From assembly GCA_963815115.1 (NCBI GenBank), contig CAWFFN010000009.1, positions 896,001 through 960,000 of the forward strand: a stretch of 64,000 bases of DNA, written 5' to 3'. Below the pieces are notes generated by a model. The model saw only the letters and a list, made by a program, of their open reading frames with translations. It was not told the DNA's origin and did no database searches. This document shows positions 1 through 64,000 of the stretch, one piece after another. The position numbers and the translations under genes are program-made. Within the stretch, counting starts at the first letter, position 1. Every line of letters begins with the position of its first letter. This stretch comes from an uncultured delta proteobacterium (GTDB lineage: Bacteria > Desulfobacterota > Binatia > DP-6).

Positions 1-346
1 GGGCGAGGCCCAGGTGGAGCGCGGCATCGACGTCGAGCGCGCGATCGGCCGGCAGGACGCCGAACGTCGGCCAGTAGGGCGGATAGAGCAGGCCGACGCT
101 GGCGTTGGTGAGGAGCGGCATGCCGCAGGCCTGGTGCGGGTTCCATAGTGGCAGCCGGCCGGCCCACAGCTCGGCGAACCCGTAGCGCAGCATCGGCAGG
201 TAGTACGCCTGCAGGTCCGCGGCGGTGGGGTCGGCGAGGTCGGTGCCCCCTGGAACCAGGACACCCCAGACGAACGCGGCGGCCAGTGCGACGCCGAACA
301 GGACGACGACGCAGGCCACCGGCGTCTCACGCCGGCGTGCGATCAT
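1..346 (-). CDS. YfhO-like / GT-C-type membrane protein, N-terminal part (runs off the window start)
   Basis: Translated by hand from ATG at 346: MIARRRETPVACVVVLFGVALAAAFVWG...DLQAYYLPML...GRLPLWNPHQACGMPLL...LLYPP. The PLWNP..G.P motif is typical of YfhO-like proteins. Not in the ORF track. Confidence 0.65.
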   Translation of the reverse strand, partial: MIARRRETPVACVVVLFGVALAAAFVWGVLVPGGTDLADPTAADLQAYYLPMLRYGFAELWAGRLPLWNPHQACGMPLLTNASVGLLYPPYWPTFGVLPADRALDVDAALHLGLA

Positions 347-373
347 CGGCGTGCCCGGGGGCAGCGGCTGCGT

Positions 374-1924
374 CTACTGGACCGTGATCCCGCGGTCGAG
401 CTCCCCGCCCGGGATCACCGCCTGCGCGTGCGGCAGGTTCAGGATCTCGTCGGCGTACGAGTCGTCGGCCTTGCCGAGGAAGAAGCGCGGCAGCTCCTTC
501 GGGAGCATCGGATCGATGAGGCCGGGATAGCGCCGGAAGAGCGGGAACCGTCCCACCGCCTTCACCAGGAAGCGCGGCATGGCGGTGCGGGTGAGGAGGT
601 AGAGGCGATGGTAGTAGGAGTACTGCCGGTCGCTCATCGAGACGACGTGCCCCTCGTCGCTCACCTTCTTGGTGTAGCCGTAGCCCGGGAACATCGTCAT
701 GTGCCCGAAACCCACGCAGCGCATGCCGATCGGCAGCTCGCAGAGGAAGTCGAAGGTCTCGCGAGCATGGCGCTCGCTCTCGAGGTGGACCCGGGTGATC
801 AGGTCGAAGTAGCACTCGACCCCGGCGTCGAGCATGATCTGCGCCGCCTCGACGGCCTTCTCGCGCGCGACCGGCCGGTTGAAGCCCTCGAGGACCTCCT
901 CGCTACCCGACTGGATGCCCATGGTCATGGACATGCAGCCGGCGTCGCGCAGCATCTCGATCTCTTCCCTCTTGGTGGTGGTGGGGTAGGTGTAGCACCA
1001 GAAGGGAAGGCCGACCTCTTCCTTGTAGCGGCGTGCGAACTCCTTCAGCCAGCGCGGATGAGTGGTGAAGACGTCGTCGTAGAACATCACGGAGTTGATG
1101 GAGAGCCGCTTGCGCGCCTCGACCAGCTCCTGGATCACGACGTCGACCGAGCGCCGGCGGAGATGGTTCTTCTTCCCGAACATGTCCTGGTAGACGCTCT
1201 CGATGCAGAACGAGCAGGAGAACGGACACCCGCGCGTGGTCATGATGATGTACTGGTGACCGAGGTTGGGCGGGTAGACGTTGCGGCGCATCTGATCGTC
1301 GTTGATGTGCACGGTGCGCGCCATCTCGAAATCGGGAATGGCGAGGTCCTCGAGCTCGACGAGGGGTCGGCCCGGATTGCGGATGACGTCGCCCGCGGGC
1401 GTCCTGGCCCAGACGCCGGGCACGTCGGTCAACGGGGCGCCGGCGTCGATGCGCTGGGCCAGGTCGACGATGACCGGCTCGCCCTCGCCCACGCACACCA
1501 GGTCGGCGTTCGCGATGCAGTCCTCGGGCTCGAGCGTCGGGCCCGAGCCGCCCCAGATCACCGGCACGCCGAGCGCCGCCTTCAGGCGTGCGGTGACCTC
1601 GACGGCCGGCTTGATGGTGAGCGACGACAGGCTGAGGCCGATGAGATCCGGCCGGAACTCACGCAGCGTGTCGACGAGCAATCCGTACTCGACCTCGGAG
1701 AAGGGCCTGTAGCAGTTCCAGACCATTTCCCGGCCGCGCGCGCCGACCAGCACGCCAGGGTAGTCGGAGACGATGTAGCGTTCGGCATCCTCCACCGGGA
1801 CGGCGAGGAAGTCCTTGAAGTAGACGATGAGGGTCTCGTGACCGGCGCGCCGGAGCTCACCCGAGAGCTGGGAGACCGCCAGGTTCAGCCCGGTGAACAG
1901 CTTGACCAGTGCAACTCGTGCCAT
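374..1924 (-). CDS. B12-binding domain radical SAM protein
   Basis: N-terminal cobalamin-binding-type domain (PDLIGLS...IWGG..PT...GEGE) and RGCPFSCSFC CxxxCxxC motif; start placed at MARVALVK. Confidence 0.85.
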   Translation of the reverse strand: MARVALVKLFTGLNLAVSQLSGELRRAGHETLIVYFKDFLAVPVEDAERYIVSDYPGVLVGARGREMVWNCYRPFSEVEYGLLVDTLREFRPDLIGLSLSSLTIKPAVEVTARLKAALGVPVIWGGSGPTLEPEDCIANADLVCVGEGEPVIVDLAQRIDAGAPLTDVPGVWARTPAGDVIRNPGRPLVELEDLAIPDFEMARTVHINDDQMRRNVYPPNLGHQYIIMTTRGCPFSCSFCIESVYQDMFGKKNHLRRRSVDVVIQELVEARKRLSINSVMFYDDVFTTHPRWLKEFARRYKEEVGLPFWCYTYPTTTKREEIEMLRDAGCMSMTMGIQSGSEEVLEGFNRPVAREKAVEAAQIMLDAGVECYFDLITRVHLESERHARETFDFLCELPIGMRCVGFGHMTMFPGYGYTKKVSDEGHVVSMSDRQYSYYHRLYLLTRTAMPRFLVKAVGRFPLFRRYPGLIDPMLPKELPRFFLGKADDSYADEILNLPHAQAVIPGGELDRGITVQ

Positions 1925-1991
1925 CGGCTCCTTCGGGGGACCTCCCGAGGACGTCCCGACAGGTAGAACTAGCCCAGAGTTCTCGAGAAAC

Positions 1992-3845
<1,854 letters not shown>

Positions 3846-3897
3846 GGAAGCCCGCATGGTGACGGTCGCCGGGGGTCCGGTCAAAGGCGCGCCGGGA

Positions 3898-4809
3898 TCA
3901 GCCGGCGCCCAGCAGCCAGCTTCGCAGCCAGGCGCGGTTCTCCGCGTCCTCGCGCGCGCCGAGCCCGTGACCCGCCGCCTCCTCGACGCGCACGTAGCGG
4001 AACCGTCGGGCGAAGCCGCTGCTGGCGTAGACCGGCGCCAGCACCCGCTGCGTCTCGTCCGCGCAGGCGATCGGAATGAGGGGGTCCTGGACGCGATTCA
4101 CCATCAGGAGCGCCGCATGCACCAGCCGGCGAGGGTGCGCTATGGGCTGCTGTGTGCGGAGCCATGCGGCATAGGCCGGATCGAGGTCGAGGGGTCGGCC
4201 TTCCATGCCCATGCTCGAGTAGCGCAGGAAACGGAAGTAGTCGCCGCAGGCGGCGACGGCGACCGCGACCGAGAGCCTGGGTTCCGCGGCGATCGCCTCG
4301 AGCGCGATGAACCCGTTCGTCGACGCGCCCGTGATGCCGATCCGCGCGGGGTCGACGTCCGGGAGCGTCACCAGGTAGTCGAGTACCTTGGGCACCACGA
4401 GCGTCGCGGTGGCCGCGATCGTGCGGAGGAATTGCTCTCCCACCAGCCGGGAGGACGGTGCCGCGAGCGCCCATTTGCCGGCGGCATTCTCGGCCGCCGG
4501 TGCCGGAATCGGCGGCGCTCCCGGAAGCCGGCTCCAGTCGACGCGGTAGGTCACCGCCACGGCCCCCTCGCCGAGGAGCGTGCTCGACTCGTTCAGGTTG
4601 ACCAGGACCGTCGGCTTGCGGCCCGGCGGGTCGAGTGGAATCTCGACGTGGACGACGATGGCGCCGTTCTCGATCTGGGCCTCGCGCACCTGGAACTGTC
4701 GTTCCGTGGGCGCCGCTGCCGGGCGCGCGGCCGGCTGCGGCGCCGGCGCACGTGCGCTGCAGGCGCTCATCAGGATGGCTGCCAGACAGACCACGCGACG
4801 GGCGCGCAT
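3898..4809 (-). CDS. alpha/beta-hydrolase lipoprotein (dienelactone hydrolase/S9-like)
   Basis: Lipobox-like LMSAC; VLDYL...[15 protein letters not shown] nucleophile elbow; QDPLIP and GHG candidates for the catalytic Asp and His. Confidence 0.7.
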
Positions 4810-5581
4810 CGAATCACCCACCGTAGAGGAAGCGCCGGGGCCGACGCCAGGGCTCAGGTGGCGACTCGCGATCCTGTTCGCGCTCGTCATCGTCGCGGGA
4901 TCCGGATGCGCCTCGCGCCCGCTCCTCGAGCGGGCGATCCGGGCACGCGGCGGAACGCTGCACTCGCTGGTTCGACAGGCCGAAGCGGAGGTCCAGTCCG
5001 GCTTCCCAGGAACCTGGCAATGGCGCACCGTGTTTCTCGCTCCCGACGACTACGCCTGGTCGATCGTCACCGCCGCGGGAACCGATCACTATCTCTTCGA
5101 CGGCCGGGTGGCGCGGGCGTTCATCGGCGGCCGACAGGTGTCGGCCGACGCAGGGCAGGGCGCCCCGCTACGAGCACACGCGCGCTTCGCCTCGGTCACG
5201 GGGCTGGATACCGTGGTCACGAGCAAGACGCCCGTCACTCCGCTGCCTGCCTCCGAGCTCCCGCCCGGCGTTGCCACGGGCGTATCCGTCACGCTGCCGG
5301 ACGACGGGGCGCGCTACCGCCTCGGCTTCGACGAGCGGACGCTCCTCGTGTGGGCCACGGGACCGATCGACATTCCGCGGCTCGGGCGAGGGGAGGTGAC
5401 AGCCCGCTACGCGGACTTCCGCCGCGTGGGCGGGCTCTGGCTCCCGTTCCGCACGACCTACGAGATCGACGCCAGACCGCTGGCGGTCGAGCGCACGGTC
5501 CGGCTCTGTCCCAACGTGTCGGGCCTGGAGCCCGCCACGTTCCAGAGCCCCGAGCGCCTGCCCGCGTGCGACGGCCGGTGA
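4775..5581 (+). CDS. hypothetical exported/lipoprotein (start uncertain)
   Basis: Signal-like [15 protein letters not shown] followed by beta-rich sequence ending in [15 protein letters not shown]. Confidence 0.55.
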
Positions 5582-5649
5582 GCCCGTCACGGCGCCCGCC
5601 TCACCGCTGCGGGACGTCTCCGCAAGGAGCCACGTCACGATCGAGACAC

Positions 5650-5775
5650 TCACCTTGCACGCGCGCGTCGCCGTGCCCGTTGGTGCTTGCGTCGCTCGGA
5701 CCTCGAGTCGCCCTGCATGGCGACCGCGACGATCACCGCGAGGACGAAGAGGAGAATCGACGTCCAGACGAGCAT
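5650..5775 (-). CDS. small single-pass membrane protein (41 aa)
   Basis: Translated by hand: [41 protein letters not shown]; ATG lies 9 nt after the stop of the upstream gene. Confidence 0.4.
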
Positions 5776-5784
5776 TCGACGCCA

Positions 5785-6504
5785 CTACGAAGGCCACGCC
5801 CGTCCCTGCGTCAGCAGGGACCACGATCGAGCCAGGACCGATCCGGCCGCGAGGGCGGAGAACCCGAGCGTCTTCACGCCGGCCGGGAGCAGGACGATGG
5901 GCACCTGGACCTCGGCGAGCAGCGAGCGGGGCGAGAGGCGATGATCGCACCGATCACCGCCGGTCGCGATCCGCGGGATCCATCGCGGCACGTCGTGACA
6001 GTACGTACGGTATGCCCGTCCGTGCCATGCCCTCAGCCTCGTCTCTTCGTGACGGACCACGGCGGAGTAGAAAGCCGCGCACCAGAGCACCGCCAACGGC
6101 ACGGCCCACCAGTATCCGAACGCCGTCACGGCGCCCGTGACCACGAAGGTGTTCGCGCAGTAGATCGGGTTCCGGAGGCGGCGATAGGGGCCGCAGGTCG
6201 TCAGCGACATGCGAACCGGGAGCCGGTAGCCGAGGTGGATCTGGGACCAGATGCGCCCGATCCAGCCGAGCCCGACGAGAGGGACGGCGACGAGCCATGC
6301 GGCGGCCGTCGGGGACGCCACGCGGGGAAGCAGCAACGTCGCGAGCGCCAGTGGCATCACGAACACGAGCGCGCGACCATCATAGGCCAGGCGACAGATC
6401 GCTCGCCCGAGGGAACTCGGTCCTCGCTGGGGAAGGGCGGGTCGGCTAGTCGCGATCGACGATGCGTCGTGGAGCTTGGGGGGCGGCGACGTGGGGGCGG
6501 TCAT
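5785..6504 (-). CDS. isoprenylcysteine carboxylmethyltransferase / phospholipid methyltransferase family membrane protein
   Basis: [21 protein letters not shown]...G.AY..YC..VPRWIP. Confidence 0.8.
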
Positions 6505-6853
6505 ACCGGTTCGTGGTTCGCCGGGCGCTCTTAGCGTGCGTAGGGTGACACCATCATGAAGCCCACGAGCGCCAGGCGGGCGTTCGAGACGCCACGCCAC
6601 CCTCGTCGCCTCGGCGGGAATGCTCCGACCACAACCTCCGGGAGCCGATAGTAGCGATCCATCTCGGGGCTGACAACCGTCCGGCGGAGGCAGTGGCGAA
6701 TCTCGCCACGGCAGGCGAAGACGGATCGGGAGCGTCTGTACCGCGCCGATGTTACTTGACTTTCGCGCGACGAAATTGATTCCCTAAATGTGGACGCGGG
6801 CCGGAGGCGCCCGGCGAGCGTGCCCGGAAGAAACGGAGGGGGGAGTGCCTCGG

Positions 6854-8209
6854 ATGGTGTGGGCGAGGGTGCTCTGGGTGATCGCGTGCCTCGGAGCGGG
6901 AGTCGGGGCGTCCTTCGGACAGACCGCGGCGGACGAGCCGCCGGCGACGCCCGCGCAACGCTACGACGACAGCGACCGCCTCTACTTCTGGTTCGAGACC
7001 GGTCTCAATTTCACCTTGCAGCGTCACTTCGCCGGTGACGTCCGGGTCGTCCCGCAGTCGGCGGTCGAGCTGAACCTCGGGGGGGGCGTGGGCTACAACA
7101 TCGACCGGCACTGGGGTGCCGAGCTCCAGGTGAACGGCGTCGACCCGTGGCTGCGCTCCGAGTCCCGCGGGGCGGTCAAGCGCATCGCCGTCCTCACCTT
7201 CGTCCCGGCGGTGCGCTACCGCTGGTTGCTCGAGGACGGGCAGTTCGTGCCCTACCTGACCGGAGGCGTGGGGTTCTCGTCGAACGACGTCCACGGCAAC
7301 TTCGCTCCCTTCACCAGCGCGAGCACGACCCAGACCACCGTCGTGGGCTCGCTCTCGGCCGGCTTCGACTACTTCATCTCGGAGAACGTGGCCGCCGGTC
7401 TCGAGTTTCGATCGCTCATCCATCCGAGCCAGGACGCCGAGGTCACGTACGAGAATCCGCGCACGGGGCGCATCACTCGCTACGACGATTCGACCAACTT
7501 GACGGCCATCTCGCTGCTCGCCCACCTGCGGGTCTTCCCCGGGCAACCCCTCGGTCCCGACGGAAGCGATCGACACTTCTTCCTCGCCGACCACGGCCCC
7601 TACGACACCGACGAGCTGCGTGCCTACGTGTCCGGCCTGTTCGGATACGACTTCATCTGGGACAGGAACGCCGGGGCGGGGGTGCGATTGCGCGACGCCG
7701 GCGGCGACGCGAACCTCACCAAGGGCGGCGCCGTGGGCGTCAACCTCGACCGGAACTGGGGCGCCGAGGTCCAGCTCCTCTACACCATGCTGAACCTTCG
7801 CCAGACCACCGGCCCGCGCTTTGCCAAGCTCGATGTGTTCGAGGTGCTGCCCGCGCTGCGCTACCGCTATCCGCTCCTCGGCGGCCGGCTCGTCCCCTTT
7901 CTCATCGGTGGCGTCGGTACCGCATTTCTCGATACCGCCGAGAACCGACCGACCATCGAGTTCCGGGGTGGCAGGCGAGTAGCGGTGTATTCTCAGTTCG
8001 CCCCGGGCGGTCCGGCGATCGTCGGTCTGCTGGGCGCCGGCATCGAGTACTTCCTGAACCATCATCTGAGCGTCGGCCTGATCGTGCCCTTGCATCTCTA
8101 TTCCACCGTCGGCACCACGTTTCGACGGGCGGGACACGAGACGCGAACCGGCTTCGCCGACCTGTCGGGCCTCGAGCCGCTGCTCCAGCTCAAGGCGTAC
8201 CTGCCCTGA
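6854..8209 (+). CDS. outer membrane protein with two tandem OmpW/OmpA-like beta-barrel domains
   Basis: Signal peptide; repeated module GYNIDRHWGAELQ...PAVRYR...VPYLTGGVG...AGFDYF and GVNLDRNWGAEVQ...PALRYR...VPFLIGGVG...AGIEYF. Confidence 0.8.
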   Translation: MVWARVLWVIACLGAGVGASFGQTAADEPPATPAQRYDDSDRLYFWFETGLNFTLQRHFAGDVRVVPQSAVELNLGGGVGYNIDRHWGAELQVNGVDPWLRSESRGAVKRIAVLTFVPAVRYRWLLEDGQFVPYLTGGVGFSSNDVHGNFAPFTSASTTQTTVVGSLSAGFDYFISENVAAGLEFRSLIHPSQDAEVTYENPRTGRITRYDDSTNLTAISLLAHLRVFPGQPLGPDGSDRHFFLADHGPYDTDELRAYVSGLFGYDFIWDRNAGAGVRLRDAGGDANLTKGGAVGVNLDRNWGAEVQLLYTMLNLRQTTGPRFAKLDVFEVLPALRYRYPLLGGRLVPFLIGGVGTAFLDTAENRPTIEFRGGRRVAVYSQFAPGGPAIVGLLGAGIEYFLNHHLSVGLIVPLHLYSTVGTTFRRAGHETRTGFADLSGLEPLLQLKAYLP

Positions 8210-8244
8210 GAGACGGTCGCCCGCGGCGTTGGTCGCCGCGCGGA

Positions 8245-8625
8245 TCAGCCGCTCGCCGGGCCGTCGTCCAGGATCTGGACGCGCACGTTCCAGGTCTTGG
8301 CGAGCCAGTCGAGCAGCTCGGCCTCGGGCCCCGTGATCGCATCCTCCGCCGCCGTCTCGAGCACGGTGCCATAGATCAGCTCGCGTGCGTCCTGGCGGCC
8401 GATGCCCGCGAGGAACGTCCTGAGGCTCTCCTGGTCGGTGAAGCGGGAGTCGACCTCCTCGACGAGGCGGCGGTACTCGTCCTCCCCGAGCACCTCGACC
8501 ACCTTCTCGATCTGGGACACCTCGGCCTCGGAGACGGCGTGCTCGGACTCCACCACCTGCTCGAGCAGCGCCACCAGCGAGAGACGTTCCTCGTGGTTCA
8601 GGTCCCGCAGTTCCATGGCCGCCAT
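8245..8625 (-). CDS. acidic helical protein, TerB-like
   Basis: C-terminal part of ORF 8245..10047: MELRDLNHEERLSLVALL...VSEAE...AAEDAITGPEAELLDWLAKTW. Confidence 0.6.
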   Translation of the reverse strand: MAAMELRDLNHEERLSLVALLEQVVESEHAVSEAEVSQIEKVVEVLGEDEYRRLVEEVDSRFTDQESLRTFLAGIGRQDARELIYGTVLETAAEDAITGPEAELLDWLAKTWNVRVQILDDGPASG

Positions 8626-8715
8626 CCAATGCCGCGGGAGCGGTCCCGCGGTCAACCCGGGTAGGCATCTCTGCCGGTGATGCCGGGGCGGCCGGGCGAT
8701 GCTAAGCAGGGCGGG

Positions 8716-10038
8716 GTGAGCCACCCGGCCGAGACGCTGCGCGACGACGTGCTGCCTGCCCCGCCGCTCGCGGTCCGTCGCAACCACGTGGGCAGCGTCT
8801 CCCTCCTGTGTGCCCTCGGCGGAACCGTCGCCTGCAACCTCGCGCTGGCCGGTACGATGCGGGACGAGACCTGGCTTCGCATCCTCGCCGCCGGCTTCGA
8901 GGCGGCCATGGTCGGCGGCCTGGCGGACTGGTTCGCGGTGACGGCGCTCTTCCGGCACCCGCTCGGGCTTCCGATCCCCCACACCGCCATCATCCCGGCC
9001 CGACGGGCCAAGATCATCGAGAGCATCGTCAACATGGTCGAGAACGACTGGCTCTCGCCCGGCGTCATCGGAGCGCGCCTGGCGCGGGTGGCGCCGAGCA
9101 CGTTCGTGAAGGACTGGATCGACAACGCCGATCACCTCGAGCGGCTCGGCGGCCCGTTGCGTGACGTGCTGCGCGGTGTCGCCCGCCTGCTGACCGAGGA
9201 CGAGGTCGCACGCTTCGTCGATCGCGCGCTCCAGCGCCAGCTCCGCGAGCTGCCGCTCGACGCCTCGGCGGGACGCTGGCTGGTGCGCGCGGTGGAGAGC
9301 GAGAGCGCGGGAGCGACGCTGGAATCGCTGGCGGCCTCGCTCGCCAACCTCGCATCGCGGCCGCGAACGGCCGCGGAGCTGCACTTCTGGCTCGATCGCT
9401 CCGCGCGGACGCTCCGCGAGGGCGGCAAGCGCCTGCTGCCGTTCGTCCTGCGGCGCAAGGTCGTGCAGCGCAAGATCGTCGAGGCGGCGTGCGACTACGC
9501 CGCGACCGAGCTGCGCCGCGCCGCCCGCGATCCGGCGCATCCCTTCCGGCGGTCCATCCTCGACGGCCTCCGGCGCTGGGCCGATCGCCTCGCCGCCAGC
9601 GATCCCGCGGCGCTCGCGCAGGCGGAGCGCCTGCGCGCCGCGCTGGTCGAGAGCCTCGAGGCGGGGCCGCTGGTGCGGGAGACGCTCGCCCGCCTGCGTC
9701 GCGAGCTCGAGGAGCAGCTCGACGACCCGCACAGCCCTCTCTCCGCCCTCGTCGCGCGGACGCTGCGTGCGGGTATCCGCGAGCTCCTCGACGATCCCGA
9801 GCGCCGCGCCGCCTTCGACCGCTGGGTGCGCGCGACGGCCGACGACCTGCTCCGGCGCCACCACCACCAGATCGGCCTCACGGTGCGTGAGAACCTGGAA
9901 GCCCTCGATACCGGGACGCTGGTGTCGATGATCGAGGCGAGGGTCGGCAGCGACCTCCAGTTCATCCGCCTGAACGGCGCCGTGGTGGGGGGCCTGGTGG
10001 GTGTGGGGCTGGCGACCGTGCACTGGCTGCTCGGGTGA
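8716..10038 (+). CDS. DUF445 family membrane protein
   Basis: EAAMVGGLADWFAVTALFRHPLGLPIPHTAIIP and DLQFIRLNGAVVGGLVG. Confidence 0.9.
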   Translation: MSHPAETLRDDVLPAPPLAVRRNHVGSVSLLCALGGTVACNLALAGTMRDETWLRILAAGFEAAMVGGLADWFAVTALFRHPLGLPIPHTAIIPARRAKIIESIVNMVENDWLSPGVIGARLARVAPSTFVKDWIDNADHLERLGGPLRDVLRGVARLLTEDEVARFVDRALQRQLRELPLDASAGRWLVRAVESESAGATLESLAASLANLASRPRTAAELHFWLDRSARTLREGGKRLLPFVLRRKVVQRKIVEAACDYAATELRRAARDPAHPFRRSILDGLRRWADRLAASDPAALAQAERLRAALVESLEAGPLVRETLARLRRELEEQLDDPHSPLSALVARTLRAGIRELLDDPERRAAFDRWVRATADDLLRRHHHQIGLTVRENLEALDTGTLVSMIEARVGSDLQFIRLNGAVVGGLVGVGLATVHWLLG

Positions 10039-11603
10039 CGACCGCACGCGGATCGCTCCCGGCCTGGTTCATCCTGACGCTGCTGGCGGCGGTGGGTGCG
10101 AACGGGCTGGCGTCGGCCACCACGCGGGTGACCATCGAGCTGATGCGTAGCCCGAGCCCGTTCGCGCAGCACGTGCGCGAATACGACCTGGTGCTGCTGC
10201 CGTGCTTCCAGGTGGTCGCGTTCGTCGTCCCGACCGTCGTCCTCATCGGGTACCTCTGGCCGATCGTCGTGTGGTTCCGCCGCGGCGCGATCCCTCCGCC
10301 CGGTCTGCTGGTGCAGCGTCGCGTGATCAGCGCCCCGCTCGTCATGGCGGCCGGATCGTTCGGGGGGTGGATGGTGGGGCCGATCTTCTTCCCGATCGCC
10401 ACCCTGCTCAAATTCGGACGCTGGACGCCCGAGCTCGCCTCGCAGCACATCGTCTCCCCGCTGGTGAACGGGTTCCTCGCCGTCACGACCACCTACCTGC
10501 TGGTCGATCTGATCTTCCGCCGCCGGGTCGTGCCGCGCGTCTTTCCCGAGGGGCGGCTCACCGAGGTGCACGGCGCGCTCGCGCTCGGCGTCCGCGACCG
10601 ATTGCTCGTCTTCCTCGTCGCGGTGGCGTTCGTCCCGCTGTTCACCGCGCTCGGCCTGGTCCGTGCGGCGACGGCCCGGCTCGATGCTGGACTCCCCGCG
10701 GCGAGCGTCGTGGGCGGCCTGGCGCGTGCCAGCGAGCTGACGTTCGCCGTCTACGTCGCCGTCGGCCTCGTCCTCACGCTGCTGCTGGCGCGCACGTTCA
10801 CCGGACCGCTGGCCGAGGTGACGTCCGCCCTGCGCCGCATCCGTGCGGGCGCCCTCGACCGCGACGTCCGGGTGAGTGCGAGCGACGAGGTCGGCGTGGT
10901 CGAGGAGGGGGTGAACGCGCTGCTGGCCGCGCTGCGCGAGAAGGAGCGCATCCTCGGCACCTTCGGACGCATCGTCGACCCCGCGGTACGGGATCGGCTG
11001 CTCGCCGGTGAGGTCGAGGCCGGCGGCGAGGTGCGCCGGGCGACGGTGCTCTTCTGCGACCTGCGTGGCTTCACCGCGCTCGCCGAGCGCAGCTCGCCGG
11101 TCGATCTGGTCGCCACCCTCAACGAGTTCTTCAGCGTCCTCACCACCTGGGTGCGCACCTGCGGAGGGTTCGTCGACAAGTTCCTCGGCGACGGCCTCCT
11201 CGTCGTGTTCGGTCTGTTCGACGACGGCGACGACAGCGGTGCCGCATCCGCCGTGCGCTGCGCGCGCGGCATGCACACCCGCGTGGCCGAGCTCAACGGC
11301 GTGCGTGCCGGAACCGGCCGACCGCCGCTGGCCGTCTCGATCGGCATCCATTCCGGTCCGGTGGTCGCGGGCACGATCGGGGCCGCCGAGCGGCACGACT
11401 ACACCGTGGTGGGGGACACCGTGAACGTGGCGGCGCGTCTTCAGGAGGTGTGCCGCGATCACGAGCACGGGCTCCTCGTCTCGGGGACGACGCACGACCT
11501 CGCCGCGCGCGGCGGCGCGTGCGGCGACGTGCTCGCGCGCTACGCGATCCGGCTGCGCGGCCGCGATGCGGCGGTGGACGCGCTCGCGCTGGGCTGCTCG
11601 TAG
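10035..11603 (+). CDS. membrane adenylate cyclase (TM-HAMP-class III cyclase)
   Basis: TM helices, HAMP (DEVG), FCDLRGFT, DKFLGDG, YTVVGDTVNVAARLQ; GTGA overlap with the DUF445 gene. Confidence 0.9.
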   Translation: MTTARGSLPAWFILTLLAAVGANGLASATTRVTIELMRSPSPFAQHVREYDLVLLPCFQVVAFVVPTVVLIGYLWPIVVWFRRGAIPPPGLLVQRRVISAPLVMAAGSFGGWMVGPIFFPIATLLKFGRWTPELASQHIVSPLVNGFLAVTTTYLLVDLIFRRRVVPRVFPEGRLTEVHGALALGVRDRLLVFLVAVAFVPLFTALGLVRAATARLDAGLPAASVVGGLARASELTFAVYVAVGLVLTLLLARTFTGPLAEVTSALRRIRAGALDRDVRVSASDEVGVVEEGVNALLAALREKERILGTFGRIVDPAVRDRLLAGEVEAGGEVRRATVLFCDLRGFTALAERSSPVDLVATLNEFFSVLTTWVRTCGGFVDKFLGDGLLVVFGLFDDGDDSGAASAVRCARGMHTRVAELNGVRAGTGRPPLAVSIGIHSGPVVAGTIGAAERHDYTVVGDTVNVAARLQEVCRDHEHGLLVSGTTHDLAARGGACGDVLARYAIRLRGRDAAVDALALGCS

Positions 11604-12739
11604 CGCGGGACGCCGAGCATCGCGGGTGTGCTCAGCGCGAGACGCACCAGCTCCGCCTGACGCCCCGTGCCGGTCTTGGCGAGGGCGCGCTTCAGCTGGG
11701 TGCGCGCCGTGTTGACGCTGATGCCGAGCTCGTCCGCGGCGTCCTCCACGCGGCGGCCCTGGACCAGCCACAGGACGAGCGCCGCCTCGGCTTGGGTCAC
11801 GCCGAGGTAGTGCTGCAGGCGTTCGACCGGCGCCTGGGGGGTCAGCTCCGGATCGGTGACGAAGACGATGACCTGCGCGCGTGCGTTCACCTCCGGGACG
11901 ATGGACGCGCGCAGCGGGGCTACCAGGACGTTGAGCGGCCGGCGCGCAGAGGGCCGGGTGATGGTGAGCGTCCCGTCGCCGTCCGATGCGCCGGGGGCCG
12001 TCGGCTCGGTCGCCGCCGCGATCAAGCGCCGGAGCGCGAGGGTTTCGCCGGGGAGCGCCGCGCGCAGGCCGTCGCGATCGGTCCGCAGGCCGTCGCCCGC
12101 GGCCAGCAGGTCCTCGAAGCTCCTGTTGGCGGCCACGAGACGTCCCTGACGGTCGAGCAGGACCACCCCGGTCGGGAACCAGTCCAGCGCCTCGACCACC
12201 TCGTTGCGCCGGGCCTCGGCCCGCGCGAGCTGGCGAGCGAGCAGGAGTCCGCGCGTGAGATGCGGCACCAGACGCCGGAGGAGCTCCCGCTCGTCCGGCC
12301 CGAACGCGGGCGCGCACCGCGGGCGAATCACCCGCAGCACCGCGAAGGCGTCCTCCTGCTTGAGCGGCACCGTACCGAGGAGGTGGAAGTAGCCCTGGGG
12401 ACGAAGGAAATCGTTGTAGAACTCCGACCGGACGAGCTCCTGGTCCGGTACCAGGGAGCTGCCCACGAAGACCTCTCGGGCCGGCAGCGTCCATATCTTG
12501 CGCCGGCGCAGGTCGTGGTCGACGTAGTAGCTGTCGTACGCCGTCCCCCAGGTGGGATCCAGGTCGACGGCCATTGCCAGCGTCGCCGGCCCCGTCGGCC
12601 CGGCGTACACGTAGAGAGCTGGAACGACGCTCCGCAGCGTCCCGGCCAGCGATCCGAGGAACCCCTGCCACCCGCCTCCGGCGGCCGCCTCGTAGAGCTG
12701 GTCCACGAGCGGCAGCAGCTGGGCCATCGGATCACGCAT
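11540..12739 (-). CDS. PAS-containing LuxR-type helix-turn-helix transcriptional regulator
   Basis: C-terminal GVTQAEAALV..LVQG..VEDAADELGISVNTARTQLK...KTG..RQAELV; PAS-like GVVLLDRQGRLVAAN. Confidence 0.85.
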   Translation of the reverse strand: MRDPMAQLLPLVDQLYEAAAGGGWQGFLGSLAGTLRSVVPALYVYAGPTGPATLAMAVDLDPTWGTAYDSYYVDHDLRRRKIWTLPAREVFVGSSLVPDQELVRSEFYNDFLRPQGYFHLLGTVPLKQEDAFAVLRVIRPRCAPAFGPDERELLRRLVPHLTRGLLLARQLARAEARRNEVVEALDWFPTGVVLLDRQGRLVAANRSFEDLLAAGDGLRTDRDGLRAALPGETLALRRLIAAATEPTAPGASDGDGTLTITRPSARRPLNVLVAPLRASIVPEVNARAQVIVFVTDPELTPQAPVERLQHYLGVTQAEAALVLWLVQGRRVEDAADELGISVNTARTQLKRALAKTGTGRQAELVRLALSTPAMLGVPRYEQPSASASTAASRPRSRIA

Positions 12740-12842
12740 GGTCGTCGGAAGGTCCGACGGCAGTCGTACACCAAATGGATCATGACTGGCCAGATGGGTT
12801 GGCGTACCCCCCCGTTCACCACCCGACAGGAGCCTTGCCGCC

Positions 12843-13085
12843 ATGGAGCTAGAACAACGAGGGATCGTCCTGGATTTCGACGCCCGGCGCCGCGCCTTGC
12901 TGGAGCACCGAAACCCGATGCGGTGCGTCGGCGCGGGTGACGACCGGGAGGTCAACTCTGCCTGGGACGAGCTGATGAAGCTGGTGATCCAGGCCTGGTC
13001 ATGGAGGGATCCGGAGAGCCTCGACGTCCTCGAGAGCGCGCTCGGAAAGCTCAAGCGGCGCATTGCTCACGACTGGTCGTCCTGA
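12843..13085 (+). CDS. hypothetical 80-aa protein
   Basis: AGGAG ribosome-binding site upstream of ATG; non-shadow composition; divergent from the LuxR gene. Confidence 0.6.
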   Translation: MELEQRGIVLDFDARRRALLEHRNPMRCVGAGDDREVNSAWDELMKLVIQAWSWRDPESLDVLESALGKLKRRIAHDWSS

Positions 13086-13104
13086 AGCGTCCCCACCGAG
13101 GGGG

Positions 13105-14025
13105 TCAACCGCGACCCGGTGGGGTCCCCCCTCCGCGGCGTTCCTCCAGCTCCTCGAGGGTACGCGGCCAGTCCTCGTGCAGGAGCCTCGATAGCGCGCG
13201 ATCGGCGAGCAGCTTGCCGCCGGTCTGGCACGTCGGGCAATAGTTGGTCTCGTTCTCTGCGTGCATGATGCGCTGCACCAACGTGCCGCAATCCGGGCAC
13301 GGCTTGCGGTAGCGGCCGTGCACGGCCATGTCGTCTCGGAAGGCCGTCACCTTCTCGGGAAAGCCCGTCCCGACCTCGGCCCGGATACGGGCCGCGAACT
13401 CGAGCAGCGTCGAGCGCGTGGCCGCATGGAGCCGCGACATCTCGTCGTCGGTCAGCTGGCTGGTGAGCTTCACCGGTGAGAGGCGCGCGCGGTGCAGGAT
13501 CTCGTCGGAGTACGCGTTGCCGATGCCGCTCAGGATGCGGGGATCGGTGAGCGTGCGTTTCAGCGTGTGCCGCTCCCGCAGCACGGCGGCGCGGAAGCTC
13601 CCGACGTCGGCATCGAGAGGCTCGAGGCCGCCCGCGTCGAGGGCCGCCAGGGCGGCCTCGCCACGGACCAGGTGAAGCGACGCGCGCTTCCTCGAGCTTG
13701 CCTCGGTCAGGAGCAACGTTCCGGACGAGAAGTCGAAGGCGGCCAGGCCGAGCTTCCCCGGAACCTTGGTTCCGGCGGGGCGCCAGCGCAGGCGGCCCGC
13801 GATCATCAGATGGATGGCGAGGAAGCGCTTCCCCTCGAGCTCGATGACGATGCGCTTGCCGAGCCGGCGCAGCCCGACGACACGCGTGCCGAAGATCTCG
13901 GACAGCGGTGGATCGACGGTGCGCAGCAGGAACGGGCTCGCGAGCCGGACGCGCTCCAGCCACTCGCCGGCGATGCGCGATCCGAGGCACTCGATGTACA
14001 CCGAGACGTCGGGCAGCTCGGGCAT
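13105..14025 (-). CDS. Fpg/Nei family DNA glycosylase
   Basis: N-terminal MPELPDV, HLMIAG, GIGNAYSDE (H2TH), CPDC...CPTC zinc finger. Confidence 0.92.
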   Translation of the reverse strand: MPELPDVSVYIECLGSRIAGEWLERVRLASPFLLRTVDPPLSEIFGTRVVGLRRLGKRIVIELEGKRFLAIHLMIAGRLRWRPAGTKVPGKLGLAAFDFSSGTLLLTEASSRKRASLHLVRGEAALAALDAGGLEPLDADVGSFRAAVLRERHTLKRTLTDPRILSGIGNAYSDEILHRARLSPVKLTSQLTDDEMSRLHAATRSTLLEFAARIRAEVGTGFPEKVTAFRDDMAVHGRYRKPCPDCGTLVQRIMHAENETNYCPTCQTGGKLLADRALSRLLHEDWPRTLEELEERRGGGTPPGRG

Positions 14026-14027
14026 GC

Positions 14028-14798
14028 CTAGCGAGCGGCGACGGCCGGCGCCGGCGGCTCGCCCCGCCAGCGCGCGAGCGTCTCGGCGATGTCGTCCCGC
14101 ACGCGATCGAGCAGCGCGGCGCGGTCCTCTCCCGCGCGTCGCGCGATGGGCGCGGCGATGTGCACGCGCACGCGGATGCCCCAGGGGACGGGCAAGAAGT
14201 TGTGCTGCAGCAGGCGCCAGGACTGGTCGATGGTGACGGGCACCACCGGCGTGCTCGGCGCCTCCTCGAGAAGGGCGAGAGTCCCGGCGGGCTTGAAGCG
14301 ACCGAGCTCGCCGACCCGCGCCCGCGTGCCTTCCGGGAAGATCATCGCCGAGGCGCCGCCCGAGGCCACGTGGCGGCCCAGCGCGCGGATCGCGTCCAGC
14401 GCACCCGGCGCGTCGGAGCGATCGATCAGCACGTGGCCTCCGCGGCGCAGATTGTACGACACGCTCGGGATCCAGCGTCCGAGCGAGCGTTTCGAGATGT
14501 ACTTCGGAAAGTTCGAGAAGAAGAGCGAGCCCAGGATGGCGATGTCGAACATGCTCTGATGGTTCGACACGATGATGTAGGAGCCCCAGGGCTGCACCTC
14601 GGGCGAGCGCTCGACGACGAGGCGCGTGTCGCAGATGCCGAAGGTGCGGACCAGCGTCCACTGCAGCGCGCCTGCGACGTACTCCTGCGGGCGCTGCCCG
14701 AAGAGGCGCGCGATGCGCTGCGCCACGTCGAAGGAGACCATCACCAGGCCGAAGACGGGCAGAAACACGAGCGTGGTCAGCCACGACACGAGCTGCAT
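14028..14798 (-). CDS. 1-acyl-sn-glycerol-3-phosphate acyltransferase (PlsC-like)
   Basis: NHQSMFD, IDR, FPEGTR motifs. Confidence 0.9.
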   Translation of the reverse strand: MQLVSWLTTLVFLPVFGLVMVSFDVAQRIARLFGQRPQEYVAGALQWTLVRTFGICDTRLVVERSPEVQPWGSYIIVSNHQSMFDIAILGSLFFSNFPKYISKRSLGRWIPSVSYNLRRGGHVLIDRSDAPGALDAIRALGRHVASGGASAMIFPEGTRARVGELGRFKPAGTLALLEEAPSTPVVPVTIDQSWRLLQHNFLPVPWGIRVRVHIAAPIARRAGEDRAALLDRVRDDIAETLARWRGEPPAPAVAAR

Positions 14799-14866
14799 AC
14801 CGGATCGCTATAGGCTGCCGGCGCCCGCGGCTTCAAACGCGCGGACGGCCGCGCTATGAGCGGAGC

Positions 14867-15667
14867 ATGGCCGACGCGCCCATCACGCTCGAGGGCTGGT
14901 ACACGCTGCACGGAATGTACGCCGTGGACTGGGGCCGCTGGAATGCGCTGGCGGTCGCCGAGCGCGACGCCGTCACGCGCGAGGCCGTTGCCGTGCTCGA
15001 GGACCAGGAACGACCGCAGGATGGCCACAGCGCCTGCTATTCGGTGCTGACGCAGAAGGGCGACCTCTGCTTCGTGCACTGGCGCCCCGACCTGGAGGCG
15101 CTGCGCCGCGAGGAGACCGCGCTCGATCGCACGCGCCTGCGCGCCTTCCTGACCCCGACCTACTCGTACCTGGCCGTGATCGAGCTCGGGACCTACGAGC
15201 TCACCGGACACGCCACGGCGATGCTCGGGCGTCGGGGGGTCGAGCCCGACTCGGAGGGCTTCGCCGAGGCGCTGCGCGAGGAGATGCAGAAGCTCGCGCG
15301 CCCGCGGCTCTATCCGGGGATCCCCGCCCAGCGCTACCTCTGCTTCTATCCGATGTCGAAGCGCCGGGGCGAGCAGGTGAACTGGTACGACCTGCCGGCC
15401 GGCGAGCGCGCCGGCTTCATGCGGGGCCACGGCGAGATCGGACGGCGCTACGCGGGGCGCGTCGTGCAGATCATCCAGGGCTCCGTCGGGCTCGACGACT
15501 GGGAGTGGGGCGTCACGCTGTTCGCCGACGATCCCCTCGTCTTCAAGAAGCTCATCTACGAGATGCGCTTCGACCCCGCGAGCTCGCGCTTCGCGCTCTT
15601 CGGACCGTTCTACGTCGGCATCCGGTTTGCCCCGAGCGCGCTGGGCGAGGTGCTGGGGACGTCGTAG
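14867..15667 (+). CDS. hemQ: coproheme decarboxylase (HemQ/ChdC)
   Basis: CFYPMSKRR...NWY.LP...M..HG..GR.Y, GSVGLDDWEWGVTLFADD, YEMRFD, FGPFYVG. Confidence 0.88.
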   Translation: MADAPITLEGWYTLHGMYAVDWGRWNALAVAERDAVTREAVAVLEDQERPQDGHSACYSVLTQKGDLCFVHWRPDLEALRREETALDRTRLRAFLTPTYSYLAVIELGTYELTGHATAMLGRRGVEPDSEGFAEALREEMQKLARPRLYPGIPAQRYLCFYPMSKRRGEQVNWYDLPAGERAGFMRGHGEIGRRYAGRVVQIIQGSVGLDDWEWGVTLFADDPLVFKKLIYEMRFDPASSRFALFGPFYVGIRFAPSALGEVLGTS

Positions 15668-15674
15668 GGCGAGC

Positions 15675-16586
15675 TCACGGCTCTCGAGGCGATCGTCCGG
15701 CGGCACGGTCGCCGTCTGCCGGCGAAGATGCGCCCTGTCCGAGCGCGCGCTGCAGGCGCCCCACCGGTCCGGCGAGGGTGTGCTGGGCAACCAGCCGCGC
15801 CAGCGTACGCGGGTGGGCCGGCCGCCTCGGCAGCGCGAGGCCGAGCCGCGGAAGGGGCACGTCCGCGACCGGCAGCACGACGCGCCGGGCGGCGGCGAGG
15901 TAGTCCCGGGCCGCCTCGAGACGCCGAGCCACCGCCGGCGCGAGGTCCGTCGCCGCCAGGAGCGCGTCGAGCGTGCCGTAGCGCGACACGAGCGTCGCGG
16001 CCGTCTTCTCGCCGATTCCCGGGACACCGGGCAGGCCGTCCGACGGATCGCCGCGCAGGAGCGCGAAGTCGCCGTAGGCGCGACCGGGAATGCCGTAGCG
16101 GCGCCCGACCTCCGCCTCGTCGACGACCAGCAGCGTGCTCACCCCGCGCAGCGGGTAGAGCACCTTCACGTCGGGATCGCGCACCAGCGCGAAGAGGTCA
16201 CGATCGCCGGAAGCGATCTCGATCGGCCCGCGGGCGTGGGCGGCGATCGTGGCGATGACGTCCTCGGCCTCGAAGCCGGCGCCCGCGGCGACGCAGACGC
16301 CGAGCGCCTCGAGCACCTCGCGGCCGAGGGTCTCCTGCGGCGCCACCGGGTCGGGCTCGTCCTCGGGACCGGCCACGCGGTGCGTCTTGTAGGAGGGCAG
16401 GGCGGCAACGCGGAACTCGGGCCGCCAGTCCTCGTCGACGGCGACGGCCAGACCGGAAGGCCGGCGATCGATCACCAGCCGGGCCAGCATGGAGAGGAAG
16501 CCGTACACGCCGTTGGCGGGCACGCTCGTCGGAAGCGAGTGGAAGGCGCGGTAGAGCAGGCTCGAGTAGTCGACCAGGAGCAGCAT
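15675..16586 (-). CDS. stand-alone 5'-3' exonuclease / flap endonuclease
   Basis: LVDYSSLLYRAFH, SYKTHR, FEAEDVIAT, SGDRDL, LRGDPSDGLPGVPGIGEKTA. Confidence 0.9.
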   Translation of the reverse strand: MLLLVDYSSLLYRAFHSLPTSVPANGVYGFLSMLARLVIDRRPSGLAVAVDEDWRPEFRVAALPSYKTHRVAGPEDEPDPVAPQETLGREVLEALGVCVAAGAGFEAEDVIATIAAHARGPIEIASGDRDLFALVRDPDVKVLYPLRGVSTLLVVDEAEVGRRYGIPGRAYGDFALLRGDPSDGLPGVPGIGEKTAATLVSRYGTLDALLAATDLAPAVARRLEAARDYLAAARRVVLPVADVPLPRLGLALPRRPAHPRTLARLVAQHTLAGPVGRLQRALGQGASSPADGDRAAGRSPREP

Positions 16587-16683
16587 GCGACGGCAGCAGA
16601 GCAGCGGCCGGCACCGCGGCGCAAGCCCGCGGGAGGTTCCGTCCTGGTTCCCCGGAGCGCGGTAGGCTAGGGTTCCGGCCTCG

Positions 16684-17898
16684 GTGCCTCCCGATCTGCC
16701 GAGCGCGGTGCCCGCCGGCATTCGCCGCGGAACCACCTACTTCCCCGAGCTCGAGTCGCTGCGCGGGCTCGCCATCGCGCTCGTCTTCGTCTTCCACGCC
16801 GACGCCGCGCTGCTCTTCCCTTTCGGCACCCGGACGGGCTCGGTGGTGCCGTTGCCGCTGGCGTTCGTGTGGGCCGGGCACAGCGGCGTCACGCTCTTCT
16901 TCGTGCTGAGCGCGTTCCTGCTCTCGCTCCCGTTTCTGGACGAAGCCTACGGCGGGCGGGCGGTGTCGTGGCGGCAGTTCTACGCGCGCCGCGCACTGCG
17001 CATCCTGCCACTCTACTGGGCGGCCGTGATCGTGGGGACGATCCTCACCTCGCGAGTGCCCGCCGATCTCTGGCGCGGGCTGCCGTACCTGGCCTTTCTT
17101 CAGTCGAGGCCAAACCTGCCCACCCCGATGCCGCCGTTCAGCGACGTCTGGTGGAGCCTGGCCACCGAGATGCAGTTCTACGCCGTGCTCCCGCTGCTCG
17201 CCCTCGGCTTCGGTCGCTCGCTCGGGGTCACCCTGGCACTCCTCGCCGTCTACGCGGTGGTCTACGCCGCGCTGGCGCTCGGCCTGGCGGTTCCCCACCT
17301 CGAGCCCTGGTTTCGCGCCCAGAGCATCATCGGTCGCGGCCCGCTCTTTCTCTCCGGCATCCTGGCCGCGTGGCTCTATCGCCGCCACGGTGAGGCCCTG
17401 CGCGCACGGCTCGCGGCGACGCGCTGGCTCGCGGCGGGCGGCGCGGACGTGCTCCTGGGCGCCGTGCTGGTCGCGCTCGCGTTCCTCCTGCGGTGGTCGA
17501 CCACCTGGGGCTTCATGGCCCTCGAGCCGACGCGGTGGCACGTCTGGCACGTGCCCGAGGGTGCGCTGTGGACCGCCGTCCTACTGATCCTGCTCCTCGC
17601 ACCGCTGCGGGCGAAGCTGCCGTTCTCGAACCCCATCCTCGCCCGGCTCGGTGTGCTGTCGTACTCGATCTATCTCCTGCACCGGCCGGCCTTCCAGTAC
17701 GGCCTGGATCTGACGCGACGTCTGCTGCCGCACCTCCCGGCCGGCTGGAGTCTGGCCACGACGGGCTGCTTCGTGATCGCGACGGTTCTCTGCGTCGGCC
17801 TCGCGACCGTCACCTATCGCTGGATCGAGCGCCCGTTCCTGATCCGTAAGGCGCGGCTCGATGGCGCGGCGCGCGCGGCGCCGGCGCGGGCCGCGTGA
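16684..17898 (+). CDS. acyltransferase-3 (OafA/YrhL-like) membrane O-acyltransferase
   Basis: LESLRGLAI, GVTLFFVLSAFL, RRALRILP, WSLATEMQFY, SYSIYLLH, YRWIERP. Confidence 0.9.
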   Translation: MPPDLPSAVPAGIRRGTTYFPELESLRGLAIALVFVFHADAALLFPFGTRTGSVVPLPLAFVWAGHSGVTLFFVLSAFLLSLPFLDEAYGGRAVSWRQFYARRALRILPLYWAAVIVGTILTSRVPADLWRGLPYLAFLQSRPNLPTPMPPFSDVWWSLATEMQFYAVLPLLALGFGRSLGVTLALLAVYAVVYAALALGLAVPHLEPWFRAQSIIGRGPLFLSGILAAWLYRRHGEALRARLAATRWLAAGGADVLLGAVLVALAFLLRWSTTWGFMALEPTRWHVWHVPEGALWTAVLLILLLAPLRAKLPFSNPILARLGVLSYSIYLLHRPAFQYGLDLTRRLLPHLPAGWSLATTGCFVIATVLCVGLATVTYRWIERPFLIRKARLDGAARAAPARAA

Positions 17899-17911
17899 AG
17901 CAGCCCGGAGC

Positions 17912-19345
17912 CTACCAGCCCACCTGGGCGCGATAGCGCAGCACGGCGTCGCCGCCGGCCGGCACGGGCACGTCGAAGGCGAGCGTCTGCGCGTCGACCT
18001 TGCGCGACGGCAGACTCGACTCGAGCACCTTCCAGTCGCCGGCGACGTGCTCGCGGACGACGACCGTCACGGCGGCCCGCTTCGCGTTGTGCAGCTTCAC
18101 CTCGTACGCGCTCTCCGCCTGGTAGGGTTCGACCTCGACCTTGCGCCAGTCGGTCTGCGTCCGGGTGACCACGACGTCCGACGCCTGTCCGAGCGCGATC
18201 TCCGCCGTCTCGTCCTTCGCCGTCTGCCGGAGCCAGTCCTCACCCACCAGCTGCCAGGCGCCGGAGGAATCGACCTGGTAGACCCGCACCGTCCCCGCCG
18301 GCAGATCGCGGCCGAGATGGTTGGCCTCCGTGTCGGCGACCGTGAGCACGACCGCGACGGGCACGCGGCGATCGGAATCGCGTATCGGCTGCCGGAACCA
18401 GGAGGGGTCGCTGCCCACCTGGTAGCGCCTCCCCACCGACACGCCCTGCACGCCGAGCAGCGGCAGCTGCTTGGTCTCCTTCTCCGCCAGCGAGGTCCGC
18501 CGGTCGAACGCATAGCGATAGTACTCCGCGAACCCCTCGGGCCGGGGCCCGGACTCGGGGGCCGCGGCGGTGGTCATCGCGCGCTTCACGGCGAGCCCCG
18601 GTGGCGGCGCGGCGCCACCCGCGCGATGCACCTCGCCCGCGATCAGCACGAGCGCGGCGTCGTCGTAGCGCGTCCCGCTGTCGTTCGTGAGCGCGGCCAG
18701 GGCGCTCACGTCGGCCCGGGTCTCATCGGCCTCGAGCACGATCGCATAGTCGGCCGACCACGACAGCCCCGTGATCGCGTACGACGCCTCGACCGTCCGG
18801 CGCGCGGCGCCGGAGTTGGCGACCCGCCAGCGCAGCGTCGGGCGCGTGAACACCTCGTCTGCGGTCGGCGGCAGGAAGAGCCAGCCCGGATGTCCCACCG
18901 CGATGCGGTCGCCGATGCGGTAGACGTTGCCACCCTCGGTGGAGAGGAGGGTCGCGGCCGTGATGCGGGTACGCAGCCGCTGGTCGGTGTCCACCAGCTC
19001 GACTCCGCGCCCCACCCAGCGCTGCACCAGGGCCTGCGGCGAGGCGAGGTCGAAGAGGTAACTCTGCTCGAGCACCGCGAGGGTGCCCTCGTCCTCCGTC
19101 GCGCGCAGGACGACGGAGCGCGGATCGAGCGTCGCCGCCACGTCCTCGAAGCGCACGGTGCTCTCTCCGGTCCCGAGGTCGACGGTGCGTGCCTCGCGCA
19201 CCACCGTCAGATCCTGACCCGAGTAGACGGTGAGCGCGACCGCCGTGCGCGCGTCCCGCCCGACGACCACGTCGGCGGTGGCCGGCCCGGCGAGTCCGGA
19301 CGCCAGGACCGCGACGAACGCGACCGGCAGACGGCGGGAGCGCAC
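17912..19345 (-). CDS. DUF4139 domain exported protein
   Basis: Signal peptide, VALTVY, GLSWSADY, ETKQL, LPAGTVRVY in the C-terminal half of ORF 17912..20818. Confidence 0.8.
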   Translation of the reverse strand: MRSRRLPVAFVAVLASGLAGPATADVVVGRDARTAVALTVYSGQDLTVVREARTVDLGTGESTVRFEDVAATLDPRSVVLRATEDEGTLAVLEQSYLFDLASPQALVQRWVGRGVELVDTDQRLRTRITAATLLSTEGGNVYRIGDRIAVGHPGWLFLPPTADEVFTRPTLRWRVANSGAARRTVEASYAITGLSWSADYAIVLEADETRADVSALAALTNDSGTRYDDAALVLIAGEVHRAGGAAPPPGLAVKRAMTTAAAPESGPRPEGFAEYYRYAFDRRTSLAEKETKQLPLLGVQGVSVGRRYQVGSDPSWFRQPIRDSDRRVPVAVVLTVADTEANHLGRDLPAGTVRVYQVDSSGAWQLVGEDWLRQTAKDETAEIALGQASDVVVTRTQTDWRKVEVEPYQAESAYEVKLHNAKRAAVTVVVREHVAGDWKVLESSLPSRKVDAQTLAFDVPVPAGGDAVLRYRAQVGW

Positions 19346-19401
19346 CAGGGGCGCTCTAGCAGATCTCCCGCGGCGAGTGGCGTGGCCGTCCCGGGCCGAG
19401 A

Positions 19402-20895
19402 TCAGCGCCGCACCACCAGCCCGGCGATGCGCCCGCCACGCGCGCGAGCGCGTTGCCAGTCGTCCTCCGAGACCAGGAAGCGCACCGGCCGTCCGTCGAT
19501 GGTGTCCTCGGGAGAGAAGACGACGAACAGCCCGGCCCAGCCGGGCATGAGGGCCGGGAAGTAGATGCTCGGCCCGAACGGCTTGTTCTCGATCAGCGCC
19601 ACCTCGCCCGGCGGCGTCCGGTCGGCCTGGGCCCTGATGCTCCGGAACACGTCCTCGAGGGCGGCGCGCTGCCGATCCGCCAGATCGATCGGGAACGGGA
19701 AGAGGACCAGCACGGCGAGACGGCCGAGCATCCAGAGACCCGCCGCTCCGGAGACCACGCGGGATGCGACGCTCCCGCGCGCAGCGATCTGGGCGAGCGC
19801 GGCGCACACGACGACGGTCAGGAGAGCCAGCGGGAGGTAGTGGTAGCGCGGAACCATCGCGGCCATCGTGAAGGGCACGTGGCCCGCCGCGTAGACGGCC
19901 GCCCGCCCCGCGGCCACCGCCCCGTAGGCGCTGCCCGCGAGCAGCGCGAGCGCGACGAGCCGGCGACGTCCGGCCGCATCGGCGCTCACCCCCGCGGCCA
20001 GCAGGAGCAGCGTCAGGACGCCCCCGCCCACGAGCTGCATCCAGTCCGGAAAGCGCTGGTTCGCGCCCAGCACGTCGAACAGGAGCGCACCGGCTCCGAA
20101 GCCGGCGAGATGCGCCGAGAGCGCGAGCGCTGCGGGCAGCAGCCCCGGATTGGAGAGCAGCGAGACGCCCGCGCGTGCCTCCGCCGTCATGTCGGGCGAG
20201 CGGACGAGGGCGAGCTGGTAGCCGACGACGGTCAGGAGGGCGCCGAGCACGAGCACGAGCGCACTGCGGCGGGGCAGCCGGTCTCCGGGCAGTGCCAGGA
20301 CGGCGGCGAGCGGGAAGGCGGCGGCGACGCCGAGGCCGGTCCCGAAGGACGTGGAGCCGGCGGCGAGCACGGCCGTCCACGTGAGGGCAAGCCGGGGGGA
20401 GAGCGCCCGCCCGCTGCGCAGGACGCGTCCGAGGCTCCAGAGAACGCCCAGCACGAGCGTGGTCAGGAGCACCTGGCCGTAGACCGAGTACCAGCCCAGC
20501 GTGCCCGCGAGAACGGGACACGTGCCCCACAGGGTGGCGCCGAAGCAGGCGAGGGTCACGCCCCGGGGCCGGACCACCTGTCGGATCACCTGGAAGAGCA
20601 GGACGGTGTTCAGCAGGTGCGTCAGCAGCACCGTCCAGGCGTACCCGCGCGGGTCGGCGCCGAAGGCCTGGAACATCGCCCACAGCGCGGCGTTGTAGAG
20701 GACCAGCAGGTGGCCGCCCCAGACCTGGCCGAGCAGGCTCGACAGGGGCCGCGTGGTGAGGTCGTAGAGATGGAAGAAGTCGTCGCCGCTGAAGTACCCG
20801 CGGCGCAGCGGGGCCCACACCGCGAACGTCGCCAGCAGGGGAACGATCGGCGCGAGGCCCTGTGCCCGCGGGGGCGCCGTGCGCGGGAGCTTCAC
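19402..20895 (-). CDS. polytopic membrane protein, GT-C/ArnT-like
   Basis: YFSGDDF near the N-terminus, HLLN, many TM segments, RYHYLP. Confidence 0.6.
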   Translation of the reverse strand: MKLPRTAPPRAQGLAPIVPLLATFAVWAPLRRGYFSGDDFFHLYDLTTRPLSSLLGQVWGGHLLVLYNAALWAMFQAFGADPRGYAWTVLLTHLLNTVLLFQVIRQVVRPRGVTLACFGATLWGTCPVLAGTLGWYSVYGQVLLTTLVLGVLWSLGRVLRSGRALSPRLALTWTAVLAAGSTSFGTGLGVAAAFPLAAVLALPGDRLPRRSALVLVLGALLTVVGYQLALVRSPDMTAEARAGVSLLSNPGLLPAALALSAHLAGFGAGALLFDVLGANQRFPDWMQLVGGGVLTLLLLAAGVSADAAGRRRLVALALLAGSAYGAVAAGRAAVYAAGHVPFTMAAMVPRYHYLPLALLTVVVCAALAQIAARGSVASRVVSGAAGLWMLGRLAVLVLFPFPIDLADRQRAALEDVFRSIRAQADRTPPGEVALIENKPFGPSIYFPALMPGWAGLFVVFSPEDTIDGRPVRFLVSEDDWQRARARGGRIAGLVVRR

Positions 20896-21009
20896 GGGAG
20901 GATGCGGCCGTCTCGGTAGCACGACGTCGGCGCGGCTTTCAAAGCCGAGCGACCGCCTGGGACCGGCGCGCGTTGCATGCACCGCGGCCCCCCGCTAGAC
21001 CCCGGCTCC

Positions 21010-23577
21010 ATGCCGACCGCGACGCGTCCGTCCCGCTTTCGCCTCGCGACGGACGTGCGGCCATCCGACTACCACCTCCACCTCGAGCCCGATCTCGACG
21101 CGGGCCGCTTTCGCGGCGAGGTGCGCATCGACCTGCGCCTCGAGCGCCCTCGAACGGAGGTCGTGCTGCACGCCGCGGACATGGCGATCGAGCACGCCGC
21201 GGCCGAGGTCGACGGCGCCGTCGTCCCGCTGCGCGCACGTCTCGACCGGCGCGACGAGACGGTGACCCTGCGGGCCGCGCGGCCGCTGCCCGCCGGCTCG
21301 GTGGCGCTCCGCCTGCGCTTCGCCGCCGCGCTGAACGCTCACCTGCGCGGCCTGTACGCCGCCAGCTCCGGGAGCGCGCGCTACGCCTTCACGCAGTGCG
21401 AGGCGGCCGATGCGCGGCGCATCCTGCCGTGCTTCGACGAGCCCGCCTTCAAGGCGCGCTTCCACGTCACCGTGACGGCGCGCGCCGGCGACACGGTGCT
21501 CGCGAATGCTCCGGTGGCGCGCGAGCAACCGCTGCCCGGCGGGCGGCAGGCCGTCCACTTCGAGCCGACGCCGCCGCTCTCCACCTACCTCCTGGCGCTG
21601 GCGGTCGGTCCGCTCGAGTCGAGCGAGCCCCGTCACGTCGGCTCGACTCCGATCCGCCTGTGGCACGTCCCCGGCAAGGGACACCTGGCGGCCTTCGGGC
21701 TGGAGGCGGCCGTGGAGGCCCTCGACCGCCTGGAGCGGTACTTCGGCATCCCCTATCCCTACGCGAAGCTGGACCTGGTCGCGGTGCCGGACTTCGAGGC
21801 CGGCGCGATGGAGAACGCGGGGGCGGTGTTCTTCCGGGAGACGCTGCTGCTGCTGGACCCCGAGACCGTATCGCTGCCCGAGCGCAAGCGAGCCGCCGAG
21901 GTGATCGCTCACGAGCTGGCGCACATGTGGTACGGCGACCTGGTCACCATGGCCTGGTGGGACGACCTCTGGCTGAACGAGGCCTTCGCCACCTGGATGG
22001 CCTACCGGGTGGTGAACGACTGGAAGCCCGAGTGGCGCATGTGGCAGAGCTTCGAGCACGACCGCGCCGGAGCGCTCGGCCTCGATGCGCTGGCGAGCAC
22101 GCATCCGATCTACGCGCCGGTACACAGCGTCGCCGAGGCGACCGAGAACTTCGACGTCATCACCTACGAGAAGGGTGCCGCGGTGGTCCGCATGCTCGAG
22201 CACTACCTCGGACCCGAGACGTTCCGGGACGGCGTCCGGCGCTACATGGAGCGCCACCGGGAGGCGAACGCGGTGGCGGCCGACCTGTGGCATGCACTCG
22301 CCGAGGCATCGGGTGCCGACGTCGCGCGGCTGGCGCAGGCCTGGATCGGACAGACGGGCTTCCCGCTGGTGACCCTCGCCCGTAACGGCCGCACGCTCCG
22401 CGTGCGGCAGGAACGGTTCTTCGCGGATCCCCGGGTGCCGGCGACGAAGCGGCGGCACCGCTGGCCGGTCCCGCTGGTGGTCCGGCTCGAGGGCAGCGGC
22501 CACCGGCTGACACGCGCGCTGGTCGAGAAGGCATCCGACACCATCGCGCTGCCGGCGCCCGCGCCCGCCTGGTGCTTCGGAAACGCCGCAGCGGGCGGCT
22601 TCTACCGGGTCCGCCACGACCCGGCGACGCAGGCGGCGCTGCACACGGCCCTGTCCGAGCTGGGTGCGGTCGAGCGCCTCGCCCTGGTGGGCGATCAGTG
22701 GGCGCTCGTGCGCGCCGATCGCGCCTCCGTGGAGTCGTTCCTGGACCTCGCCGGTGCGCTCGGCGAGGAGCCCGATCACGACGTGCTCGACGGCGTCGCC
22801 GGCGCGCTCGCGACCCTCGACGATCAGGTCGCGGAGCCGGACAGCGCCGTCCAGGGCGCGCTGCGTGCATGGATTGCCCGCCGCTTCGGTCCCGCCCTGA
22901 GCGCGCTCGGGTGGGTGCCGGCGCCCGGGGAAGCGGACGAGGTGCGGCTGCGGCGCGCCGCGCTGCTGCGCCTCGTCGGCGGTGTTGCCGAGGATCCCGC
23001 GGTGCTCGCCGAGTCGCGCAGCCGCGTCGACCTCTACCTCGCCGATCGCGGCTCGCTCGAGCCCAACCTCGCAGACACGGTCGTCGCACTGGCCGCCCGG
23101 CTCGGAGATCCGGCGCTCTACGAGCGCTACCGCGCCGTGGCGGCCGATGCCCGCACGCCGCAGGAGCAGCGCCGGTTTCTCTTGAACCGCGCGTCCTTCC
23201 GCCAGCGCGAGAGCATCGACCGGACGCTCGCCGCGCTCCTGACGGCCGAGATCCCCACCCAGGACGTCGCCTTCCTGCTGATGCGGATGTTCGGCAATCC
23301 GAAGGGCCGGGAGGAGGCGTGGCGCTTTCTGCGCCGTCGCTGGGCGGCGCTGCGCAAGCGCATCCCGCCCCTCATGATGGCCCGCCTGGTCGAGGCGACG
23401 CCCGCGCTGCGCACCCCCCGCCACGCCAGCGAGGTGCGGGCGTTCTTCCGCGCCCACCCGCTGCCCGAGGCGGCGCGCGCGCTGCGCCAGGCGCTCGAGC
23501 GCTTCCGCCTGAACGCCGAGCTTCGCCGGCGCACGGCGCCGGGAGTGCAACGCTGGCTGGCGCGACGGGCGGCATGA
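21010..23577 (+). CDS. pepN: M1 family aminopeptidase with ERAP1-like C-terminal domain
   Basis: ARRILPCFDEP, GAMEN, HELAH...LWLNEAFA, YEKGA. Confidence 0.92.
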   Translation: MPTATRPSRFRLATDVRPSDYHLHLEPDLDAGRFRGEVRIDLRLERPRTEVVLHAADMAIEHAAAEVDGAVVPLRARLDRRDETVTLRAARPLPAGSVALRLRFAAALNAHLRGLYAASSGSARYAFTQCEAADARRILPCFDEPAFKARFHVTVTARAGDTVLANAPVAREQPLPGGRQAVHFEPTPPLSTYLLALAVGPLESSEPRHVGSTPIRLWHVPGKGHLAAFGLEAAVEALDRLERYFGIPYPYAKLDLVAVPDFEAGAMENAGAVFFRETLLLLDPETVSLPERKRAAEVIAHELAHMWYGDLVTMAWWDDLWLNEAFATWMAYRVVNDWKPEWRMWQSFEHDRAGALGLDALASTHPIYAPVHSVAEATENFDVITYEKGAAVVRMLEHYLGPETFRDGVRRYMERHREANAVAADLWHALAEASGADVARLAQAWIGQTGFPLVTLARNGRTLRVRQERFFADPRVPATKRRHRWPVPLVVRLEGSGHRLTRALVEKASDTIALPAPAPAWCFGNAAAGGFYRVRHDPATQAALHTALSELGAVERLALVGDQWALVRADRASVESFLDLAGALGEEPDHDVLDGVAGALATLDDQVAEPDSAVQGALRAWIARRFGPALSALGWVPAPGEADEVRLRRAALLRLVGGVAEDPAVLAESRSRVDLYLADRGSLEPNLADTVVALAARLGDPALYERYRAVAADARTPQEQRRFLLNRASFRQRESIDRTLAALLTAEIPTQDVAFLLMRMFGNPKGREEAWRFLRRRWAALRKRIPPLMMARLVEATPALRTPRHASEVRAFFRAHPLPEAARALRQALERFRLNAELRRRTAPGVQRWLARRAA

Positions 23578-24212
23578 GCCGCCGGCCGTCCGGCGTGGCC
23601 GCGGTGGTCGTCGCGCTGCTGGCGGCCACCTCGGTCCTCGCCAATCCGGTGGCGGTTCCGTGGCCGGTGCTGCGCGCGCTGCGCGCCGCCAGCGTCGTGG
23701 TGCTGCCGGCCGAATGTGGCGGCGTCTTGACGACGACCCCGGAGCTGGTCGCCACGGCGCTGCACTGCATCGACCGCGGGGCGGCGCTGCACGTGCGGAC
23801 GGCGGACGGCGGCGTGCTCGGCGCGCATCTCGAGGCGATCGACAGCGACGCCGATCAGGCGGTGCTGCGCCTCATGCGCCCGCTCGCCGCGACCCCGCTC
23901 GAGATCGCGCGGCGCGCGCCCATCGATGGGACGGTGGTCTACTTCGAAGGCAACCCGCGGCGACCGCGGCCCCAGGACGCGCGCATCGATCGGCGCGGGC
24001 GGTGCGAATCGCTGCCGCGCCTGCCGGACGCGCTCTTCACCAGCCTGCGTGGCGAGCCCGGCGATTCGGGATCGCCGCTGGTCGACGGCGCCGCGCGCAT
24101 CGTCGGGCTGGTTCACGGCGGCGCGCGCTGCCAGATCGCCACGCCGGCCACCCGGCTCGCCCGGCTGGTCGATCGCGTCCTCGGCCGCCTCACCGTGACC
24201 CCGGCGGGGTAA
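23574..24212 (+). CDS. exported trypsin-like serine protease
   Basis: TALHC (His), DQAVL (Asp), GDSGSP (Ser); ATGA overlap with pepN. Confidence 0.85.
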   Translation: MSRRPSGVAAVVVALLAATSVLANPVAVPWPVLRALRAASVVVLPAECGGVLTTTPELVATALHCIDRGAALHVRTADGGVLGAHLEAIDSDADQAVLRLMRPLAATPLEIARRAPIDGTVVYFEGNPRRPRPQDARIDRRGRCESLPRLPDALFTSLRGEPGDSGSPLVDGAARIVGLVHGGARCQIATPATRLARLVDRVLGRLTVTPAG

Positions 24213-24218
24213 GGGCGC

Positions 24219-24495
24219 GACCCGAGACTCCGTCTCGGGTCGAAAGCGGAGGCGAGTGTGTGGCGTTCGGTGGATCGGGCGAACGCCGTGCCGCGGCCGG
24301 CGAAGCCGGCGCGGCAAAACGAGCACGCAGCCTCCGGCCCAGGCCGTCTGCGCCCCCGCAAGCATGCCGTGCGAGCTACGGGGTCGTGCTCCGAAACGCC
24401 TGCCGCGGCGGCTTCGCCGCCCGCGGCACGACGTCCGCACGGTTCATCGGGTTCCATTCTCGCTCTCCCCCTGACCCGAGACGGAGTCTCGGGTC
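24219..24495. repeat. REPIN/MITE-like nested inverted-repeat element
   Basis: Perfect 23-bp inverted termini GACCCGAGACTCCGTCTCGGGTC (24219-24241) and GACCCGAGACGGAGTCTCGGGTC (24473-24495), each itself a hairpin; inner 50-nt arms 24267-24316 and 24401-24450 pair. Confidence 0.8.
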
Positions 24496-24497
24496 AC

Positions 24498-25286
24498 TCA
24501 TCCGAGGGCGAGCCAGAGCAGAACGGCGATCCCGGCGGCGATCCGGTACCACCCGAACGGCCGCAGCGTGTGGGTCTGCACGAAGCGGAGGAAGGCGCGG
24601 ATGACGATCAGCGCGCTCACGAAGGCGGCCACGAAGCCGACGGCGAGCGCGGCCGCGGCCGCGGGATCGATCTCGTGCCGCCCCTTCCAGAGCGAGAACA
24701 GGCAGGCGGCGTACATCGTCGGCATGGCGAGGAAGAAGGAGAACTCCGTGGCCGCTTTGCGACCGAGCCCGGCGACGAGCCCGGTCACGATGGTGGCGCC
24801 GGCGCGCGACACGCCGGGCACCAGCGACAGCATCTGCCCGAGCCCGATGGCGATCGCCTGTCCGAGCGTGACGTCCTCGGCAGCACCCACGCCGCCGCGG
24901 CGGTTCGGGCCGTCGAGCAGGAGGATCAGCACGCCGCCGACGATGAGGCTCCCCGCCACGGTGCCGGCGCGGAAGAGGTGCTCCTCGATCCAGTGATGCG
25001 CGAGCAGCCCGACGACGGCGGCCGGAAGGAAGGCGATGAAGACACGCACCAGGAAACGCCGCGCCGGTCCCGGGGTCGCGCTCTCGGTCGCGAGCCGAAG
25101 CAGGCGTTCGCGATAGGCCCAGGTGAGCGCGACGATCGCGCCGAGCTGGATGAAGATCTCGAAGGTGGGCGAGCCCCAGCCGAGCGCCTGCCCGGCGACG
25201 ATCAGGTGGCCCGTCGAGGAGACCGGGATGAACTCGGTGAGTCCCTCGACGACGCCGAGGAACGCGGCCTTGAGCAGGGCGATCAT
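24498..25286 (-). CDS. uppP: undecaprenyl-diphosphate phosphatase
   Basis: LGVVEGLTEFIPVSSTGH, IQLGAI, PGVSRAGATI, TEFSFFLAMP, PFGWYR. Confidence 0.95.
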   Translation of the reverse strand: MIALLKAAFLGVVEGLTEFIPVSSTGHLIVAGQALGWGSPTFEIFIQLGAIVALTWAYRERLLRLATESATPGPARRFLVRVFIAFLPAAVVGLLAHHWIEEHLFRAGTVAGSLIVGGVLILLLDGPNRRGGVGAAEDVTLGQAIAIGLGQMLSLVPGVSRAGATIVTGLVAGLGRKAATEFSFFLAMPTMYAACLFSLWKGRHEIDPAAAAALAVGFVAAFVSALIVIRAFLRFVQTHTLRPFGWYRIAAGIAVLLWLALG

Positions 25287-25365
25287 CGAGAGGGGACGTG
25301 AGGGATCGGAGGTGGCCCGAAGCGGCCGGCCTCCGGCCGCACGAGGGAGCCTGAGCCCGAGAACC

Positions 25366-25569
25366 TCACGCGGTCCGTACCGCCCCGGGAACGAGCCCAG
25401 CCATGAAGCACATATTGGCACGGACCCCCCCGAGCAGGAAACCGAGGACGCCGATGGAGCGCTCGTGCCCGAGCGCCGTGATGGCTTCGGCGGTGCTCGG
25501 CGGAGGCGGCGCTGCCGGCCGCCGTGTCTCCCTGCCGACGCGTCGCTCCAACGCTTTTCCTCTTGCCAA
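25366..25569 (-). CDS. putative small protein (67 aa)
   Basis: TTG start after AAGGAAG, downstream of a sigma70-like promoter; no recognisable motif. Confidence 0.3.
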   Translation of the reverse strand: MARGKALERRVGRETRRPAAPPPPSTAEAITALGHERSIGVLGFLLGGVRANMCFMAGLVPGAVRTA

Positions 25570-25592
25570 ACCGACACTTCCTTGCCATTTAG

Positions 25593-25626
25593 AGTCGATA
25601 GCTGGTAACTGATACTGTCAAGACAG
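25593..25626 (-). promoter_or_regulatory. sigma70-like promoter with CTGTC-AA-GACAG inverted repeat
   Basis: AT-rich patch; minus strand reads TTGACAGTATCAGTTACCAGCTATCGACT; the -35 hexamer lies within a palindrome. Confidence 0.45.
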
Positions 25627-25902
25627 CAATAGTATGATGTGGCTGTCCGTGTCGTGAGAGCCTCGGCGAACGGGCCGCTCGGGTGGCCGCGGGGGAACTC
25701 GAATCGACTGAGACGGGGAAGTGCAAAGTCACCCACGATTGGAAGCGTTCGGTCTGCGGCGAACAGCGGCTCGCGCTCGCCCGTCTGGCTGGCTGGACAC
25801 CGGCAGCTCACTCGAGCCCACATCTCCGCGCGGAGGTGAGCGTGTCTCCGGGTGCTCCGGCGCCCGACGAGGCCGGCGCGAGGCGTGCCGCGCGCTGCCG
25901 CG

Positions 25903-28900
25903 ATGAGTCCGACAGCGTCCGCGGGCGGGGCAAACGGGGGGCGAGAGCCCCGATCACGACTCGTTCGCTCTGTCCTGGGGGTCCTGGCCCTCGCCGCGAT
26001 CGCCGCCGTCGTCGGGACGGGGCTCTGGGCAGGAAGGACCCGGCCGCCGCTCCTGACGCCGGCAGCTCCGAACGCGATGGTCAGCCTGCAGCTGGCGCGC
26101 AGCAGCCGCGAAGCGAACGGGATCAAGCGGGAGTGGCAAGGCGCTTGCCTGCCGCAGGCCGGCCCCGAGGAGGAGCAGATCGACCAGCAGTGGGCGCTCC
26201 TCTGCCAGGCGGGGAGCGTCGCGGACGTGCGGCGGATCGTGCACGCGTGGACCCGGCCGCCGTTCTGCCTCCTCCGCAGCGCCGCCGAAGCGAAACGGAT
26301 CGTCGAGGGGTGGAAGCCCCTGGCACACGGCGTCGCCAAGGCGTGGCAGCGCGGCCACCGATGCCGGCTTCGGTGCGTGGCGTGCAGCCCTGCCACCCCC
26401 GATCCGGGCGCCAACGACTGTGGCGGCCCCTGCTCCGCGTGCATGAACGTCGACGCGCCGGCACGCTCCGGCCAGCTCAAGAGCGTCACCGGAGCCAGAC
26501 ACATCGCGAGCCAGTGGCGGAGTCTCTGCGGTGCCCAGACTCCCTCTGCGGCAACCAGGACCAACGAGGAATGGACGGCGCTTCGCGCCTCGACCGGTTG
26601 CGACCTCGGCTCCGACGAGGGTCGACTCGGATTCGCGCGCTGCAATCTCCGGCGCGACGACCGATTCGTCCTCGTCTACACCGCATCGCTCGTCTTCCTC
26701 GCGTTCCTGTTCCTGCGCGCGGTGTCGGCCCCGCTGTCGCTCGCGGTGGGTGTCGCGCTCGTCGCCGTCGCGGCGGGCCTGTGCGACTGGGCGGAGAACC
26801 GGCTGCTCGCGCAGTTCCTCGGATTCGAGGGACGGCCGGCATGGCTCGAGCGACTGGGAGCTCACGGCGTCACCTTGACCAGGACCGTCTCGCAAACGAA
26901 GTGGGGTCTCCTGCTCCTGGCCGGGCTCGCCGTGCTCACGGCTGGAGCTGCCGCGCTCCGGCGGTGGTGGCATCAGCTCGAGCCCGATTCGAAGGTCCGC
27001 AAGTGCTTCAAGGACCTCGCCGAGACCGAGGGCGCGCACATCTTCAGCGAGAGCGGGCGCACCGGCTATCCGGACGTGCTCCGCGTCGCCAAGGGACCGT
27101 CCGCCGAGCCGTGGGTGTCCTTCCGGAGCCGCGACATCATCGGGCTGGCGCTCTCGGGCGGCGGGATCCGGAGCGCGACGTTCAACCTCGGCCTGCTGAC
27201 CGGCCTGAACAAGCTCAATATCCTCGGGAAGATCGACTACCTCGCGACGGTCTCGGGCGGAGGTTACCTGGGCAGCTTCTGGACCGCCTGGCTCGCGCAC
27301 CAGAAGGGCCGCCGCATACTCTGGCCGGACGGCAACGGGCTCGAAACCGGTCCGGTGCGCCACCTGAGGGAGTTCAGTCGCTTCCTGGCGACGCGGCGCG
27401 GGTTCTTCGAAGCCGAGATGTGGGAGGCGATCGTCGCCGTCGTGGCGGGTCTGATTCCCGCTTTCGCGGCCGCGGCATCGGTGATCGGGCTCGCCCTGGT
27501 CTTCTGGCTCGGGACCAACTTCTTTCTCGCCTGCCCGGAACCGTGGGCGGGGATGGCCGCCGTTCTCGTGCTGACCGGGTACGTGCTCCGGCGGTTCGAG
27601 CTGGAGTGGGCTGCGGGCGACCCCGTCGATCCGGCCGACGCGGACGTGAGCCGGCGCGTCAACATCGGGGTCGCACTGGTCGCGCTCGGGCTGAGCCTGT
27701 GGTTCGCGTGGTGGCTCATTCATCGCCTCCCGCAGGTGACGTGGTGGAGCCTCGACGGTGCGTCGGGCTGGAGCCCGCCCCTGGCACGCTCCTACGAGAC
27801 CTGGTGGCGGCTCACCGGGATCGAGCGGACGGAGAATGCTCGGGCGTGGTTCTGGAGTCCACGCCTCTACGACCTGGCGCTGGTCTGGCTCCTGGCCGGC
27901 GGCGTCCTGCTCGCGATGCGCGCGCCGTTCGCCGTGATCGCTCGCCGCGGGGAGCGCGACCGGGTCTGGGGTCCGGCATTCGATCGCGTCGTCATGCGGC
28001 TCCTCGGCAGTGCGGTGGCCTGGGCCGCCGTCGCCACGCTGTGGCACGTCAGCGTCAACTTCCTGCCGCTGGCCAAGCGCATGACGGTCGCCTCGCTGTT
28101 CTCGGCGGGCCTGTTCGCGGCACTCCGAAACTGGATCGGGGTCGCCCTCCGCTCGGGGACGCAGGCGGGCACCCTGGATCGCCTGAAGCCCTACATTCCG
28201 CAGGCGCTCGCCTACCTGACCGTGGCACTGCTCGTCGCCGGCGTGGGGAGCGTGGAGATCAGCCTGGGCGGCAGCGACTGGATGGCGTGGTTCGGGCTCG
28301 CCGCCGCGATGGCGTTCGCGATCGGGGTGATGACGCTCCTCGACCCTGGCGAGATCGGGCTACATTCGTTCTACCGGGACCGCATCGTGCGCGCGTACTC
28401 CGGCGCCTCCAACCCGGACTCCGGAGGGGACCCCGAGGACAACCGCCAGACCGACCGGCGCGCCAAGGACGATCTCCACCTCGAAGACCTGCCGGTCTGG
28501 CCGCTGCATCTCGTCTGCTGCGCGGCCAACGATCTGCACGCGGACCCGATCGGGACGCTGGGACGGGGCGCGCGCAGCGCCGTGCTTTCCCGCCACGGCA
28601 TCGCCTTGGCCGACGGCTGGGAGCCACCGCCGACCTGGGTCACGCTCGGCGGCGCGGTCACCGCGTCGGCCGCGGCGTTCAACTCGAACATGGGCGGCGT
28701 CTCGATGAGCGTCGGCCCGGTGGTCTCGTTCCTGATGGCGACGCTCAATCTGCGACTCGGGCTCTGGGTCCCCAATCCCCGCGGCCCGGCACGCACGCGG
28801 ATGCGCGTGCTGCCCGGGGTGCTCTTCTTCCGCGAGATGTTCGCGCTGACGCTGGCGGACGACCAGGAACCGGAGATCCACCTCTCGGACGGCGGGCACT

Positions 28901-30324
28901 TCGAGAACCTCGCGCTCTACGAGCTGGTACGGCGCCACTGCCGTTACATCGTGGTGTCCGATTGCGGCGAGGATCCGAACGTCGCGTTCGAGGACTTCGG
29001 CAACGCGGCCCGCCGCATCCGGGAGGACTTCGGCGTCGACATCGACGTCGACCTGGGCGCACTCCGTCCGAGCCCGGAGCGCCGCTCGCGGCAGCACGCG
29101 GTGGTCGGCACCATCCACTACTCGCCCTTCGACAAGGGGATCCTGATCTACGTGAAGCCGACCCTCACCGGCGACGAGCCGCCGGACATCTTGCAGTACG
29201 CCACCGCCAACCATCAGTTCCCACACGAGCCGACCAGCGATCAGTTCTACGACGAGGCGCAATGGGAGTCGTACCGCGCGCTGGGCGAGCACACGGCCTG
29301 TACGGTGTTTGGCTTCGTCGACCGCCATCGAGGCGGCCCGCCGTCCGCCGACTGGATCTTCACCACCGCACGCCAGGAGTGGTATCCGACCCCGCCCGAT
29401 CTCCCGGCCCGCGTTCTGAAGATGACCGAGCGCTTCGGCGCCATCGAGTCGGAGATCCGTAGCGAGGGCGCCGCAACGATGCTCGTCGAGGTGTTCCCCG
29501 AGCTCCAGATCCTCGCCGGATCACCGGCATCGCCGCGGGCGACGGTGGCCGACGACCAGGGACACGCCGCCAATCTCGCCTGCCTTCTGCGCGTGAGCCA
29601 GCTCATGGAGGACGTCTGGACGTACTGCGAGCTCGACGCCTTCTGGAACCACCCGCTGAACCTCGGGTGGGTGAACTGCTTCGCCCGCTGGGCGTCGGCC
29701 CCGACGTTCCGCATGTGGTGGCCGCTGATCCGTCCGATGTACGGCGTCGAGTTCCAGCGCTTCATGCAGGAGCGGTTCCCGGTGCTCGACCGCCAGGAGG
29801 CGCACCCGGGGACGGTGGCTGGCCCGACACCGGCGATCCCCGACGGCCTGTCGAAGGAATGGTGGGAGCAGCGCCACGCGCCCGCTCCGGTGATGGTGGA
29901 CGCCGTGGGCCAAGCGAAGAAAGCCTACGAGTACCGGCTCGAGCTTCCCGGGCCGGACGACGCGAGCGCGATCCCCATGCAGCTCGGCCTGGTTCTCGTT
30001 CGGCAGATGACGGACGGCGAAGGCGGCGACTGGCTCTGGTGGACGAGCGACGACTTCTTCGTTCCGCCCAGCCTCTGGGGCGCCGGCATCGGAGGCACCT
30101 TCCTCGCTCAGCTTCTGAAGAGGATCCAAGCCGAGCAGAAGATCCACCGTCTCGAGGTATTCGTGAAGGCGCCGCAGCGTCAGAACGACGCCGGCTCGTG
30201 GGCGGATCGCGTGGGGTTCGTCGAGTTCTACAAGGCCCACGGGTTCTGCATCGCCAGCCCGGAGGTCGATCGCCTGCCCGACGGCCAGGTGGATCGCGCA
30301 GTCAAGCTCGCGCTGAAGCTCTGA
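25903..30324 (+). CDS. large membrane patatin/cPLA2-like phospholipase with C-terminal GNAT-like domain
   Basis: GLALSGGGIRSA (oxyanion), TVSGGGY (Ser), LSDGGHFEN (Asp), many TM segments, C-terminal FFVPPSLWGAGIG...VEFYKAHGF. Confidence 0.8.
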   Translation: MSPTASAGGANGGREPRSRLVRSVLGVLALAAIAAVVGTGLWAGRTRPPLLTPAAPNAMVSLQLARSSREANGIKREWQGACLPQAGPEEEQIDQQWALLCQAGSVADVRRIVHAWTRPPFCLLRSAAEAKRIVEGWKPLAHGVAKAWQRGHRCRLRCVACSPATPDPGANDCGGPCSACMNVDAPARSGQLKSVTGARHIASQWRSLCGAQTPSAATRTNEEWTALRASTGCDLGSDEGRLGFARCNLRRDDRFVLVYTASLVFLAFLFLRAVSAPLSLAVGVALVAVAAGLCDWAENRLLAQFLGFEGRPAWLERLGAHGVTLTRTVSQTKWGLLLLAGLAVLTAGAAALRRWWHQLEPDSKVRKCFKDLAETEGAHIFSESGRTGYPDVLRVAKGPSAEPWVSFRSRDIIGLALSGGGIRSATFNLGLLTGLNKLNILGKIDYLATVSGGGYLGSFWTAWLAHQKGRRILWPDGNGLETGPVRHLREFSRFLATRRGFFEAEMWEAIVAVVAGLIPAFAAAASVIGLALVFWLGTNFFLACPEPWAGMAAVLVLTGYVLRRFELEWAAGDPVDPADADVSRRVNIGVALVALGLSLWFAWWLIHRLPQVTWWSLDGASGWSPPLARSYETWWRLTGIERTENARAWFWSPRLYDLALVWLLAGGVLLAMRAPFAVIARRGERDRVWGPAFDRVVMRLLGSAVAWAAVATLWHVSVNFLPLAKRMTVASLFSAGLFAALRNWIGVALRSGTQAGTLDRLKPYIPQALAYLTVALLVAGVGSVEISLGGSDWMAWFGLAAAMAFAIGVMTLLDPGEIGLHSFYRDRIVRAYSGASNPDSGGDPEDNRQTDRRAKDDLHLEDLPVWPLHLVCCAANDLHADPIGTLGRGARSAVLSRHGIALADGWEPPPTWVTLGGAVTASAAAFNSNMGGVSMSVGPVVSFLMATLNLRLGLWVPNPRGPARTRMRVLPGVLFFREMFALTLADDQEPEIHLSDGGHFENLALYELVRRHCRYIVVSDCGEDPNVAFEDFGNAARRIREDFGVDIDVDLGALRPSPERRSRQHAVVGTIHYSPFDKGILIYVKPTLTGDEPPDILQYATANHQFPHEPTSDQFYDEAQWESYRALGEHTACTVFGFVDRHRGGPPSADWIFTTARQEWYPTPPDLPARVLKMTERFGAIESEIRSEGAATMLVEVFPELQILAGSPASPRATVADDQGHAANLACLLRVSQLMEDVWTYCELDAFWNHPLNLGWVNCFARWASAPTFRMWWPLIRPMYGVEFQRFMQERFPVLDRQEAHPGTVAGPTPAIPDGLSKEWWEQRHAPAPVMVDAVGQAKKAYEYRLELPGPDDASAIPMQLGLVLVRQMTDGEGGDWLWWTSDDFFVPPSLWGAGIGGTFLAQLLKRIQAEQKIHRLEVFVKAPQRQNDAGSWADRVGFVEFYKAHGFCIASPEVDRLPDGQVDRAVKLALKL

Positions 30325-30387
30325 GCCGCGGCCTCGTCCTCACGCCGTCCGACGTCTGCGGACACGCGATCCCGCGCGACGGGCCAG

Positions 30388-31308
30388 TCAGCCGACCAGC
30401 AGGGCCCGGGCGGCGCCGGGCGTTCGGATCGCCGCCGGCATGGACGGGGTGGTGTGGGCGATGCCGAGGCGGCCGCCCTTGTCCACCATGATGAGACCGG
30501 CGGCGGTGCGCAGACGCCCTCTCAGGTCGTCGAGCGCGGAGCGCGCGGCGGCGGCTACGTCGGCGCCCGATACCAGGTGCTCGAGCCCGACGCGCACGAG
30601 CCCGAGGCGGATGATCGCTTCCCCGGGGCCGGTGGCGGAACCCGCGCCGACCCTGTCGTCGGCGTAGGTTCCGGCACCGATCACCGCCGAGTCACCGATC
30701 CGGCCGCGCCGCTTGCCGGCGATGCCGCCGGTGGAGGTGGCCGCAGCGAGGCGCCCCCGGCCGTCGCACGCCACGGCCCCGACCGTCTCGCCGGGCGGCT
30801 GGCGGTGGTGGCGGGCACCGGCCGCGACGAGCGAGCGCGGCGCCACGGTGGGCAGCCCGAGCGCGCGCGCCCGCTGCACGGCGGAAGCGCCCACGACCAT
30901 CACTTCGCGCCCCTCCTCGAGCAGTGCCCGCGCGAGACGCACGGGATTGGTCACGCCCGCGACGGCGCCCACGGCGCCCGCCCGCAGCCTCGTTCCTTCC
31001 ATCGCCGAGGCATCGAGCTCGACGACGCCGTCCTCGGTGAGCACGGACCCAAGTCCGGCGTTGAAGTGCGGGTCGTCCTCGAGCACGACGACCGCGGCGA
31101 TCACGGCGTCGAGCGCGCTGCCGCCGGCCGCCAGCACGGCCCACCCCGCCTCGGCGGCCCGGGCCACGCCGGCGCGCCGCGCGGCGCGCTCCGCCCGACG
31201 TTCGCGGCCCGCGCCGCCGTGGACGGCGATGGCAGGTCCCCCGGCCCGCGCGCCAGGCGGCGCGCCCCGCACCGGACGTGCCCCACCGCTCGATGCGCGC
31301 GGGCTCAT
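30388..31308 (-). CDS. isoaspartyl peptidase/L-asparaginase (Ntn hydrolase)
   Basis: VHGGAG, LEDDPHFNAG, ETVGAVA, AATSTGG, GRIGDS, TGPGE. Confidence 0.9.
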   Translation of the reverse strand: MSPRASSGGARPVRGAPPGARAGGPAIAVHGGAGRERRAERAARRAGVARAAEAGWAVLAAGGSALDAVIAAVVVLEDDPHFNAGLGSVLTEDGVVELDASAMEGTRLRAGAVGAVAGVTNPVRLARALLEEGREVMVVGASAVQRARALGLPTVAPRSLVAAGARHHRQPPGETVGAVACDGRGRLAAATSTGGIAGKRRGRIGDSAVIGAGTYADDRVGAGSATGPGEAIIRLGLVRVGLEHLVSGADVAAAARSALDDLRGRLRTAAGLIMVDKGGRLGIAHTTPSMPAAIRTPGAARALLVG

Positions 31309-31406
31309 GGGCGGGAGTGTAGCGCCCGCTGCCGCCGCTGTCTCGGAATGCTCCGCTCGCTGGTGTAAGGGAGGGCGATCCGTTCACCGCGGACCAGGAG
31401 GGCAGG

Positions 31407-31741
31407 ATGGTCTTTCACGGAGTGGACACCAAGACGGTGTTCCGTCGCATGCGCGAGCTCGCGCCCGACGCCTATCGGGCCTGGCTCGAGTTCGATCAGA
31501 AGGCGTTCGCGCCGGGGGCGTTGCCGCCGAAAACCAAGGAGCTGATCGCCCTCGGGATCGCGCACGTCACCCAGTGTCCGTGGTGCATCGACGCGCACAC
31601 CAGGAAGGCCGCGACCGCCGGCTGCAGCGATGCGGAGATCGGCGAGGTCATCTTCGTCGCCATGGCGATGGCGGCGGGCGCCGCCTGGAGCCACGGCGGG
31701 CTGGCGCTCCAGTGCCTGGGCGAGCATCAGGCGGCCGCGAA

Positions 31742-31745
<4 letters not shown>
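31407..31745 (+). CDS. carboxymuconolactone decarboxylase / AhpD-like protein
   Basis: GALPPKTKELIAL, CPWCIDAH; AGGAGG RBS. Confidence 0.88.
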
Positions 31746-33451
<1,706 letters not shown>

Positions 33452-33458
33452 TGTCGAC

Positions 33459-34226
33459 GTGATCCGTCGCTCCACCGACAGCCTGCGGCACCGCCTGATC
33501 TTCGCCCTCGACGTCGACCGCCTGTCCGAGGCCGAGGGCCTGGTCGAGCTGCTCGCTCCCGAGGTCGGGACCTTCAAGGTGGGCAAGCAGCTCTTCCTGC
33601 AGGCCGGACCCGAAGTCGTCCGCATGGTGCATCGTCATGGCCGGGACGTCTTCCTGGACCTCAAGTTCCACGACATCCCCTCCACGGTCGCCAAGGCGGG
33701 CGTGGAGGCGGCCAGGCTCGGCGTCCGCTTCTTCGACGTGCACGCCTCGGGCAGCCTGCAGATGATGACGCGCACCCGGGCGGAGGTGGCGCGCGTCTGC
33801 CGGCGGGAGGGCCTCCGGCGGCCTCGCATCCTGGCCGTCACGGTGCTGACCAGCCTCGCGCGCCGCGACCTGCGGCTGGTCGGCGTCGACGGCGACGTCG
33901 AGCACCAGGTGGTCCGGCTGGCGCGCCTCGCCAGGCGCGCGGAGATGGACGGCGTCGTCGCCTCGCCCCTGGAGATCGCCCGGATCAGGCGCCAGGCGGG
34001 TCCCGGCTTCCTCATCGTCACGCCCGGAATCCGGCAGCCCGCGGCCGCGCTCGACGATCAGAAGCGCGTGCTGACGCCGGGCGAGGCGATGCGGGCGGGA
34101 GCCGACTACCTCGTCGTCGGCCGGCCGATCCGGGACGCGGCAGATCCCCTGGCCGTGGCGCGCGAGGTGCTCGCCGACATGGCCCGCGGGCTGCTCACCT
34201 CGCGAGCCCGCCCGGCGTCTTCGTGA
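33459..34226 (+). CDS. pyrF: orotidine-5'-phosphate decarboxylase
   Basis: FLDLKFHDIPSTV, VTVLTS, VTPGIR, DDQKR, VVGRPI. Confidence 0.95.
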   Translation: MIRRSTDSLRHRLIFALDVDRLSEAEGLVELLAPEVGTFKVGKQLFLQAGPEVVRMVHRHGRDVFLDLKFHDIPSTVAKAGVEAARLGVRFFDVHASGSLQMMTRTRAEVARVCRREGLRRPRILAVTVLTSLARRDLRLVGVDGDVEHQVVRLARLARRAEMDGVVASPLEIARIRRQAGPGFLIVTPGIRQPAAALDDQKRVLTPGEAMRAGADYLVVGRPIRDAADPLAVAREVLADMARGLLTSRARPASS

Positions 34227-34260
34227 GGTGGTTCGGGCGTCGACGAGCGGCTGTCTAGGG

Positions 34261-34283
34261 ACGATGCCACCGCATCGTTGACA
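34261..34283 (+). promoter_or_regulatory. palindrome ACGATGC-N4-GCATCGT abutting TTGACA; candidate PhaR operator
   Basis: Perfect 7-4-7 palindrome with a TGC-N4-GCA core, directly upstream of the phaR-like gene. Confidence 0.45.
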
Positions 34284-34355
34284 TCCAAGGCTGAATCAAG
34301 GTCTCTGGCCTCACGCTGGTTTACGCGTCTGACGCCCTGTGATAACCCCGAGGCG

Positions 34356-34910
34356 ATGCCGCGCCTCGTCAAGCGGTACAGCAATCGCAAGCTGTACGAC
34401 ACGAGCGAGAGTCGCTACGTGACGCTCGACGAGATCGCGCGCTGGGTGAAGGGCGGCGAGGAGGTGAAGATCCTCGAGAACGAGAGCGGCGAGGATCTCA
34501 CGGCGGTGACCTTCGCGCAGATCATCCTCGAGGAGGAGCGCAAGAAGAACGGGCTGCTCTCGCTGCGCGTGATGCGGGAGCTCATCCAGCACGGCGAGTC
34601 CGCGCTCCAGGGGATCGCCGCCACCGTCGACCGCGGCATGGAGGCCATCCGCCCCGCCGCCGAGGCGGCGCGCACGCGCGTCCAGGAAGGCGTCCAGGGC
34701 CTGACGTCGATCGGTGACCGGCTCACCGAGATCCAGCGCAACTTCGACGAGGTGGTGCGCCGGCAGGTCGAGAAGGTGACGTCGAGCCCGACGCTCCAGC
34801 GCGAGCTGAAGCGCATCGAGCGCACGGCGCGCATGCTCGAGGCGCGCATAGCCCGGCTGCGTCCCGGCAGCGACGACGATCCGACGCGCAACGGCACCGG
34901 CCAGCCCTGA
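34356..34910 (+). CDS. polyhydroxyalkanoate synthesis regulator (PhaR-type DNA-binding domain)
   Basis: VKRYSNRKLYDTSESRYVTL...GEDLT..T.AQII.EEE. Confidence 0.85.
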   Translation: MPRLVKRYSNRKLYDTSESRYVTLDEIARWVKGGEEVKILENESGEDLTAVTFAQIILEEERKKNGLLSLRVMRELIQHGESALQGIAATVDRGMEAIRPAAEAARTRVQEGVQGLTSIGDRLTEIQRNFDEVVRRQVEKVTSSPTLQRELKRIERTARMLEARIARLRPGSDDDPTRNGTGQP

Positions 34911-34918
34911 CGGCTGGC

Positions 34919-35758
34919 TCAGCGCGCCAGGAACACGGGCGCTCCGCTGTTGCGGAGCACGTACTCGGTGGTGCTCCCGAGCACCATCTCGATGATGCGC
35001 GAGTGGCCGTAGGCGCCGATGAAGAGCAGGTCGAAGCGCCCGTCGCGCAGCACGTCGACGATGCGCTGGTGCGGCGGACCGGTGAGCGGCTTCGGCGTCA
35101 CGGGCACGTCGTACGACTGCAGGTAGCGCTGCGCCTCGGCGAGCACCCGGCCGCCTTCGCTGCCGTCGTCGCGGGAGACGTGCACGACGGTGAGCGGCAG
35201 CTGGAGGGAGCTCGTCACCTCCGCCGCAGCATGGAGCGCCGCGCTCGCCCGCTGCGAGCCGTCGTATGCCAGGAGCGGGCGACCGATCTCGTGGAACTGG
35301 AGTGGCGTCACCAGGACGGGCTTCGGGCTCTTGCGGGTGACCGATTCCGTCGTGCTGCCGAGCAAGCCGCTGGAGAACTGCTCGTTCACTCCGCGGTGGC
35401 CGACGACCACCAGGTCGGCGGTGCGGGCCTGGTCGCAGATCTCGTTCGCCACGATCCCCATGGGAAGCGCCGTGTCGTGCGCGATGCCTTCCGTCTCGCA
35501 CCGGGCGGTGAAGGCGTCGAGGAGCACGCGCCCGCGCTCCTGCAGGGCCTCGCGCATCTTCGACGAGAAGTCGAGGTAGGGCTCGAAGCCGAGGGAGCCC
35601 GACACGTCGTGCAGGAACGACCCCTCGATCGAGACGATGTCCAGGACGTGGAGACCGATCAGGCGGGCTTGCAGCCGGCGCGCCAGCCAGAGCGCATGCT
35701 CGAGCGCGCTGTCGGCGTGCTGAGACCCGTCGAGCGCGACCAGGATGCTCTTGATCAT
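34919..35758 (-). CDS. tandem-domain universal stress protein
   Basis: ILVALDGS, DLVVVG..G....LGSTTESV, LAYDGS, GAYGHSR...LGSTTEYV. Confidence 0.92.
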   Translation of the reverse strand: MIKSILVALDGSQHADSALEHALWLARRLQARLIGLHVLDIVSIEGSFLHDVSGSLGFEPYLDFSSKMREALQERGRVLLDAFTARCETEGIAHDTALPMGIVANEICDQARTADLVVVGHRGVNEQFSSGLLGSTTESVTRKSPKPVLVTPLQFHEIGRPLLAYDGSQRASAALHAAAEVTSSLQLPLTVVHVSRDDGSEGGRVLAEAQRYLQSYDVPVTPKPLTGPPHQRIVDVLRDGRFDLLFIGAYGHSRIIEMVLGSTTEYVLRNSGAPVFLAR

Positions 35759-35864
35759 GGTGCAGCCTCCGATCCGGCTCTAACCCGGGGCCGGCAGGCA
35801 CGCAAGGACCTACGCGCTGCGCGCCCGCTTGCAAACGTCCGGCCGCCTCGCCAAAACGTGCGCG

Positions 35865-36149
35865 GTGAGCCGTCGCGACGAGACGCTGTGCGAGGAGCTG
35901 AAGGAGCTCGCGACGCGGCTCGGGCTGCGCGTTCGCGAAGAGATCCTGCTGCGTGAGGTCGGGTACCGCGTACGCAGTGGCCTGTGCCGCGTGCGCGGCG
36001 AGGACGTGCTCTTCCTCGATCGCAACCTCTCTCCGGGCGAGCGTCTCGAGGTCTTGCTGGGAGCGCTCGGCGGGATGGACATCGATGCGCACTACGTGTC
36101 GCCCGCGCTCCGCCACGTGCTGGAACGGCGCGGCAGCACCGCCGCCTAG
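35865..36149 (+). CDS. conserved hypothetical small protein
   Basis: ELATRLGLRVREE...SGLCRVRG...LDRNL...YVSPALR; 9 nt upstream of fur. Confidence 0.65.
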   Translation: MSRRDETLCEELKELATRLGLRVREEILLREVGYRVRSGLCRVRGEDVLFLDRNLSPGERLEVLLGALGGMDIDAHYVSPALRHVLERRGSTAA

Positions 36150-36158
36150 GATCGGGCC

Positions 36159-36638
36159 ATGGTTCGCGCCCGCATGCGGCTCTTCGAGCAGGCGTTGCGC
36201 GAGCGGGGTCTCAAGTCGACCGCGCAGCGCGACGACATCGCGCGCGCGTTCTTCGGCGCCGCCGAGCACCTCTCGGTCGAGGAGCTGCACGCGGCGGTGA
36301 AGAAGGTGAACCCGCGCGTCGGCTACGCGACCGTCTACCGGACGCTGAAGCTGCTGAAGGAGTGCGGGCTCGCCGACGAGCGCCATTTCGACGACGGGCA
36401 GGCCCGCTACGAGCCCACCGAGGCTGCGGAGCAGCACCACGACCACATCATCTGCGAGCGCTGCGGCAAGATCGTCGAGTTCAACAGCGACGAGCTGGAG
36501 AAGCTCCAGGAGCGCATCGCGCGCTTCCTCGGTTTCGTCGTGAGCCGCCATCGCATGGAGCTCTACGGCATCTGCGCGGAATGCCGCGAGGGCCGGCGAA
36601 GCGCCGGTCGGGCGCCGCGCGGCGTGCAGCAAGTCTAG
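36159..36638 (+). CDS. fur: ferric uptake regulator family protein
   Basis: GLKSTAQR, HLSVEEL, ATVYRTL, HHDHIICERCG, GICAEC. Confidence 0.9.
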   Translation: MVRARMRLFEQALRERGLKSTAQRDDIARAFFGAAEHLSVEELHAAVKKVNPRVGYATVYRTLKLLKECGLADERHFDDGQARYEPTEAAEQHHDHIICERCGKIVEFNSDELEKLQERIARFLGFVVSRHRMELYGICAECREGRRSAGRAPRGVQQV

Positions 36639-36729
36639 CGCTAGTCTAGCGCGCCGCCGGCATCAGTGTCCGAGGACGTGCCCGAGCTGGCGGCCGAGCT
36701 CCACCGGCCCACCCCGGGGAGCCTGCTGA

Positions 36730-36775
36730 TTGACAGGGAAGGGCAACCCGAAGTAATTGAAAGTGACTTTCAAAA
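36730..36775 (+). promoter_or_regulatory. sigma70 promoter overlapped by a Fur-box-like palindrome
   Basis: TTGACA at 36730-36735 and TAATTG near 36754; perfect 8-1-8 palindrome TTGAAAGT-G-ACTTTCAA at 36757-36773. Confidence 0.8.
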
Positions 36776-36789
36776 TCGAGCATCTCCGA

Positions 36790-38943
36790 ATGCCCGCACC
36801 CTCCCTGCTCCGCCGCCTCCTGCCGCTCGTCCTGACGCTCGGGTGCGTGGTCGCGCCGGTGTCCTCGCGCGCGGCGGGCGAGGACGCGACCGCCGACACG
36901 CGACGGCTTCTCACGCTGCTCGCGGGGATACGCGGCGAGTACCATGAGGCCTTCGACGCCCGGGGCAACGTCAGCCGCTCCATCGAGATCGAGGAAGCGA
37001 AGCTGCTGCTGGCCGAGGCGCGCGATCTGAACGCCCGCCTCACCCTGGTCGATCCCGCCGCGCTCGACGCCGTCGCCCGGGACATCGAGCAGCACGCTCC
37101 CGCGAGCGCGCTCGGGCCGCGGATCGAGGCGATCGCGACGGGCATCACGGCGCGCACCGGGATCCGCGACGACCCCCTCGCGCCGGAGCCGCCCTCCGCG
37201 GTGCGGGGACAGGTGGTCTTCAGCGAGAACTGCGCCGGCTGCCACGGGGCAACCGGTGACGGCGGAGGCACCGAAGCGCGCCGCCTGGGGTTGGCGCCCG
37301 CCAACTTCGCGAACCCCGCCTTCATGCGCGGCGAGACTCCGCGCGACCACTTCAACGTGGTCTCGCTCGGTCGCCGTCGCTCGGGCATGCCCGAATGGGC
37401 GGACGCTCTCAGCGTGCAACAGCGCTGGGACGCGGTCAGCTACCTCTGGACCCTGGCGCATCCCCGACCGGCGCTGCTCGAGGGCCAGCAGCTCTACCAG
37501 GAGAACTGCGCGGGCTGTCACGGTGCCGACGGGGCGGGACACGGCCCGCGGGCCGCCGCGCTGTCGGGCCGGATGCCCGACTTCCACCGGCCGGGAAGCC
37601 TGATCGATCGGACGGACACCCAGCTGCTGGGCGTCGTGAGCGACGGGGTCCCCGGCACCGCCATGGCCGCCTTCGGGGGAGCGCTGAGCGAGGACCAGCG
37701 CTGGAAGACCGTCGCCTGGGTGCGTGCCCTGTCGCTCGGCGGCGCGGAGCCGCCGGCGGCGGCGCCGGAGCGCGCGGAGAGGGCTACGGAGCCAGCGCAG
37801 CTCGCGGCCCGCACGAGCGCGGCGGTGGGAGAAGCCCACCGGCTGCTCGACGAGGCGATCGCAGCCCGCCGCCGCGGAGAGGCGGCGGCGGGAGCGATCG
37901 CCACCGACGCCTACATGCGCTTCGAGCCCTTCGAGAAGCGTCTCGGTGCGGTCGATCCGGGAGCGGTCGTCCGGGTCGAGGAGGGGTTCGTGCGCGTGCG
38001 TGGCGCGCTGCACGAGCCGGGCACCAGCGTGTCGCCCGCGCTGGAATCCGAGGTGGCCCAGCTGCACCGTCACCTCGATGCGGCGGTGGCCGTCCTCGGC
38101 GCGAGCGGAGGCGACTGGGCCCGCTTCGTCCAGTCCGCCGGCATCATCCTGCGCGAGGGCTTCGAGATCGTGCTGATCGTGGGCGCGCTGCTCGCGTACG
38201 TGCGCCGGAGCGGGCAGGTGTCGCTGGTCCGGCCGATTCACGCTGGCGTCGTCCTCGGCGTGCTCGCGAGCGTGGGCACCGCGGCGCTCCTCAGCACGGT
38301 GCTGCGGCTCTACCCGGGTGCGAGCGACGTGCTGGAGGGAGCGGCGATGCTGCTCGCCGCCGGCGTGCTCTTCTGGGTGAGCTACTGGCTCGTCGCGAAG
38401 GCCGGGGCCGACCGCTGGCAGCGCTTCATCCAGGGCAAGGTGAAGGACGCGATGGCCATGGGCAGCAGCACGGCGCTCGCCGTCGCCGCCTTCCTCGCGG
38501 TCTATCGCGAAGGCTTCGAGACCGTCCTCTTCTACCGCGCGCTGCTCGGTGGGGCGCCGACCGGCGACGTGATGATCGGTGCGGGATTCCTGTGCGGGCT
38601 CGTGGTGCTGGCCGCGCTGTGGGTCGGTCTGTCGCGGCTCGGGCTCCGCGTGCCGCTCGGACCGTTCTTCCTGGTGACGGGCGCGTTCCTCTACGCGATG
38701 GCGATCGTCTTCGCCGGCCGCGGCGTCTTCGAGCTGCAGGACGCGGGCGTCATCGGGGTCACGCCGGTGCCGTTCGTGCCGCGGATCCCGGTGCTCGGGC
38801 TCTTCCCGACGCTCGAAACCCTCGTCGCGCAGGGTGTGCTCGTCGCCGCGCTTCTCGTGGCCGGCGTGGTGACGTGGCGCCGCCGCCTCCATCCGCCCCG
38901 AGGTCTGGAGGCGCAGCTCGCGTCCGGAGGCGGCCGCGCGTGA
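36790..38943 (+). CDS. di-heme cytochrome c / FTR1-family iron permease fusion (PbrT-like)
   Basis: Signal peptide, two CAGCH heme motifs with distal Met candidates (SGMP, TAMA), two REGFE motifs in the TM domain. Confidence 0.9.
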   Translation: MPAPSLLRRLLPLVLTLGCVVAPVSSRAAGEDATADTRRLLTLLAGIRGEYHEAFDARGNVSRSIEIEEAKLLLAEARDLNARLTLVDPAALDAVARDIEQHAPASALGPRIEAIATGITARTGIRDDPLAPEPPSAVRGQVVFSENCAGCHGATGDGGGTEARRLGLAPANFANPAFMRGETPRDHFNVVSLGRRRSGMPEWADALSVQQRWDAVSYLWTLAHPRPALLEGQQLYQENCAGCHGADGAGHGPRAAALSGRMPDFHRPGSLIDRTDTQLLGVVSDGVPGTAMAAFGGALSEDQRWKTVAWVRALSLGGAEPPAAAPERAERATEPAQLAARTSAAVGEAHRLLDEAIAARRRGEAAAGAIATDAYMRFEPFEKRLGAVDPGAVVRVEEGFVRVRGALHEPGTSVSPALESEVAQLHRHLDAAVAVLGASGGDWARFVQSAGIILREGFEIVLIVGALLAYVRRSGQVSLVRPIHAGVVLGVLASVGTAALLSTVLRLYPGASDVLEGAAMLLAAGVLFWVSYWLVAKAGADRWQRFIQGKVKDAMAMGSSTALAVAAFLAVYREGFETVLFYRALLGGAPTGDVMIGAGFLCGLVVLAALWVGLSRLGLRVPLGPFFLVTGAFLYAMAIVFAGRGVFELQDAGVIGVTPVPFVPRIPVLGLFPTLETLVAQGVLVAALLVAGVVTWRRRLHPPRGLEAQLASGGGRA

Positions 38944-39497
38944 CGATCGCCATCCTGATGGCGATCGCCGTGCTCATGGCTTCACCGGGCCGGGCGCAGG
39001 AGGGCGTCTTCCTGAGCGAGGACCAGGCGCCGGCGGCGGTCTTTCCGGACGCCGACCACTTTGCGCGCTCCGAGGTCGAATCCACCCCGGCGCTCCGCGA
39101 GCGCATGAGCGCCCGGCTCGACGGCGTCCATCCTTCGTTGTGGGAGGAGCGCTACGTCGTCTTCACGGCGACGCGCGGTGCGACCCCGCTCGGCCAGGCC
39201 CTGGTCGTCGAGGAGATCGGCAAGCATCGGCCGATCACCTTCGTCGTCGGGCTCCGACCGGATCGCAGCGTCAACGACGTCGCCGTGATGGACTACCGGG
39301 AAGCCTACGGCGGCGAGGTCCGCAGCACGCGCTTCCTGCGCCAGTACCGCGGCAAGGGACCGGGCGACGCCCTGCGGCCCGGTGACGAGATCACCAGCAT
39401 CGCCGGTGCCACGCTGTCCGTGGAGGCGGCGAGCCGCGCCGTTCGCAAGGCCCAGGCCCTGTCGGCCGCGCTCGACCAGCCCGGAGGGCAGCGGTGA
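38940..39497 (+). CDS. extracytoplasmic FMN-binding (flavinylated) protein
   Basis: Signal peptide, IGKHRPITF, YREAYGGEV...FL.QY, IAGATLS flavinylation-type motif. Confidence 0.8.
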   Translation: MTIAILMAIAVLMASPGRAQEGVFLSEDQAPAAVFPDADHFARSEVESTPALRERMSARLDGVHPSLWEERYVVFTATRGATPLGQALVVEEIGKHRPITFVVGLRPDRSVNDVAVMDYREAYGGEVRSTRFLRQYRGKGPGDALRPGDEITSIAGATLSVEAASRAVRKAQALSAALDQPGGQR

Positions 39498-40495
39498 GCG
39501 CTCGGCTGCTGGCCGGGATGCTCGCCCTGCTGCCGCTGGCCGCGGCGGCTGCGCCGCAGACCCAGGTGCACTACGTCATGGGCACCTACCTGCGCATCAT
39601 CGCCGACGGCGACGGCGCGGCCGCGGGGATGGCGGCTTGCTTCCGGGAAGCCCGGCGACTCGAGCACGTCTTCTCGCGCTTCGACGCGACGAGCGAGCTG
39701 TCACGGCTGAACGCCGAGGCGGCCGAGGAGACGTGGCCCGCGAGCGACGACATGTCCCGCCTGCTCGATCGGTCGCGCGCGCTGGCCGACGCCACCGGCG
39801 GGGTGTTCGACGTCGCCGTCGGGCCGCTCACCGCGCTCTGGCGTCGCCCCGAGCCGCCCAGCCGGGCCGAGCTCGCGGCGGCGCGGGCGGCGACGGGCCG
39901 CGGCGCGTTTCGCGTGCGCGGCGGCCGCGTGACCCTGGCACCCGGAGCGCGGCTCGACCTCGACGGCGTCGCCAAGGGGTATGCCGTCGACGTGTGCGCC
40001 GGCCGCCTGCGCGCCGCCGGCGTGTCGCGCGCGCTGGTGAGCCTCGGCGAGAGCAGCCTCTACGCCCTCGGCACGCCTCCGGGTGCTGCCTACTGGCGGC
40101 TCGCGGTCCGCGGCCCGGATCCGGAGACCCAGGTCGGGTGGCTCGGGCTGCGTGACGTCGGCGCCTCCGTCTCCGCGACCTACGGGAGCACTGGACGACG
40201 CGCCGGAACGGTGGCGCACATCATCGACCCGCGCAGCGGGCGTCCGCTCGAGGACGACGCGGTGGCGGTCGTCGCCGCGTCCTCGGCCACCGACGCCGAG
40301 GGCTGGACCAAGGCGCTCCTCGTGTGGGGCCGGGGCGGAGTCGAGCGCGTTCGCCGGGGCGGCGCGAGGGCGGCGGTGCACGTGACCTCCGAAGCGGTCC
40401 GCGCCGACGTCGCGGGCGATGCCGGAGGCTCGGTCACGTGGGCGCGCTTGCCGGCGCCGCGGCGCATCGCCGCGCGCGAGGAGCCGCTCCGGTGA
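39494..40495 (+). CDS. apbE: FAD:protein FMN transferase (ApbE family)
   Basis: MGT, FS.F...SELSRLN, T.G.FD..VG.L..LW, DLDGVAKGYAVD, HIIDPRSG. Confidence 0.85.
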   Translation: MSARLLAGMLALLPLAAAAAPQTQVHYVMGTYLRIIADGDGAAAGMAACFREARRLEHVFSRFDATSELSRLNAEAAEETWPASDDMSRLLDRSRALADATGGVFDVAVGPLTALWRRPEPPSRAELAAARAATGRGAFRVRGGRVTLAPGARLDLDGVAKGYAVDVCAGRLRAAGVSRALVSLGESSLYALGTPPGAAYWRLAVRGPDPETQVGWLGLRDVGASVSATYGSTGRRAGTVAHIIDPRSGRPLEDDAVAVVAASSATDAEGWTKALLVWGRGGVERVRRGGARAAVHVTSEAVRADVAGDAGGSVTWARLPAPRRIAAREEPLR

Positions 40496-41004
40496 GGGTG
40501 TTCGGCTCTCCGGGCTTCCTCCTGAGCGACGCGCGCCTCGAGGTGCGGCTGGTCTACACCGGCTTCCTGGTGCTGGCGCTCGTCGGCATGGCGACCATGG
40601 CGCTCTTCCAGGTGAAGGCCATCGGCCCGGGGCCGGCGCAGATCGCCGCCTACTTCCGGGGCGGCGAGCGCAACGGCGCGATGACCTTCCAGAAGACGTT
40701 CCGCGAGCTGATCGAGCTGACGCACTTTCACGCCTTCGTGATGGGCCTGGTCTACCTGGTGATGGCGCACCTCGTGCTCGCGACCAGCGCCTCCGATACC
40801 GTCAAGCGCTTTGCCATCGTCCTCGCGTTCGCCGGCCTCGCCGGCGACGTGCTGGGCGTCTGGCTGATCCGCTACGTCTCGGGCGCGTTCGCGTATACGC
40901 AGGTGCTGAGCTGGATCGCCGAGTGGCTCGGCTTTTCGGCGTTCGTCTACTACCCGCTGAGAGAGATGTGGTTCCGTGAAGGACGCGGGGCGCGAACAAG
41001 CTGA
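40492..41004 (+). CDS. four-TM membrane protein with clustered histidines
   Basis: GTGA overlap with apbE; hydrophobic segments; ELTHFHAF...MAHL. Confidence 0.7.
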   Translation: MRVFGSPGFLLSDARLEVRLVYTGFLVLALVGMATMALFQVKAIGPGPAQIAAYFRGGERNGAMTFQKTFRELIELTHFHAFVMGLVYLVMAHLVLATSASDTVKRFAIVLAFAGLAGDVLGVWLIRYVSGAFAYTQVLSWIAEWLGFSAFVYYPLREMWFREGRGARTS

Positions 41005-41149
41005 GCACGATCTGCGCTGCCAGTGCGGGAGCCTGATGGCTCGCGTCACCGAAGCGGGCATCGAGCTCAAGTGCCGGCGCTGCAAGCGCGTCGTCGTGGT
41101 ACCGGTCAGGGGGATGACCGGCGACTGGATCGAGGTGTCGATGCGCTGA
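40976..41149 (+). CDS. Com-like zinc-ribbon small protein (57 aa)
   Basis: Translated by hand: MKDAGREQAEHDLRCQCGSLMARVTEAGIELKCRRCKRVVVVPVRGMTGDWIEVSMR, with CxC-G.L.A...IE.KCxxC; below the ORF-track cutoff. Confidence 0.75.
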   Translation: MKDAGREQAEHDLRCQCGSLMARVTEAGIELKCRRCKRVVVVPVRGMTGDWIEVSMR

Positions 41150-41192
41150 ACCGGCGCGACATCCGAGCCAGCGGCCAGCGGTCGACGAACCC

Positions 41193-41243
41193 AGAGCCCG
41201 GAGCGCGCGCACGGCGGAGCGCGCGTCCGGGCTCTTTCCGTTT
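41193..41243 (+). terminator. intra-operon terminator/attenuator-like hairpin
   Basis: AGAGCCCGGA(G)CGCGCGC-8 nt loop-GCGCGCG-TCCGGGCTCT followed by TTCCGTTT. Confidence 0.6.
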
Positions 41244-41258
41244 GGACAAGGGGGATCG

Positions 41259-42914
41259 ATGGACAGAGGACGGTTGTGCGTCGCACTCGCGATGGCGGCG
41301 CTGGTGGTCGGGAACGGTACGGCGGTGGCCGAGAGCCTCGAGCAGCGCGTCGAGCGCATGGAGAAGGAGCTGCAGGAGCTCAAGTCGGAGCTCCGGCGGC
41401 GCGATGCGGCCGATCGCCGGCGGGCGGCCGAGGAGTCGAAGCGCAGGCCCGCCGAGACGGTGGCGGCACCGCCGCCGCCGCCGTCGAAGCCGGGCGCCGT
41501 CGCGGCCGCCCCCGCGCCCGAGCCCGGCACCGAGGCGGCGCGCACGGCCAAGGCGGGCGAGAGCGAGAAGGGCGGCTACCTGCCGAGCTCGCTCCGCGCC
41601 ATCACCGACCGGGTGAAGGTCGGCGGCTACGGCTCGATCCGCTTCGAGGCCAACAGCAACCCGGCCGACAACAACACCTTCACCTACCGCCGCTTCGTGC
41701 TGACCACCGATGCCAACATCGCCCCCCGGCTGCACGCGTACATGGAGCTCGAGCTGGAGCGCTTCCGCGAATTGGAAATCGAGAAGACCCTGCAGCCGAG
41801 CGATGGCGGCCTCGCCGCGACCCAGGCCGTCGAAGCCACCAACGGCTCGGAGATCTCGCTCGAGCAGGCGTGGCTGCAGTACGACGTCCAGGACTGGCTC
41901 AAGTTCCGGGGCGGCGCGGTGCTGGTCCCGGTCGGCCGCTTCAACCTGCACCACGACGACGACCTCTGGGATCTGCCGCGCCGCTCGCTGGTGGATCGCG
42001 GGGTGCCCGTGCTGCCCGTTCCCGCCGCCTGGGACGAGCTGGGCATGGGCTTCCTCGGCGACGTGCCGCTCGGCGACGACATGACGCTCAACTACCAGAC
42101 CTACGTCGTCAACGGCGTGACCCTCGACTACGAGTTCGAGCAGATCGCCCAGACCCGCTTCCCGGACACGCCGCTGCAGGCGATCGAAGTCGAGGTGCAG
42201 CCGTTCACCGGCACCTTCTCGAACGACGTCAAGAACGCGAAGTCCTTCACCGGGCGACTCGCGCTGAGCCCCGCGCTGGGCCACGAGGTGGGCGCCTCCT
42301 GGTACTACGGCCGCTACACGCCGAGCTTCCTGCCCAGCGAGAGCCTGTATTCTCTCGCCGGCGACTGGAAGAGCATCTTCGGGCACTTCGAGGTCGAGGG
42401 CGAGTACGTCTTCACGCACTTCGGCGGCGTCAAGAACGTCGCCACCGGTCTGGCGCGGGTCGCGCGCGAGCAGGAGTCGGAGTTCGAGAACCCGACGCTC
42501 GAGAGCGAGGTCGAGTTCGAGCTCGCCAACATCGCGACGAGCAAGCAGGGATACTGGCTCGACTTCCGCTATCGCTTCTGGCCCGACTTCCTCACCAAGA
42601 GCTTCCTCGGCTGGGAGTTCGAGAACCCGCAGCTCGTCGCCGTGCTGCGCGGCGAGCAGGTGTGGCTGAACGGCTTGGTGGAGGAAGCGGCGTTCGGCGG
42701 GGGCCGGCTCGTCTCGTTCGAGACCGACGACCGGCGGGTCGACCGCATCACCGTCGGCCTGTCGTATCGTCCGGTGCCGCTCGTCGTCTTCCAGCTCGCC
42801 TACGAGTACACGCTCACCAACAGCGGCAAGAGTCTGTCCAGCGTCACGAACTTCATCCCGGGCAACGTCGATCATCAGAGCGCATTCCTGTTCGGCGCCG
42901 CCTTCGGATTCTGA
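41259..42914 (+). CDS. outer-membrane porin with N-terminal coiled coil
   Basis: Signal peptide, LEQRVERMEKELQELK coiled coil, GGYG, RFVL, ELELE, LEQAWL, VPVGRFNL.H, C-terminal Phe (AAFGF). Confidence 0.8.
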   Translation: MDRGRLCVALAMAALVVGNGTAVAESLEQRVERMEKELQELKSELRRRDAADRRRAAEESKRRPAETVAAPPPPPSKPGAVAAAPAPEPGTEAARTAKAGESEKGGYLPSSLRAITDRVKVGGYGSIRFEANSNPADNNTFTYRRFVLTTDANIAPRLHAYMELELERFRELEIEKTLQPSDGGLAATQAVEATNGSEISLEQAWLQYDVQDWLKFRGGAVLVPVGRFNLHHDDDLWDLPRRSLVDRGVPVLPVPAAWDELGMGFLGDVPLGDDMTLNYQTYVVNGVTLDYEFEQIAQTRFPDTPLQAIEVEVQPFTGTFSNDVKNAKSFTGRLALSPALGHEVGASWYYGRYTPSFLPSESLYSLAGDWKSIFGHFEVEGEYVFTHFGGVKNVATGLARVAREQESEFENPTLESEVEFELANIATSKQGYWLDFRYRFWPDFLTKSFLGWEFENPQLVAVLRGEQVWLNGLVEEAAFGGGRLVSFETDDRRVDRITVGLSYRPVPLVVFQLAYEYTLTNSGKSLSSVTNFIPGNVDHQSAFLFGAAFGF

Positions 42915-42925
42915 GGAGATGTGAA

Positions 42926-44548
42926 ATGTCGACGATCAAGCTCCTGCTCCTGCTGCTCGTGCTCCTCGGCCCCGCCGTCGCGCGGGCCGACGACGACGAG
43001 GGCGGCGGAGAGGAGGCCGATCCCCCCGAGGTGGTGATCGGCGAGCGGCTCTTCCTGGAGACACGCTTCGCCCAGTTCTTCCAGGCCCACGCCGGCGGCA
43101 ACATGAACGCGGTGCTCGCGCAGGGCGATCCGGTGATGAACACGCTCGATACGACGGCGGGGCCGATCGCCGCTCCGTTCCCGGGCGCCGGCATGAACTG
43201 CCGGCAGTGTCACCTGGTCGACGACGCCAAGGAGACGCCCGGGGGCGGCAATCGCAGCTATGCCGACTTCGCGCGCCACAGCCCCATCCCGGCACGCGAG
43301 GACGGCCGCACGATGACGCCGCGCAACTCCCCGCCGCTGGTCAACGCCAGCCTCGCGCGCGGGCGACCGTTCTTCCTGCACTTCGACGGCGAGTTCCCCT
43401 CCACCGCCGCCCTCGTCGAGGGCACCCTCACCGGACGCAACTTCGGCTGGCTGCCGAACGAGCGCGGGCAGGCCGTGGCGCACATCGCCGCCGTGATCCG
43501 GGGCGACGACGGCACGGGTCAGCTGGCGGCCGACAACGGCGGCGCGTACCGCCGCGTGCTCGGTGGCAGCGACCCGTCCATCCCGAAGGAGCTCCGGCTG
43601 CCGAAGCGGTTTCGCATCGACGTCGATCGCGCGAGCGACGATCAGATCCTGCGCGCGGTGGCGCGCCTGATCTCCGCCTACGTCGAGTCGCTCGAGTTCG
43701 AGAACGCGTCACCCTACGACCGCTTCCTCGAGAAGAACGGCCTGCCGACCGAGCCGCGCGAGTTCGAGTCGACGGCCGACTACCTGAAGCGGCTCAAATT
43801 CCTGATGGGCGAGCACGGGGACCCCGAGCCGATCACCGATGCGGACGGCGCCTTCCAGCTGCACGAGCAGCAGTTCGTCTTCGGCGCGGACGAGCTCGAG
43901 GGCCTGCGCATCTTCCTGGACCGCGGGCGTGGCAACTGCGTCTCCTGCCATCCGCCGCCGGACTTCACCGACTTCAGCTTCCACAACACGGGCGTGGCGC
44001 AGGAGGAGTACGACGCGCTGCACGGCGCAGGCAGCTTCGCGGCCCTCGCCATTCCCGACCCGGCGATCCGCAAGGCCGATCCCGATGCCTTCCTGCCGGC
44101 GACGGCCCTTCATCCCGCCGCGCTGGAGCCCTTCCGGGCGATCCCGGCGGCGGATGCGCCGGGACGCACCGACCTGGGCATGTGGAATCTGCTGGAGAAC
44201 CCGGACTATTCCGGCCGCACGTACCAGCGTCACCTCGAGCGCATGGTGTGCGCGTCGCAGGGGTCGCCGGCGAGCTGCCGCCGGGCGCCGGACGCGCTCC
44301 TCGCCGCCTCGATCGCCCTCTTCAAGACGCCCGGGCTACGCGACCTCGGGCACTCCGGACCGTATCTGCACAACGGCTCGAAGGACGCCCTCGAGGACGT
44401 CGTGCGGTTCTACGCCAACGCGTCGGCCCTGGCTCGGGCAGGCCAGCTGCGCAACGGCGCGCGTGAGCTGCGGGACATGCACATCGGCGACGGTGACGTC
44501 GTCCCCCTGGCGGCGTTCCTGCGGGCCCTCAACGAGGACTACGAGTAG
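42926..44548 (+). CDS. di-heme cytochrome c peroxidase/MauG superfamily protein
   Basis: Signal peptide, GERLF.E, CRQCH, RNSP, GL.IF...GNCVSCH, FKTPGLRDL..SGPYLHNG. Confidence 0.85.
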   Translation: MSTIKLLLLLLVLLGPAVARADDDEGGGEEADPPEVVIGERLFLETRFAQFFQAHAGGNMNAVLAQGDPVMNTLDTTAGPIAAPFPGAGMNCRQCHLVDDAKETPGGGNRSYADFARHSPIPAREDGRTMTPRNSPPLVNASLARGRPFFLHFDGEFPSTAALVEGTLTGRNFGWLPNERGQAVAHIAAVIRGDDGTGQLAADNGGAYRRVLGGSDPSIPKELRLPKRFRIDVDRASDDQILRAVARLISAYVESLEFENASPYDRFLEKNGLPTEPREFESTADYLKRLKFLMGEHGDPEPITDADGAFQLHEQQFVFGADELEGLRIFLDRGRGNCVSCHPPPDFTDFSFHNTGVAQEEYDALHGAGSFAALAIPDPAIRKADPDAFLPATALHPAALEPFRAIPAADAPGRTDLGMWNLLENPDYSGRTYQRHLERMVCASQGSPASCRRAPDALLAASIALFKTPGLRDLGHSGPYLHNGSKDALEDVVRFYANASALARAGQLRNGARELRDMHIGDGDVVPLAAFLRALNEDYE

Positions 44549-46484
44549 GAAGGGGCACGCGTAGCGGGTTCGGCCCGGGGGGCCAGAGGCCGTGCTCGAC
44601 GGCCTCGGCCCCGCGGAAGACCACGAAGCTCTCGCCGCCGTAGTGGGGCAGCGGTCTGGCGATGGCGCGGAGGGCGTCGGCGCCGTCCGCCGCCACGACG
44701 GCGATCGGCGCCCGGTCGCGTCGTCGAGCCGCCCAGACGCGTGCCGTGCCCTTGCCGGCCAGCGCCGGCGGCGGCCCGTCGAGCTGCGCGCGGGCCAGCT
44801 GCGCCGCGACGTCGTCCGTGGTGCCGACCACCAGGACGGCCCCCGGCGGGAGCGCGCCGCCGGGGGCCTCGGCGACCGTCGGCGGGCGCTCGAAGAACCG
44901 CGCCGCCAGCTCGCGCGCCGCGGTCCGGGTCGCCTGGTCGGATCCCGCGAGCACCGTCTCCGCCGTCGGGTCGAAGGCGACCTCGCGCAGGATGGGCGGG
45001 ATCTCGGCGGGAGCGAGACGCCGGAAGAGGCGGAGGTCGGGGTCGACGGCGAGCGCCCGGGGCTCGGCCGTGACGTCGACGGCGAACGTCCGCGTGGTCT
45101 CGGCGAGGTACAGCGTCCTGCCCACCGGTCCGGCCGCGGTCTCGACGGTCACCGGGACGCCCAGCACGTACGGCGGCTCGTCCTGCGTGAGCGCGAACGA
45201 GACGCGAGCGGGCTCGGAGGCGACGTCGCCGAGCCCCAGGCGCGGCGCCCCGGGCCGGCGCAGCCACTGGGTGAAGAACGGCGTCAGCGAGCGGCTGGCG
45301 GCGGAGGCGAATGCGGCTTCGAGATCGTTCCAGGTCGCGGCCTCGAAGCGATGCGCCTGCCAGAAGCGCCGCACGCCGGTCGCGAACGCCTCCGGCCCGA
45401 TCTGGTCGCGCAGCATCTCGAAGACGAACGCCGCCTTGTGATAGCCGGTGGCCTGCGACGCGGTGTGCATGCGTCCCCGGAAGCTGTCGAGGGGGCGATC
45501 CTCGGCCGCCGGCAGGACCGCGAACTCGCGCAGCCAGGCGAGACGCTGGTCGCGCGCGGCCTCCTCGCCACGGCGCTCCGTGAACGTGTAGTCGGCCATG
45601 AAGGTGGTGAGGCCCTCCGCCCAGTTGCCGTCGCGACCGTCGACGCGCACCCCCTCGCCCCACCACGAGTGCAGCACCTCGTGTCCCAGCGAGGTGGCGG
45701 GGATGAAGGGCAGCCGCAGCACCCGCGCGCCCATGTAGGTCATGCCCGGAAACGCGAGCCCGACCGGAAGCGGGCTCGAGACGATCGAGAAGCCGGGGTA
45801 CGGATAGCCGCCGATCCAGCCGTCGTAGAGATCGAGGTAGTCCGCGGTGCGCTCGAGATAGGTGTCGGCGAGATCGGCGGCAGCGGCGTCGAAGTAGGTG
45901 CGAAGGCGCCAGCCGCGATGGATGCGCTCCGAGACGCGGTACGGCCCGGCGAAGAGCGGCAGGTCCGCCACCGGCGCGATCGACGCGAAGCTCGCCCGGT
46001 AGCGCCCTCCGTCGGTGGTCTCCGAGGTCAGGCGACCCGGAGTGAGGGCGCGCTGCGGATCCGGGACGTCGATCGTGACCTCGTAGGTGAAGAGGCCGCC
46101 GAAGGTCGGGAACCAGCCGTCGGGCAGGTACGATCCGTCCGTCCCGGCGACGGGACCGGTGACGTCGGCCGCCTCGGGAGGCGAGGCCACGTGCCCCCGG
46201 TACTCGACCACCACGTCGTGCCGGGCGTCCTGGTCGAGGGCGATCCGTCCGCCGCGCATCCCGACCTGGGCCGGCTTGCCGTCGACGACGAGTCGAACGA
46301 TCGCGAACCCGGGCGCCAGCTTGAAGGCGGCCGGCCCGCGGCCGCGAAGCGCGATACGGTCGGTACCCTGGAGCGCGCGCTGTGCCGGCTCGAACCGCAG
46401 CTCGAGCACGTGATGCACCGGAGCGTCGGCGGCGAGGGCCCGCGCCGCGAGCGCGAGCGCCAGGAGAGCGCCGGCGCGGGTCAC
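44529..46484 (-). CDS. exported M1-like metallopeptidase
   Basis: HEVLHSWWG...GNWAEGLTTFMADY, GYHKAAFVF. Confidence 0.85.
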   Translation of the reverse strand: MTRAGALLALALAARALAADAPVHHVLELRFEPAQRALQGTDRIALRGRGPAAFKLAPGFAIVRLVVDGKPAQVGMRGGRIALDQDARHDVVVEYRGHVASPPEAADVTGPVAGTDGSYLPDGWFPTFGGLFTYEVTIDVPDPQRALTPGRLTSETTDGGRYRASFASIAPVADLPLFAGPYRVSERIHRGWRLRTYFDAAAADLADTYLERTADYLDLYDGWIGGYPYPGFSIVSSPLPVGLAFPGMTYMGARVLRLPFIPATSLGHEVLHSWWGEGVRVDGRDGNWAEGLTTFMADYTFTERRGEEAARDQRLAWLREFAVLPAAEDRPLDSFRGRMHTASQATGYHKAAFVFEMLRDQIGPEAFATGVRRFWQAHRFEAATWNDLEAAFASAASRSLTPFFTQWLRRPGAPRLGLGDVASEPARVSFALTQDEPPYVLGVPVTVETAAGPVGRTLYLAETTRTFAVDVTAEPRALAVDPDLRLFRRLAPAEIPPILREVAFDPTAETVLAGSDQATRTAARELAARFFERPPTVAEAPGGALPPGAVLVVGTTDDVAAQLARAQLDGPPPALAGKGTARVWAARRRDRAPIAVVAADGADALRAIARPLPHYGGESFVVFRGAEAVEHGLWPPGPNPLRVPLPTRSPR

Positions 46485-47653
46485 CGTGGCCGCTCGAAGC
46501 GCGCGATCACCCGCCGGTCGCCGCCGCCGCGCCGGACGACGAGCGGGAGCCAGGTGCCGGGCGGCTGGACGTCGACCATGGCGCGCAGGTCCTCGGGGCT
46601 CGTCACCGCCGCGCCCGCGGCCTCGACGATCACGTCCCCGCGCCGGAGGCCGGCCGTGGCAGCGACGCTGCCCGGCGTCACCTCGGTGATCCGCACGCCG
46701 CGCTTCGCCGGCGCGAGCGCGACGCCGAGCCGGGGCCGCGATTCGGGCTTCTCGGCGCTCGGCGCGATGCCGAACACCGCGTCGGCGAGGTCGGGAGCGA
46801 GCGCGCCGCAATCGCGCGTGGTGTCCCAGGGCAGGAGGACGGTCACGTCGCGGGCCCCGAGCGCGGCGAGCTGGTGAGGCACGCCGTGACCGTGCTCGAG
46901 ATGCCCGCTCCCCATGATGCCGATCACGACGGAGCCAGGGTGCGCGCGGGCCGCCGTCACGAGGCCTTCCGCGAGGGCGCGGTCCCAGGTGAGCTGGGCC
47001 TCGACGAACCGCTTCCGGCTCGCCTCGTCGCTGCCCTGCTTGCCGGCGTGCGCGGCCAGGGCGTCGGAGAGCGTGGCCTCGTAGGCGGGGCTCGCGGGCG
47101 CGGGGTCGGATATCCCCTCGCGCTCGGCGGGGGGCACGGCGGCCCAGCCCTCACGTCCCACCCGTGTCACCAGTGCCCGATCCACGTTGAGCGCCCGCAC
47201 GGGCACGCGGTTCAGCCGGGCGAACTGGAGGAGCGGCAGGTAGAGCCCGGGAGGAAACCCCCACACGCGCTGCCAGTCGGTGTCGCGCAGCAGGGATCGC
47301 TCGTCGAGCTCACCGGCAACCCAGCGGTCGAGCACGGGCTGGGCGCGGCGCGGGAACATCTCGAAGCCCAGCACGACCGCCGGATGCTCGGCGGCGATGG
47401 CCGCCACGGTCTGCAGCTGCCAGCGGTGGTCATCGGGTCGATCGTGGTACTCGCCGAGGAGCACGATGCGCGAGCGCGCGGCGCGGGCGATGACCGCGGG
47501 CGCCGGCTGCTCGGCGCCGGAGGCGGGGAGCACCCACCGTCCGGGTGGCACGCAGGCCCCCGTCAGGGCACCCGCGCGGCCGGGCTTCGGAGCACGGCCG
47601 CACCCCGCGGCGAGCAGGGCGAGCACCACGACGGCGCACGAGACCCGAGGCAC
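46481..47653 (-). CDS. ChaN family lipoprotein with C-terminal PDZ domain
   Basis: Lipobox LAAGC, VLLGEYHD...H, GFEMF...Q..LD, AQ..WD..LA, MGSGH..G.GVP; PDZ RLGV...V.PGS.A..AGLR.GD. Confidence 0.85.
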   Translation of the reverse strand: MPRVSCAVVVLALLAAGCGRAPKPGRAGALTGACVPPGRWVLPASGAEQPAPAVIARAARSRIVLLGEYHDRPDDHRWQLQTVAAIAAEHPAVVLGFEMFPRRAQPVLDRWVAGELDERSLLRDTDWQRVWGFPPGLYLPLLQFARLNRVPVRALNVDRALVTRVGREGWAAVPPAEREGISDPAPASPAYEATLSDALAAHAGKQGSDEASRKRFVEAQLTWDRALAEGLVTAARAHPGSVVIGIMGSGHLEHGHGVPHQLAALGARDVTVLLPWDTTRDCGALAPDLADAVFGIAPSAEKPESRPRLGVALAPAKRGVRITEVTPGSVAATAGLRRGDVIVEAAGAAVTSPEDLRAMVDVQPPGTWLPLVVRRGGGDRRVIARFERPR

Positions 47654-47704
47654 GCCCCGGAGGATTGCCGCTCGCGCCGCCGGATGCCAGCGCCGCGCGA
47701 CGGC

Positions 47705-48301
47705 TCAGGGCGTCGGTCCGCCCTGGCCCTTCACCTTGAACTTCGACCCGAAGAGCCCGGCGATGTAGGGCTTGAGCCCCGCCGGCACGGAGAGCTGGTC
47801 CATCACGTCGTCCGCGCTCTTGCAGCCGTACGACCACTTGAACGCCGCGCCGCTGCTCTTGGCCGATGCGTCGCCCTTGCATCCCGTCACGACCCCGTAA
47901 CGCTCGAACGGGCTGGTGAAGGTGTAGGGAGCGGGCGGCACCGCGAGCGTGATGCTGAAGAAGAGCTGGTCCTTCTGGGAGAGCGAGAATCCCGTGTCGG
48001 AACGGCTCACCTTGTCGGGCTCGTAGATCCGGAACCCGATGTTGTCCACGCCGGGAAACTCGTGGACGACGCTGAACGACTCGCGTCGTGCGGCCATGGC
48101 CGAGCTCAGCGGAGGCACCTCGTCGAGGACCACGAAGACGTAGTCGTGCGCGGCATTGGAGGAGGGACCGGGGACCAGGAACGACTCGAAGGGAATGTCG
48201 AGGAGGTCGCTGCGATCCTGCGCCCTCGCCACTCCGGACATCAGCAGCAGTCCCCCGACCACGGCCGCAACGAATCCGGTCAGCACGGCTGTCCGTCGCA
48301 T
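47705..48301 (-). CDS. hypothetical secreted protein
   Basis: GAGGAGG RBS, signal peptide ending VARA, two Cys. Confidence 0.7.
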   Translation of the reverse strand: MRRTAVLTGFVAAVVGGLLLMSGVARAQDRSDLLDIPFESFLVPGPSSNAAHDYVFVVLDEVPPLSSAMAARRESFSVVHEFPGVDNIGFRIYEPDKVSRSDTGFSLSQKDQLFFSITLAVPPAPYTFTSPFERYGVVTGCKGDASAKSSGAAFKWSYGCKSADDVMDQLSVPAGLKPYIAGLFGSKFKVKGQGGPTP

Positions 48302-48392
48302 GAGCGTGCCCTCCTCTCGCGGGGCGATACCCCAAGCGCTCGACCAAGGTCAAGTGAAAAACGGCAACAGAGCTGGGAACCTTGTTGGCTCT

Positions 48393-50785
48393 CTACTCGT
48401 TGCCGATTGGAGCGGCAGCGGCCTGGTCGGCCTGAGCCGCTCCGCGTGGATCTCCTCGCCGGGCGTAGAGCCGCGCCAGGTGGAAGTGGGCCTTGCGATA
48501 GTCCGGTCGGAGCTCGAGGGCGCGCAGGAGATGGGCCTCGGCCTCGCCCTCGCGGCCGTCGTCCAGCTCGACGAGGGCCAGGTTCAGGTATGCCTCCGGC
48601 AGCGAGGCGTCGAGGACCAGCGCCGCCCGGTAGTCCGCCTCCGCCTCCGCCGTCCGCCGGAGCGCCGCCTCCGTCACGCCGCGATCGACGAGGAGGCCGG
48701 GATCGCGTGGCGCCGCGTCGACGAGCGTGTCGTACTCCCGCAGCGCGTTCGCCTGGCGCCCGATGCTGCCGTACAGCTCGGCCAGCCGACGGCGGTAGGC
48801 CTGGGTCACGCGCCGCTCGGCGACGACGGACTCGTACAGCGTGACGGCGCGCTCGAGGTTGCCGTGCTCGGCGGCGATCTCCGCCAGGACCACCCGGTGC
48901 TCGACCGGCGGGTCGGCGACGGCCTCGAGCATCCGCACTGCCTGCGGGGCCCGCCGATCCCGGCGCAGCAGCTCGGCGAGCACGGCCCGGCTCTGCACCA
49001 GGCGTCGTCCCGGCGGAGCGCCGCGCGCGCGTTCCTCGAGCGCCGGGATCGCCGCCCCGGGTCCGTGCTCGCCTGCGTCGGCGAGCGCCGTCAGCGCCAG
49101 CGCCCCGTCGTGGTACGGGTCGGCCGCGAGCACCGGCGCGAGCGTCGTGCGTGCGTCCGCGAATCGCCGCAGCTCGATCAGGGCACGGGCGCGCACCAGG
49201 CGTGCCCGCGGAGGGGGGGCGTCACGCCGTCGATGGCGCGCAGTGCCTCCGCGCTCCGTCCCGCCGCGAGGAGGGACTCGCCCAGCAGGATGCGCGGCTC
49301 GAGGCCGTCGGTGATCTCGACGAGCTGCCCCGCGGCGCGCACGGCGTCCGACGGCCGGCCCGCCAGCTGGTCGACGCTCGCCAGCGTCATGAGCGCGAGC
49401 GGGCGAAGCGGGGGGAGGGTGGCGAGCGCCTCGAGCGCCTGGATGCTGGCGCCGACCCGCCCTTCCACCGCCGCTTCGCGCGCGGCGTCCACCAGCTCGA
49501 TGCCGGCCACGAAGCGCCGGGGATCGGGAGCCGCCACCGTCTCCTCGGGTCGTCGGGCGAGGTCGATGTAGCCGAGTGCGGCGAGCTGCTCCTCGATGCC
49601 CGGACCCGGCGCCGGCGCCGGCGCGGGAGGCGGCCGCGTCGCGGCCCACCGCGCCGCCAGCTCCGCGGACACCGCGGGCTCGGCGTCGGCACGATTCGTC
49701 GTCTCCGCGGGATCGGCGACCGTGTCGTACAGCTCCGCAGGCGGCGGCTCGGCGGTGTACTTCCATCGCGTGGTCCGGACGCCCCCGAGCCGTGCCCAGC
49801 CCATGCGGTAGACCGGGCCGAAGCACTCGAAGTAGCCGAGCGTGTCGTCGTCCGCGGATGCCGTCAGGCGACGCTGGAGGGGAACGCCCCGCGATCCCGC
49901 GAGCGGCGGCGCCCCGGTGGCGGCAAGCACGGTCGGGGCCACGTCGATCGTGCGTACGAGGGCGTCCGACCGGGTCCCGGCCGGCAGCCCGGGCCCCGCG
50001 ACGATGAGCGGCACGTGGAGCGTCGAGTCGTAGGCCAGCACGCCGTGCGTGCCCTCGTCGTGCTCCCCGAGGCCCTCCCCGTGATCGCCCACGACCACGA
50101 CCAGCGTCTGGCGGCCGCCGGCTGCGCGCTCGACCCCCGCGAGCAGCCTTCCCACCTCCGCGTCGACCGTCGCCAGTGCGCCGGCGTACGGATCGTCGAG
50201 ACCGTCGAAGGGCCGAGCAGGGCGGCGCGGCTGGTGCACGTCGTAGTAGTGGACCCAGACGAAGAACGGCCGGCTCCGGGGCTGGTCGAGCCAGGCGAGC
50301 GCACGATCGGTCACCGCGCCACCGCTCCGCCGCGGGACCTCGAAACGCAGGGGTTCGCGCGTCGTCTCGACCTCGTCGTCGTAGCGCGCGAAGCCGCGGG
50401 CGAGGCCGAAGCTGTGGTCGAGCACGAAGGCGGCGACGAAGGCTGCGGTGTCGTAGCCGCGAGCAGCCAGGCGTTCCGCGACGGTCGGGATGGCGTCCGC
50501 GAGGACGTAGCGGCCGTTGTCGTGGATGCCGTGCTGGTTGGGGTCGAGCCCGGTCATGATCGTGGCGTGGGACGGCAGGGTGAGCGGCGCGCTGGCGAAG
50601 GCGCGCGTGAAGAGCGCGCCGCGTGCCGCCAGGCCGTCGAGGACCGGGGTGTGGGCCGCCGCATCGCCCATCGCGCCGATCCGGTCGGCCCGCGTCGTGT
50701 CGAGCGTGACGAGCACGACGTCCGGCAGCTGCGGCCGGCCGCAGGCGACGAGGACGATCGCCAGCACGCAGAGCGCGAGCCTCAC
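48393..50785 (-). pseudogene. sulfatase-like hydrolase with TPR repeats, frameshifted at a C7 tract (coding strand)
   Basis: The sulfatase frame (LVTLDTTRAD, TLPSH, GDHGE) ends at 49178. TPR sequence continues in another frame (ARLVRARALIEL...AHFHLARLY). The switch is at G7, 49213-49219. Confidence 0.75.
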
Positions 50786-52953
50786 GACGCGCCGCCCCCG
50801 TCCTCGAGCTGGCGCAGCAGGGAGCGGGCGTTGTCCGCCCACGAGGCGCCCGGCCGCAGCGCCAGTGCCGAGCGCGCCAGGGTCGCGGCGCGCTCCGGCT
50901 GGCCGGTGCGGCCGAGCACCACGGCCAGCCGGAAGCGTTCGAGCGCGCGCTGGCCGTCGAGCGCGAGCGCGGCCTCCAGCGCCGCGGTCGCCTCGGCGTC
51001 GCGCCCGACCTTCGCCGCGCCCCAGCCGAGGTTGGCCTGGAGCTCGGCATCGTCGGGGCGGGCGCGCGCTGCCGCCGCGAGCAGGTCGTAGGCCTCCTCG
51101 CGCTGCTCCGGCCGGCCCCAGACGGCGAGGTAGTAGCCGAGCCAGCTCCGCAGCATCGGATCGTCCGGTGCGGCGGCGAGCAGTCCGCGCAGCTCGGCCT
51201 CTCCGTCGGGCAGCGGGGCGACGTCGATGACGAGCGCGGCACGCTGGTGCAGATGCGCGGGCGAGCGCTCGCGGCCCGCGAAGGCGGCGTCGAGGGCCGC
51301 GCGGGCCTCGGCGTGCCGTCCCTGGCGCGCCAGCGCGTGGGCGCGCAGCGTCTGGGTCGTGAGCGCGCGCGGGTCGACGTGCTCGAGCGCGGCGAGGGTG
51401 TCGTGCGTGCGACCGGCGCGGAGCTGGACGCGCGCCAGGCCGAGCCAGGCCTCGGAAGCGCCGGTGAGCGCGATGTAGTCGCGATAGGCTGCCACCGCGT
51501 CGTCGATGCGGCCCTGCTCGGCGTAGATGGGCGCGAGCGTTCGCAGCACGAACGCGCGTACCGCGGCGCTCTGGCGCAGCGTCTCCAGCATCTCGATGGC
51601 GCGGGCATGGCCGCCCGCGCTGGCGAGCCCGCGGGCCTCGTCGATCATGTCACGGATGCCCGCGAGCCGGCGTGGATCGGGCGCCGTTCCCGGCGCGGGC
51701 GCCGACGGGACCTCGACGTAGCCGAGCGCGGCCAGCCGCTCCTGCTCGTCGAGCGGCACCGGCTCGACCGGTGCGGGCGCCACCGGGACCGCCTGGCCGA
51801 GGAGGCGTGCCCGCCGCGCCTCCAGCTCGACCACCACGGCGGATTCGTCGGCAACTCGGTTCCGCGTCTCGCCGGCGTCGGCCAGCACGTCGTACAGCTC
51901 GTGCGGCTCCGGCGTGACCGTGTATTTCCAGCGCGCCGTCCGCACGCCCTCGATCGCCGCCCAGCCGAGCTCCATCAGCGGGCCGCGGCTCTCGAAGTAC
52001 CCGACGGCGCCGTCGTCGCCGCCTGCCCGGGTTGCCGCGACGAGGCAGCGGCCCGGAAGCTCGCGCGGGACGGGAACGCCGACGAGGGCGAGGACCGTCG
52101 GGACGAGGTCGATGTGGCGCGCGAGGACGTCGCTGCGGACGCCCGAAGGCACGCCGGGACCCGCGAGCACCAGCGGGACGTGCAGGGTCGAATCATAGGC
52201 GAGGATGCCGTGCGTGCGCTCGCCGTGCTCGCCCAGCCCCTCGCCGTGGTCGGCGGTGAACACGACGAGCAGGCCGCGCTGCCCTCCACGCTGCGCGATG
52301 GCGGCGAGCAACCGGCCGAGCTGCTCGTCGTCGTACGCGATCTCGGCGGCGTAGCGGTCGGGCATGGCGTCGAAGGCCGGCTTCGGGTCACGCGGCAGGT
52401 GGGCGTCGTAGTAGTGCGTCCACAGGAAGAACGGACGATCCCGCGGTCGGCCGCGCAGCCAGCCGATCGCGCGATCGGTGACCTCGGCGCCGGGGCGGGT
52501 CGGGACCGCGAAGTCGAGGCCGCCGCGGGGCGCCCGGGTCTCGTCGTCGTAGAGGTCGAAGCCCTGGTCGAGGCGGTAGCGGGCGTCGAGCACCATCGCC
52601 GACACGACGGCCGCCGTGTCGTATCCCACCGCGTGCAGCCGCTCTGCCAGCGTCTCGAGGGCGTCGGGCACCCGGAAGCGGCCGTTGTCGTGGACCCCGT
52701 GGGCGAACGGCTCCAGGCCGGTCATGATCGTGGTGTGCGACGGCAAGGTCAGGCCGACGCTCGCGTACGCCCGGTCGAGCAGCAGGCCGCGGGCCGCCAG
52801 GGCATCCACGGTAGGCGTGCGCGCCTCCGGGTCGCCCGTGCAGCCGAATCGATCGTAGCGCGTGGTGTCGAAGGTGACCAGGAGCACGTCCGGTGGTGCT
52901 GCGCGCCCGCAGGCCGCGAGCACCGCAAGGAAGATGCCGAGGATGCCTCGCAT
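50782..52953 (-). CDS. sulfatase-like hydrolase lipoprotein with TPR repeats
   Basis: LAAC lipobox, LVTFDTTRYD, TLPSHTTIMTG, HYYDAH, ADHGE, ELYD...D..E..N, LAALGY, TPRs. Confidence 0.88.
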   Translation of the reverse strand: MRGILGIFLAVLAACGRAAPPDVLLVTFDTTRYDRFGCTGDPEARTPTVDALAARGLLLDRAYASVGLTLPSHTTIMTGLEPFAHGVHDNGRFRVPDALETLAERLHAVGYDTAAVVSAMVLDARYRLDQGFDLYDDETRAPRGGLDFAVPTRPGAEVTDRAIGWLRGRPRDRPFFLWTHYYDAHLPRDPKPAFDAMPDRYAAEIAYDDEQLGRLLAAIAQRGGQRGLLVVFTADHGEGLGEHGERTHGILAYDSTLHVPLVLAGPGVPSGVRSDVLARHIDLVPTVLALVGVPVPRELPGRCLVAATRAGGDDGAVGYFESRGPLMELGWAAIEGVRTARWKYTVTPEPHELYDVLADAGETRNRVADESAVVVELEARRARLLGQAVPVAPAPVEPVPLDEQERLAALGYVEVPSAPAPGTAPDPRRLAGIRDMIDEARGLASAGGHARAIEMLETLRQSAAVRAFVLRTLAPIYAEQGRIDDAVAAYRDYIALTGASEAWLGLARVQLRAGRTHDTLAALEHVDPRALTTQTLRAHALARQGRHAEARAALDAAFAGRERSPAHLHQRAALVIDVAPLPDGEAELRGLLAAAPDDPMLRSWLGYYLAVWGRPEQREEAYDLLAAAARARPDDAELQANLGWGAAKVGRDAEATAALEAALALDGQRALERFRLAVVLGRTGQPERAATLARSALALRPGASWADNARSLLRQLEDGGGAS

Positions 52954-53042
52954 GCCGGTGCGCCGTCGGGCGCATGCTACGCAGAAAGCTCCTCGCCGCG
53001 CCAGGGTTCGCTCGCCGCACCCGTCTCGGATATAGGGCACGG

Positions 53043-53453
53043 ATGTCGAAGTCGGGGGACCTCGTCGGAGTGCTGCTGCTCGTGGTCGCCGCCGCCGCGC
53101 CCGTCTCCGCGGGAGAGGTCAATCCCTGCCGGGAGGACGTGGCGCGTCTGTGCGCCGGGGTCATGCCGGGAGAGGGCCGCCTGCGCGACTGCATCCGGAC
53201 CCACGCCCGGGATCTCTCGCCCGGGTGCAGCGCGCGGCTGCAGGCCGCCGAGCGGATGTCGGACGCGGCCCGCCTCGACCCGCGCGGCGCCGTCGCGTGT
53301 CGTGGCGACGTGGAGCGCCTGTGCAAGGGCATCCCGTCGGGCGGCGGCCGCTGGCTGCGCTGCCTCCAGGAGCACGCCACCGACCTGTCCGACGCGTGCC
53401 GTTCGATGATTCGCGAGGCGACGGCCCGCGCCGGCGCCGCGGCGACGAAGTGA
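53043..53453 (+). CDS. exported cysteine-rich repeat protein (GLG1/Cys_rich_FGFR-like)
   Basis: Two repeats CREDVARLC..V.PGEGRL..C...H...LS..C and CRGDVERLC..IP.GGGR...CL..H...LS..C. Confidence 0.8.
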   Translation: MSKSGDLVGVLLLVVAAAAPVSAGEVNPCREDVARLCAGVMPGEGRLRDCIRTHARDLSPGCSARLQAAERMSDAARLDPRGAVACRGDVERLCKGIPSGGGRWLRCLQEHATDLSDACRSMIREATARAGAAATK

Positions 53454-53477
53454 CCGCGCCCGGCGAGTGACGCGGCG

Positions 53478-56192
53478 TCACGCGGGCGGGCCCGAGACCT
53501 GGCCCGCCGCGCCCGCGCCGCGGGCGAGGATCGCTGCGGGGGACGCCGCGCCGAAGACGGCGAACATCTTGGCCACCAGCCCCGTCCAGCCCGTCTGGTG
53601 GCTGGCGCCGATCCCGGCGCCGTTGTCGCCGTGGAAATACTCGTAGAAGAGCAGGTGGTCGCGCCAGTGGGGGTCGGTCTGGAACTTTGTCGAGTCGCCG
53701 AAGACCGGCCGGCGGCCGTCGGGTCCGCGCACGAAGAGGGCGCCGATGCGCCGGGCGATCTCCCGCGCCACCTCGAAGAGGGTGAGACGCCGCCCCGAGC
53801 CGGTCGGGCATTCCACGGTGAACGCGTCGCCATAGTAGCTGTAGAGCTGGAGGAGCGAGCGGATGACCATCGCGTTCATCGGCAGCCAGATCGGGCCGCG
53901 CCAGTTCGAATTGCCGCCGAACAGGCCGGTCGTCGACTCCGCGGGCTCGTAGGCCACGCGGTACTCCTCGCCGTGGAGCGCGAAGACGTAGGGGTGCTCG
54001 AGGTGAAAGCGGGAGAGCGCGCGGATGCCGTACGCACCCAGGAACTCGCGCTCGTCGAGGAGATAGCCCAGGACGCGCCGCAGCTTGGCCTCGTTCAGCA
54101 CCGACAGCAGCCGGCGCCCGGCGACGCCCGGACGGTCGGGCGCCGCGATGTTGGCGACGAGCTCCGTGTGGTAGCGCATGAAGCGCCGGGCGCGCGCCGC
54201 GAGGGTCGGAAAGCGTTCCACGATCTCGGATGAGAGCGTCGTGCTGGCGCACAGGGGGAGCAGGCCCACCATCGAGCGCACCTTCAGGCGGCTCGCGCCG
54301 CCGTCGGGCAGCCGGAGCACGTCGTAGAAGAAGCCGTCCGCCTCGTCCCACATCTCGTTGTTGCGATCGCCGATGCGATCCATGGCCGCCGATATCCAGA
54401 GGTAGTGCTCGAAGAAGCGCAGCGCGGAATCCTCGTACACCGGGTCGTGCTGCGCGATCTCGAGCGAGATCTCGAGCATGTTCTGCGCGAACAGCACCAT
54501 CCACGCGGTGCCGTCGGCCTGCTCGAGCCGGCCGCCCGTCGGGAGCGGCCGGCTGCGGTCGAAGACCCCGATGTTGTCGAGGCCGAGGAAGCCGCCCTCG
54601 AACACGTTCCGGCCGCCCGGATCCTTGCGATTGAGCCACCAGGTGAAGTTGCGCACGAGGCCGTGGAACGCGCTGCGCAGGAAGCGGACGTCGCCGGCGC
54701 CGCGACGGGCCTTCTCCTCGTGATAGATGAAGAGCGTGGCCCAGGCGTGCACCGGGGGGTTCACGTCGCCGAAGTTCCACTCGTAGGCGGGGACCTGGCC
54801 GCTCGGGTGCTGGTAGACGTCACGCAGCATGAGCTCGAGCTGCTGCTTCGCGAAGTCGAGGTCGACGACGGACAGGGCCACGGTGTGGAACGCCAGGTCC
54901 CAGGCCGCGAACCAGGGATACTCCCACTTGTCCGGCATCGAGATGACGTCGTCGTTCACCATGTGGAACCAGTCGACGTTGCGACAGTCCGGCCAGCGCA
55001 TGTCGCTGAGCGGATGGGCCCCGTGCGCCTCGAGCCACGCGTCGAGGTCGAAGAAGTAGTACTGCTTGCTCCACAGCATGCCCGCCAGCGCCTGACGCAT
55101 GACGAGGCGCTCGTCGGCCGTGAGCGACGGCGGGGTGATCGCGTCGTAGAACGCGTCCGCCTCCTGCAGGCGCGTGGCCACCATTGCGTCGAAGCCGGCG
55201 AAGGCGTCGCCCGCACCCGGGCCGGCGTCGGTGAGGCGCAGACGCAGCACCGCCGTCCCGCCCGGCGCCACCTCGAGCCGGTAGTGGGCGGCAGCCTTCG
55301 TGCCGGTCTGCACCGGGTTGACGGCGTCGGCGCGTCCCCGCACGACGTGGTCGTTGATGCCGTCCTTCACGTAGGGCTGCGCGTTCGGGGTGCCGAACAG
55401 GCGCGCGGTGTTGGTGGCGTTCTCCGTGAAGAGGAGCGGCACCGAGCCCTCGCACGACAGCCAGCGCCGCCCGAGCTGGGCGTGCGTCGCCGCGATGACG
55501 CTCGTCCCGGCGGCGCCCTGAGCCGCCGCCAGCACCGGCTTCGCATCGCCGCCATCGGCGGGCCAGGTCCTGCGGAACCACAGCGTCGGCAGGACGTGCA
55601 GGGTCGCCGTCTCGGAGCCGCGGTTGGAGACGGCGATGCGGATCAGGATGTCCTCGGGCGCGGCCTTGGCGTACTCCACCGCGACGTCGAAGTAGCGGTC
55701 GTCGTCGAAGATGCCGGTGTCGAGCAGCTCGTACTCGAGCTCGTGGCGGCTGCGCGCCCGATTGGTCCGCACCAGGTCCTCGTAGGGGTAGGCGCGCTGC
55801 GGGTACTTGTAGAGCCACTTCATGTACGAGTGGGTGGGCGTGGAGTCGAGGTAGAAGTAGTATTCCTTCACGTCCTCGCCGTGGTTGCCCTCGCTGTTGG
55901 TGAGGCCGAAGAGGCGCTCCTTCAGGATCGGATCGGCGCCGTTCCACAGTGCGAGGGCGAAGCACAGCTGCTGCTTGTCGTCGGAGAAGCCGGCCAGGCC
56001 GTCCTCGCCCCAGCCGTAGGCACGTGACCTCGCGTGGTCGTGGGTGAAGTAGTCCCACGCCGCGCCGTCGGAGCTGTAGTCCTCGCGGACGGTGCCCCAC
56101 TGGCGCTCGCTGAGATACGGACCCCACTTCCGCCACGCGATGCCCTGCTCGCGGGCTTCGTCGAGCCGGTTCCTCTCCGCGTCGGTCGCCAT
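53478..56192 (-). CDS. GH63 / MGH1-like glycoside hydrolase
   Basis: WGPYLSERQWGTVREDYS, SMPDKWEYPWFAAWDLAFH, GGFLGLDNIG, EYFHGDNGAGIGASHQTGWT. Confidence 0.92.
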   Translation of the reverse strand: MATDAERNRLDEAREQGIAWRKWGPYLSERQWGTVREDYSSDGAAWDYFTHDHARSRAYGWGEDGLAGFSDDKQQLCFALALWNGADPILKERLFGLTNSEGNHGEDVKEYYFYLDSTPTHSYMKWLYKYPQRAYPYEDLVRTNRARSRHELEYELLDTGIFDDDRYFDVAVEYAKAAPEDILIRIAVSNRGSETATLHVLPTLWFRRTWPADGGDAKPVLAAAQGAAGTSVIAATHAQLGRRWLSCEGSVPLLFTENATNTARLFGTPNAQPYVKDGINDHVVRGRADAVNPVQTGTKAAAHYRLEVAPGGTAVLRLRLTDAGPGAGDAFAGFDAMVATRLQEADAFYDAITPPSLTADERLVMRQALAGMLWSKQYYFFDLDAWLEAHGAHPLSDMRWPDCRNVDWFHMVNDDVISMPDKWEYPWFAAWDLAFHTVALSVVDLDFAKQQLELMLRDVYQHPSGQVPAYEWNFGDVNPPVHAWATLFIYHEEKARRGAGDVRFLRSAFHGLVRNFTWWLNRKDPGGRNVFEGGFLGLDNIGVFDRSRPLPTGGRLEQADGTAWMVLFAQNMLEISLEIAQHDPVYEDSALRFFEHYLWISAAMDRIGDRNNEMWDEADGFFYDVLRLPDGGASRLKVRSMVGLLPLCASTTLSSEIVERFPTLAARARRFMRYHTELVANIAAPDRPGVAGRRLLSVLNEAKLRRVLGYLLDEREFLGAYGIRALSRFHLEHPYVFALHGEEYRVAYEPAESTTGLFGGNSNWRGPIWLPMNAMVIRSLLQLYSYYGDAFTVECPTGSGRRLTLFEVAREIARRIGALFVRGPDGRRPVFGDSTKFQTDPHWRDHLLFYEYFHGDNGAGIGASHQTGWTGLVAKMFAVFGAASPAAILARGAGAAGQVSGPPA

Positions 56193-56225
56193 GGGACAGG
56201 GGAGCTAGCCGAGCGCGTGACCTAA

Positions 56226-58619
56226 CTAAGGCGACAGGTCGGTCCCGCGGCTGGCGAGGAATCGCAGCGCCTGCTGGCGAACCCGGGGCAGGGCGAGGAT
56301 GCCGTGGCCTTGCGGCGGCGGGAAGCGCCACAGCCCCGCGACGCCGCCCGTGGCGGCGTCGGCGCGGTTCGCGGGCAACGCGATGGCGCGGGCGAGCGCC
56401 TCCGTGAGCGGGTTCGCGACGACGGCGTCACCGATGCCCTCCTGCACGAGCACGGGCTTCGGACCCGCGGCGTGCGGCTCGAGCCGCAGCCAGCGCGCGT
56501 AGCAGGAGCCGTCGCCGGGATCGAGCTGGGTCTGGAAGTCCAGCGCGGCTGCATCGAGAAGGGCGGCGAAGTCGGGATTGCCGAGACACGAGGTGCCTGC
56601 GGCGCAGCCCCCTGCGCTCGTGCACGCGGCGGCGCTCGGATCGCCCCCGCAGACCTGAACCGGGATGCCGGCCTGGGTCGCGAAGCGCGCCAGGAACGAC
56701 GCGGCAAACGGCGACGCGGCGCCGGCGAGCTGGGAGAGCTTGCCGCCGGGCACGTTCAGGAGGGCGAAGGTGATCGCCGGGTCGACCGCGGTGTACACGC
56801 CCCCGACGACCCCGCCCAGCGACTGGCCGAGAAAGCCGAGGGCGGGCCCGCGGACCTCGGGTACGCCGTCACCATCGACGTCCAGTCCGTTCCGGAGCAT
56901 GCGCACGAGGGCGAGGAGGTCGACCGAGCTCTGCCGGAAGTTGTTGCCGAAGGCGTTGAAGTCGTCGAAATCGAAGAAGTCGAGGAAGCTGCCGCGCGGG
57001 CCGTGCTCGGGTGCGGGGATCCCGATGAGCGCGAGCCCGGCGGCGGTGAAGTCGGCTGCGAACTGCGCGACGATCGTGTCGTCGCCCCCGAATCCGTGCT
57101 GGATCACGACCGTGGGAAAGGGCGGGGTGCCGTGCACCGGCAGCGCGAGGAGGAACTCGATGCGAACACCCGGCGGCTCGGCGCTGCCGTCGAGGAAGCG
57201 CGCCGGGAAGCGCCCGTTCTCGCGGTAGTCTGGAGACGGGAACGTGCCGCGCACCATGGCGCCGACCGGCGACGGCGGGTTGCCTCCGAAGAACGCCGCG
57301 AAGGCGGAGTCACCGGGATGGAAGACGCCGAAGGTGCGCGCGTCGTCGGGATCCGGGTCCGCGAAGTCGACGGACGGCGGCGGACGGGCGTCGATCTGCT
57401 GGCGGATGCGGTCGAGCTGGCCTGCGACGTCCTCGACCGGGAACACCGTCGCCAGCACGACGCCGCGGCGGTCGAGGCCGCGCTCGCGCTCGAGAGCGGC
57501 GAGCACGCCCGACAGCGGCGTTCCCGGGGCGATCTCGAGGAGCAGCAGCCGATCGGGCGTGGCGTGCTCGAGATCGATCGCCGCCTCGAAGCTCAGCACG
57601 ACGGGCGTGTTCGGGCTGAAGCCGTGGTGCTCCTCGCTGCCGGCATCGAGCTGACGCAGGAAGGCGCGCACGCCGTCCAGGCGTGGCATCGCCGGCAGGC
57701 CGCGGGCGCTGAAGCCGTCGGGAACGACGACGGTCCCGTCGGCGCGCACCAGGCGATCGCTCGGGAACGGATTGCGCGGATCGGACGGGTCGCCGGTGAA
57801 GATGCCCTGCGGCCCGGGGGCCGGGTGCCCCGGCAGCCCGGCCGCGGCCCGGAGCGACGCGCTCGCCCGCAGCCGTCCCCCGCGGGTGCGCAGGCGGCGC
57901 GTGGCGACGAGGGCATACGTGGCGCCGCTGCGAAGCGGGCGTACGGGGACGACGCGCAGCCGTTCCGGCACGTAGTCCGCGAGCACCAGGGACTCGATCT
58001 CGGCCCCGAGCACGCCGCTGCCCCCGCAGGTGATCGGCACCTGCTCGACGTCCCGCCGCGCGCCGTCACCGCTCCGCACGGTCACGCGGACGACCTGAGC
58101 ACCGGCCGGCGTGCAGGACAGTCGGAGCCAGCCCTGGGTTGCGGAGACGTTCCCCGGGTCCGGAGTCACCGCCGCTCCCGCACCGAGCTGCACGGTGAGG
58201 GTTGCCGGGTCGGCGTCGGGGGCGAGCCGCACCAGCACGAAGAGGTCACCGCCTTCGACGTGCTCCCGGCGGCGTGGGCTCAGCACCTCGACCAGCTCGG
58301 GGCACGGATGGTGTCGCAGCCGGGCGATGGTGGCGCGCCGGAGGGCATCGGTCAGGGCCAGGTCGGCGTCGTCGCCGAGCCGGGCGAGCGGCCGGCGCAT
58401 CCCGCGCAGCTCGCGGCGGGCGGTGCCCGTCTCTCCCGCGGCGCAGGAGCTCGTGGCGTGCGCCAGCCGCCGTTGCACCGCCGCCGCGCCGTCTCCGCCG
58501 CGCTCGGCGAGGACCTCGACCCGGCACGAGAGCCCGTCGAGGCCGGGCTCGTCGGGACATGGACCCGCGGCGTGCGCGGCCGCGGCGCCGAGCAGCACGA
58601 CGGCGAGGACGATGCGCAT
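56226..58619 (-). CDS. secreted alpha/beta hydrolase (lipase-like) with N-terminal Ig-like domains
   Basis: Signal peptide MRIVLAVVLLGAAAAHA; VIQHGFGG, HGPR, NFRQ...D, GQSLGG, GDAVVAN, GHG. Confidence 0.8.
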   Translation of the reverse strand: MRIVLAVVLLGAAAAHAAGPCPDEPGLDGLSCRVEVLAERGGDGAAAVQRRLAHATSSCAAGETGTARRELRGMRRPLARLGDDADLALTDALRRATIARLRHHPCPELVEVLSPRRREHVEGGDLFVLVRLAPDADPATLTVQLGAGAAVTPDPGNVSATQGWLRLSCTPAGAQVVRVTVRSGDGARRDVEQVPITCGGSGVLGAEIESLVLADYVPERLRVVPVRPLRSGATYALVATRRLRTRGGRLRASASLRAAAGLPGHPAPGPQGIFTGDPSDPRNPFPSDRLVRADGTVVVPDGFSARGLPAMPRLDGVRAFLRQLDAGSEEHHGFSPNTPVVLSFEAAIDLEHATPDRLLLLEIAPGTPLSGVLAALERERGLDRRGVVLATVFPVEDVAGQLDRIRQQIDARPPPSVDFADPDPDDARTFGVFHPGDSAFAAFFGGNPPSPVGAMVRGTFPSPDYRENGRFPARFLDGSAEPPGVRIEFLLALPVHGTPPFPTVVIQHGFGGDDTIVAQFAADFTAAGLALIGIPAPEHGPRGSFLDFFDFDDFNAFGNNFRQSSVDLLALVRMLRNGLDVDGDGVPEVRGPALGFLGQSLGGVVGGVYTAVDPAITFALLNVPGGKLSQLAGAASPFAASFLARFATQAGIPVQVCGGDPSAAACTSAGGCAAGTSCLGNPDFAALLDAAALDFQTQLDPGDGSCYARWLRLEPHAAGPKPVLVQEGIGDAVVANPLTEALARAIALPANRADAATGGVAGLWRFPPPQGHGILALPRVRQQALRFLASRGTDLSP

Positions 58620-58724
58620 GCGCTCCGCCGACCACGGGCGGCCGTTGCGTGTCAAGGCGAAGCGCGCCATTGCGTCACGCCGCCCGCGAGATGCTATGAG
58701 CGGGCCGCAGGGAGAACGCCGGCG

Positions 58725-59652
58725 ATGCCGTTCGACTCGATCTTCCGGCCCGGTCTCTTCGCCGGGCTGACCCACATCGTCACCGGCGTCGGGCAGCGGG
58801 ATCGGCCGCTGCACGGCGCACGAGCTGGCGAGCCTCGGCGCCACCGTGGTGCTGGTCGGCCGCAAGGTCGACAAGCTCGAGCGGGTTGGCGACGAGATCG
58901 CCGCCGCGGGCGGCGCGGCGCATGCGATTCCGTGCGACATCCGCGAGGAGTCGCAGGTCCAGGACATGGTCGGCGCCGTTCTCGAGCGCACCGGCCGGAT
59001 CGACGGGCTGGTCAACAACGCGGGCGGCCAGTTCGCGGCGCCGCTGGCGAGCATCAGCGGCAAGGGCTGGGAGACCGTCGTGCGGACCAACCTGACGGGC
59101 GGCTTCCTGTGCGCGCGCGAGTGCTACACCCAGTGGATGTGCGAGCACGGCGGCGCCGTCGTGAACATCGTCGCCGACATGTGGGGGAGCATGCCCGGCA
59201 TGGGACACTCGGGCGCGGCGCGCGCCGGCATGGTGAGCTTCACGGAGACGGCGGCGGTCGAGTGGGCCGTGTCGGGCGTGCGTGTGAACGCGGTGGCACC
59301 GGGGTGGATCGCGTCGTCGGGGCTCGACACGTACCCGGAGTGGATGCACCGCTTCCTCCGGCTGCTGGCGCTCGCCGTGCCGCTGCAGCGGCTCGGCACC
59401 GAGTCGGAGGTGTCCGCGGCGATCTGCTTCCTGCTCTCGCCGGCCGCTGCGTTCGTCTCCGGGATCGTGCTGCGCGTCGACGGCGCGGCGCCCAATGCCA
59501 AGCTCGCCTCGCCGCTGTCGGCCATGGCGGCCGACGCCGAGCGCGCCGCCGCCGAGGGGCGTCAGCCCTGGCCGCTGCCGGCACACGATCGCTCGCGACC
59601 CTGGAGCGGCTTTCATCTGGCGGAAACGCCGCGCGTCTTCCGCGATCGTTGA
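58725..59652 (+). pseudogene. SDR oxidoreductase (AtuB / trans-2-enoyl-CoA reductase-like), frameshifted near 58790
   Basis: MPFDSIFRPGLFAGLTHIVTG in one frame; GSGIGRCTAHELASLG...NNAGGQF...HSGAARAG in the next frame. Confidence 0.75.
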
Positions 59653-59676
59653 CCCGTCCGGAGCGGCCGCCGCTGC

Positions 59677-60612
59677 TCAGCGCGGCGTCGCCTGGATGTC
59701 GAGGACGATCGCCTGCAGGCAGAGCTGGAAGCCGACCACGAGCGCGAGCAGGCAGAGGATGATGCTGCCGGTCGGCGTGGGCATCCCGGTCTCGTAGCCC
59801 CGCGTCCAGAGATAGCCTCCGAACAGCGCGCCGAAGGCGAGGCTGGCCAGGCCCACGAACAGGAAGAGCGCGATCGGCGAGAAATCGCGCAGCACGTACT
59901 TCTCGACGATGCGGTGGAAGAACCGGCGCACGAGCAGCAGCGGGAAGGTGGAGAGCACCGCCGGGATGCTCAGGTTGGAGCGCTCGGAATTGTAGACCGG
60001 CGGCATCGCCACGTCGGCGACGCGCAGGTTGTGGATGTTCAGCGCCACCAGCATGTCGTTCTCGAAGAAGAACCCGGCGTGCAGCCGATCGAGCGACAGG
60101 ATGCGCAGCGCGTCCGCACGGACGGCGGTGTAGCCGTTCTGCGGGTCGAAGACGTTCCAGTAGCCCGACGCCAGCTTGGTGAGGAAGGTGAGGGTCACGT
60201 TGCCCAGGATGCGCTCGAACGGCATGCGGTGCACGAGCTCGGCGTGCAGGAAGCGATTGCCCTTGGCATAGTCCGCGCCGCGCTCGACGATCGCGTCGAG
60301 CAGCGCCGGCAGCGCATCGGGTGGCATCTGCCCGTCGCCGTCCATCTTGACGACGACCTCGGCGCCGGCCGCGAGCGCGGCACGGTAGCCCACCACGGTG
60401 GCGCCCCCGACGCCGAGGTTGCGCGGCGTGCGCAGGAGAGCGACGCGTGGCTCGCCGAGCGTCTCGACGACGCGCGCCGTGCCGTCCGTGCTGCAATCGT
60501 CCACCACGAAGATGCGATCGACGAAGGCCGGCATCGTCCTGATGACCTCGCCGACGAGCGCCTCCTCGTTGAATGCCGGGACGACGACGTGGATGGTGGC
60601 GTTCTTGTACAC
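59677..60612 (-). CDS. glycosyltransferase family 2 with C-terminal TM helices
   Basis: VVVPAFNEE, VVDDCSTD, NLGVGGA, KMDGDGQ, DPQNGY. Confidence 0.9.
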   Translation of the reverse strand: MYKNATIHVVVPAFNEEALVGEVIRTMPAFVDRIFVVDDCSTDGTARVVETLGEPRVALLRTPRNLGVGGATVVGYRAALAAGAEVVVKMDGDGQMPPDALPALLDAIVERGADYAKGNRFLHAELVHRMPFERILGNVTLTFLTKLASGYWNVFDPQNGYTAVRADALRILSLDRLHAGFFFENDMLVALNIHNLRVADVAMPPVYNSERSNLSIPAVLSTFPLLLVRRFFHRIVEKYVLRDFSPIALFLFVGLASLAFGALFGGYLWTRGYETGMPTPTGSIILCLLALVVGFQLCLQAIVLDIQATPR

Positions 60613-60613
60613 G

Positions 60614-61480
60614 TCAGCAGGGAGGAAGATGTCCCTCGGCCGCGAGCACCTCGCGCATCGGCCGGGAGCGGAGGCGGCGCAGGAGCCGCTCGAGCTTCCG
60701 AGGGACGCCCGCGAGGCCGGTGTAGGTGATGAAGGAGGCGCTGCCGCGCAGCGGCAGGCGCGTCGCCTCCGGCGTGCACTCGCGCGGGTGGAGGTAGAGG
60801 GCGACCGGACGCCGGCGCTGGATGGAGGCGAGGGCGACCTGGAAGAGCGGGAAGGGCAGGGCGCGCAGGTAGAAGCCGCCGGCGACCGGCAGCCGCAGCG
60901 GACCGGCGGCGCAGACGGCGACGGGGAACTCCACCAGCCGGCCCGCGGGGTCGTGACGGCTCAGATCGTCGCGGGCGGGCCGGTAGATGCCCACGGGCGC
61001 GCCGGGCACGCCGTAGAGCTTCACCCGGGCGGGGAAGATGCTCGAGTCGTACGCGTAGCCGTGCTCGCGGAGCACGTCGAGCGCCCACGCCGTCGTGCGG
61101 TCGAGGCTGAAGGACGGGGCGCGATAGCCGACGACCGGGAAGTGCCCGAGCACGCCCTCGACGAGACGCCGGAACTCGTCGAGCTGGCGGGAGAGCGCGT
61201 CGCGGTCGAGCCGCCAGAGCGGGCTGTGGTCCATGCCGTGGCTCGCCACCTCGTGGCCGTCGTCGACGATCCGCCGGAGCAGCCCGGGATGCTCGCGTAC
61301 CACGTCGCCCAGCACGAAGAAGGTGGCGCGCGAGCCGCTGCCACGCAGCAGGTCCAGGATCCGTGACGTCCCGCGCTCGACGACCGAGTCCGCGTGCGCT
61401 CCCCGCTCGCGCTCGGGCACGAACTCGGAGTGGAACCAGTCCTCGATGTCGAAGGAGAAGGCGGCGGCGTGGGCTGACAT
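60614..61480 (-). CDS. polysaccharide deacetylase (DUF3473, PEP-CTERM/XrtA-associated type)
   Basis: SFDIEDWF, ATFFVLG, GHEVASHG, GYRAPSFS, YDSS, GGFYLR, YLHP. Confidence 0.88.
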   Translation of the reverse strand: MSAHAAAFSFDIEDWFHSEFVPERERGAHADSVVERGTSRILDLLRGSGSRATFFVLGDVVREHPGLLRRIVDDGHEVASHGMDHSPLWRLDRDALSRQLDEFRRLVEGVLGHFPVVGYRAPSFSLDRTTAWALDVLREHGYAYDSSIFPARVKLYGVPGAPVGIYRPARDDLSRHDPAGRLVEFPVAVCAAGPLRLPVAGGFYLRALPFPLFQVALASIQRRRPVALYLHPRECTPEATRLPLRGSASFITYTGLAGVPRKLERLLRRLRSRPMREVLAAEGHLPPC

Positions 61481-61594
61481 GCGGCAAGCGCCGGCGAGCG
61501 ACGCCGCGCCCCGGTAGCACGGCACGCGCGCCGCGCTCAATCCCTTCGGTCCACGCTGGCGGCCCGACGCGCGCCTGTGTCAGGCTGTCGGTGC

Positions 61595-62443
61595 ATGACG
61601 GGCCGGCGGACGGAGCGCGACGGGGGAGCGGCGCCGGCGCGCGGCTGGCTGGAGCGGGTCCGCGACCGGCTGATCGACCCCAGCGTGCGAGGCGTGGATC
61701 CCGACTCGCCTGCCTTCGCCGAGGCGAACCGGCGTGTGCTGCAGGACAAGCCGATGCTCCGCCGGCTCTTCGAGCGCGTCTATGGCGAATGCCGCGCGGC
61801 CGACGAGCGTTTCTTCGCTGGCTGCCCCGGCCGCCGCGTGGAGATCGGCAGCGGGTCCAGCTTCATCGGCGAGGTCTACCCCGACGTGCTCACGAGCGAC
61901 GTGAAGCCGCTCACCTTCGTCGACCTCGTGCTGCGCGCCGAAGCGTTGCCCTTCCGGGACCGGAGCCTGCGCGCCGTCTACGGGATCAACGTGCTGCATC
62001 ACCTGCCACGTCCCCGCGACTTCTTCCGCGAGCTCGAGCGCGCGCTCCACCCCGGGGGCGGGGCGATCTTCATCGAGCCGTTCCACGGCCCGCTGGCGCG
62101 CTGGCTGTTCACGCGCCTGCACGCGGCCGAGACCTTCGACGCCAGCGCGCCGGACTGGGAGGCGCGTGGCCACACCGGGCCCGCGAGCGGCGCCAACCAG
62201 GCCCTGTCGTACATCATCTTCACGCGCGACCGCGTCCGCTTCGAGCGCGAGTTCCCCGCCCTGGAGCTGATGGTGGACCGCCCGCACACCCACCTGCTGT
62301 ACCTGCTCAGCGGCGGTGTCAGCTTCCGCCAGCTCGCGCCTGCCGGGGCGACCTCGCTGATCGCATCGCTGGAACGCGCGCTCTCGCCGCTCGACCGCTG
62401 GATCGCGCTCCAGCACACGCTGGTGCTGCGCCGGCGCGCCTGA
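61595..62443 (+). CDS. class I SAM-dependent methyltransferase
   Basis: VEIGSG, AEALPF.D.S, NVLHH, LHPGG...IEP. Confidence 0.82.
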   Translation: MTGRRTERDGGAAPARGWLERVRDRLIDPSVRGVDPDSPAFAEANRRVLQDKPMLRRLFERVYGECRAADERFFAGCPGRRVEIGSGSSFIGEVYPDVLTSDVKPLTFVDLVLRAEALPFRDRSLRAVYGINVLHHLPRPRDFFRELERALHPGGGAIFIEPFHGPLARWLFTRLHAAETFDASAPDWEARGHTGPASGANQALSYIIFTRDRVRFEREFPALELMVDRPHTHLLYLLSGGVSFRQLAPAGATSLIASLERALSPLDRWIALQHTLVLRRRA

Positions 62444-62452
62444 CCGGTCGGC

Positions 62453-62959
62453 TCACGCCTCGTCGAGACGGCGCACGACACGAGCGGGAACGCCAGCCAC
62501 GAGCGTCCCGGGCGGCACGTCGTGCGTGACGACGGCGCCCGCCGCGACCACCGCCCGCTCGCCCACCGTCACGCCGGGCAGGATCATGCAGCCCGCGCCC
62601 AGGTAGCATCCGCGCCGGAGCAGGACCGGCGCCACGGTTCCGTCGCCCGCGCCCGCCTCCACGCGATCGAGGCGCTTGGCGTCGTCGTGCACCACCACGG
62701 TCACGCGAAACGACACCGTGACCTCGTCCTCGATCGTGATCAGCTCGGGGAACTGGCAGTCGAGGTAGGCGTCCAGGCCGATGAAGACGTGCCGGCCGAC
62801 GTGCACTCCCATGAGCGCGTAGAGCCGCCGTCGCAGTCCGGTCGCGATGCAGCGGCGCGCCCAGATGTGGAGCCGCTTCTGGACGTAGGTGCGCAGCAGC
62901 GTGCGGGGCGCGATCTCGCGCTCGTACTGCCGCCGGGCGACGCGCCGATCGATCGCCAT
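62453..62959 (-). CDS. hexapeptide-repeat O-acyltransferase
   Basis: LGAGCMILPGVTVGERAVVAAGAVVTHDVPPGTLVAGVPARVV. Confidence 0.88.
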   Translation of the reverse strand: MAIDRRVARRQYEREIAPRTLLRTYVQKRLHIWARRCIATGLRRRLYALMGVHVGRHVFIGLDAYLDCQFPELITIEDEVTVSFRVTVVVHDDAKRLDRVEAGAGDGTVAPVLLRRGCYLGAGCMILPGVTVGERAVVAAGAVVTHDVPPGTLVAGVPARVVRRLDEA

Positions 62960-62962
62960 GCC

Positions 62963-63988
62963 TTAGAGCAGCTCGGGGAAGCGGCGGCGGATGGGCTCGC
63001 CGAGGACGCGGGCGACGGGGAGCGGCAGTCGCTTCCAGAGCCGGACGGCGAGCCCCATGCGGTTCCGCTGGGAGGCGAAGCTCGGCACCTCGGCCGCTTC
63101 CCGGAGGAGATATTGATAGTACAGCGGCACGGCGCGTGCACCCCACTGCTCCTTGAAGCGATACGTGCCCGTGTCCAGCTGGCTGCGGCCGAAGTCGAAC
63201 GCGTGCAGGCCGCGCCGGAGCGCCTCCTGGAGCGCCTCCCAGTAGAGCATCTGGTTCGGGCAGCGCTCGAAGTGGCGGCGGAGCGACGACGCCCACAGGT
63301 CCATGGCGCAGCCGCGGTGAACGGCGAGGAACATGCCGCCGACCGGCTCGTTCCCCAGCGCGATCACGAGGAGGACCGCGCGCTCGCCGAGCGCCTCGAG
63401 CGCGCGACGGAACCAGGACTCGGCGCGCATGGGCGTTCCGAGATCGCGCATGTTCTCCAGCATCACCCGGCAGAAGGCGCCGATGTGCTCCGGGCCCCAG
63501 CGCACGGTGAAGCCCGCGCGCTGCGCCTTGCGAATCTGGTTGCGCAGCTTGGCATCGAAGGCCCGCCACTGGGCCTCCGCATCACCGGCGAGCTCGAGCA
63601 CGTGGGTGCAGTGCTCGGTGCTGGTCGCGAGATCGGGCCAGCGGACCCGCTGGTCGCGCAGCTCGAGGTACTCGACGCGCTCGCGCCCGACCAGGTCGCG
63701 GGCCGCCACCAGCAGGGCGTTCGCAGCGTCGGCGCTGGCCGCGAGCATTCCCCCCGGCGCCGAGAACAGCACCGGAAGGCGGCCGAACCGCCGCCTCTCG
63801 AACAGCGGCAGGATTCCACGCACGACTCCCGCATCCTCCGCCAGCCACGCGCGCCGTACCACGCCATACGTGGCCGCGGTGAGGTCGAGCCACGCCGCCA
63901 GCTGCGCCGGGTGCGAGCCCTCGCTGGCGAGGACGAACCGGTCCCACGACTGGCGATCGGCATCCGTATAGGATCGGACAGAGAGCAC
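62963..63988 (-). CDS. FemAB-family GNAT protein (PEP-CTERM/XrtA EPS-associated); start may lie beyond the window
   Basis: YLELRD, KLRNQIRKA, NMRDLGTP, PNQMLYW, FDFGRS...GTYRFKEQWGA. Confidence 0.88.
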   Translation of the reverse strand: MLSVRSYTDADRQSWDRFVLASEGSHPAQLAAWLDLTAATYGVVRRAWLAEDAGVVRGILPLFERRRFGRLPVLFSAPGGMLAASADAANALLVAARDLVGRERVEYLELRDQRVRWPDLATSTEHCTHVLELAGDAEAQWRAFDAKLRNQIRKAQRAGFTVRWGPEHIGAFCRVMLENMRDLGTPMRAESWFRRALEALGERAVLLVIALGNEPVGGMFLAVHRGCAMDLWASSLRRHFERCPNQMLYWEALQEALRRGLHAFDFGRSQLDTGTYRFKEQWGARAVPLYYQYLLREAAEVPSFASQRNRMGLAVRLWKRLPLPVARVLGEPIRRRFPELL

Positions 63989-64000
63989 GCTCGGGAGCCC

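What the first reader, a model, noticed from the sequence alone, without database searches (positions are those of the whole stretch)
36159..44548. Fur-controlled redox-coupled iron acquisition operon: cyt c-FTR1, flavoprotein, ApbE, His-membrane protein, Zn ribbon, porin, di-heme enzyme
Seen: fur is followed by a promoter with a perfect palindrome, then seven co-oriented genes, the first five joined by overlaps (GTGA at 38940, 39494, 40492). Known: FTR1 permeases normally pair with a multicopper ferroxidase, EfeOB or P19, and ApbE covalently attaches FMN to extracytoplasmic electron carriers. No multicopper oxidase, EfeO/EfeB or P19 gene is present here. Inference: a complete envelope-spanning pathway, with porin entry, a periplasmic di-heme enzyme, a membrane-to-FMN electron relay and hemes fused to the permease that set the iron redox state for import. 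I do not recognise this combination as a characterised system.
Basis: partly seen in the sequence, partly recalled or inferred. Interest (0 to 1): 0.8.

Follow-up and report, generated by a model that had tools for sequence, protein, structure and literature searches.

The report
Fur-controlled haem-flavin iron uptake cluster
An uncultured soil bacterium (Binatia) places, behind an iron-sensor binding site, an iron importer with built-in haem groups next to a widespread but unstudied gene set (pore, flavin protein, flavin-attaching enzyme, small histidine-bearing membrane protein) that probably changes the redox state of iron so that it can be taken up.

Summary

The palindrome is a Fur-type box. 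It is conserved with a TTGACA hexamer in 10 of 10 orthologous promoters, and only 4 such sites occur in the 6.9-Mb genome.

The locus is not one indivisible system. It joins two separable, uncharacterised units:
- **Di-haem cytochrome c-FTR1 permease.** It stands alone in 62 of 62 Gemmatimonadota-labelled loci.
- **Zn-ribbon / porin / FMN_bind / Aq_1264_TM / ApbE module.** It stands alone or beside P19-FTR1 or FeoB in other genomes, usually behind its own Fur box.

A conserved terminator-like hairpin separates the first five genes from porin-MauG. The MauG-like gene is a lineage-specific addition.

The four-helix membrane protein has an invariant HxH at the periplasmic end of helix 2. Its long-form relatives carry a CxxCH haem-c insertion at that spot and then lack a flavoprotein neighbour, which points to a redox role.

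Best reading (0.55): iron-repressed, redox-coupled iron uptake without copper.

Closest in print: the P19/FTR1 + FMN_bind clusters of Meheust 2021. I rate it a new variant of a known kind.

The parts
35829..36149 (+). 106-aa ORF of unknown family directly upstream of fur (9-nt gap)
   Evidence: No Pfam or NCBIfam hit. Found beside fur in 8 of the 80 loci and in 7 of the 15 loci.
36159..36638 (+). fur (Fur-family metalloregulator, 159 aa)
   Evidence: PF01475 at 1.2e-36. Best NCBIfam rows are Fur models, then PerR, all below their cut-offs. HHDH at residue 93, CERC at 99 and CAEC at 139.
36730..36735 (+). -35-like hexamer TTGACA
   Evidence: TTGAC[AT] is present at the same place in 10 of 10 aligned promoters, the window plus 9 loci. 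The strict sigma-70 scan found no full promoter.
36757..36773 (.). Fur-type operator, perfect 8-1-8 palindrome TTGAAAGTGACTTTCAA
   Evidence: Perfect inverted repeat. Conserved as TGAAA[AGT]NNANT[TC]TCA in 10 of 10 promoters. Only 4 sites in the genome, reversed control 0. Two of the other three sites adjoin a ferritin gene and a ChuX-like gene.
36790..38943 (+). Di-haem cytochrome c-FTR1 permease fusion (717 aa)
   Evidence: Order of parts: signal peptide, 4-helix domain, two class-I cytochrome c domains, 4-helix domain, 7-TM FTR1. Pfam hits. CAGCH twice and REGFE twice. Alignment A3. AF2 model with mean pLDDT 71. Solved-structure matches cover the cytochrome c part only.
38940..39497 (+). 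Exported FMN_bind (RnfG/NqrC-like) protein, predicted ApbE substrate at Thr158
   Evidence: PF04205 at 1.1e-6 and RnfG models. The motif SIAGATLS starts at residue 153, G156 is invariant and T158 nearly so. It is the only FMN_bind gene in the genome.
39494..40495 (+). ApbE FAD:protein FMN transferase with an N-terminal signal-like segment
   Evidence: PF02424 at 1.3e-51.
40492..41004 (+). Aq_1264_TM (PF27139) four-helix inner-membrane protein with HxH (H78, H80) and H93 on helix 2
   Evidence: All 120 listed homologues carry PF27139, and the Atlas agrees. AF2 model with pLDDT 95. H78 in 139 of 139, H80 in 137 of 138 and H93 in 106 of 133.
40976..41146 (+). 56-aa CxC...CxxC zinc-ribbon protein, no signal peptide
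   Evidence: Conserved in 7 of the 80 loci, alignment. An equivalent ORF sits between the Fur box and the porin gene in the stand-alone module L138 (read by eye). Only sub-threshold hits to DUF6510 (0.0086), for the window's own protein, and to Zn_ribbon_Com (0.014), for its L029 orthologue only.
41170..41246 (+). Conserved 32-nt block, then a GC-rich hairpin (41194-41234) and a T-rich tail: terminator or attenuator between the Zn-ribbon and porin genes
   Evidence: Fold of -61.7 kcal/mol, z -2.09. A hairpin plus T-run is present in L028, L029, L032 and L084, with different stem sequences. No Rfam family matched.
41259..42914 (+). Outer-membrane beta-barrel ('porin') with signal peptide, N-terminal coiled coil and C-terminal Phe
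   Evidence: The window's own protein has no Pfam hit. Atlas neighbours are Porin_O_P-like, score 0.98. Of 8 homologues, 2 hit OMP_b-brl (4.5e-6), 1 hit SlpA_C and 1 hit Porin_O_P (0.011). 31 invariant columns in alignment A6.
42926..44548 (+). Exported di-haem CCP/MauG-superfamily enzyme (540 aa)
   Evidence: PF03150 at 26.9 bits against a cut-off of 25.6. Sub-threshold matches to MauG, MbnH and His-Xaa-Ser MauG-like models. Best solved chain is 6nx0 at E 0.0064. CRQCH at residue 92 and CVSCH at 338.

Best explanation
This is an iron-repressed locus for redox-coupled iron uptake, assembled from two units that also exist separately.

Regulation. When iron is scarce, Fur leaves the operator that overlaps the promoter at 36757-36773. 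A five-gene transcript is then made: cytochrome c-FTR1, FMN_bind protein, ApbE, Aq_1264_TM and the Zn-ribbon protein. Porin and MauG-like follow behind a leaky terminator, or have a start of their own.

Inferred mechanism:
1. ApbE attaches FMN to Thr158 of the exported FMN_bind protein.
2. The four-helix Aq_1264_TM protein holds a His-ligated cofactor at the periplasmic end of helix 2. Most likely this is haem b shared between two protomers, as shown for FezC.
3. That cofactor passes electrons from the quinol pool to the flavin.
4. The flavin reduces ferric iron or ferric chelates that enter through the dedicated porin.
5. The resulting Fe(II) is captured by the acidic four-helix domains of the permease and re-oxidised by its two c-type haems. 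These would stand in for the copper oxidase Fet3, or for EfeB/P19.
6. The iron is passed through the two REGFE motifs of FTR1.
7. The MauG/CCP-like enzyme, where present, drains the haem electrons to peroxide or removes peroxide formed next to Fe(II).

Shown: gene content, motifs, operator conservation, synteny, and the separability of the units.
Inferred: the cofactor of Aq_1264_TM, the direction of electron flow, and the substrate.
For: Fur control:
- The operator and TTGACA are conserved in 10 of 10 promoters.
- There are 4 sites genome-wide, control 0. They lie at this operon, at a Ferritin-family gene (1.1e-39), at a ChuX_HutX-like gene (1.1e-4, below cut-off) and at a PEMT gene.
- Fur-type boxes also lie directly upstream of the porin gene in 5 of 7 modules elsewhere. 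One of these follows another fur gene.

Iron link of the module:
- It is joined to cytochrome c-FTR1 in 10 of the 18 non-Gemmatimonadota loci.
- It sits beside plain FTR1 in L145.
- In L140, genes for P19 (8.5e-63), FTR1 and Fer4_5 lie 1.5-4 kb away.
- In L149, fur, feoB and a DtxR-FeoA gene sit beside ApbE, the porin and a 315-aa duplicated, HxH-less relative of Aq_1264_TM (form).

Permease: both RExxE motifs and both CxxCH motifs are intact. It is the only FTR1 in a genome that has no P19 and no EfeO.

Flavin: the flavinylation motif is conserved, and this is the only FMN_bind gene in the genome.

Redox role of Aq_1264_TM:
- H78 is present in 139 of 139 and H80 in 137 of 138 family members.
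- 9 of 9 short forms have an FMN_bind neighbour. None of the 21 other loci does.
- 11 of 14 long-form ORFs carry a CxxCH inserted in loop 1, just before the HxH. This also fixes that loop as periplasmic.

Precedent: Huang 2024 showed that the flavinylation-associated DUF4405 and the ferrosome protein FezC bind haem b, the latter via homodimerisation (PMC11334425, passages). Meheust 2021 linked FMN_bind genes to 260 P19/FTR1 clusters (PMC8238504).
Against: - No experiment and no expression data: no RNA run holds the stretch.
- The fusion works without the module. 0 of 62 Gemmatimonadota-labelled loci have it nearby, and 3 of 5 such genomes have no Aq_1264_TM anywhere.
- The module works without FTR1. 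L138 and L139 are flanked by queA/tgt, DUF2797, SAD_SRA and hydantoinase genes. The link between the two units is therefore lineage-specific.
- Aq_1264_TM shows no sequence relation to DUF4405, 0 of 53 members at E up to 5, and no informative structural match.
- H93 is missing in 27 of 133 family members, and in the long forms. A two-haem transmembrane wire cannot be general.
- An HxH motif could equally bind a metal ion.
- The MauG-like protein barely passes its Pfam cut-off, and its chemistry is unknown.
- The strict promoter scan found no sigma-70 promoter.
Confidence: 0.55

Rival explanations
1. Oxidative route only. The substrate is Fe(II). The c-type haems of the permease act as the ferroxidase. 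The FMN_bind protein and Aq_1264_TM carry the electrons away into the quinone pool, with the MauG/CCP-like enzyme as an alternative sink to peroxide. No ferric reduction takes place.
For: FTR1-type permeases are coupled to Fe(II) oxidation in the Fet3-Ftr1 and EfeUOB paradigms (established knowledge of these families). The cytochrome c domains resemble electron-transfer cytochromes such as CcoP and Kustc0457. A CCP-type enzyme normally takes electrons from cytochrome c. Meheust 2021 notes that the direction of flow in flavinylated systems could be reversed.
Against: Stand-alone modules have no cytochrome c-FTR1 to serve. The module also sits beside FeoB, a ferrous importer that needs no oxidation. 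FMN has a low potential, which suits it better as a reductant of Fe(III) than as an acceptor from c-type haem (inference).
Confidence: 0.2
2. Aq_1264_TM is not an electron carrier. It is a metal-binding or metal-conducting membrane protein, with HxH as an Fe(II) site. The porin/flavoprotein/Aq_1264_TM module would then be a self-contained reductive importer. Electrons would reach the flavin from another donor, for example the fused cytochrome c.
For: Stand-alone modules have no recognisable transporter nearby. Only two His are invariant and both sit at the periplasmic mouth. The long forms place a haem c right at that site, which mirrors the haem-c-on-permease logic of the FTR1 fusion.
Against: A four-helix bundle with pLDDT 95 shows no obvious pore, although oligomers were not modelled. 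Without a membrane electron source the flavin in stand-alone modules has no donor. The published membrane partners of flavinylated proteins are electron-transfer proteins, several of them cytochromes.
Confidence: 0.15
3. The module serves a periplasmic redox task that is not iron uptake, such as peroxide or oxidative-damage control, or handling of another metal. The regulator would be a PerR/Mur-like Fur homologue, and the adjacency to FTR1 in Binatia would be incidental.
For: All NCBIfam Fur, PerR and Zur models score below their cut-offs. A peroxidase-family gene is attached. One of the four operator sites precedes a PEMT gene with no evident tie to iron.
Against: The operator has the TGA...TCA ends of Fur boxes rather than the PerR or Zur ends (recalled consensus, not tested here). 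The regulator has the HHDH motif. The other operator sites adjoin ferritin and ChuX-like genes. Iron importers of three kinds (FTR1, P19-FTR1, FeoB) adjoin the module in different genomes.
Confidence: 0.1

Closest known systems
P19/FTR1 iron-assimilation clusters with an FMN-binding gene (Meheust et al. 2021, eLife, PMC8238504; bioinformatic only)
   Same: An FTR1 permease is clustered with an ApbE-flavinylatable FMN_bind protein, and the proposed role is redox chemistry for iron uptake. One relative here (L140) has P19 + FTR1 + Fer4_5 close to the module.
   Different: There is no P19 in the cluster or the genome. The permease carries two c-type haems and two acidic four-helix domains. The module adds a dedicated porin, an Aq_1264_TM membrane protein and a Zn-ribbon protein, none of which appears in the passages I read. 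The paper's supplementary cluster tables could not be opened and may list such clusters.
Flavinylation-associated membrane electron-transfer proteins: NapH-like, MsrQ-like, PepSY-like, DsbD, NQR/RNF-like (Meheust 2021) and DUF4405/FezC haem-b cytochromes (Huang et al. 2024, mSystems, PMC11334425)
   Same: A small His-bearing membrane protein is encoded beside apbE and a flavinylated periplasmic protein, is often Fur-linked, and often sits beside iron transporters. FezC sets the precedent that a small protein can form haem sites by homodimerisation.
   Different: Aq_1264_TM has four helices. DUF4405 is described with six, and four central His. No sequence relation was found: 0 of 53 members hit DUF4405. 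No structural match was found. The invariant His form an HxH on a single helix. No cofactor has been shown.
Yeast reductive uptake Fre1-Fet3-Ftr1, and bacterial EfeUOB and FtrABCD
   Same: FTR1-family permease with two RExxE motifs, and iron redox change coupled to permeation. There is a possible parallel between the reductase step (Fre1) and the flavin module, and between the oxidase step (Fet3, EfeB) and the fused haems or the CCP-like enzyme.
   Different: The cluster has no multicopper oxidase, cupredoxin, EfeO/M75, Dyp peroxidase or P19. The redox centres are c-type haems fused to the permease and a covalent flavin. This comparison rests on established knowledge of those systems, not on a test here.
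[quoted passage not shown]
   Same: The fusion architecture is common: 494 protein clusters at E up to 1e-10 and 551 confirmed stretches in species genomes. It is already named in annotation (a table row in PMC9230427). cFTR1 of Synechocystis is reported as iron-starvation-induced and fed by a respiratory oxidase (passages of bioRxiv 10.1101/2021.11.08.467730).
   Different: I found no functional study of the haem-fused form. Whether cFTR1 carries a haem domain was not checked here.
MauG / bacterial di-haem cytochrome c peroxidase / MbnH / BthA superfamily
   Same: Two CxxCH motifs, a Pfam CCP_MauG hit just above the cut-off, and a best solved relative (6nx0) that is a di-haem peroxidase family protein.
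   Different: It is 540 aa with large insertions. It scores far below every NCBIfam equivalog cut-off. No MauG- or MbnH-type substrate gene is evident. It is present in only part of the orthologous loci.

Membership tests
FTR1/EfeU iron permease (PF03239) | Pfam model above the gathering score | tested here: met
   89.9 bits against 25.3. 91.8 bits in the genome scan.
FTR1/EfeU iron permease (PF03239) | Two RExxE iron-permeation motifs in transmembrane helices | tested here: met
   REGFE at residues 455 and 573. R455, E456, E459, R573, E574 and E577 are invariant in alignment A3.
FTR1/EfeU iron permease (PF03239) | Iron transport activity | not testable with these tools
   Needs an uptake assay.
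Class I c-type cytochrome domains | CxxCH haem attachment motif plus a distal Met, on an exported domain | tested here: met
   Two CAGCH motifs. M200 and M292 are invariant. Pfam Cytochrome_CBB3 at 3.5e-25 with 2 stretches. N-terminal signal-like segment. Haem attachment itself is not testable here.
Fur family (PF01475), iron-responsive Fur proper | Pfam model, HHDH motif and two CxxC pairs | tested here: met
   125.9 bits. HHDH at 93, CERC at 99 and CAEC at 139.
Fur family (PF01475), iron-responsive Fur proper | Assignment to Fur rather than PerR, Zur or Mur by a curated equivalog model | tested here: inconclusive
   Best NCBIfam rows are Fur models (119.8 bits against a cut-off of 220). PerR scores 83.2. 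None passes its cut-off.
Fur family (PF01475), iron-responsive Fur proper | Operator of Fur-box type at iron genes | tested here: met
   7-1-7 site TGAAAGTGACTTTCA at the promoter. The other sites lie at ferritin and ChuX-like genes. Binding was not tested.
ApbE flavin transferase (PF02424) | Pfam model above the gathering score, and an exported protein | tested here: met
   176.1 bits against 25.6. Hydrophobic N-terminal segment.
ApbE substrate of FMN_bind type (PF04205; RnfG/NqrC-like) | FMN_bind domain with a conserved [ST]-G-[AS]-[ST] flavinylation motif, encoded beside apbE | tested here: met
   29.7 bits against 22. SIAGATLS, with G156 invariant and T158 in at least 90% of 18 sequences. 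Overlaps apbE. Flavinylation itself was not tested.
Aq_1264_TM (PF27139) | Match to the Pfam model | tested here: met
   The local Pfam copy lacks the model. All 120 listed homologues, down to 60% identity, carry precomputed PF27139. Atlas clusters carry it in 84-100% of members.
DUF4405/FezC-type flavinylation-associated haem-b cytochromes | Sequence or structural homology to DUF4405 (PF14358) | tested here: not met
   0 of 53 family members hit PF14358 at E up to 5. Fold searches were uninformative. This lowers membership, not the functional analogy.
DUF4405/FezC-type flavinylation-associated haem-b cytochromes | Conserved transmembrane His pairs able to ligate haem b | tested here: inconclusive
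   H78 and H80 are invariant, and H93 is present in 106 of 133 members, all on one helix. Bis-His ligation would need a dimer, which was not modelled.
Porin_O_P (PF07396) outer-membrane porin | Pfam model above the gathering score | tested here: not met
   The window protein has no hit. 1 of 8 homologues hits at 0.011. Beta-barrel families hit 2 of 8 (OMP_b-brl, 4.5e-6). Atlas neighbours are Porin_O_P-like. It is best called an outer-membrane beta-barrel of unassigned family.
CCP_MauG di-haem enzymes (PF03150) | Pfam model above the gathering score and two CxxCH motifs | tested here: met
   26.9 bits against 25.6. CRQCH and CVSCH.
MauG or MbnH equivalogs | NCBIfam equivalog cut-off | tested here: not met
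   TTQ_mauG scores 45.5 against 443.85. The MbnH family model scores 43.8 against 362.85.
Zn_ribbon_Com (PF10122) | Pfam model above the gathering score | tested here: not met
   No hit for the window protein. The L029 orthologue scores 15.3 bits against 22.9.

The most novel reading that the evidence does not exclude
Aq_1264_TM is a new class of membrane redox protein, a quinol-linked, His-ligated haem carrier built by oligomerisation. It feeds either a covalently flavinylated partner (short form) or its own inserted c-type haem (long form). Together with a dedicated porin it would form an undescribed, Fur-controlled periplasmic ferric reductase found in many phyla. In Binatia this reductase is wired to a haem-fused FTR1. 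That would give a complete copper-free bacterial counterpart of the yeast reduce, re-oxidise and permeate route.
Probability: 0.3. Interest if true: 0.8.

Novelty: new variant of a known kind. Interest (0 to 1): 0.6.

Why it matters
FTR1 permeases are thought to need a partner that changes the redox state of iron: a copper oxidase, EfeOB or P19. Here, and in hundreds of uncultured soil bacteria, the only FTR1 of the genome carries its own haems instead.

In Binatia it is also tied to a flavin module whose membrane component belongs to a family with no described function. If that protein is a redox carrier, it adds a further class to the known membrane partners of ApbE-flavinylated proteins.

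It would also give a testable model for copper-independent, reductive-oxidative iron uptake in abundant soil lineages (Binatia, Gemmatimonadota). The flavin/haem-c swap between short and long Aq_1264_TM forms is a natural experiment that makes the hypothesis directly testable.

Tried and rejected
- **Locus search with the membrane protein.** The search for related loci with the membrane-protein alignments A1 and A2 failed because no stretch was conserved enough. I used the permease alignment A3 instead.
- **Fold search of the Aq_1264_TM model.** Foldseek against the PDB gave no match at E up to 0.001. VIA-align wide gave a best Z of 8.4, only generic four-helix bundles within the range the tool calls uninformative for helical proteins.
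- **Relation of Aq_1264_TM to DUF4405.** None was seen.
- **Complex prediction, Aq_1264_TM with the FMN_bind protein.** The verdict was 'weak support'. The median score was 0.40 against a best control of 0.01. The tool's mark was reached by 58 of 80 solved complexes and 2 of 110 mismatched pairs. At 0.60 or under, it was reached by only 7 of the 80 and by both mismatches. The runs agree in at least 68% of contacts and the partner's pLDDT is at least 84, and my own alignments were used. I do not count this as evidence either way.
- **Whole-fusion AF2 model.** It is mediocre (pLDDT 71, pTM 0.44). PDB matches cover only the cytochrome c part, and no solved FTR1 relative was found. The two acidic four-helix domains stay unassigned. 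A possible likeness to the two four-helix bundles of imelysin/EfeO is my recollection only, and Peptidase_M75 did not hit.
- **Rfam.** No family matched in 35700-44800 at E up to 1.
- **Expression.** No RNA holder is listed among the 13 runs. The best DNA holder has 0.25 of the words.
- **Gemmatimonadota neighbourhoods of the fusion.** The neighbours are conserved but look like housekeeping genes, so they say nothing about partners.
- **Strict sigma-70 scan.** No promoter was found, and only two terminator-like sites, both inside the MauG gene and at chance level.
- **Literature.**
  - No paper for 'aq_1264'.
  - None for ApbE + porin + FMN-binding + Fur since 2021.
  - 'FTR1' + 'CXXCH' and 'FTR1 family iron permease' gave only annotation mentions.
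  - 'cFTR1' gave a cyanobacterial preprint.
  - PMC1698941, PMC4460010 and PMC8756737 held nothing relevant in the passages seen.

Full report
**1. What is there**

The region is 70-77% G+C. Reading frames were fixed by translation, Pfam and NCBIfam. On the + strand lie:

| Feature | Coordinates | Evidence |
|---|---|---|
| 106-aa ORF, unknown family | 35829-36149 | no family hit |
| fur | 36159-36638 | PF01475, 1.2e-36 |
| Intergenic promoter region | 36639-36789 | see section 2 |
| Cytochrome c-FTR1 fusion | 36790-38943 | two cytochrome c domains; FTR1 2.4e-25 |
| FMN_bind protein | 38940-39497 | 1.1e-6; RnfG-like |
| ApbE | 39494-40495 | 1.3e-51 |
| 170-aa membrane protein | 40492-41004 | see section 4 |
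| 56-aa CxC...CxxC protein | 40976-41146 | see section 3 |
| 551-aa outer-membrane protein | 41259-42914 | see section 3 |
| 540-aa di-haem CCP_MauG protein | 42926-44548 | 26.9 bits against a cut-off of 25.6 |

The three GTGA overlaps are real. The permease has two CAGCH and two REGFE motifs. The MauG-like protein has CRQCH and CVSCH. Fur has HHDH and two CxxC pairs.

The flanks are pyrF, a PhaR-like gene and a universal stress protein gene upstream. Downstream, convergent, lie an M1-peptidase-like gene and a ChaN/Tiki-PDZ gene. Names given to close homologues place the organism among uncultured Candidatus Binatia.

**2. The palindrome is a Fur-type operator**

TTGAAAGT-G-ACTTTCAA (36757-36773) is a perfect 8-1-8 inverted repeat. 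The TTG that opens the longest ORF is its first base, so the true start is ATG 36790.

In the window and nine orthologous loci, a TTGAC[AT] hexamer and a 15-mer of the form TGAAA-N-N-N-A-N-T-[TC]-TCA keep the same positions. This holds in 10 of 10, while the surrounding spacer varies.

In the 6.9-Mb genome the pattern TGAAANTNANTTTCA, with up to one mismatch, occurs at four sites, against none for the reversed control. The other three sites precede:
- a Ferritin-family gene (1.1e-39);
- a ChuX_HutX-like gene (1.1e-4, 22.5 bits, below the cut-off of 25);
- a PEMT-family membrane methyltransferase.

The strict sigma-70 scan did not call a promoter.

The regulator scores best against Fur models, but below every NCBIfam cut-off. 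I read this as Fur repression of the downstream genes. Binding was not tested.

**3. The row of genes is a composite**

*Within the family of the window.* I ran tblastn of 13 window proteins against 15 fetched stretches. It shows the order orf106 - fur - fusion - FMN_bind - ApbE - membrane - Zn ribbon - porin - MauG-like in five genomes: G004, G001, G003, G010 and G014. In G014 the contig ends inside the porin gene. Where the stretch reaches far enough (G004, G001, G003), the convergent M1-like gene follows, with ChaN behind it in G001 and G003. G010 has frame breaks and is 58% complete. G003 has the fusion in two frames.

A second genus (L015 and L017; L016 is cut) has a different order: fur - fusion - ApbE - porin-like - FMN_bind - membrane. 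It has no MauG-like gene.

*Across species genomes.* A permease-profile scan found 551 confirmed stretches, and the best 80 were kept. phmmer against their six-frame ORFs gave:
- FMN_bind, ApbE and the membrane protein in the same 10 loci, all among the 18 loci not labelled Gemmatimonadota;
- none in the 62 Gemmatimonadota-labelled loci;
- the porin in 9 loci, fur in 8, the Zn ribbon in 7 and the MauG-like gene in 4.

Five of these loci are the same genomes as. In Gemmatimonadota the neighbours of the fusion are conserved but look like housekeeping genes. Three of five such genomes have no relative of the membrane protein anywhere.

*The module on its own.* A profile of the membrane protein found it in 26 of 301 sampled genomes of the phylum. 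Among the 30 loci returned, nine are full-length short forms, one of them the window itself.
- All nine have an FMN_bind gene next to them.
- Six have ApbE, and six have the porin, within the 1.5-kb flank.
- The other 21 loci have no FMN_bind neighbour.

With longer flanks:
- L138 and L139 show a porin - FMN_bind - membrane - ApbE operon flanked by unrelated genes (queA/tgt, an MFS transporter, DUF2797, SAD_SRA, a hydantoinase), and L143 and L144 show the same four-gene order, though their flanks were not annotated apart from a second ApbE in L143;
- L145 has the module followed by a plain FTR1;
- L140 has it close to P19 (8.5e-63), FTR1 and a Fer4_5 protein;
- L149 has fur, feoB, a DtxR-FeoA gene, apbE, the porin and a 315-aa duplicated, HxH-less relative of the membrane protein (form).

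Fur-type boxes lie just upstream of the porin gene in 5 of 7 such modules. L144 has a perfect match behind another fur gene. L139 has the classical TGATAATCATTATCA. In L138 the box is followed by a Zn-ribbon ORF and then the porin. The Zn-ribbon protein therefore belongs to the module.

The module is an independent, iron-regulated unit that different lineages park beside different iron importers.

*Transcript structure.* Between the Zn-ribbon and porin genes lies a 32-nt block that is nearly identical in four orthologues. It is followed by a GC-rich hairpin (41194-41234; -61.7 kcal/mol, z -2.09) and a T-rich tail. L028, L029, L032 and L084 have the same arrangement, with different stem sequences and clearer T-runs. 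No Rfam family matches.

The operon proper is thus the five overlapping genes. Porin and MauG-like are either read through an attenuator or started separately.

**4. The membrane protein**

It has no hit in the local Pfam or NCBIfam copies. All 120 listed homologues carry PF27139, Aq_1264_TM, and the Atlas agrees. A full scan of 1.84 billion representatives gave 372 proteins at E up to 0.001. No paper mentions aq_1264.

The AF2 model is confident (pLDDT 95). It shows four long helices and a structured loop with a beta hairpin between helices 1 and 2. Fold searches gave nothing specific.

In 150 family members plus the window protein:
- H78 is present in 139 of 139;
- H80 in 137 of 138;
- G57 in 129 of 131;
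- H93, thirteen residues further along the same helix, in 106 of 133.

The most telling result concerns the long forms. Of 14 long-form ORFs, mostly 240-300 aa and none with an FMN_bind neighbour, 11 carry a CxxCH motif. The motif is inserted in loop 1 a few dozen residues before the HxH. Haem c is attached only outside the cytoplasm (established knowledge of cytochrome c biogenesis), so loop 1 and the HxH face the periplasm.

The family thus pairs its HxH site either with a separate flavoprotein or with a built-in c-type haem. Meheust et al. describe the same flavin/cytochrome interchange for other systems (section 17 passage).

This favours a redox role, but it does not prove one. The HxH could also be a metal site at which a haem or flavin reduces iron.

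Huang et al. 2024 showed haem b in DUF4405, and in FezC via homodimerisation. Aq_1264_TM shows no sequence relation to DUF4405.

**5. The other parts**

*FMN_bind protein.* It keeps the flavinylation motif SIAGATLS, with G156 invariant and T158 in at least 90% of 18 sequences. It is the only FMN_bind gene in the genome, so it is the evident substrate of the adjacent ApbE.

*Permease.* The alignment and AF2 model (pLDDT 71) show, in order:
- a signal peptide;
- a four-helix domain (33-123) with invariant Y51, E53, R63, E66 and E69;
- two cytochrome c domains;
- a second four-helix domain (334-438) with invariant D373, Y375, E379, E382 and E397;
- seven transmembrane helices.

Solved relatives cover only the cytochrome part: the Kuenenia di-haem cytochrome 6h5l_B and CcoP.

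The genome has one FTR1, no P19, no Peptidase_M75, one Dyp-type peroxidase on another contig, and multicopper oxidases elsewhere.

*Porin.* It has a signal peptide, a coiled coil, a terminal Phe and 31 invariant columns across 8 sequences of 20-56% identity. Only weak beta-barrel family hits were found in relatives, and the Atlas neighbours are Porin_O_P-like.

*MauG-like protein.* It is a distant member of its superfamily.

**6. Mechanism and rivals**

The best-supported reading (0.55) is iron-repressed, redox-coupled uptake:
1. The flavin module reduces incoming ferric iron.
2. The haems on the permease re-oxidise Fe(II) at the channel mouth.
3. The CCP-like enzyme serves as an electron or peroxide sink.

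The general claim of an iron-regulated iron-uptake function rests on the operators and on three kinds of neighbouring importers. The electron path is inference.

Rivals are:
- an oxidative-only route, with the module as the electron sink (0.2);
- Aq_1264_TM as a metal-binding or metal-conducting protein rather than an electron carrier (0.15);
- a redox task unrelated to iron (0.1).

No RNA data were available.

**7. Novelty**

The nearest published description is bioinformatic. It covers 260 P19/FTR1 clusters with an FMN_bind gene and five classes of membrane partners, none of them this family. I read the abstract, sections 8 and 11, and passages of PMC8238504; the supplements are closed. DUF4405 and FezC are described in passages of PMC11334425.

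The fusion already has an NCBI product name. I found no functional study of it, and no description of the porin/flavoprotein/Aq_1264_TM/ApbE set.

Earlier notes of this scan report the same module in Dadabacteria, Nitrospira and Ignavibacteria genomes. They are unchecked AI notes and are used only as leads. One of them pointed me to the DUF4405 paper.

What this window adds:
- the fur gene and operator at the head of the row;
- the Zn-ribbon gene as a module member;
- the internal terminator;
- the MauG-like addition;
- the flavoprotein versus haem-c complementarity of the two Aq_1264_TM forms.

Verdict: a real and coherent locus, a new variant of a known kind, interest 0.6.

Noticed in passing
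window 41170-41246: A 32-nt non-coding block (AGCGGCCAGCGGTCG..CCCAGAGCCCGG) is nearly identical in four orthologues whose proteins are only 65-75% identical. It is followed by a hairpin whose stem differs between loci, and then a T-run. This could be an attenuator, a processing site or a small RNA. No Rfam match.
   Followed up: partly
window 44529-47653, minus strand: A convergent pair, an M1-peptidase-like gene (760 aa) and a ChaN/Tiki haem-binding + PDZ gene (390 aa), stays next to the cluster even in the genus that lacks the MauG-like gene (L015-L017, L030, L031). The 3' ends of the MauG-like and M1-like ORFs overlap by 20 nt. It may belong to the iron locus.
   Followed up: partly
window 35829-36149: A 106-aa ORF with no family hit sits 9 nt upstream of fur and travels with it: 8 of the 80 loci, including loci that lack the flavin module (L040, L081).
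   Followed up: partly
L117-L135 (loci): Long-form Aq_1264_TM proteins carry a CxxCH insertion in periplasmic loop 1 (11 of 14 ORFs). Two lie beside di-haem cytochrome c genes (L146 at 9642-10214, L131). G042 and G087 hold a 315-aa duplicated form without the HxH.
   Followed up: partly
G000:C12:727304-728698 (L026 7356-8699) and G000:C12:804881-805777 (L027): Two paralogues of the periplasmic part of the fusion (four-helix domain plus cytochrome c domains, no FTR1) lie elsewhere in the genome. About 2 kb from the first lie what look by eye like an encapsulin shell gene and a ferritin-like cargo gene. Neither was tested with any tool.
   Followed up: no
G000:C7:866815, C8:156615, C9:983018 (L151, L152, L154): These are the only other matches to the operator in the genome. 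They lie upstream of a ChuX-like gene divergent from what looks by eye like an AraC-type regulator (not tested), of a PEMT-family membrane protein, and about 300 nt upstream of a ferritin/bacterioferritin-like gene. This looks like a very small Fur regulon, or a strict subclass of sites.
   Followed up: partly
L019 (G003:C10) and L021 (G010:C13): In G003 the fusion is read in two frames: residues 14-269 and 281-717, split between the two cytochrome c domains. In G010 several genes of the cluster, including fur, show frame breaks. These may be assembly errors or decay. G010 is 58% complete.
   Followed up: no
L143 12544-14034: A second, longer ApbE (497 aa, PF02424 at 1e-40) is encoded divergently from the porin gene of a stand-alone module that already ends with an ApbE.
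   Followed up: no
window 36638-36652: A perfect GC-rich 7-1-7 palindrome, GCGCTAG-T-CTAGCGC, lies directly after the fur stop codon, within a short direct repeat of AGTCTAGCGC.
   Followed up: no

Follow-up and report, generated by a model that had tools for sequence, protein, structure and literature searches.

A small zinc-ribbon protein related to phage Mu Com and a covarying RNA hairpin: a candidate protein-RNA switch for iron-uptake genes

A 57-residue zinc-ribbon protein encoded in an iron-uptake gene cluster and a conserved RNA hairpin just downstream of its gene look like a protein-RNA switch for iron-uptake genes, and this candidate pairing recurs across several phyla. Judging from profile comparison, the protein is a homologue of the phage Mu protein Com, and alignment of the hairpin copies indicates that the hairpin is a conserved, covarying RNA structure. 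Neither the protein family nor the RNA element is present in Pfam or Rfam, and a literature search, supplementary files excluded, found no account of a Com-like iron regulator or of the element. The features discussed are collected in Table 1, in coordinates of the window, that is, the whole 64-kb stretch of DNA analysed.

Table 1. Positions of genes and RNA or DNA features in the window
Feature	Position	Strand	Basis or remark
fur	36150..36638	+	PF01475, E 1.3e-36; same gene cluster
Fur box, delta-proteobacterial type, TGAAAGTGACTTTCA	36758..36772	+	after TTGACA, upstream of cytochrome c-FTR1 gene
Cytochrome c-FTR1 fusion gene	to 38943	+	profile matches, frame assignment
FMN_bind protein gene	about 38982-39497	+	profile matches
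ApbE gene	39494-40495	+	profile matches
170-aa membrane protein gene	40492-41004	+	frame assignment
Upstream operon genes, whole set	36757..41004	+	cytochrome c-FTR1, FMN_bind, ApbE, membrane protein
Com-like four-Cys zinc-ribbon gene (57 aa, CxC...CxxC)	40976..41149	+	translation, GC3, homologues, hhalign
Tandem GCCAGCG repeat	41167..41180	+	second copy is motif half 1; first overlaps conserved 5' flank 'AGC'; consensus CAGCGGCCAGCGGTC
Conserved bipartite RNA hairpin GGCCAGCG-GUC...ACC-CAGAGCC	41173..41198	+	covariance model, covariation
17-bp terminator-like hairpin	41193..41235	+	inverted repeats I1 and I4; within minimum-energy fold
U-rich tail TTCCGTTTGGAC	41236..41247	+	weaker than T5-T7 runs of closest relatives (L034-L036)
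Shine-Dalgarno AAGGGGGA and porin ATG	41248..41261	+	paired in minimum-energy fold
Outer-membrane porin-like protein	41259..42914	+	signal peptide, coiled coil, C-terminal F
MauG/MbnH-like di-heme peroxidase, last gene of unit	42926..44548	+	PF03150, E 8.5e-6; two CxxCH motifs

The small gene and its relation to Com

Concerning the gene itself, a sequence-only reading of this DNA had described an ORF of 57 codons followed by a leader with short repeats and a hairpin, and all of these elements were found at their positions. The ORF starts with GTG at 40976, ends with TGA at 41149 and encodes VKDAGREQAEHDLRCQCGSLMARVTEAGIELKCRRCKRVVVVPVRGMTGDWIEVSMR; its first 29 nt, read in another frame, still belong to the preceding membrane-protein gene, which stops at 41004. 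In the 180-nt bin from 41040, the codon-position GC was 0.83 at third, 0.67 at first and 0.63 at second positions. One recorded protein (P0006) is identical to the ORF product except for a Met at the GTG-encoded residue 1, so that at least one gene caller had found the ORF. All 75 candidate proteins were homologues at E ≤ 5e-3, and the family comprised 1179 clusters (50% identity) at E ≤ 1e-3 and 597 at 1e-10. An alignment of 30 sequences contained 19 invariant columns, with an invariant core RCxCGSLMAR...ELKCRRCKR; C15, C17, C33 and C36 were invariant in 30/30 aligned homologues, and CxC...CRRC was kept in all 80 genomic loci fetched. The earlier reading had named lack of conservation as an outcome that would count against it. 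With 75 homologues and 1179 clusters the opposite was found, and by this comparative evidence the ORF is a real, conserved gene.

Upon inspection of its sequence, the protein displayed neither a signal peptide nor a membrane segment. An AlphaFold2 model predicted a three-stranded ribbon with moderate confidence (pLDDT 70.7), and a Foldseek search of the PDB with this model matched nothing at E ≤ 0.001, its best-ranked entries being generic ribbons, such as those of TFIIB and Pol III subunits. A sequence-profile search of the PDB returned zinc-ribbon matches at chance level only (best E 0.037), which were discarded. Searches of Pfam and NCBIfam gave nothing above cut-off, and the matches to DUF6510 (E 0.015) and YedD were sub-threshold and hence give no family name. 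The family also includes proteins with two ribbons in tandem (P0102, P0106, P0113, P0118 and P0134), which fits one ribbon per half of the bipartite RNA motif described below.

The protein had been likened to Com and taken to be chromosomal rather than phage-borne, and both proposals held. When compared by hhalign with a 15-member alignment of the Mu Com family, the protein gave a probability of 96.2% (E 2.5e-9) in an alignment of 35 columns that spans the zinc ribbon, and 82.4% against Mu Com alone. A BLASTP comparison of the pair gave 34% identity over 32 residues (E 5e-5, for a single comparison), and 11 of the 75 homologues had been named 'phage FluMu protein Com' by JGI. The gathering threshold of PF10122 (Zn_ribbon_Com) was passed by 0/30 family members; weak matches were obtained in 2/30 (best E 0.019), and none for the window's protein at E ≤ 1. 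A tblastn search of the protein against 50,697 phage records gave no match, and its neighbours are iron-uptake genes.

According to the available part of PMC6483171, Com is an RNA-binding translational activator of mom that opens an inhibitory structure. Its target is described there as a short hairpin in which GAG and CC cores flank a 3-4-bp stem, located beside an inhibitory structure that hides the start site. SELEX with the Com zinc finger selected a bipartite GAG(N)2CC whose cores flank a stem of 3-4 bp, and also CC(N)2-3GAG with an accessible GA (PMC6483171, available part). The leader element has this same layout, which we counted in favour of Com-type binding: 24 nt past the stop codon there is a covarying hairpin whose two cores read C(A/C)G(A/C)G; it overlaps an inhibitory hairpin and would be the binding site.

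The leader, its operon and the spread of the hairpin

The leader between the ORF and the porin-like gene occupies 41150-41258 (109 nt). Besides the tandem repeat, it contains GAGCC at 41165 and GAGCCCGGAGCG at 41194. The bipartite element GGCCAGCG...CCCAGAGCC (41173-41198) can form a small hairpin with two 3-bp stems, P1 (41173-41175 with 41196-41198) and P2 (41180-41182 with 41189-41191), separated in the window by a 4x4 internal loop (CAGC/CAGA; general form CAGMG/CMGA). Alone, this hairpin has an energy of -4.7 kcal/mol. The 17-bp hairpin consists of outer arms 41193-41202 and 41226-41235 (10 bp, 100% complementary) and inner arms 41204-41210 and 41219-41225 (7 bp), with one bulged G, and is followed by the tail TTCCGTTTGG. 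As AGAGCC at 41193-41198 is common to the 5' foot of the 17-bp hairpin and the 3' strand of the small hairpin, the two structures are mutually exclusive. In the minimum-energy fold, GGG of the Shine-Dalgarno/ATG region pairs with CCC at 41189-41191, and UCGAU pairs with GUCGA at 41181-41185; the strands that pair with the porin start region are thus the P2 strands of the small hairpin. The leader folded at -51.1 kcal/mol in the terminator fold and at -35.8 kcal/mol with the small hairpin enforced, indicating that the small hairpin would need a stabilising factor. The folding energy of the leader was only mildly unusual (z = -1.97; 7 of 200 shuffles folded as well), and support for the leader structure consequently rests on conservation. 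We propose that the small hairpin is the binding site of the zinc-ribbon protein and an antiterminator element.

With a 17-bp stem and the tail TTCCGTTT, the hairpin of the window fails both terminator criteria, and our terminator scan did not list it because the tail has fewer than five T in eight; termination at this weak U-tract may be leaky or absent in this genome. As for transcripts, one 151-nt soil metatranscriptome contig covered 40756-40906, with two short partial pieces in addition, and none of these public RNA reads reached the ORF or the leader. No public sequencing run held half or more of the sampled words of the 64-kb stretch.

The small gene is flanked by fur, FTR1, ApbE, porin and di-heme peroxidase genes, with no mom-type modification gene among its neighbours. 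The delta-type Fur box was the single match in the window (2 mismatches; 0.02 matches expected; consensus from PMC545781 Table 3), and the classical Fur box TGATAATNATTATCA gave no match at ≤3 mismatches. The porin-like protein belongs to no Pfam family; in 30 of 80 loci the gene that directly follows the small gene encodes a homologue of it, and its gene is presumably the one immediately controlled by the leader. The di-heme peroxidase gave weak matches, far below cut-off, to TIGR03981, TIGR03791 (MauG) and TIGR04039 (MbnH family). The closest relatives share the gene order of the whole cluster, and over all loci the genes flanking the motif vary, including those for porin, TonB receptor, ExbB, cupredoxin and multicopper oxidase.

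Across Binatia, Myxococcota, Nitrospirota and other phyla, the element recurs after genes of the zinc-ribbon family. A loose regular expression placed the motif at -30 to +400 nt of the gene stop in 49/79 loci. Over 838,842 bases it gave 93 matches on the strand of the gene against 18 on the opposite strand, and 48 of the 93 fell into the interval from -30 to +200 nt relative to the gene stop. From 73 tight instances, eight were dropped by eye (GC-rich, coding-like and without the conserved flanks) and identical strings were collapsed, leaving 57 sequences. P1 and one P2 pair are invariant by selection and uninformative either way; the stem pairs left free by the search were paired in 54/57 (GC 36, AU 10, GU 8) and 55/57 (UA 35, CG 14, UG 6). 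Slid controls paired in 13-63% of cells, against 98.5% observed, and the covariation score of the free pairs was reached by 0/500 shuffles, a control that overstates the support because the aligned sequences are related. The G-U pairs and the strand bias indicate that the element acts as RNA, not DNA. A covariance model, built from regular-expression-picked instances adjoining these genes, gave 76 of 78 matches (E ≤ 0.5) on the strand of the gene.

In the window the bipartite pattern occurred once, against 0.09 occurrences expected, and at least one match was found in 8 of 100 shuffles. A degenerate pattern run over the whole genome gave 7 matches and 12 in the reversed control, which is uninformative in DNA of 72% GC, and it was therefore replaced by the covariance model. 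The best match of the model (R1) in the whole genome was 41169-41202 (47.3 bits, E 3.7e-6). Rfam 15 searched with 40800-41400 returned aspS only, at chance level (18.1 bits against a gathering score of 42.5; E 1.9), and gave no match at gathering score in seven other element-bearing loci. In three loci an extra stem-loop is inserted between the two motif halves. Eight Sorangium loci had no motif beside the gene; in one Sorangium genome the model matched elsewhere in the genome. Both the gene and model matches are present in Sorangium cellulosum So ce26.

The sequence-only reading had pointed to the GCCAGCG and GAGCC motifs and to a hairpin carrying the second GAGCC in its 5' arm, and had offered non-conservation of motifs and hairpin as grounds for rejection. 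The motifs proved to be parts of the bipartite element conserved among the homologues, the hairpin recurs among these, and neither ground for rejection was encountered. That reading had also treated the element as local to this operon, which was not the case: it is present in multiple copies spread over a regulon. Further copies lie in the leaders of other iron-uptake operons with Fur-box promoters; one of them is a second site within this genome and precedes a TonB-receptor/ABC-transporter operon. The suggestion of a regulatory layer under Fur fits both the fur gene and delta-type Fur box of this operon and the position of other copies just past Fur-box-like promoters.

When 41 related genomes were examined, the gene was present (E ≤ 2e-9) in 14. 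A model match at E ≤ 0.1 was found in 10 of these 14, and three of the other four carried a variant with a longer spacer, identified by eye. Among the 27 genomes without the gene one had a match (G017, E 0.0155), which was judged to be due to chance, as it lay in a coding-like stretch and was followed by no hairpin.

We defined an intrinsic terminator as a hairpin with dG ≤ -8 and at least five T in eight. By this definition 28 of 64 instances of the motif were followed by a terminator, including those of the three closest relatives (T6-T7 runs), and in 28/28 the 5' arm of the terminator hairpin began within the last 7 nt of the motif. Several of these terminator-bearing copies lie directly after Fur-box-like promoters, where unconditional termination would make no sense. 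The other 36 of 64 instances had no terminator, suggesting that one mechanism may not cover all leaders. In terminator-less leaders, the start region GGCUCGAUG was complementary to motif half 2 (CGAGCC) in 13 of 33 cases, a crude count that relies on a rough guess of the Shine-Dalgarno sequence and is indicative only. This pairing resembles the translation-inhibition structure of the Mu type.

Proposed mechanism and alternatives

We propose that the product of the small gene is an RNA-binding zinc ribbon of the Mu Com type, with the conserved hairpin just past its own stop codon as its target. In the absence of the protein, the leader would adopt the far more stable long hairpin, which in relatives is often an intrinsic terminator and whose outer helix in the window would also pair the ribosome-binding site and start codon; the porin and di-heme genes would then be poorly expressed. 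The protein would be made only once Fur permits transcription of the operon, and would bind both GAG-containing halves of the small hairpin on the emerging RNA. Binding would lock the AGAGCC foot of the long hairpin, leaving a remaining stem that is shifted off the U-tract and a free ribosome-binding site, so that transcription would read through and the porin message would be translated. The same protein would presumably act in trans on hairpin copies in other iron-uptake leaders, for instance that of the TonB-receptor/ABC-transporter operon. It seems to us reasonably probable that termination and start-site masking are relieved by the protein through stabilisation of the small hairpin; the anatomy of the leader and the published specificity of Com suggest RNA binding and activation as the direction of control. 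The sensing of Zn or Fe occupancy that the sequence-only reading had considered possible found no support here, and we regard as doubtful the further idea that the ribbon is a sensor as well, its Cys4 site exchanging zinc for iron or losing metal on oxidation, so that the regulon follows iron or redox state.

The RNA element could instead act alone, as a small riboswitch, as a leader responding to metal or temperature, or as the site at which a different factor acts, with the protein fulfilling a different role in iron uptake, such as that of a metal-handling or assembly partner of envelope proteins. This would accommodate the many motif instances that are not beside the gene and the location of the gene among envelope and redox genes, and it is we who infer the link between protein and RNA. 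However, gene and element co-occur genome by genome (10/14 against one doubtful match in 27), about half of the matches (48/93) cluster near the gene stop (-30 to +200 nt), and the protein, devoid of a signal peptide or membrane segment, is homologous to an RNA-binder whose SELEX motif has the same layout. A 26-nt hairpin of -4.7 kcal/mol would moreover make a poor ligand pocket and could not outcompete the terminator unaided, and we consider independent action of the RNA unlikely. We assign a similarly low probability to a repressor, in which the protein binds the leader and holds the GAG halves single-stranded or bridged, favouring the terminator or start-masking fold and exerting negative feedback on outer-membrane iron-uptake components. 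TRAP and PyrR are well-known RNA-binding attenuation proteins that promote termination, a repressor encoded in the same operon would provide homeostatic feedback, and the direction of control is in our case deduced. On the other hand, the fold that covaries, and is thus selected, is the small hairpin, which excludes the terminator foot; the terminator fold, being favoured by about 15 kcal/mol, would form without assistance; and the homologue Com activates by opening an inhibitory structure (PMC6483171, available part).

Two further readings dispense with the RNA switch itself. The element might be an operator in the DNA, recognised by the protein as a transcription factor; this would agree with the label that NCBI gives to Pfam Com-family proteins, 'Com family DNA-binding transcriptional regulator', and with the resemblance of the two halves to a direct repeat. 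We judge this very improbable: 14 cells retain pairing as G-U wobbles, which in DNA would count as mismatches, the strand bias relative to the downstream gene is strong, the element lies past Fur-box promoters and before terminators and is thus inside transcripts, and Com is documented as RNA-binding in the available part of PMC6483171. Equally slim is the chance that the hairpin is a mere terminator of the upstream operon and that the motif was kept through shared ancestry of a mobile iron-uptake cassette. The hairpin does come after the last small gene of a long operon in a cluster that is syntenic in the closest relatives, but the 23 nt between hairpin and porin ATG leave no room for a promoter, the motif is kept though the flanking genes change, terminator stem sequences vary, and there are copies directly after promoters with no gene upstream.

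If the protein-RNA switch operates as proposed, Com, so far a phage curiosity of one protein and one mRNA, would represent a fold in charge of a chromosomal regulon in several large phyla of soils and sediments that have received little study. Control would partly be exerted by antitermination, a mode absent from the description of Com in the available part of PMC6483171, and iron homeostasis would acquire a post-transcriptional tier where PMC545781, in its available part, predicted only Fur boxes. A family of more than 1000 clusters and an RNA element, both missing from Pfam/Rfam, would receive a name, and genetic engineering would gain a reusable RNA-binding part of 57 aa that recognises a defined target of 26 nt. 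If, in addition, the doubtful sensor function were real, the system would be a protein-RNA counterpart of eukaryotic IRP/IRE, placed under Fur, in Binatia, Myxococcota, Nitrospirota and allied phyla.

Comparison with known systems

BglG/LicT-RAT, ANTAR and HutP are systems of protein-dependent antitermination in which part of the 5' arm of a strong terminator also belongs to a weak hairpin located 5' of it. As proposed here, the weak hairpin prevails only when held by the protein. In contrast to these systems, the protein of the window is a single 57-aa zinc ribbon without a CAT, PRD or ANTAR domain and with no evident sensor domain, and its RNA motif is a different one that is not in Rfam.

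Among small regulators of iron uptake, HmuP acts through motifs in the shmR 5'UTR. ChuP, which has been modelled as heme-binding, upregulates TonB-dependent receptor genes post-transcriptionally, those of a second operon in trans among them (PMC9131926, available part). HemP/HmuP/ChuP resemble the proposed system in that a small protein, the first gene product of a Fur-repressed uptake operon, acts post-transcriptionally (for ChuP, PMC9131926, available part). They differ in that ChuP is modelled as a heme binder and not as a Cys4 zinc ribbon, and in that a hairpin overlapping a terminator is absent from the description of ChuP in the available part of PMC9131926; the hemP family was absent from the Pfam matches of the window's protein and 30 homologues at E ≤ 10. 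With respect to the porin, Rodionov et al. (2004) predicted Fur control through delta-type Fur boxes for psp, a hypothetical porin of Geobacter/Desulfuromonas (PMC545781, available part). The likeness lies in a porin-like outer-membrane protein under predicted Fur control, and the Fur box of the window matches the consensus of that study. PMC545781, in its available part, covers transcriptional control only, 'zinc finger' being absent from its main text, and we do not imply kinship between psp and the porin of the window.

A close parallel is Mu Com (PF10122). Each of the two proteins has a length of about 60 aa and carries a four-Cys zinc ribbon at its N-terminus, and both genes lie directly upstream of a controlled gene, which in the window would be that of the porin. 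Unlike Com, the window family scores under the Pfam threshold, has CxC instead of CxxC as its first knuckle, and has a short tail with a conserved Trp in place of the Com tail EHPTE...CGKRE. The gene of the window is chromosomal and located in iron-uptake loci without phage genes or mom. The inhibitory structure is here often an intrinsic terminator, which implies antitermination, a mode that the available part of PMC6483171 does not include, and the window family has several target copies per genome.

An iron-uptake cluster containing a small zinc-ribbon gene

The window has a GC content of 72%, and the genes on its + strand were assigned from codon-position GC. The sequence features described in the sequence-only reading were all recovered at their positions. 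An M1 peptidase gene on the opposite strand is convergent to the cluster. The Fur box, judged against the consensus in Table 3 of PMC545781, is the sole match in the window, where 0.02 would be expected. Based on the gene content and this box, the cluster is Fur-linked and concerned with iron uptake. The box overlaps TTG 36757, the listed start of the cytochrome c-FTR1 ORF, and the true start therefore probably lies later.

Several products of the cluster lack a family assignment. The 106-aa ORF directly upstream of fur has no known or Pfam family, and its position is conserved in relatives (7 of 80 loci plus loci of the window's own genus). The 170-aa membrane protein, which has no Pfam family and carries the motif ELTHFHAFVMG, adjoins FMN_bind and ApbE genes in 22 of 80 loci, and may serve a flavin-based ferric reductase as its membrane partner. 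The porin-like protein, with a signal peptide followed by an N-terminal coiled coil, did not match any Pfam porin model.

Features of the cluster and of related loci (L, genomic loci encoding homologues of the 57-aa protein or carrying the RNA element; R1, covariance model of the element; G000, the window's own genome)
Feature	Position	Strand	Remarks
106-aa ORF	35829-36149	+	
fur	36150-36638	+	
Cytochrome c-FTR1 fusion	36757-38943	+	
Fur box, delta-proteobacterial type	36758-36772		TGAAAGTGACTTTCA; preceded by TTGACA; between fur and cytochrome c-FTR1 gene
FMN_bind protein	about 38982-39497	+	
ApbE	39494-40495	+	
170-aa membrane protein	40492-41004	+	
57-aa ORF (small gene)	40976-41149	+	
Porin-like outer-membrane protein	41259-42914	+	
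MauG/MbnH-like di-heme peroxidase	42926-44548	+	
66-72-aa family members	L063 8643-8855; L059 6352-6552; L074 7413-7631; L064 10480-10698; L058 7194-7394		HxHxG... motif
Second copy of element	G000:C7:867369-867400 (L122/L133)		28.2 bits, E 0.055; outside the window
Element upstream of small gene	L051 5810-5842; L054 1273-1305		313-366 nt before the gene's stop
Small gene joined to porin gene	L091 5950-7500		one Deltaproteobacteria MAG
Weak R1 match in joined frame	L091 6116-6148		E 0.04

The 57-aa protein family and its genomic setting

A word-indexed search returned 75 candidates, all of which were homologues (E <= 5e-3), the window's own product among them; 11 bear the JGI name 'phage FluMu protein Com'. 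By exhaustive profile search, representative clusters number 1179 with the limit at E <= 1e-3; 597 of them remain at 1e-10. When 30 homologues are aligned, 19 positions never vary (R C x C G x L x A R ... G x E L K C R R C K R x V ... W). Scanning one genome per species identified 263 encoding loci, the best 80 of which come from Candidatus Binatia, 'delta proteobacterium' MAGs, Myxococcota (several Sorangium chromosomes, Nannocystaceae and Haliangium), Nitrospirota (including Manganitrophus), Rokubacteria, Acidobacteriota and Planctomycetota. The CxC...CRRC core is kept in all 80. This conservation marks the 57-aa ORF as a genuine gene of wide distribution.

No Pfam or NCBIfam model matched the protein at cut-off, and among the 30 homologues weak matches to DUF6510 were found in 17 and to Zn_ribbon_Com in only 2. 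The likeness to DUF6510, which covers residues 18-55 in P0001 and has a best E of 0.0051 among the homologues, is sub-threshold and may mark a further related ribbon family. Mu Com, taken from the phage record, aligned with the 57-aa protein over the whole ribbon (34% identity, hhalign 82.4%), and comparison with an alignment of 15 Com proteins gave a profile-profile probability of 96.2% (E 2.5e-9). The 57-aa protein differs from Com in its CxC first knuckle and its unrelated C-terminal tail. AlphaFold2 models it with moderate confidence as a three-stranded ribbon (pLDDT 70.7), and a Foldseek search of the PDB with this model found nothing significant. Natural proteins with two Com-like ribbons in tandem (99-127 aa) are also present (P0102, P0106, P0113, P0118 and P0134); P0213 (510 aa, 8 stretches) appears to be a repeat protein without relation to these. 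At L091 the small gene continues in frame, with no stop, into the porin gene, which could represent a fusion, read-through or an assembly error.

ORFs around the best 80 of the 263 loci were clustered for context. In 30 of the 80, a porin-family gene follows immediately on the same strand (median offset +129); Fur lies directly upstream in 20, a TonB-dependent receptor directly downstream in 8 Sorangium loci, a convergent ferritin-like gene in 14 and FeoB nearby in 6. The small gene tends to lie just 5' of an envelope gene. The window's genus retains the arrangement ApbE-membrane protein-small gene-porin-peroxidase; elsewhere in the class, families have Fur-small gene-porin-FMN_bind-membrane protein-ApbE, or ChuX-like-small gene-secreted protein-TonB receptor. 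Since gene orders change between families, the small gene is tied to iron acquisition and not to any single neighbour.

A bipartite RNA element downstream of the small gene and elsewhere

In porin-downstream loci, a motif common to several phyla lies 3' of the stop codon: GGCC(A/C)G(A/C)G, 8-14 nt, CC(A/C)G(A/C)GCC, with an inserted stem-loop replacing the spacer in three loci. With a loose regular expression, 49 of 79 loci have it in the interval -30 to +400 nt relative to the stop. Over all 80 loci there were 93 matches on the gene's strand against 18 on the opposite strand; for 48 of the 93, the position relative to the stop was -30 to +200 nt. Eight Sorangium loci had no motif adjoining the small gene. 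After removal of 8 of 73 tight instances by eye and collapse of duplicates, 57 instances were aligned with MAFFT (37 columns). The halves are able to pair as P1 (GGC/GCC) and P2 (G-N-N/N-N-C), separated by a 4x4 internal loop. P1 and the outer P2 pair are uninformative because the search pattern fixed both. The free P2 pairs among the 57 instances were GC 36, AU 10, GU 8, other 3 and UA 35, CG 14, UG 6, other 2. None of 500 shuffles matched the observed covariation score, a figure that is not a probability because the sequences are related. When the partner was shifted by 1-3 columns, 13-63% of cells paired, compared with 98.5% in register. The strand bias, the G-U pairs and the 24 cells with double changes all favour an RNA hairpin. 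Rfam 15 gave nothing at the window site, and seven other carrier loci were likewise free of matches at gathering score.

The 3' strand of this small hairpin, AGAGCC (41193-41198), is also the 5' foot of the 17-bp hairpin. Downstream sequence was sufficient in 64 instances. In 28 of these a hairpin (dG <= -8 kcal/mol) and a T-run (at least 5 T in 8) come next, and the 5' arm starts within the last 7 nt of the motif every time. The window is not counted among them, its tail (TTCCGTTT) being too weak; T6-T7 runs occur in its three closest relatives. Public transcript reads gave no coverage of the window's leader. The minimum-energy fold of the window's leader (-51.1 kcal/mol) includes an added outer helix, in which the P2 strands pair with the Shine-Dalgarno GGG and the start-codon UCGAU. 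Enforcing the small hairpin (-4.7 kcal/mol by itself) gave -35.8 kcal/mol, a cost of ~15 kcal/mol. Many terminator-less leaders have the start region GGCUCGAUG, complementary to motif half 2; a rough count puts at 13 of 33 those in which the motif pairs with three or more Shine-Dalgarno bases.

R1 scored the window site (47.3 bits, E 3.7e-6) far above the rest of the 6.9-Mb genome. The second, weaker copy has a ChuX/HutX-like gene on one side and, on the other, an operon encoding a secreted protein, a Cys-rich protein, a TonB-dependent receptor, an FecCD permease and an ABC ATPase; this is the spot that the small gene itself takes up in other genera. Two or three copies are present in other loci, where the genes that follow encode cupredoxin, ExbB, DUF6662, porin-like proteins, a multicopper oxidase and small 66-72-aa proteins. 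Members of this last family are frequently the first gene after the element; the two scanned (L063 and L074) had no Pfam match, and that of L074 lies upstream of FeoB. In one genome each of Sorangium, Manganitrophus and Binatia, copies lie a few bases downstream of Fur-box-like palindromes, with a terminator after most. Across the loci analysed, 76 of 78 R1 matches are on the small gene's strand. The element is a regulon-wide, not a local, device. Its occurrence upstream of the small gene itself at two loci hints at autoregulation.

Among 41 genomes (the window's own and 40 relatives), the protein is encoded in 14 (E <= 2e-9), R1 matches occur in 11 (E <= 0.1) and both in 10; no test statistic is given because the genomes are kin. 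Three of the four gene-bearing genomes without an R1 match have, by eye, the motif with a spacer of at least 15 nt directly after the gene. The lone match in a gene-less genome was rejected, since it falls within a coding-like stretch and no hairpin follows.

A proposed gate on iron-uptake leaders

The sequence-only reading had proposed a metal-sensing, Com-like attenuator inside the operon, forming a layer under Fur. The comparative evidence supports the switch and widens it considerably, and lends no support to metal sensing by the Cys4 site. At low iron, Fur would leave the promoter. Before the envelope gene, the leader would by default fold so as to terminate transcription or hide the start site. 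The small protein, translated from this or a different Fur-controlled transcript, would capture the nascent small hairpin. Its presence there would remove the foot of the terminator, therefore leaving a residual stem off the U-tract, and capture would also free the ribosome-binding site. The outcome would be a feed-forward gate by which outer-membrane and other uptake components are expressed with a delay or above a threshold. The comparisons show the anatomy, the conservation, the homology to Com and the co-occurrence of gene and motif; we infer the binding, the direction of control and the action in trans, and consider the gate as a whole reasonably probable.

An RNA acting autonomously would leave the co-occurrence of gene and motif to be explained; we think this unlikely. 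Repression by the small protein seems equally improbable. A DNA operator and a plain terminator are both very remote prospects.

The proposed protein-dependent gate has a parallel in Com itself. According to Nowacka et al. 2019 (PMC6483171), Com is a zinc finger of the CCCC type, 62 aa long, whose target is a hairpin beside the translation-inhibition structure of mom mRNA. SELEX in that source gave a bipartite GAG(N)2CC motif with two cores flanking a 3-4-bp stem, and its authors proposed recognition of CC(N)2-3GAG with GA accessible. Here, two C(A/C)G(A/C)G cores lie either side of a covarying 3-bp stem with CC/GG bounds, the same layout as reported there, reached independently via comparison; the tandem double-ribbon proteins fit one ribbon per motif half. 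Our literature search, with supplementary files outside its scope, found no description of such a system. The nearest functional analogue found was ChuP. According to PMC9131926, this small protein of an unrelated family is controlled by Fur and activates TonB-receptor genes post-transcriptionally. Here, a chromosomal Com-type protein is paired with a new RNA element that would often act at a terminator and that marks iron-uptake leaders in several phyla.
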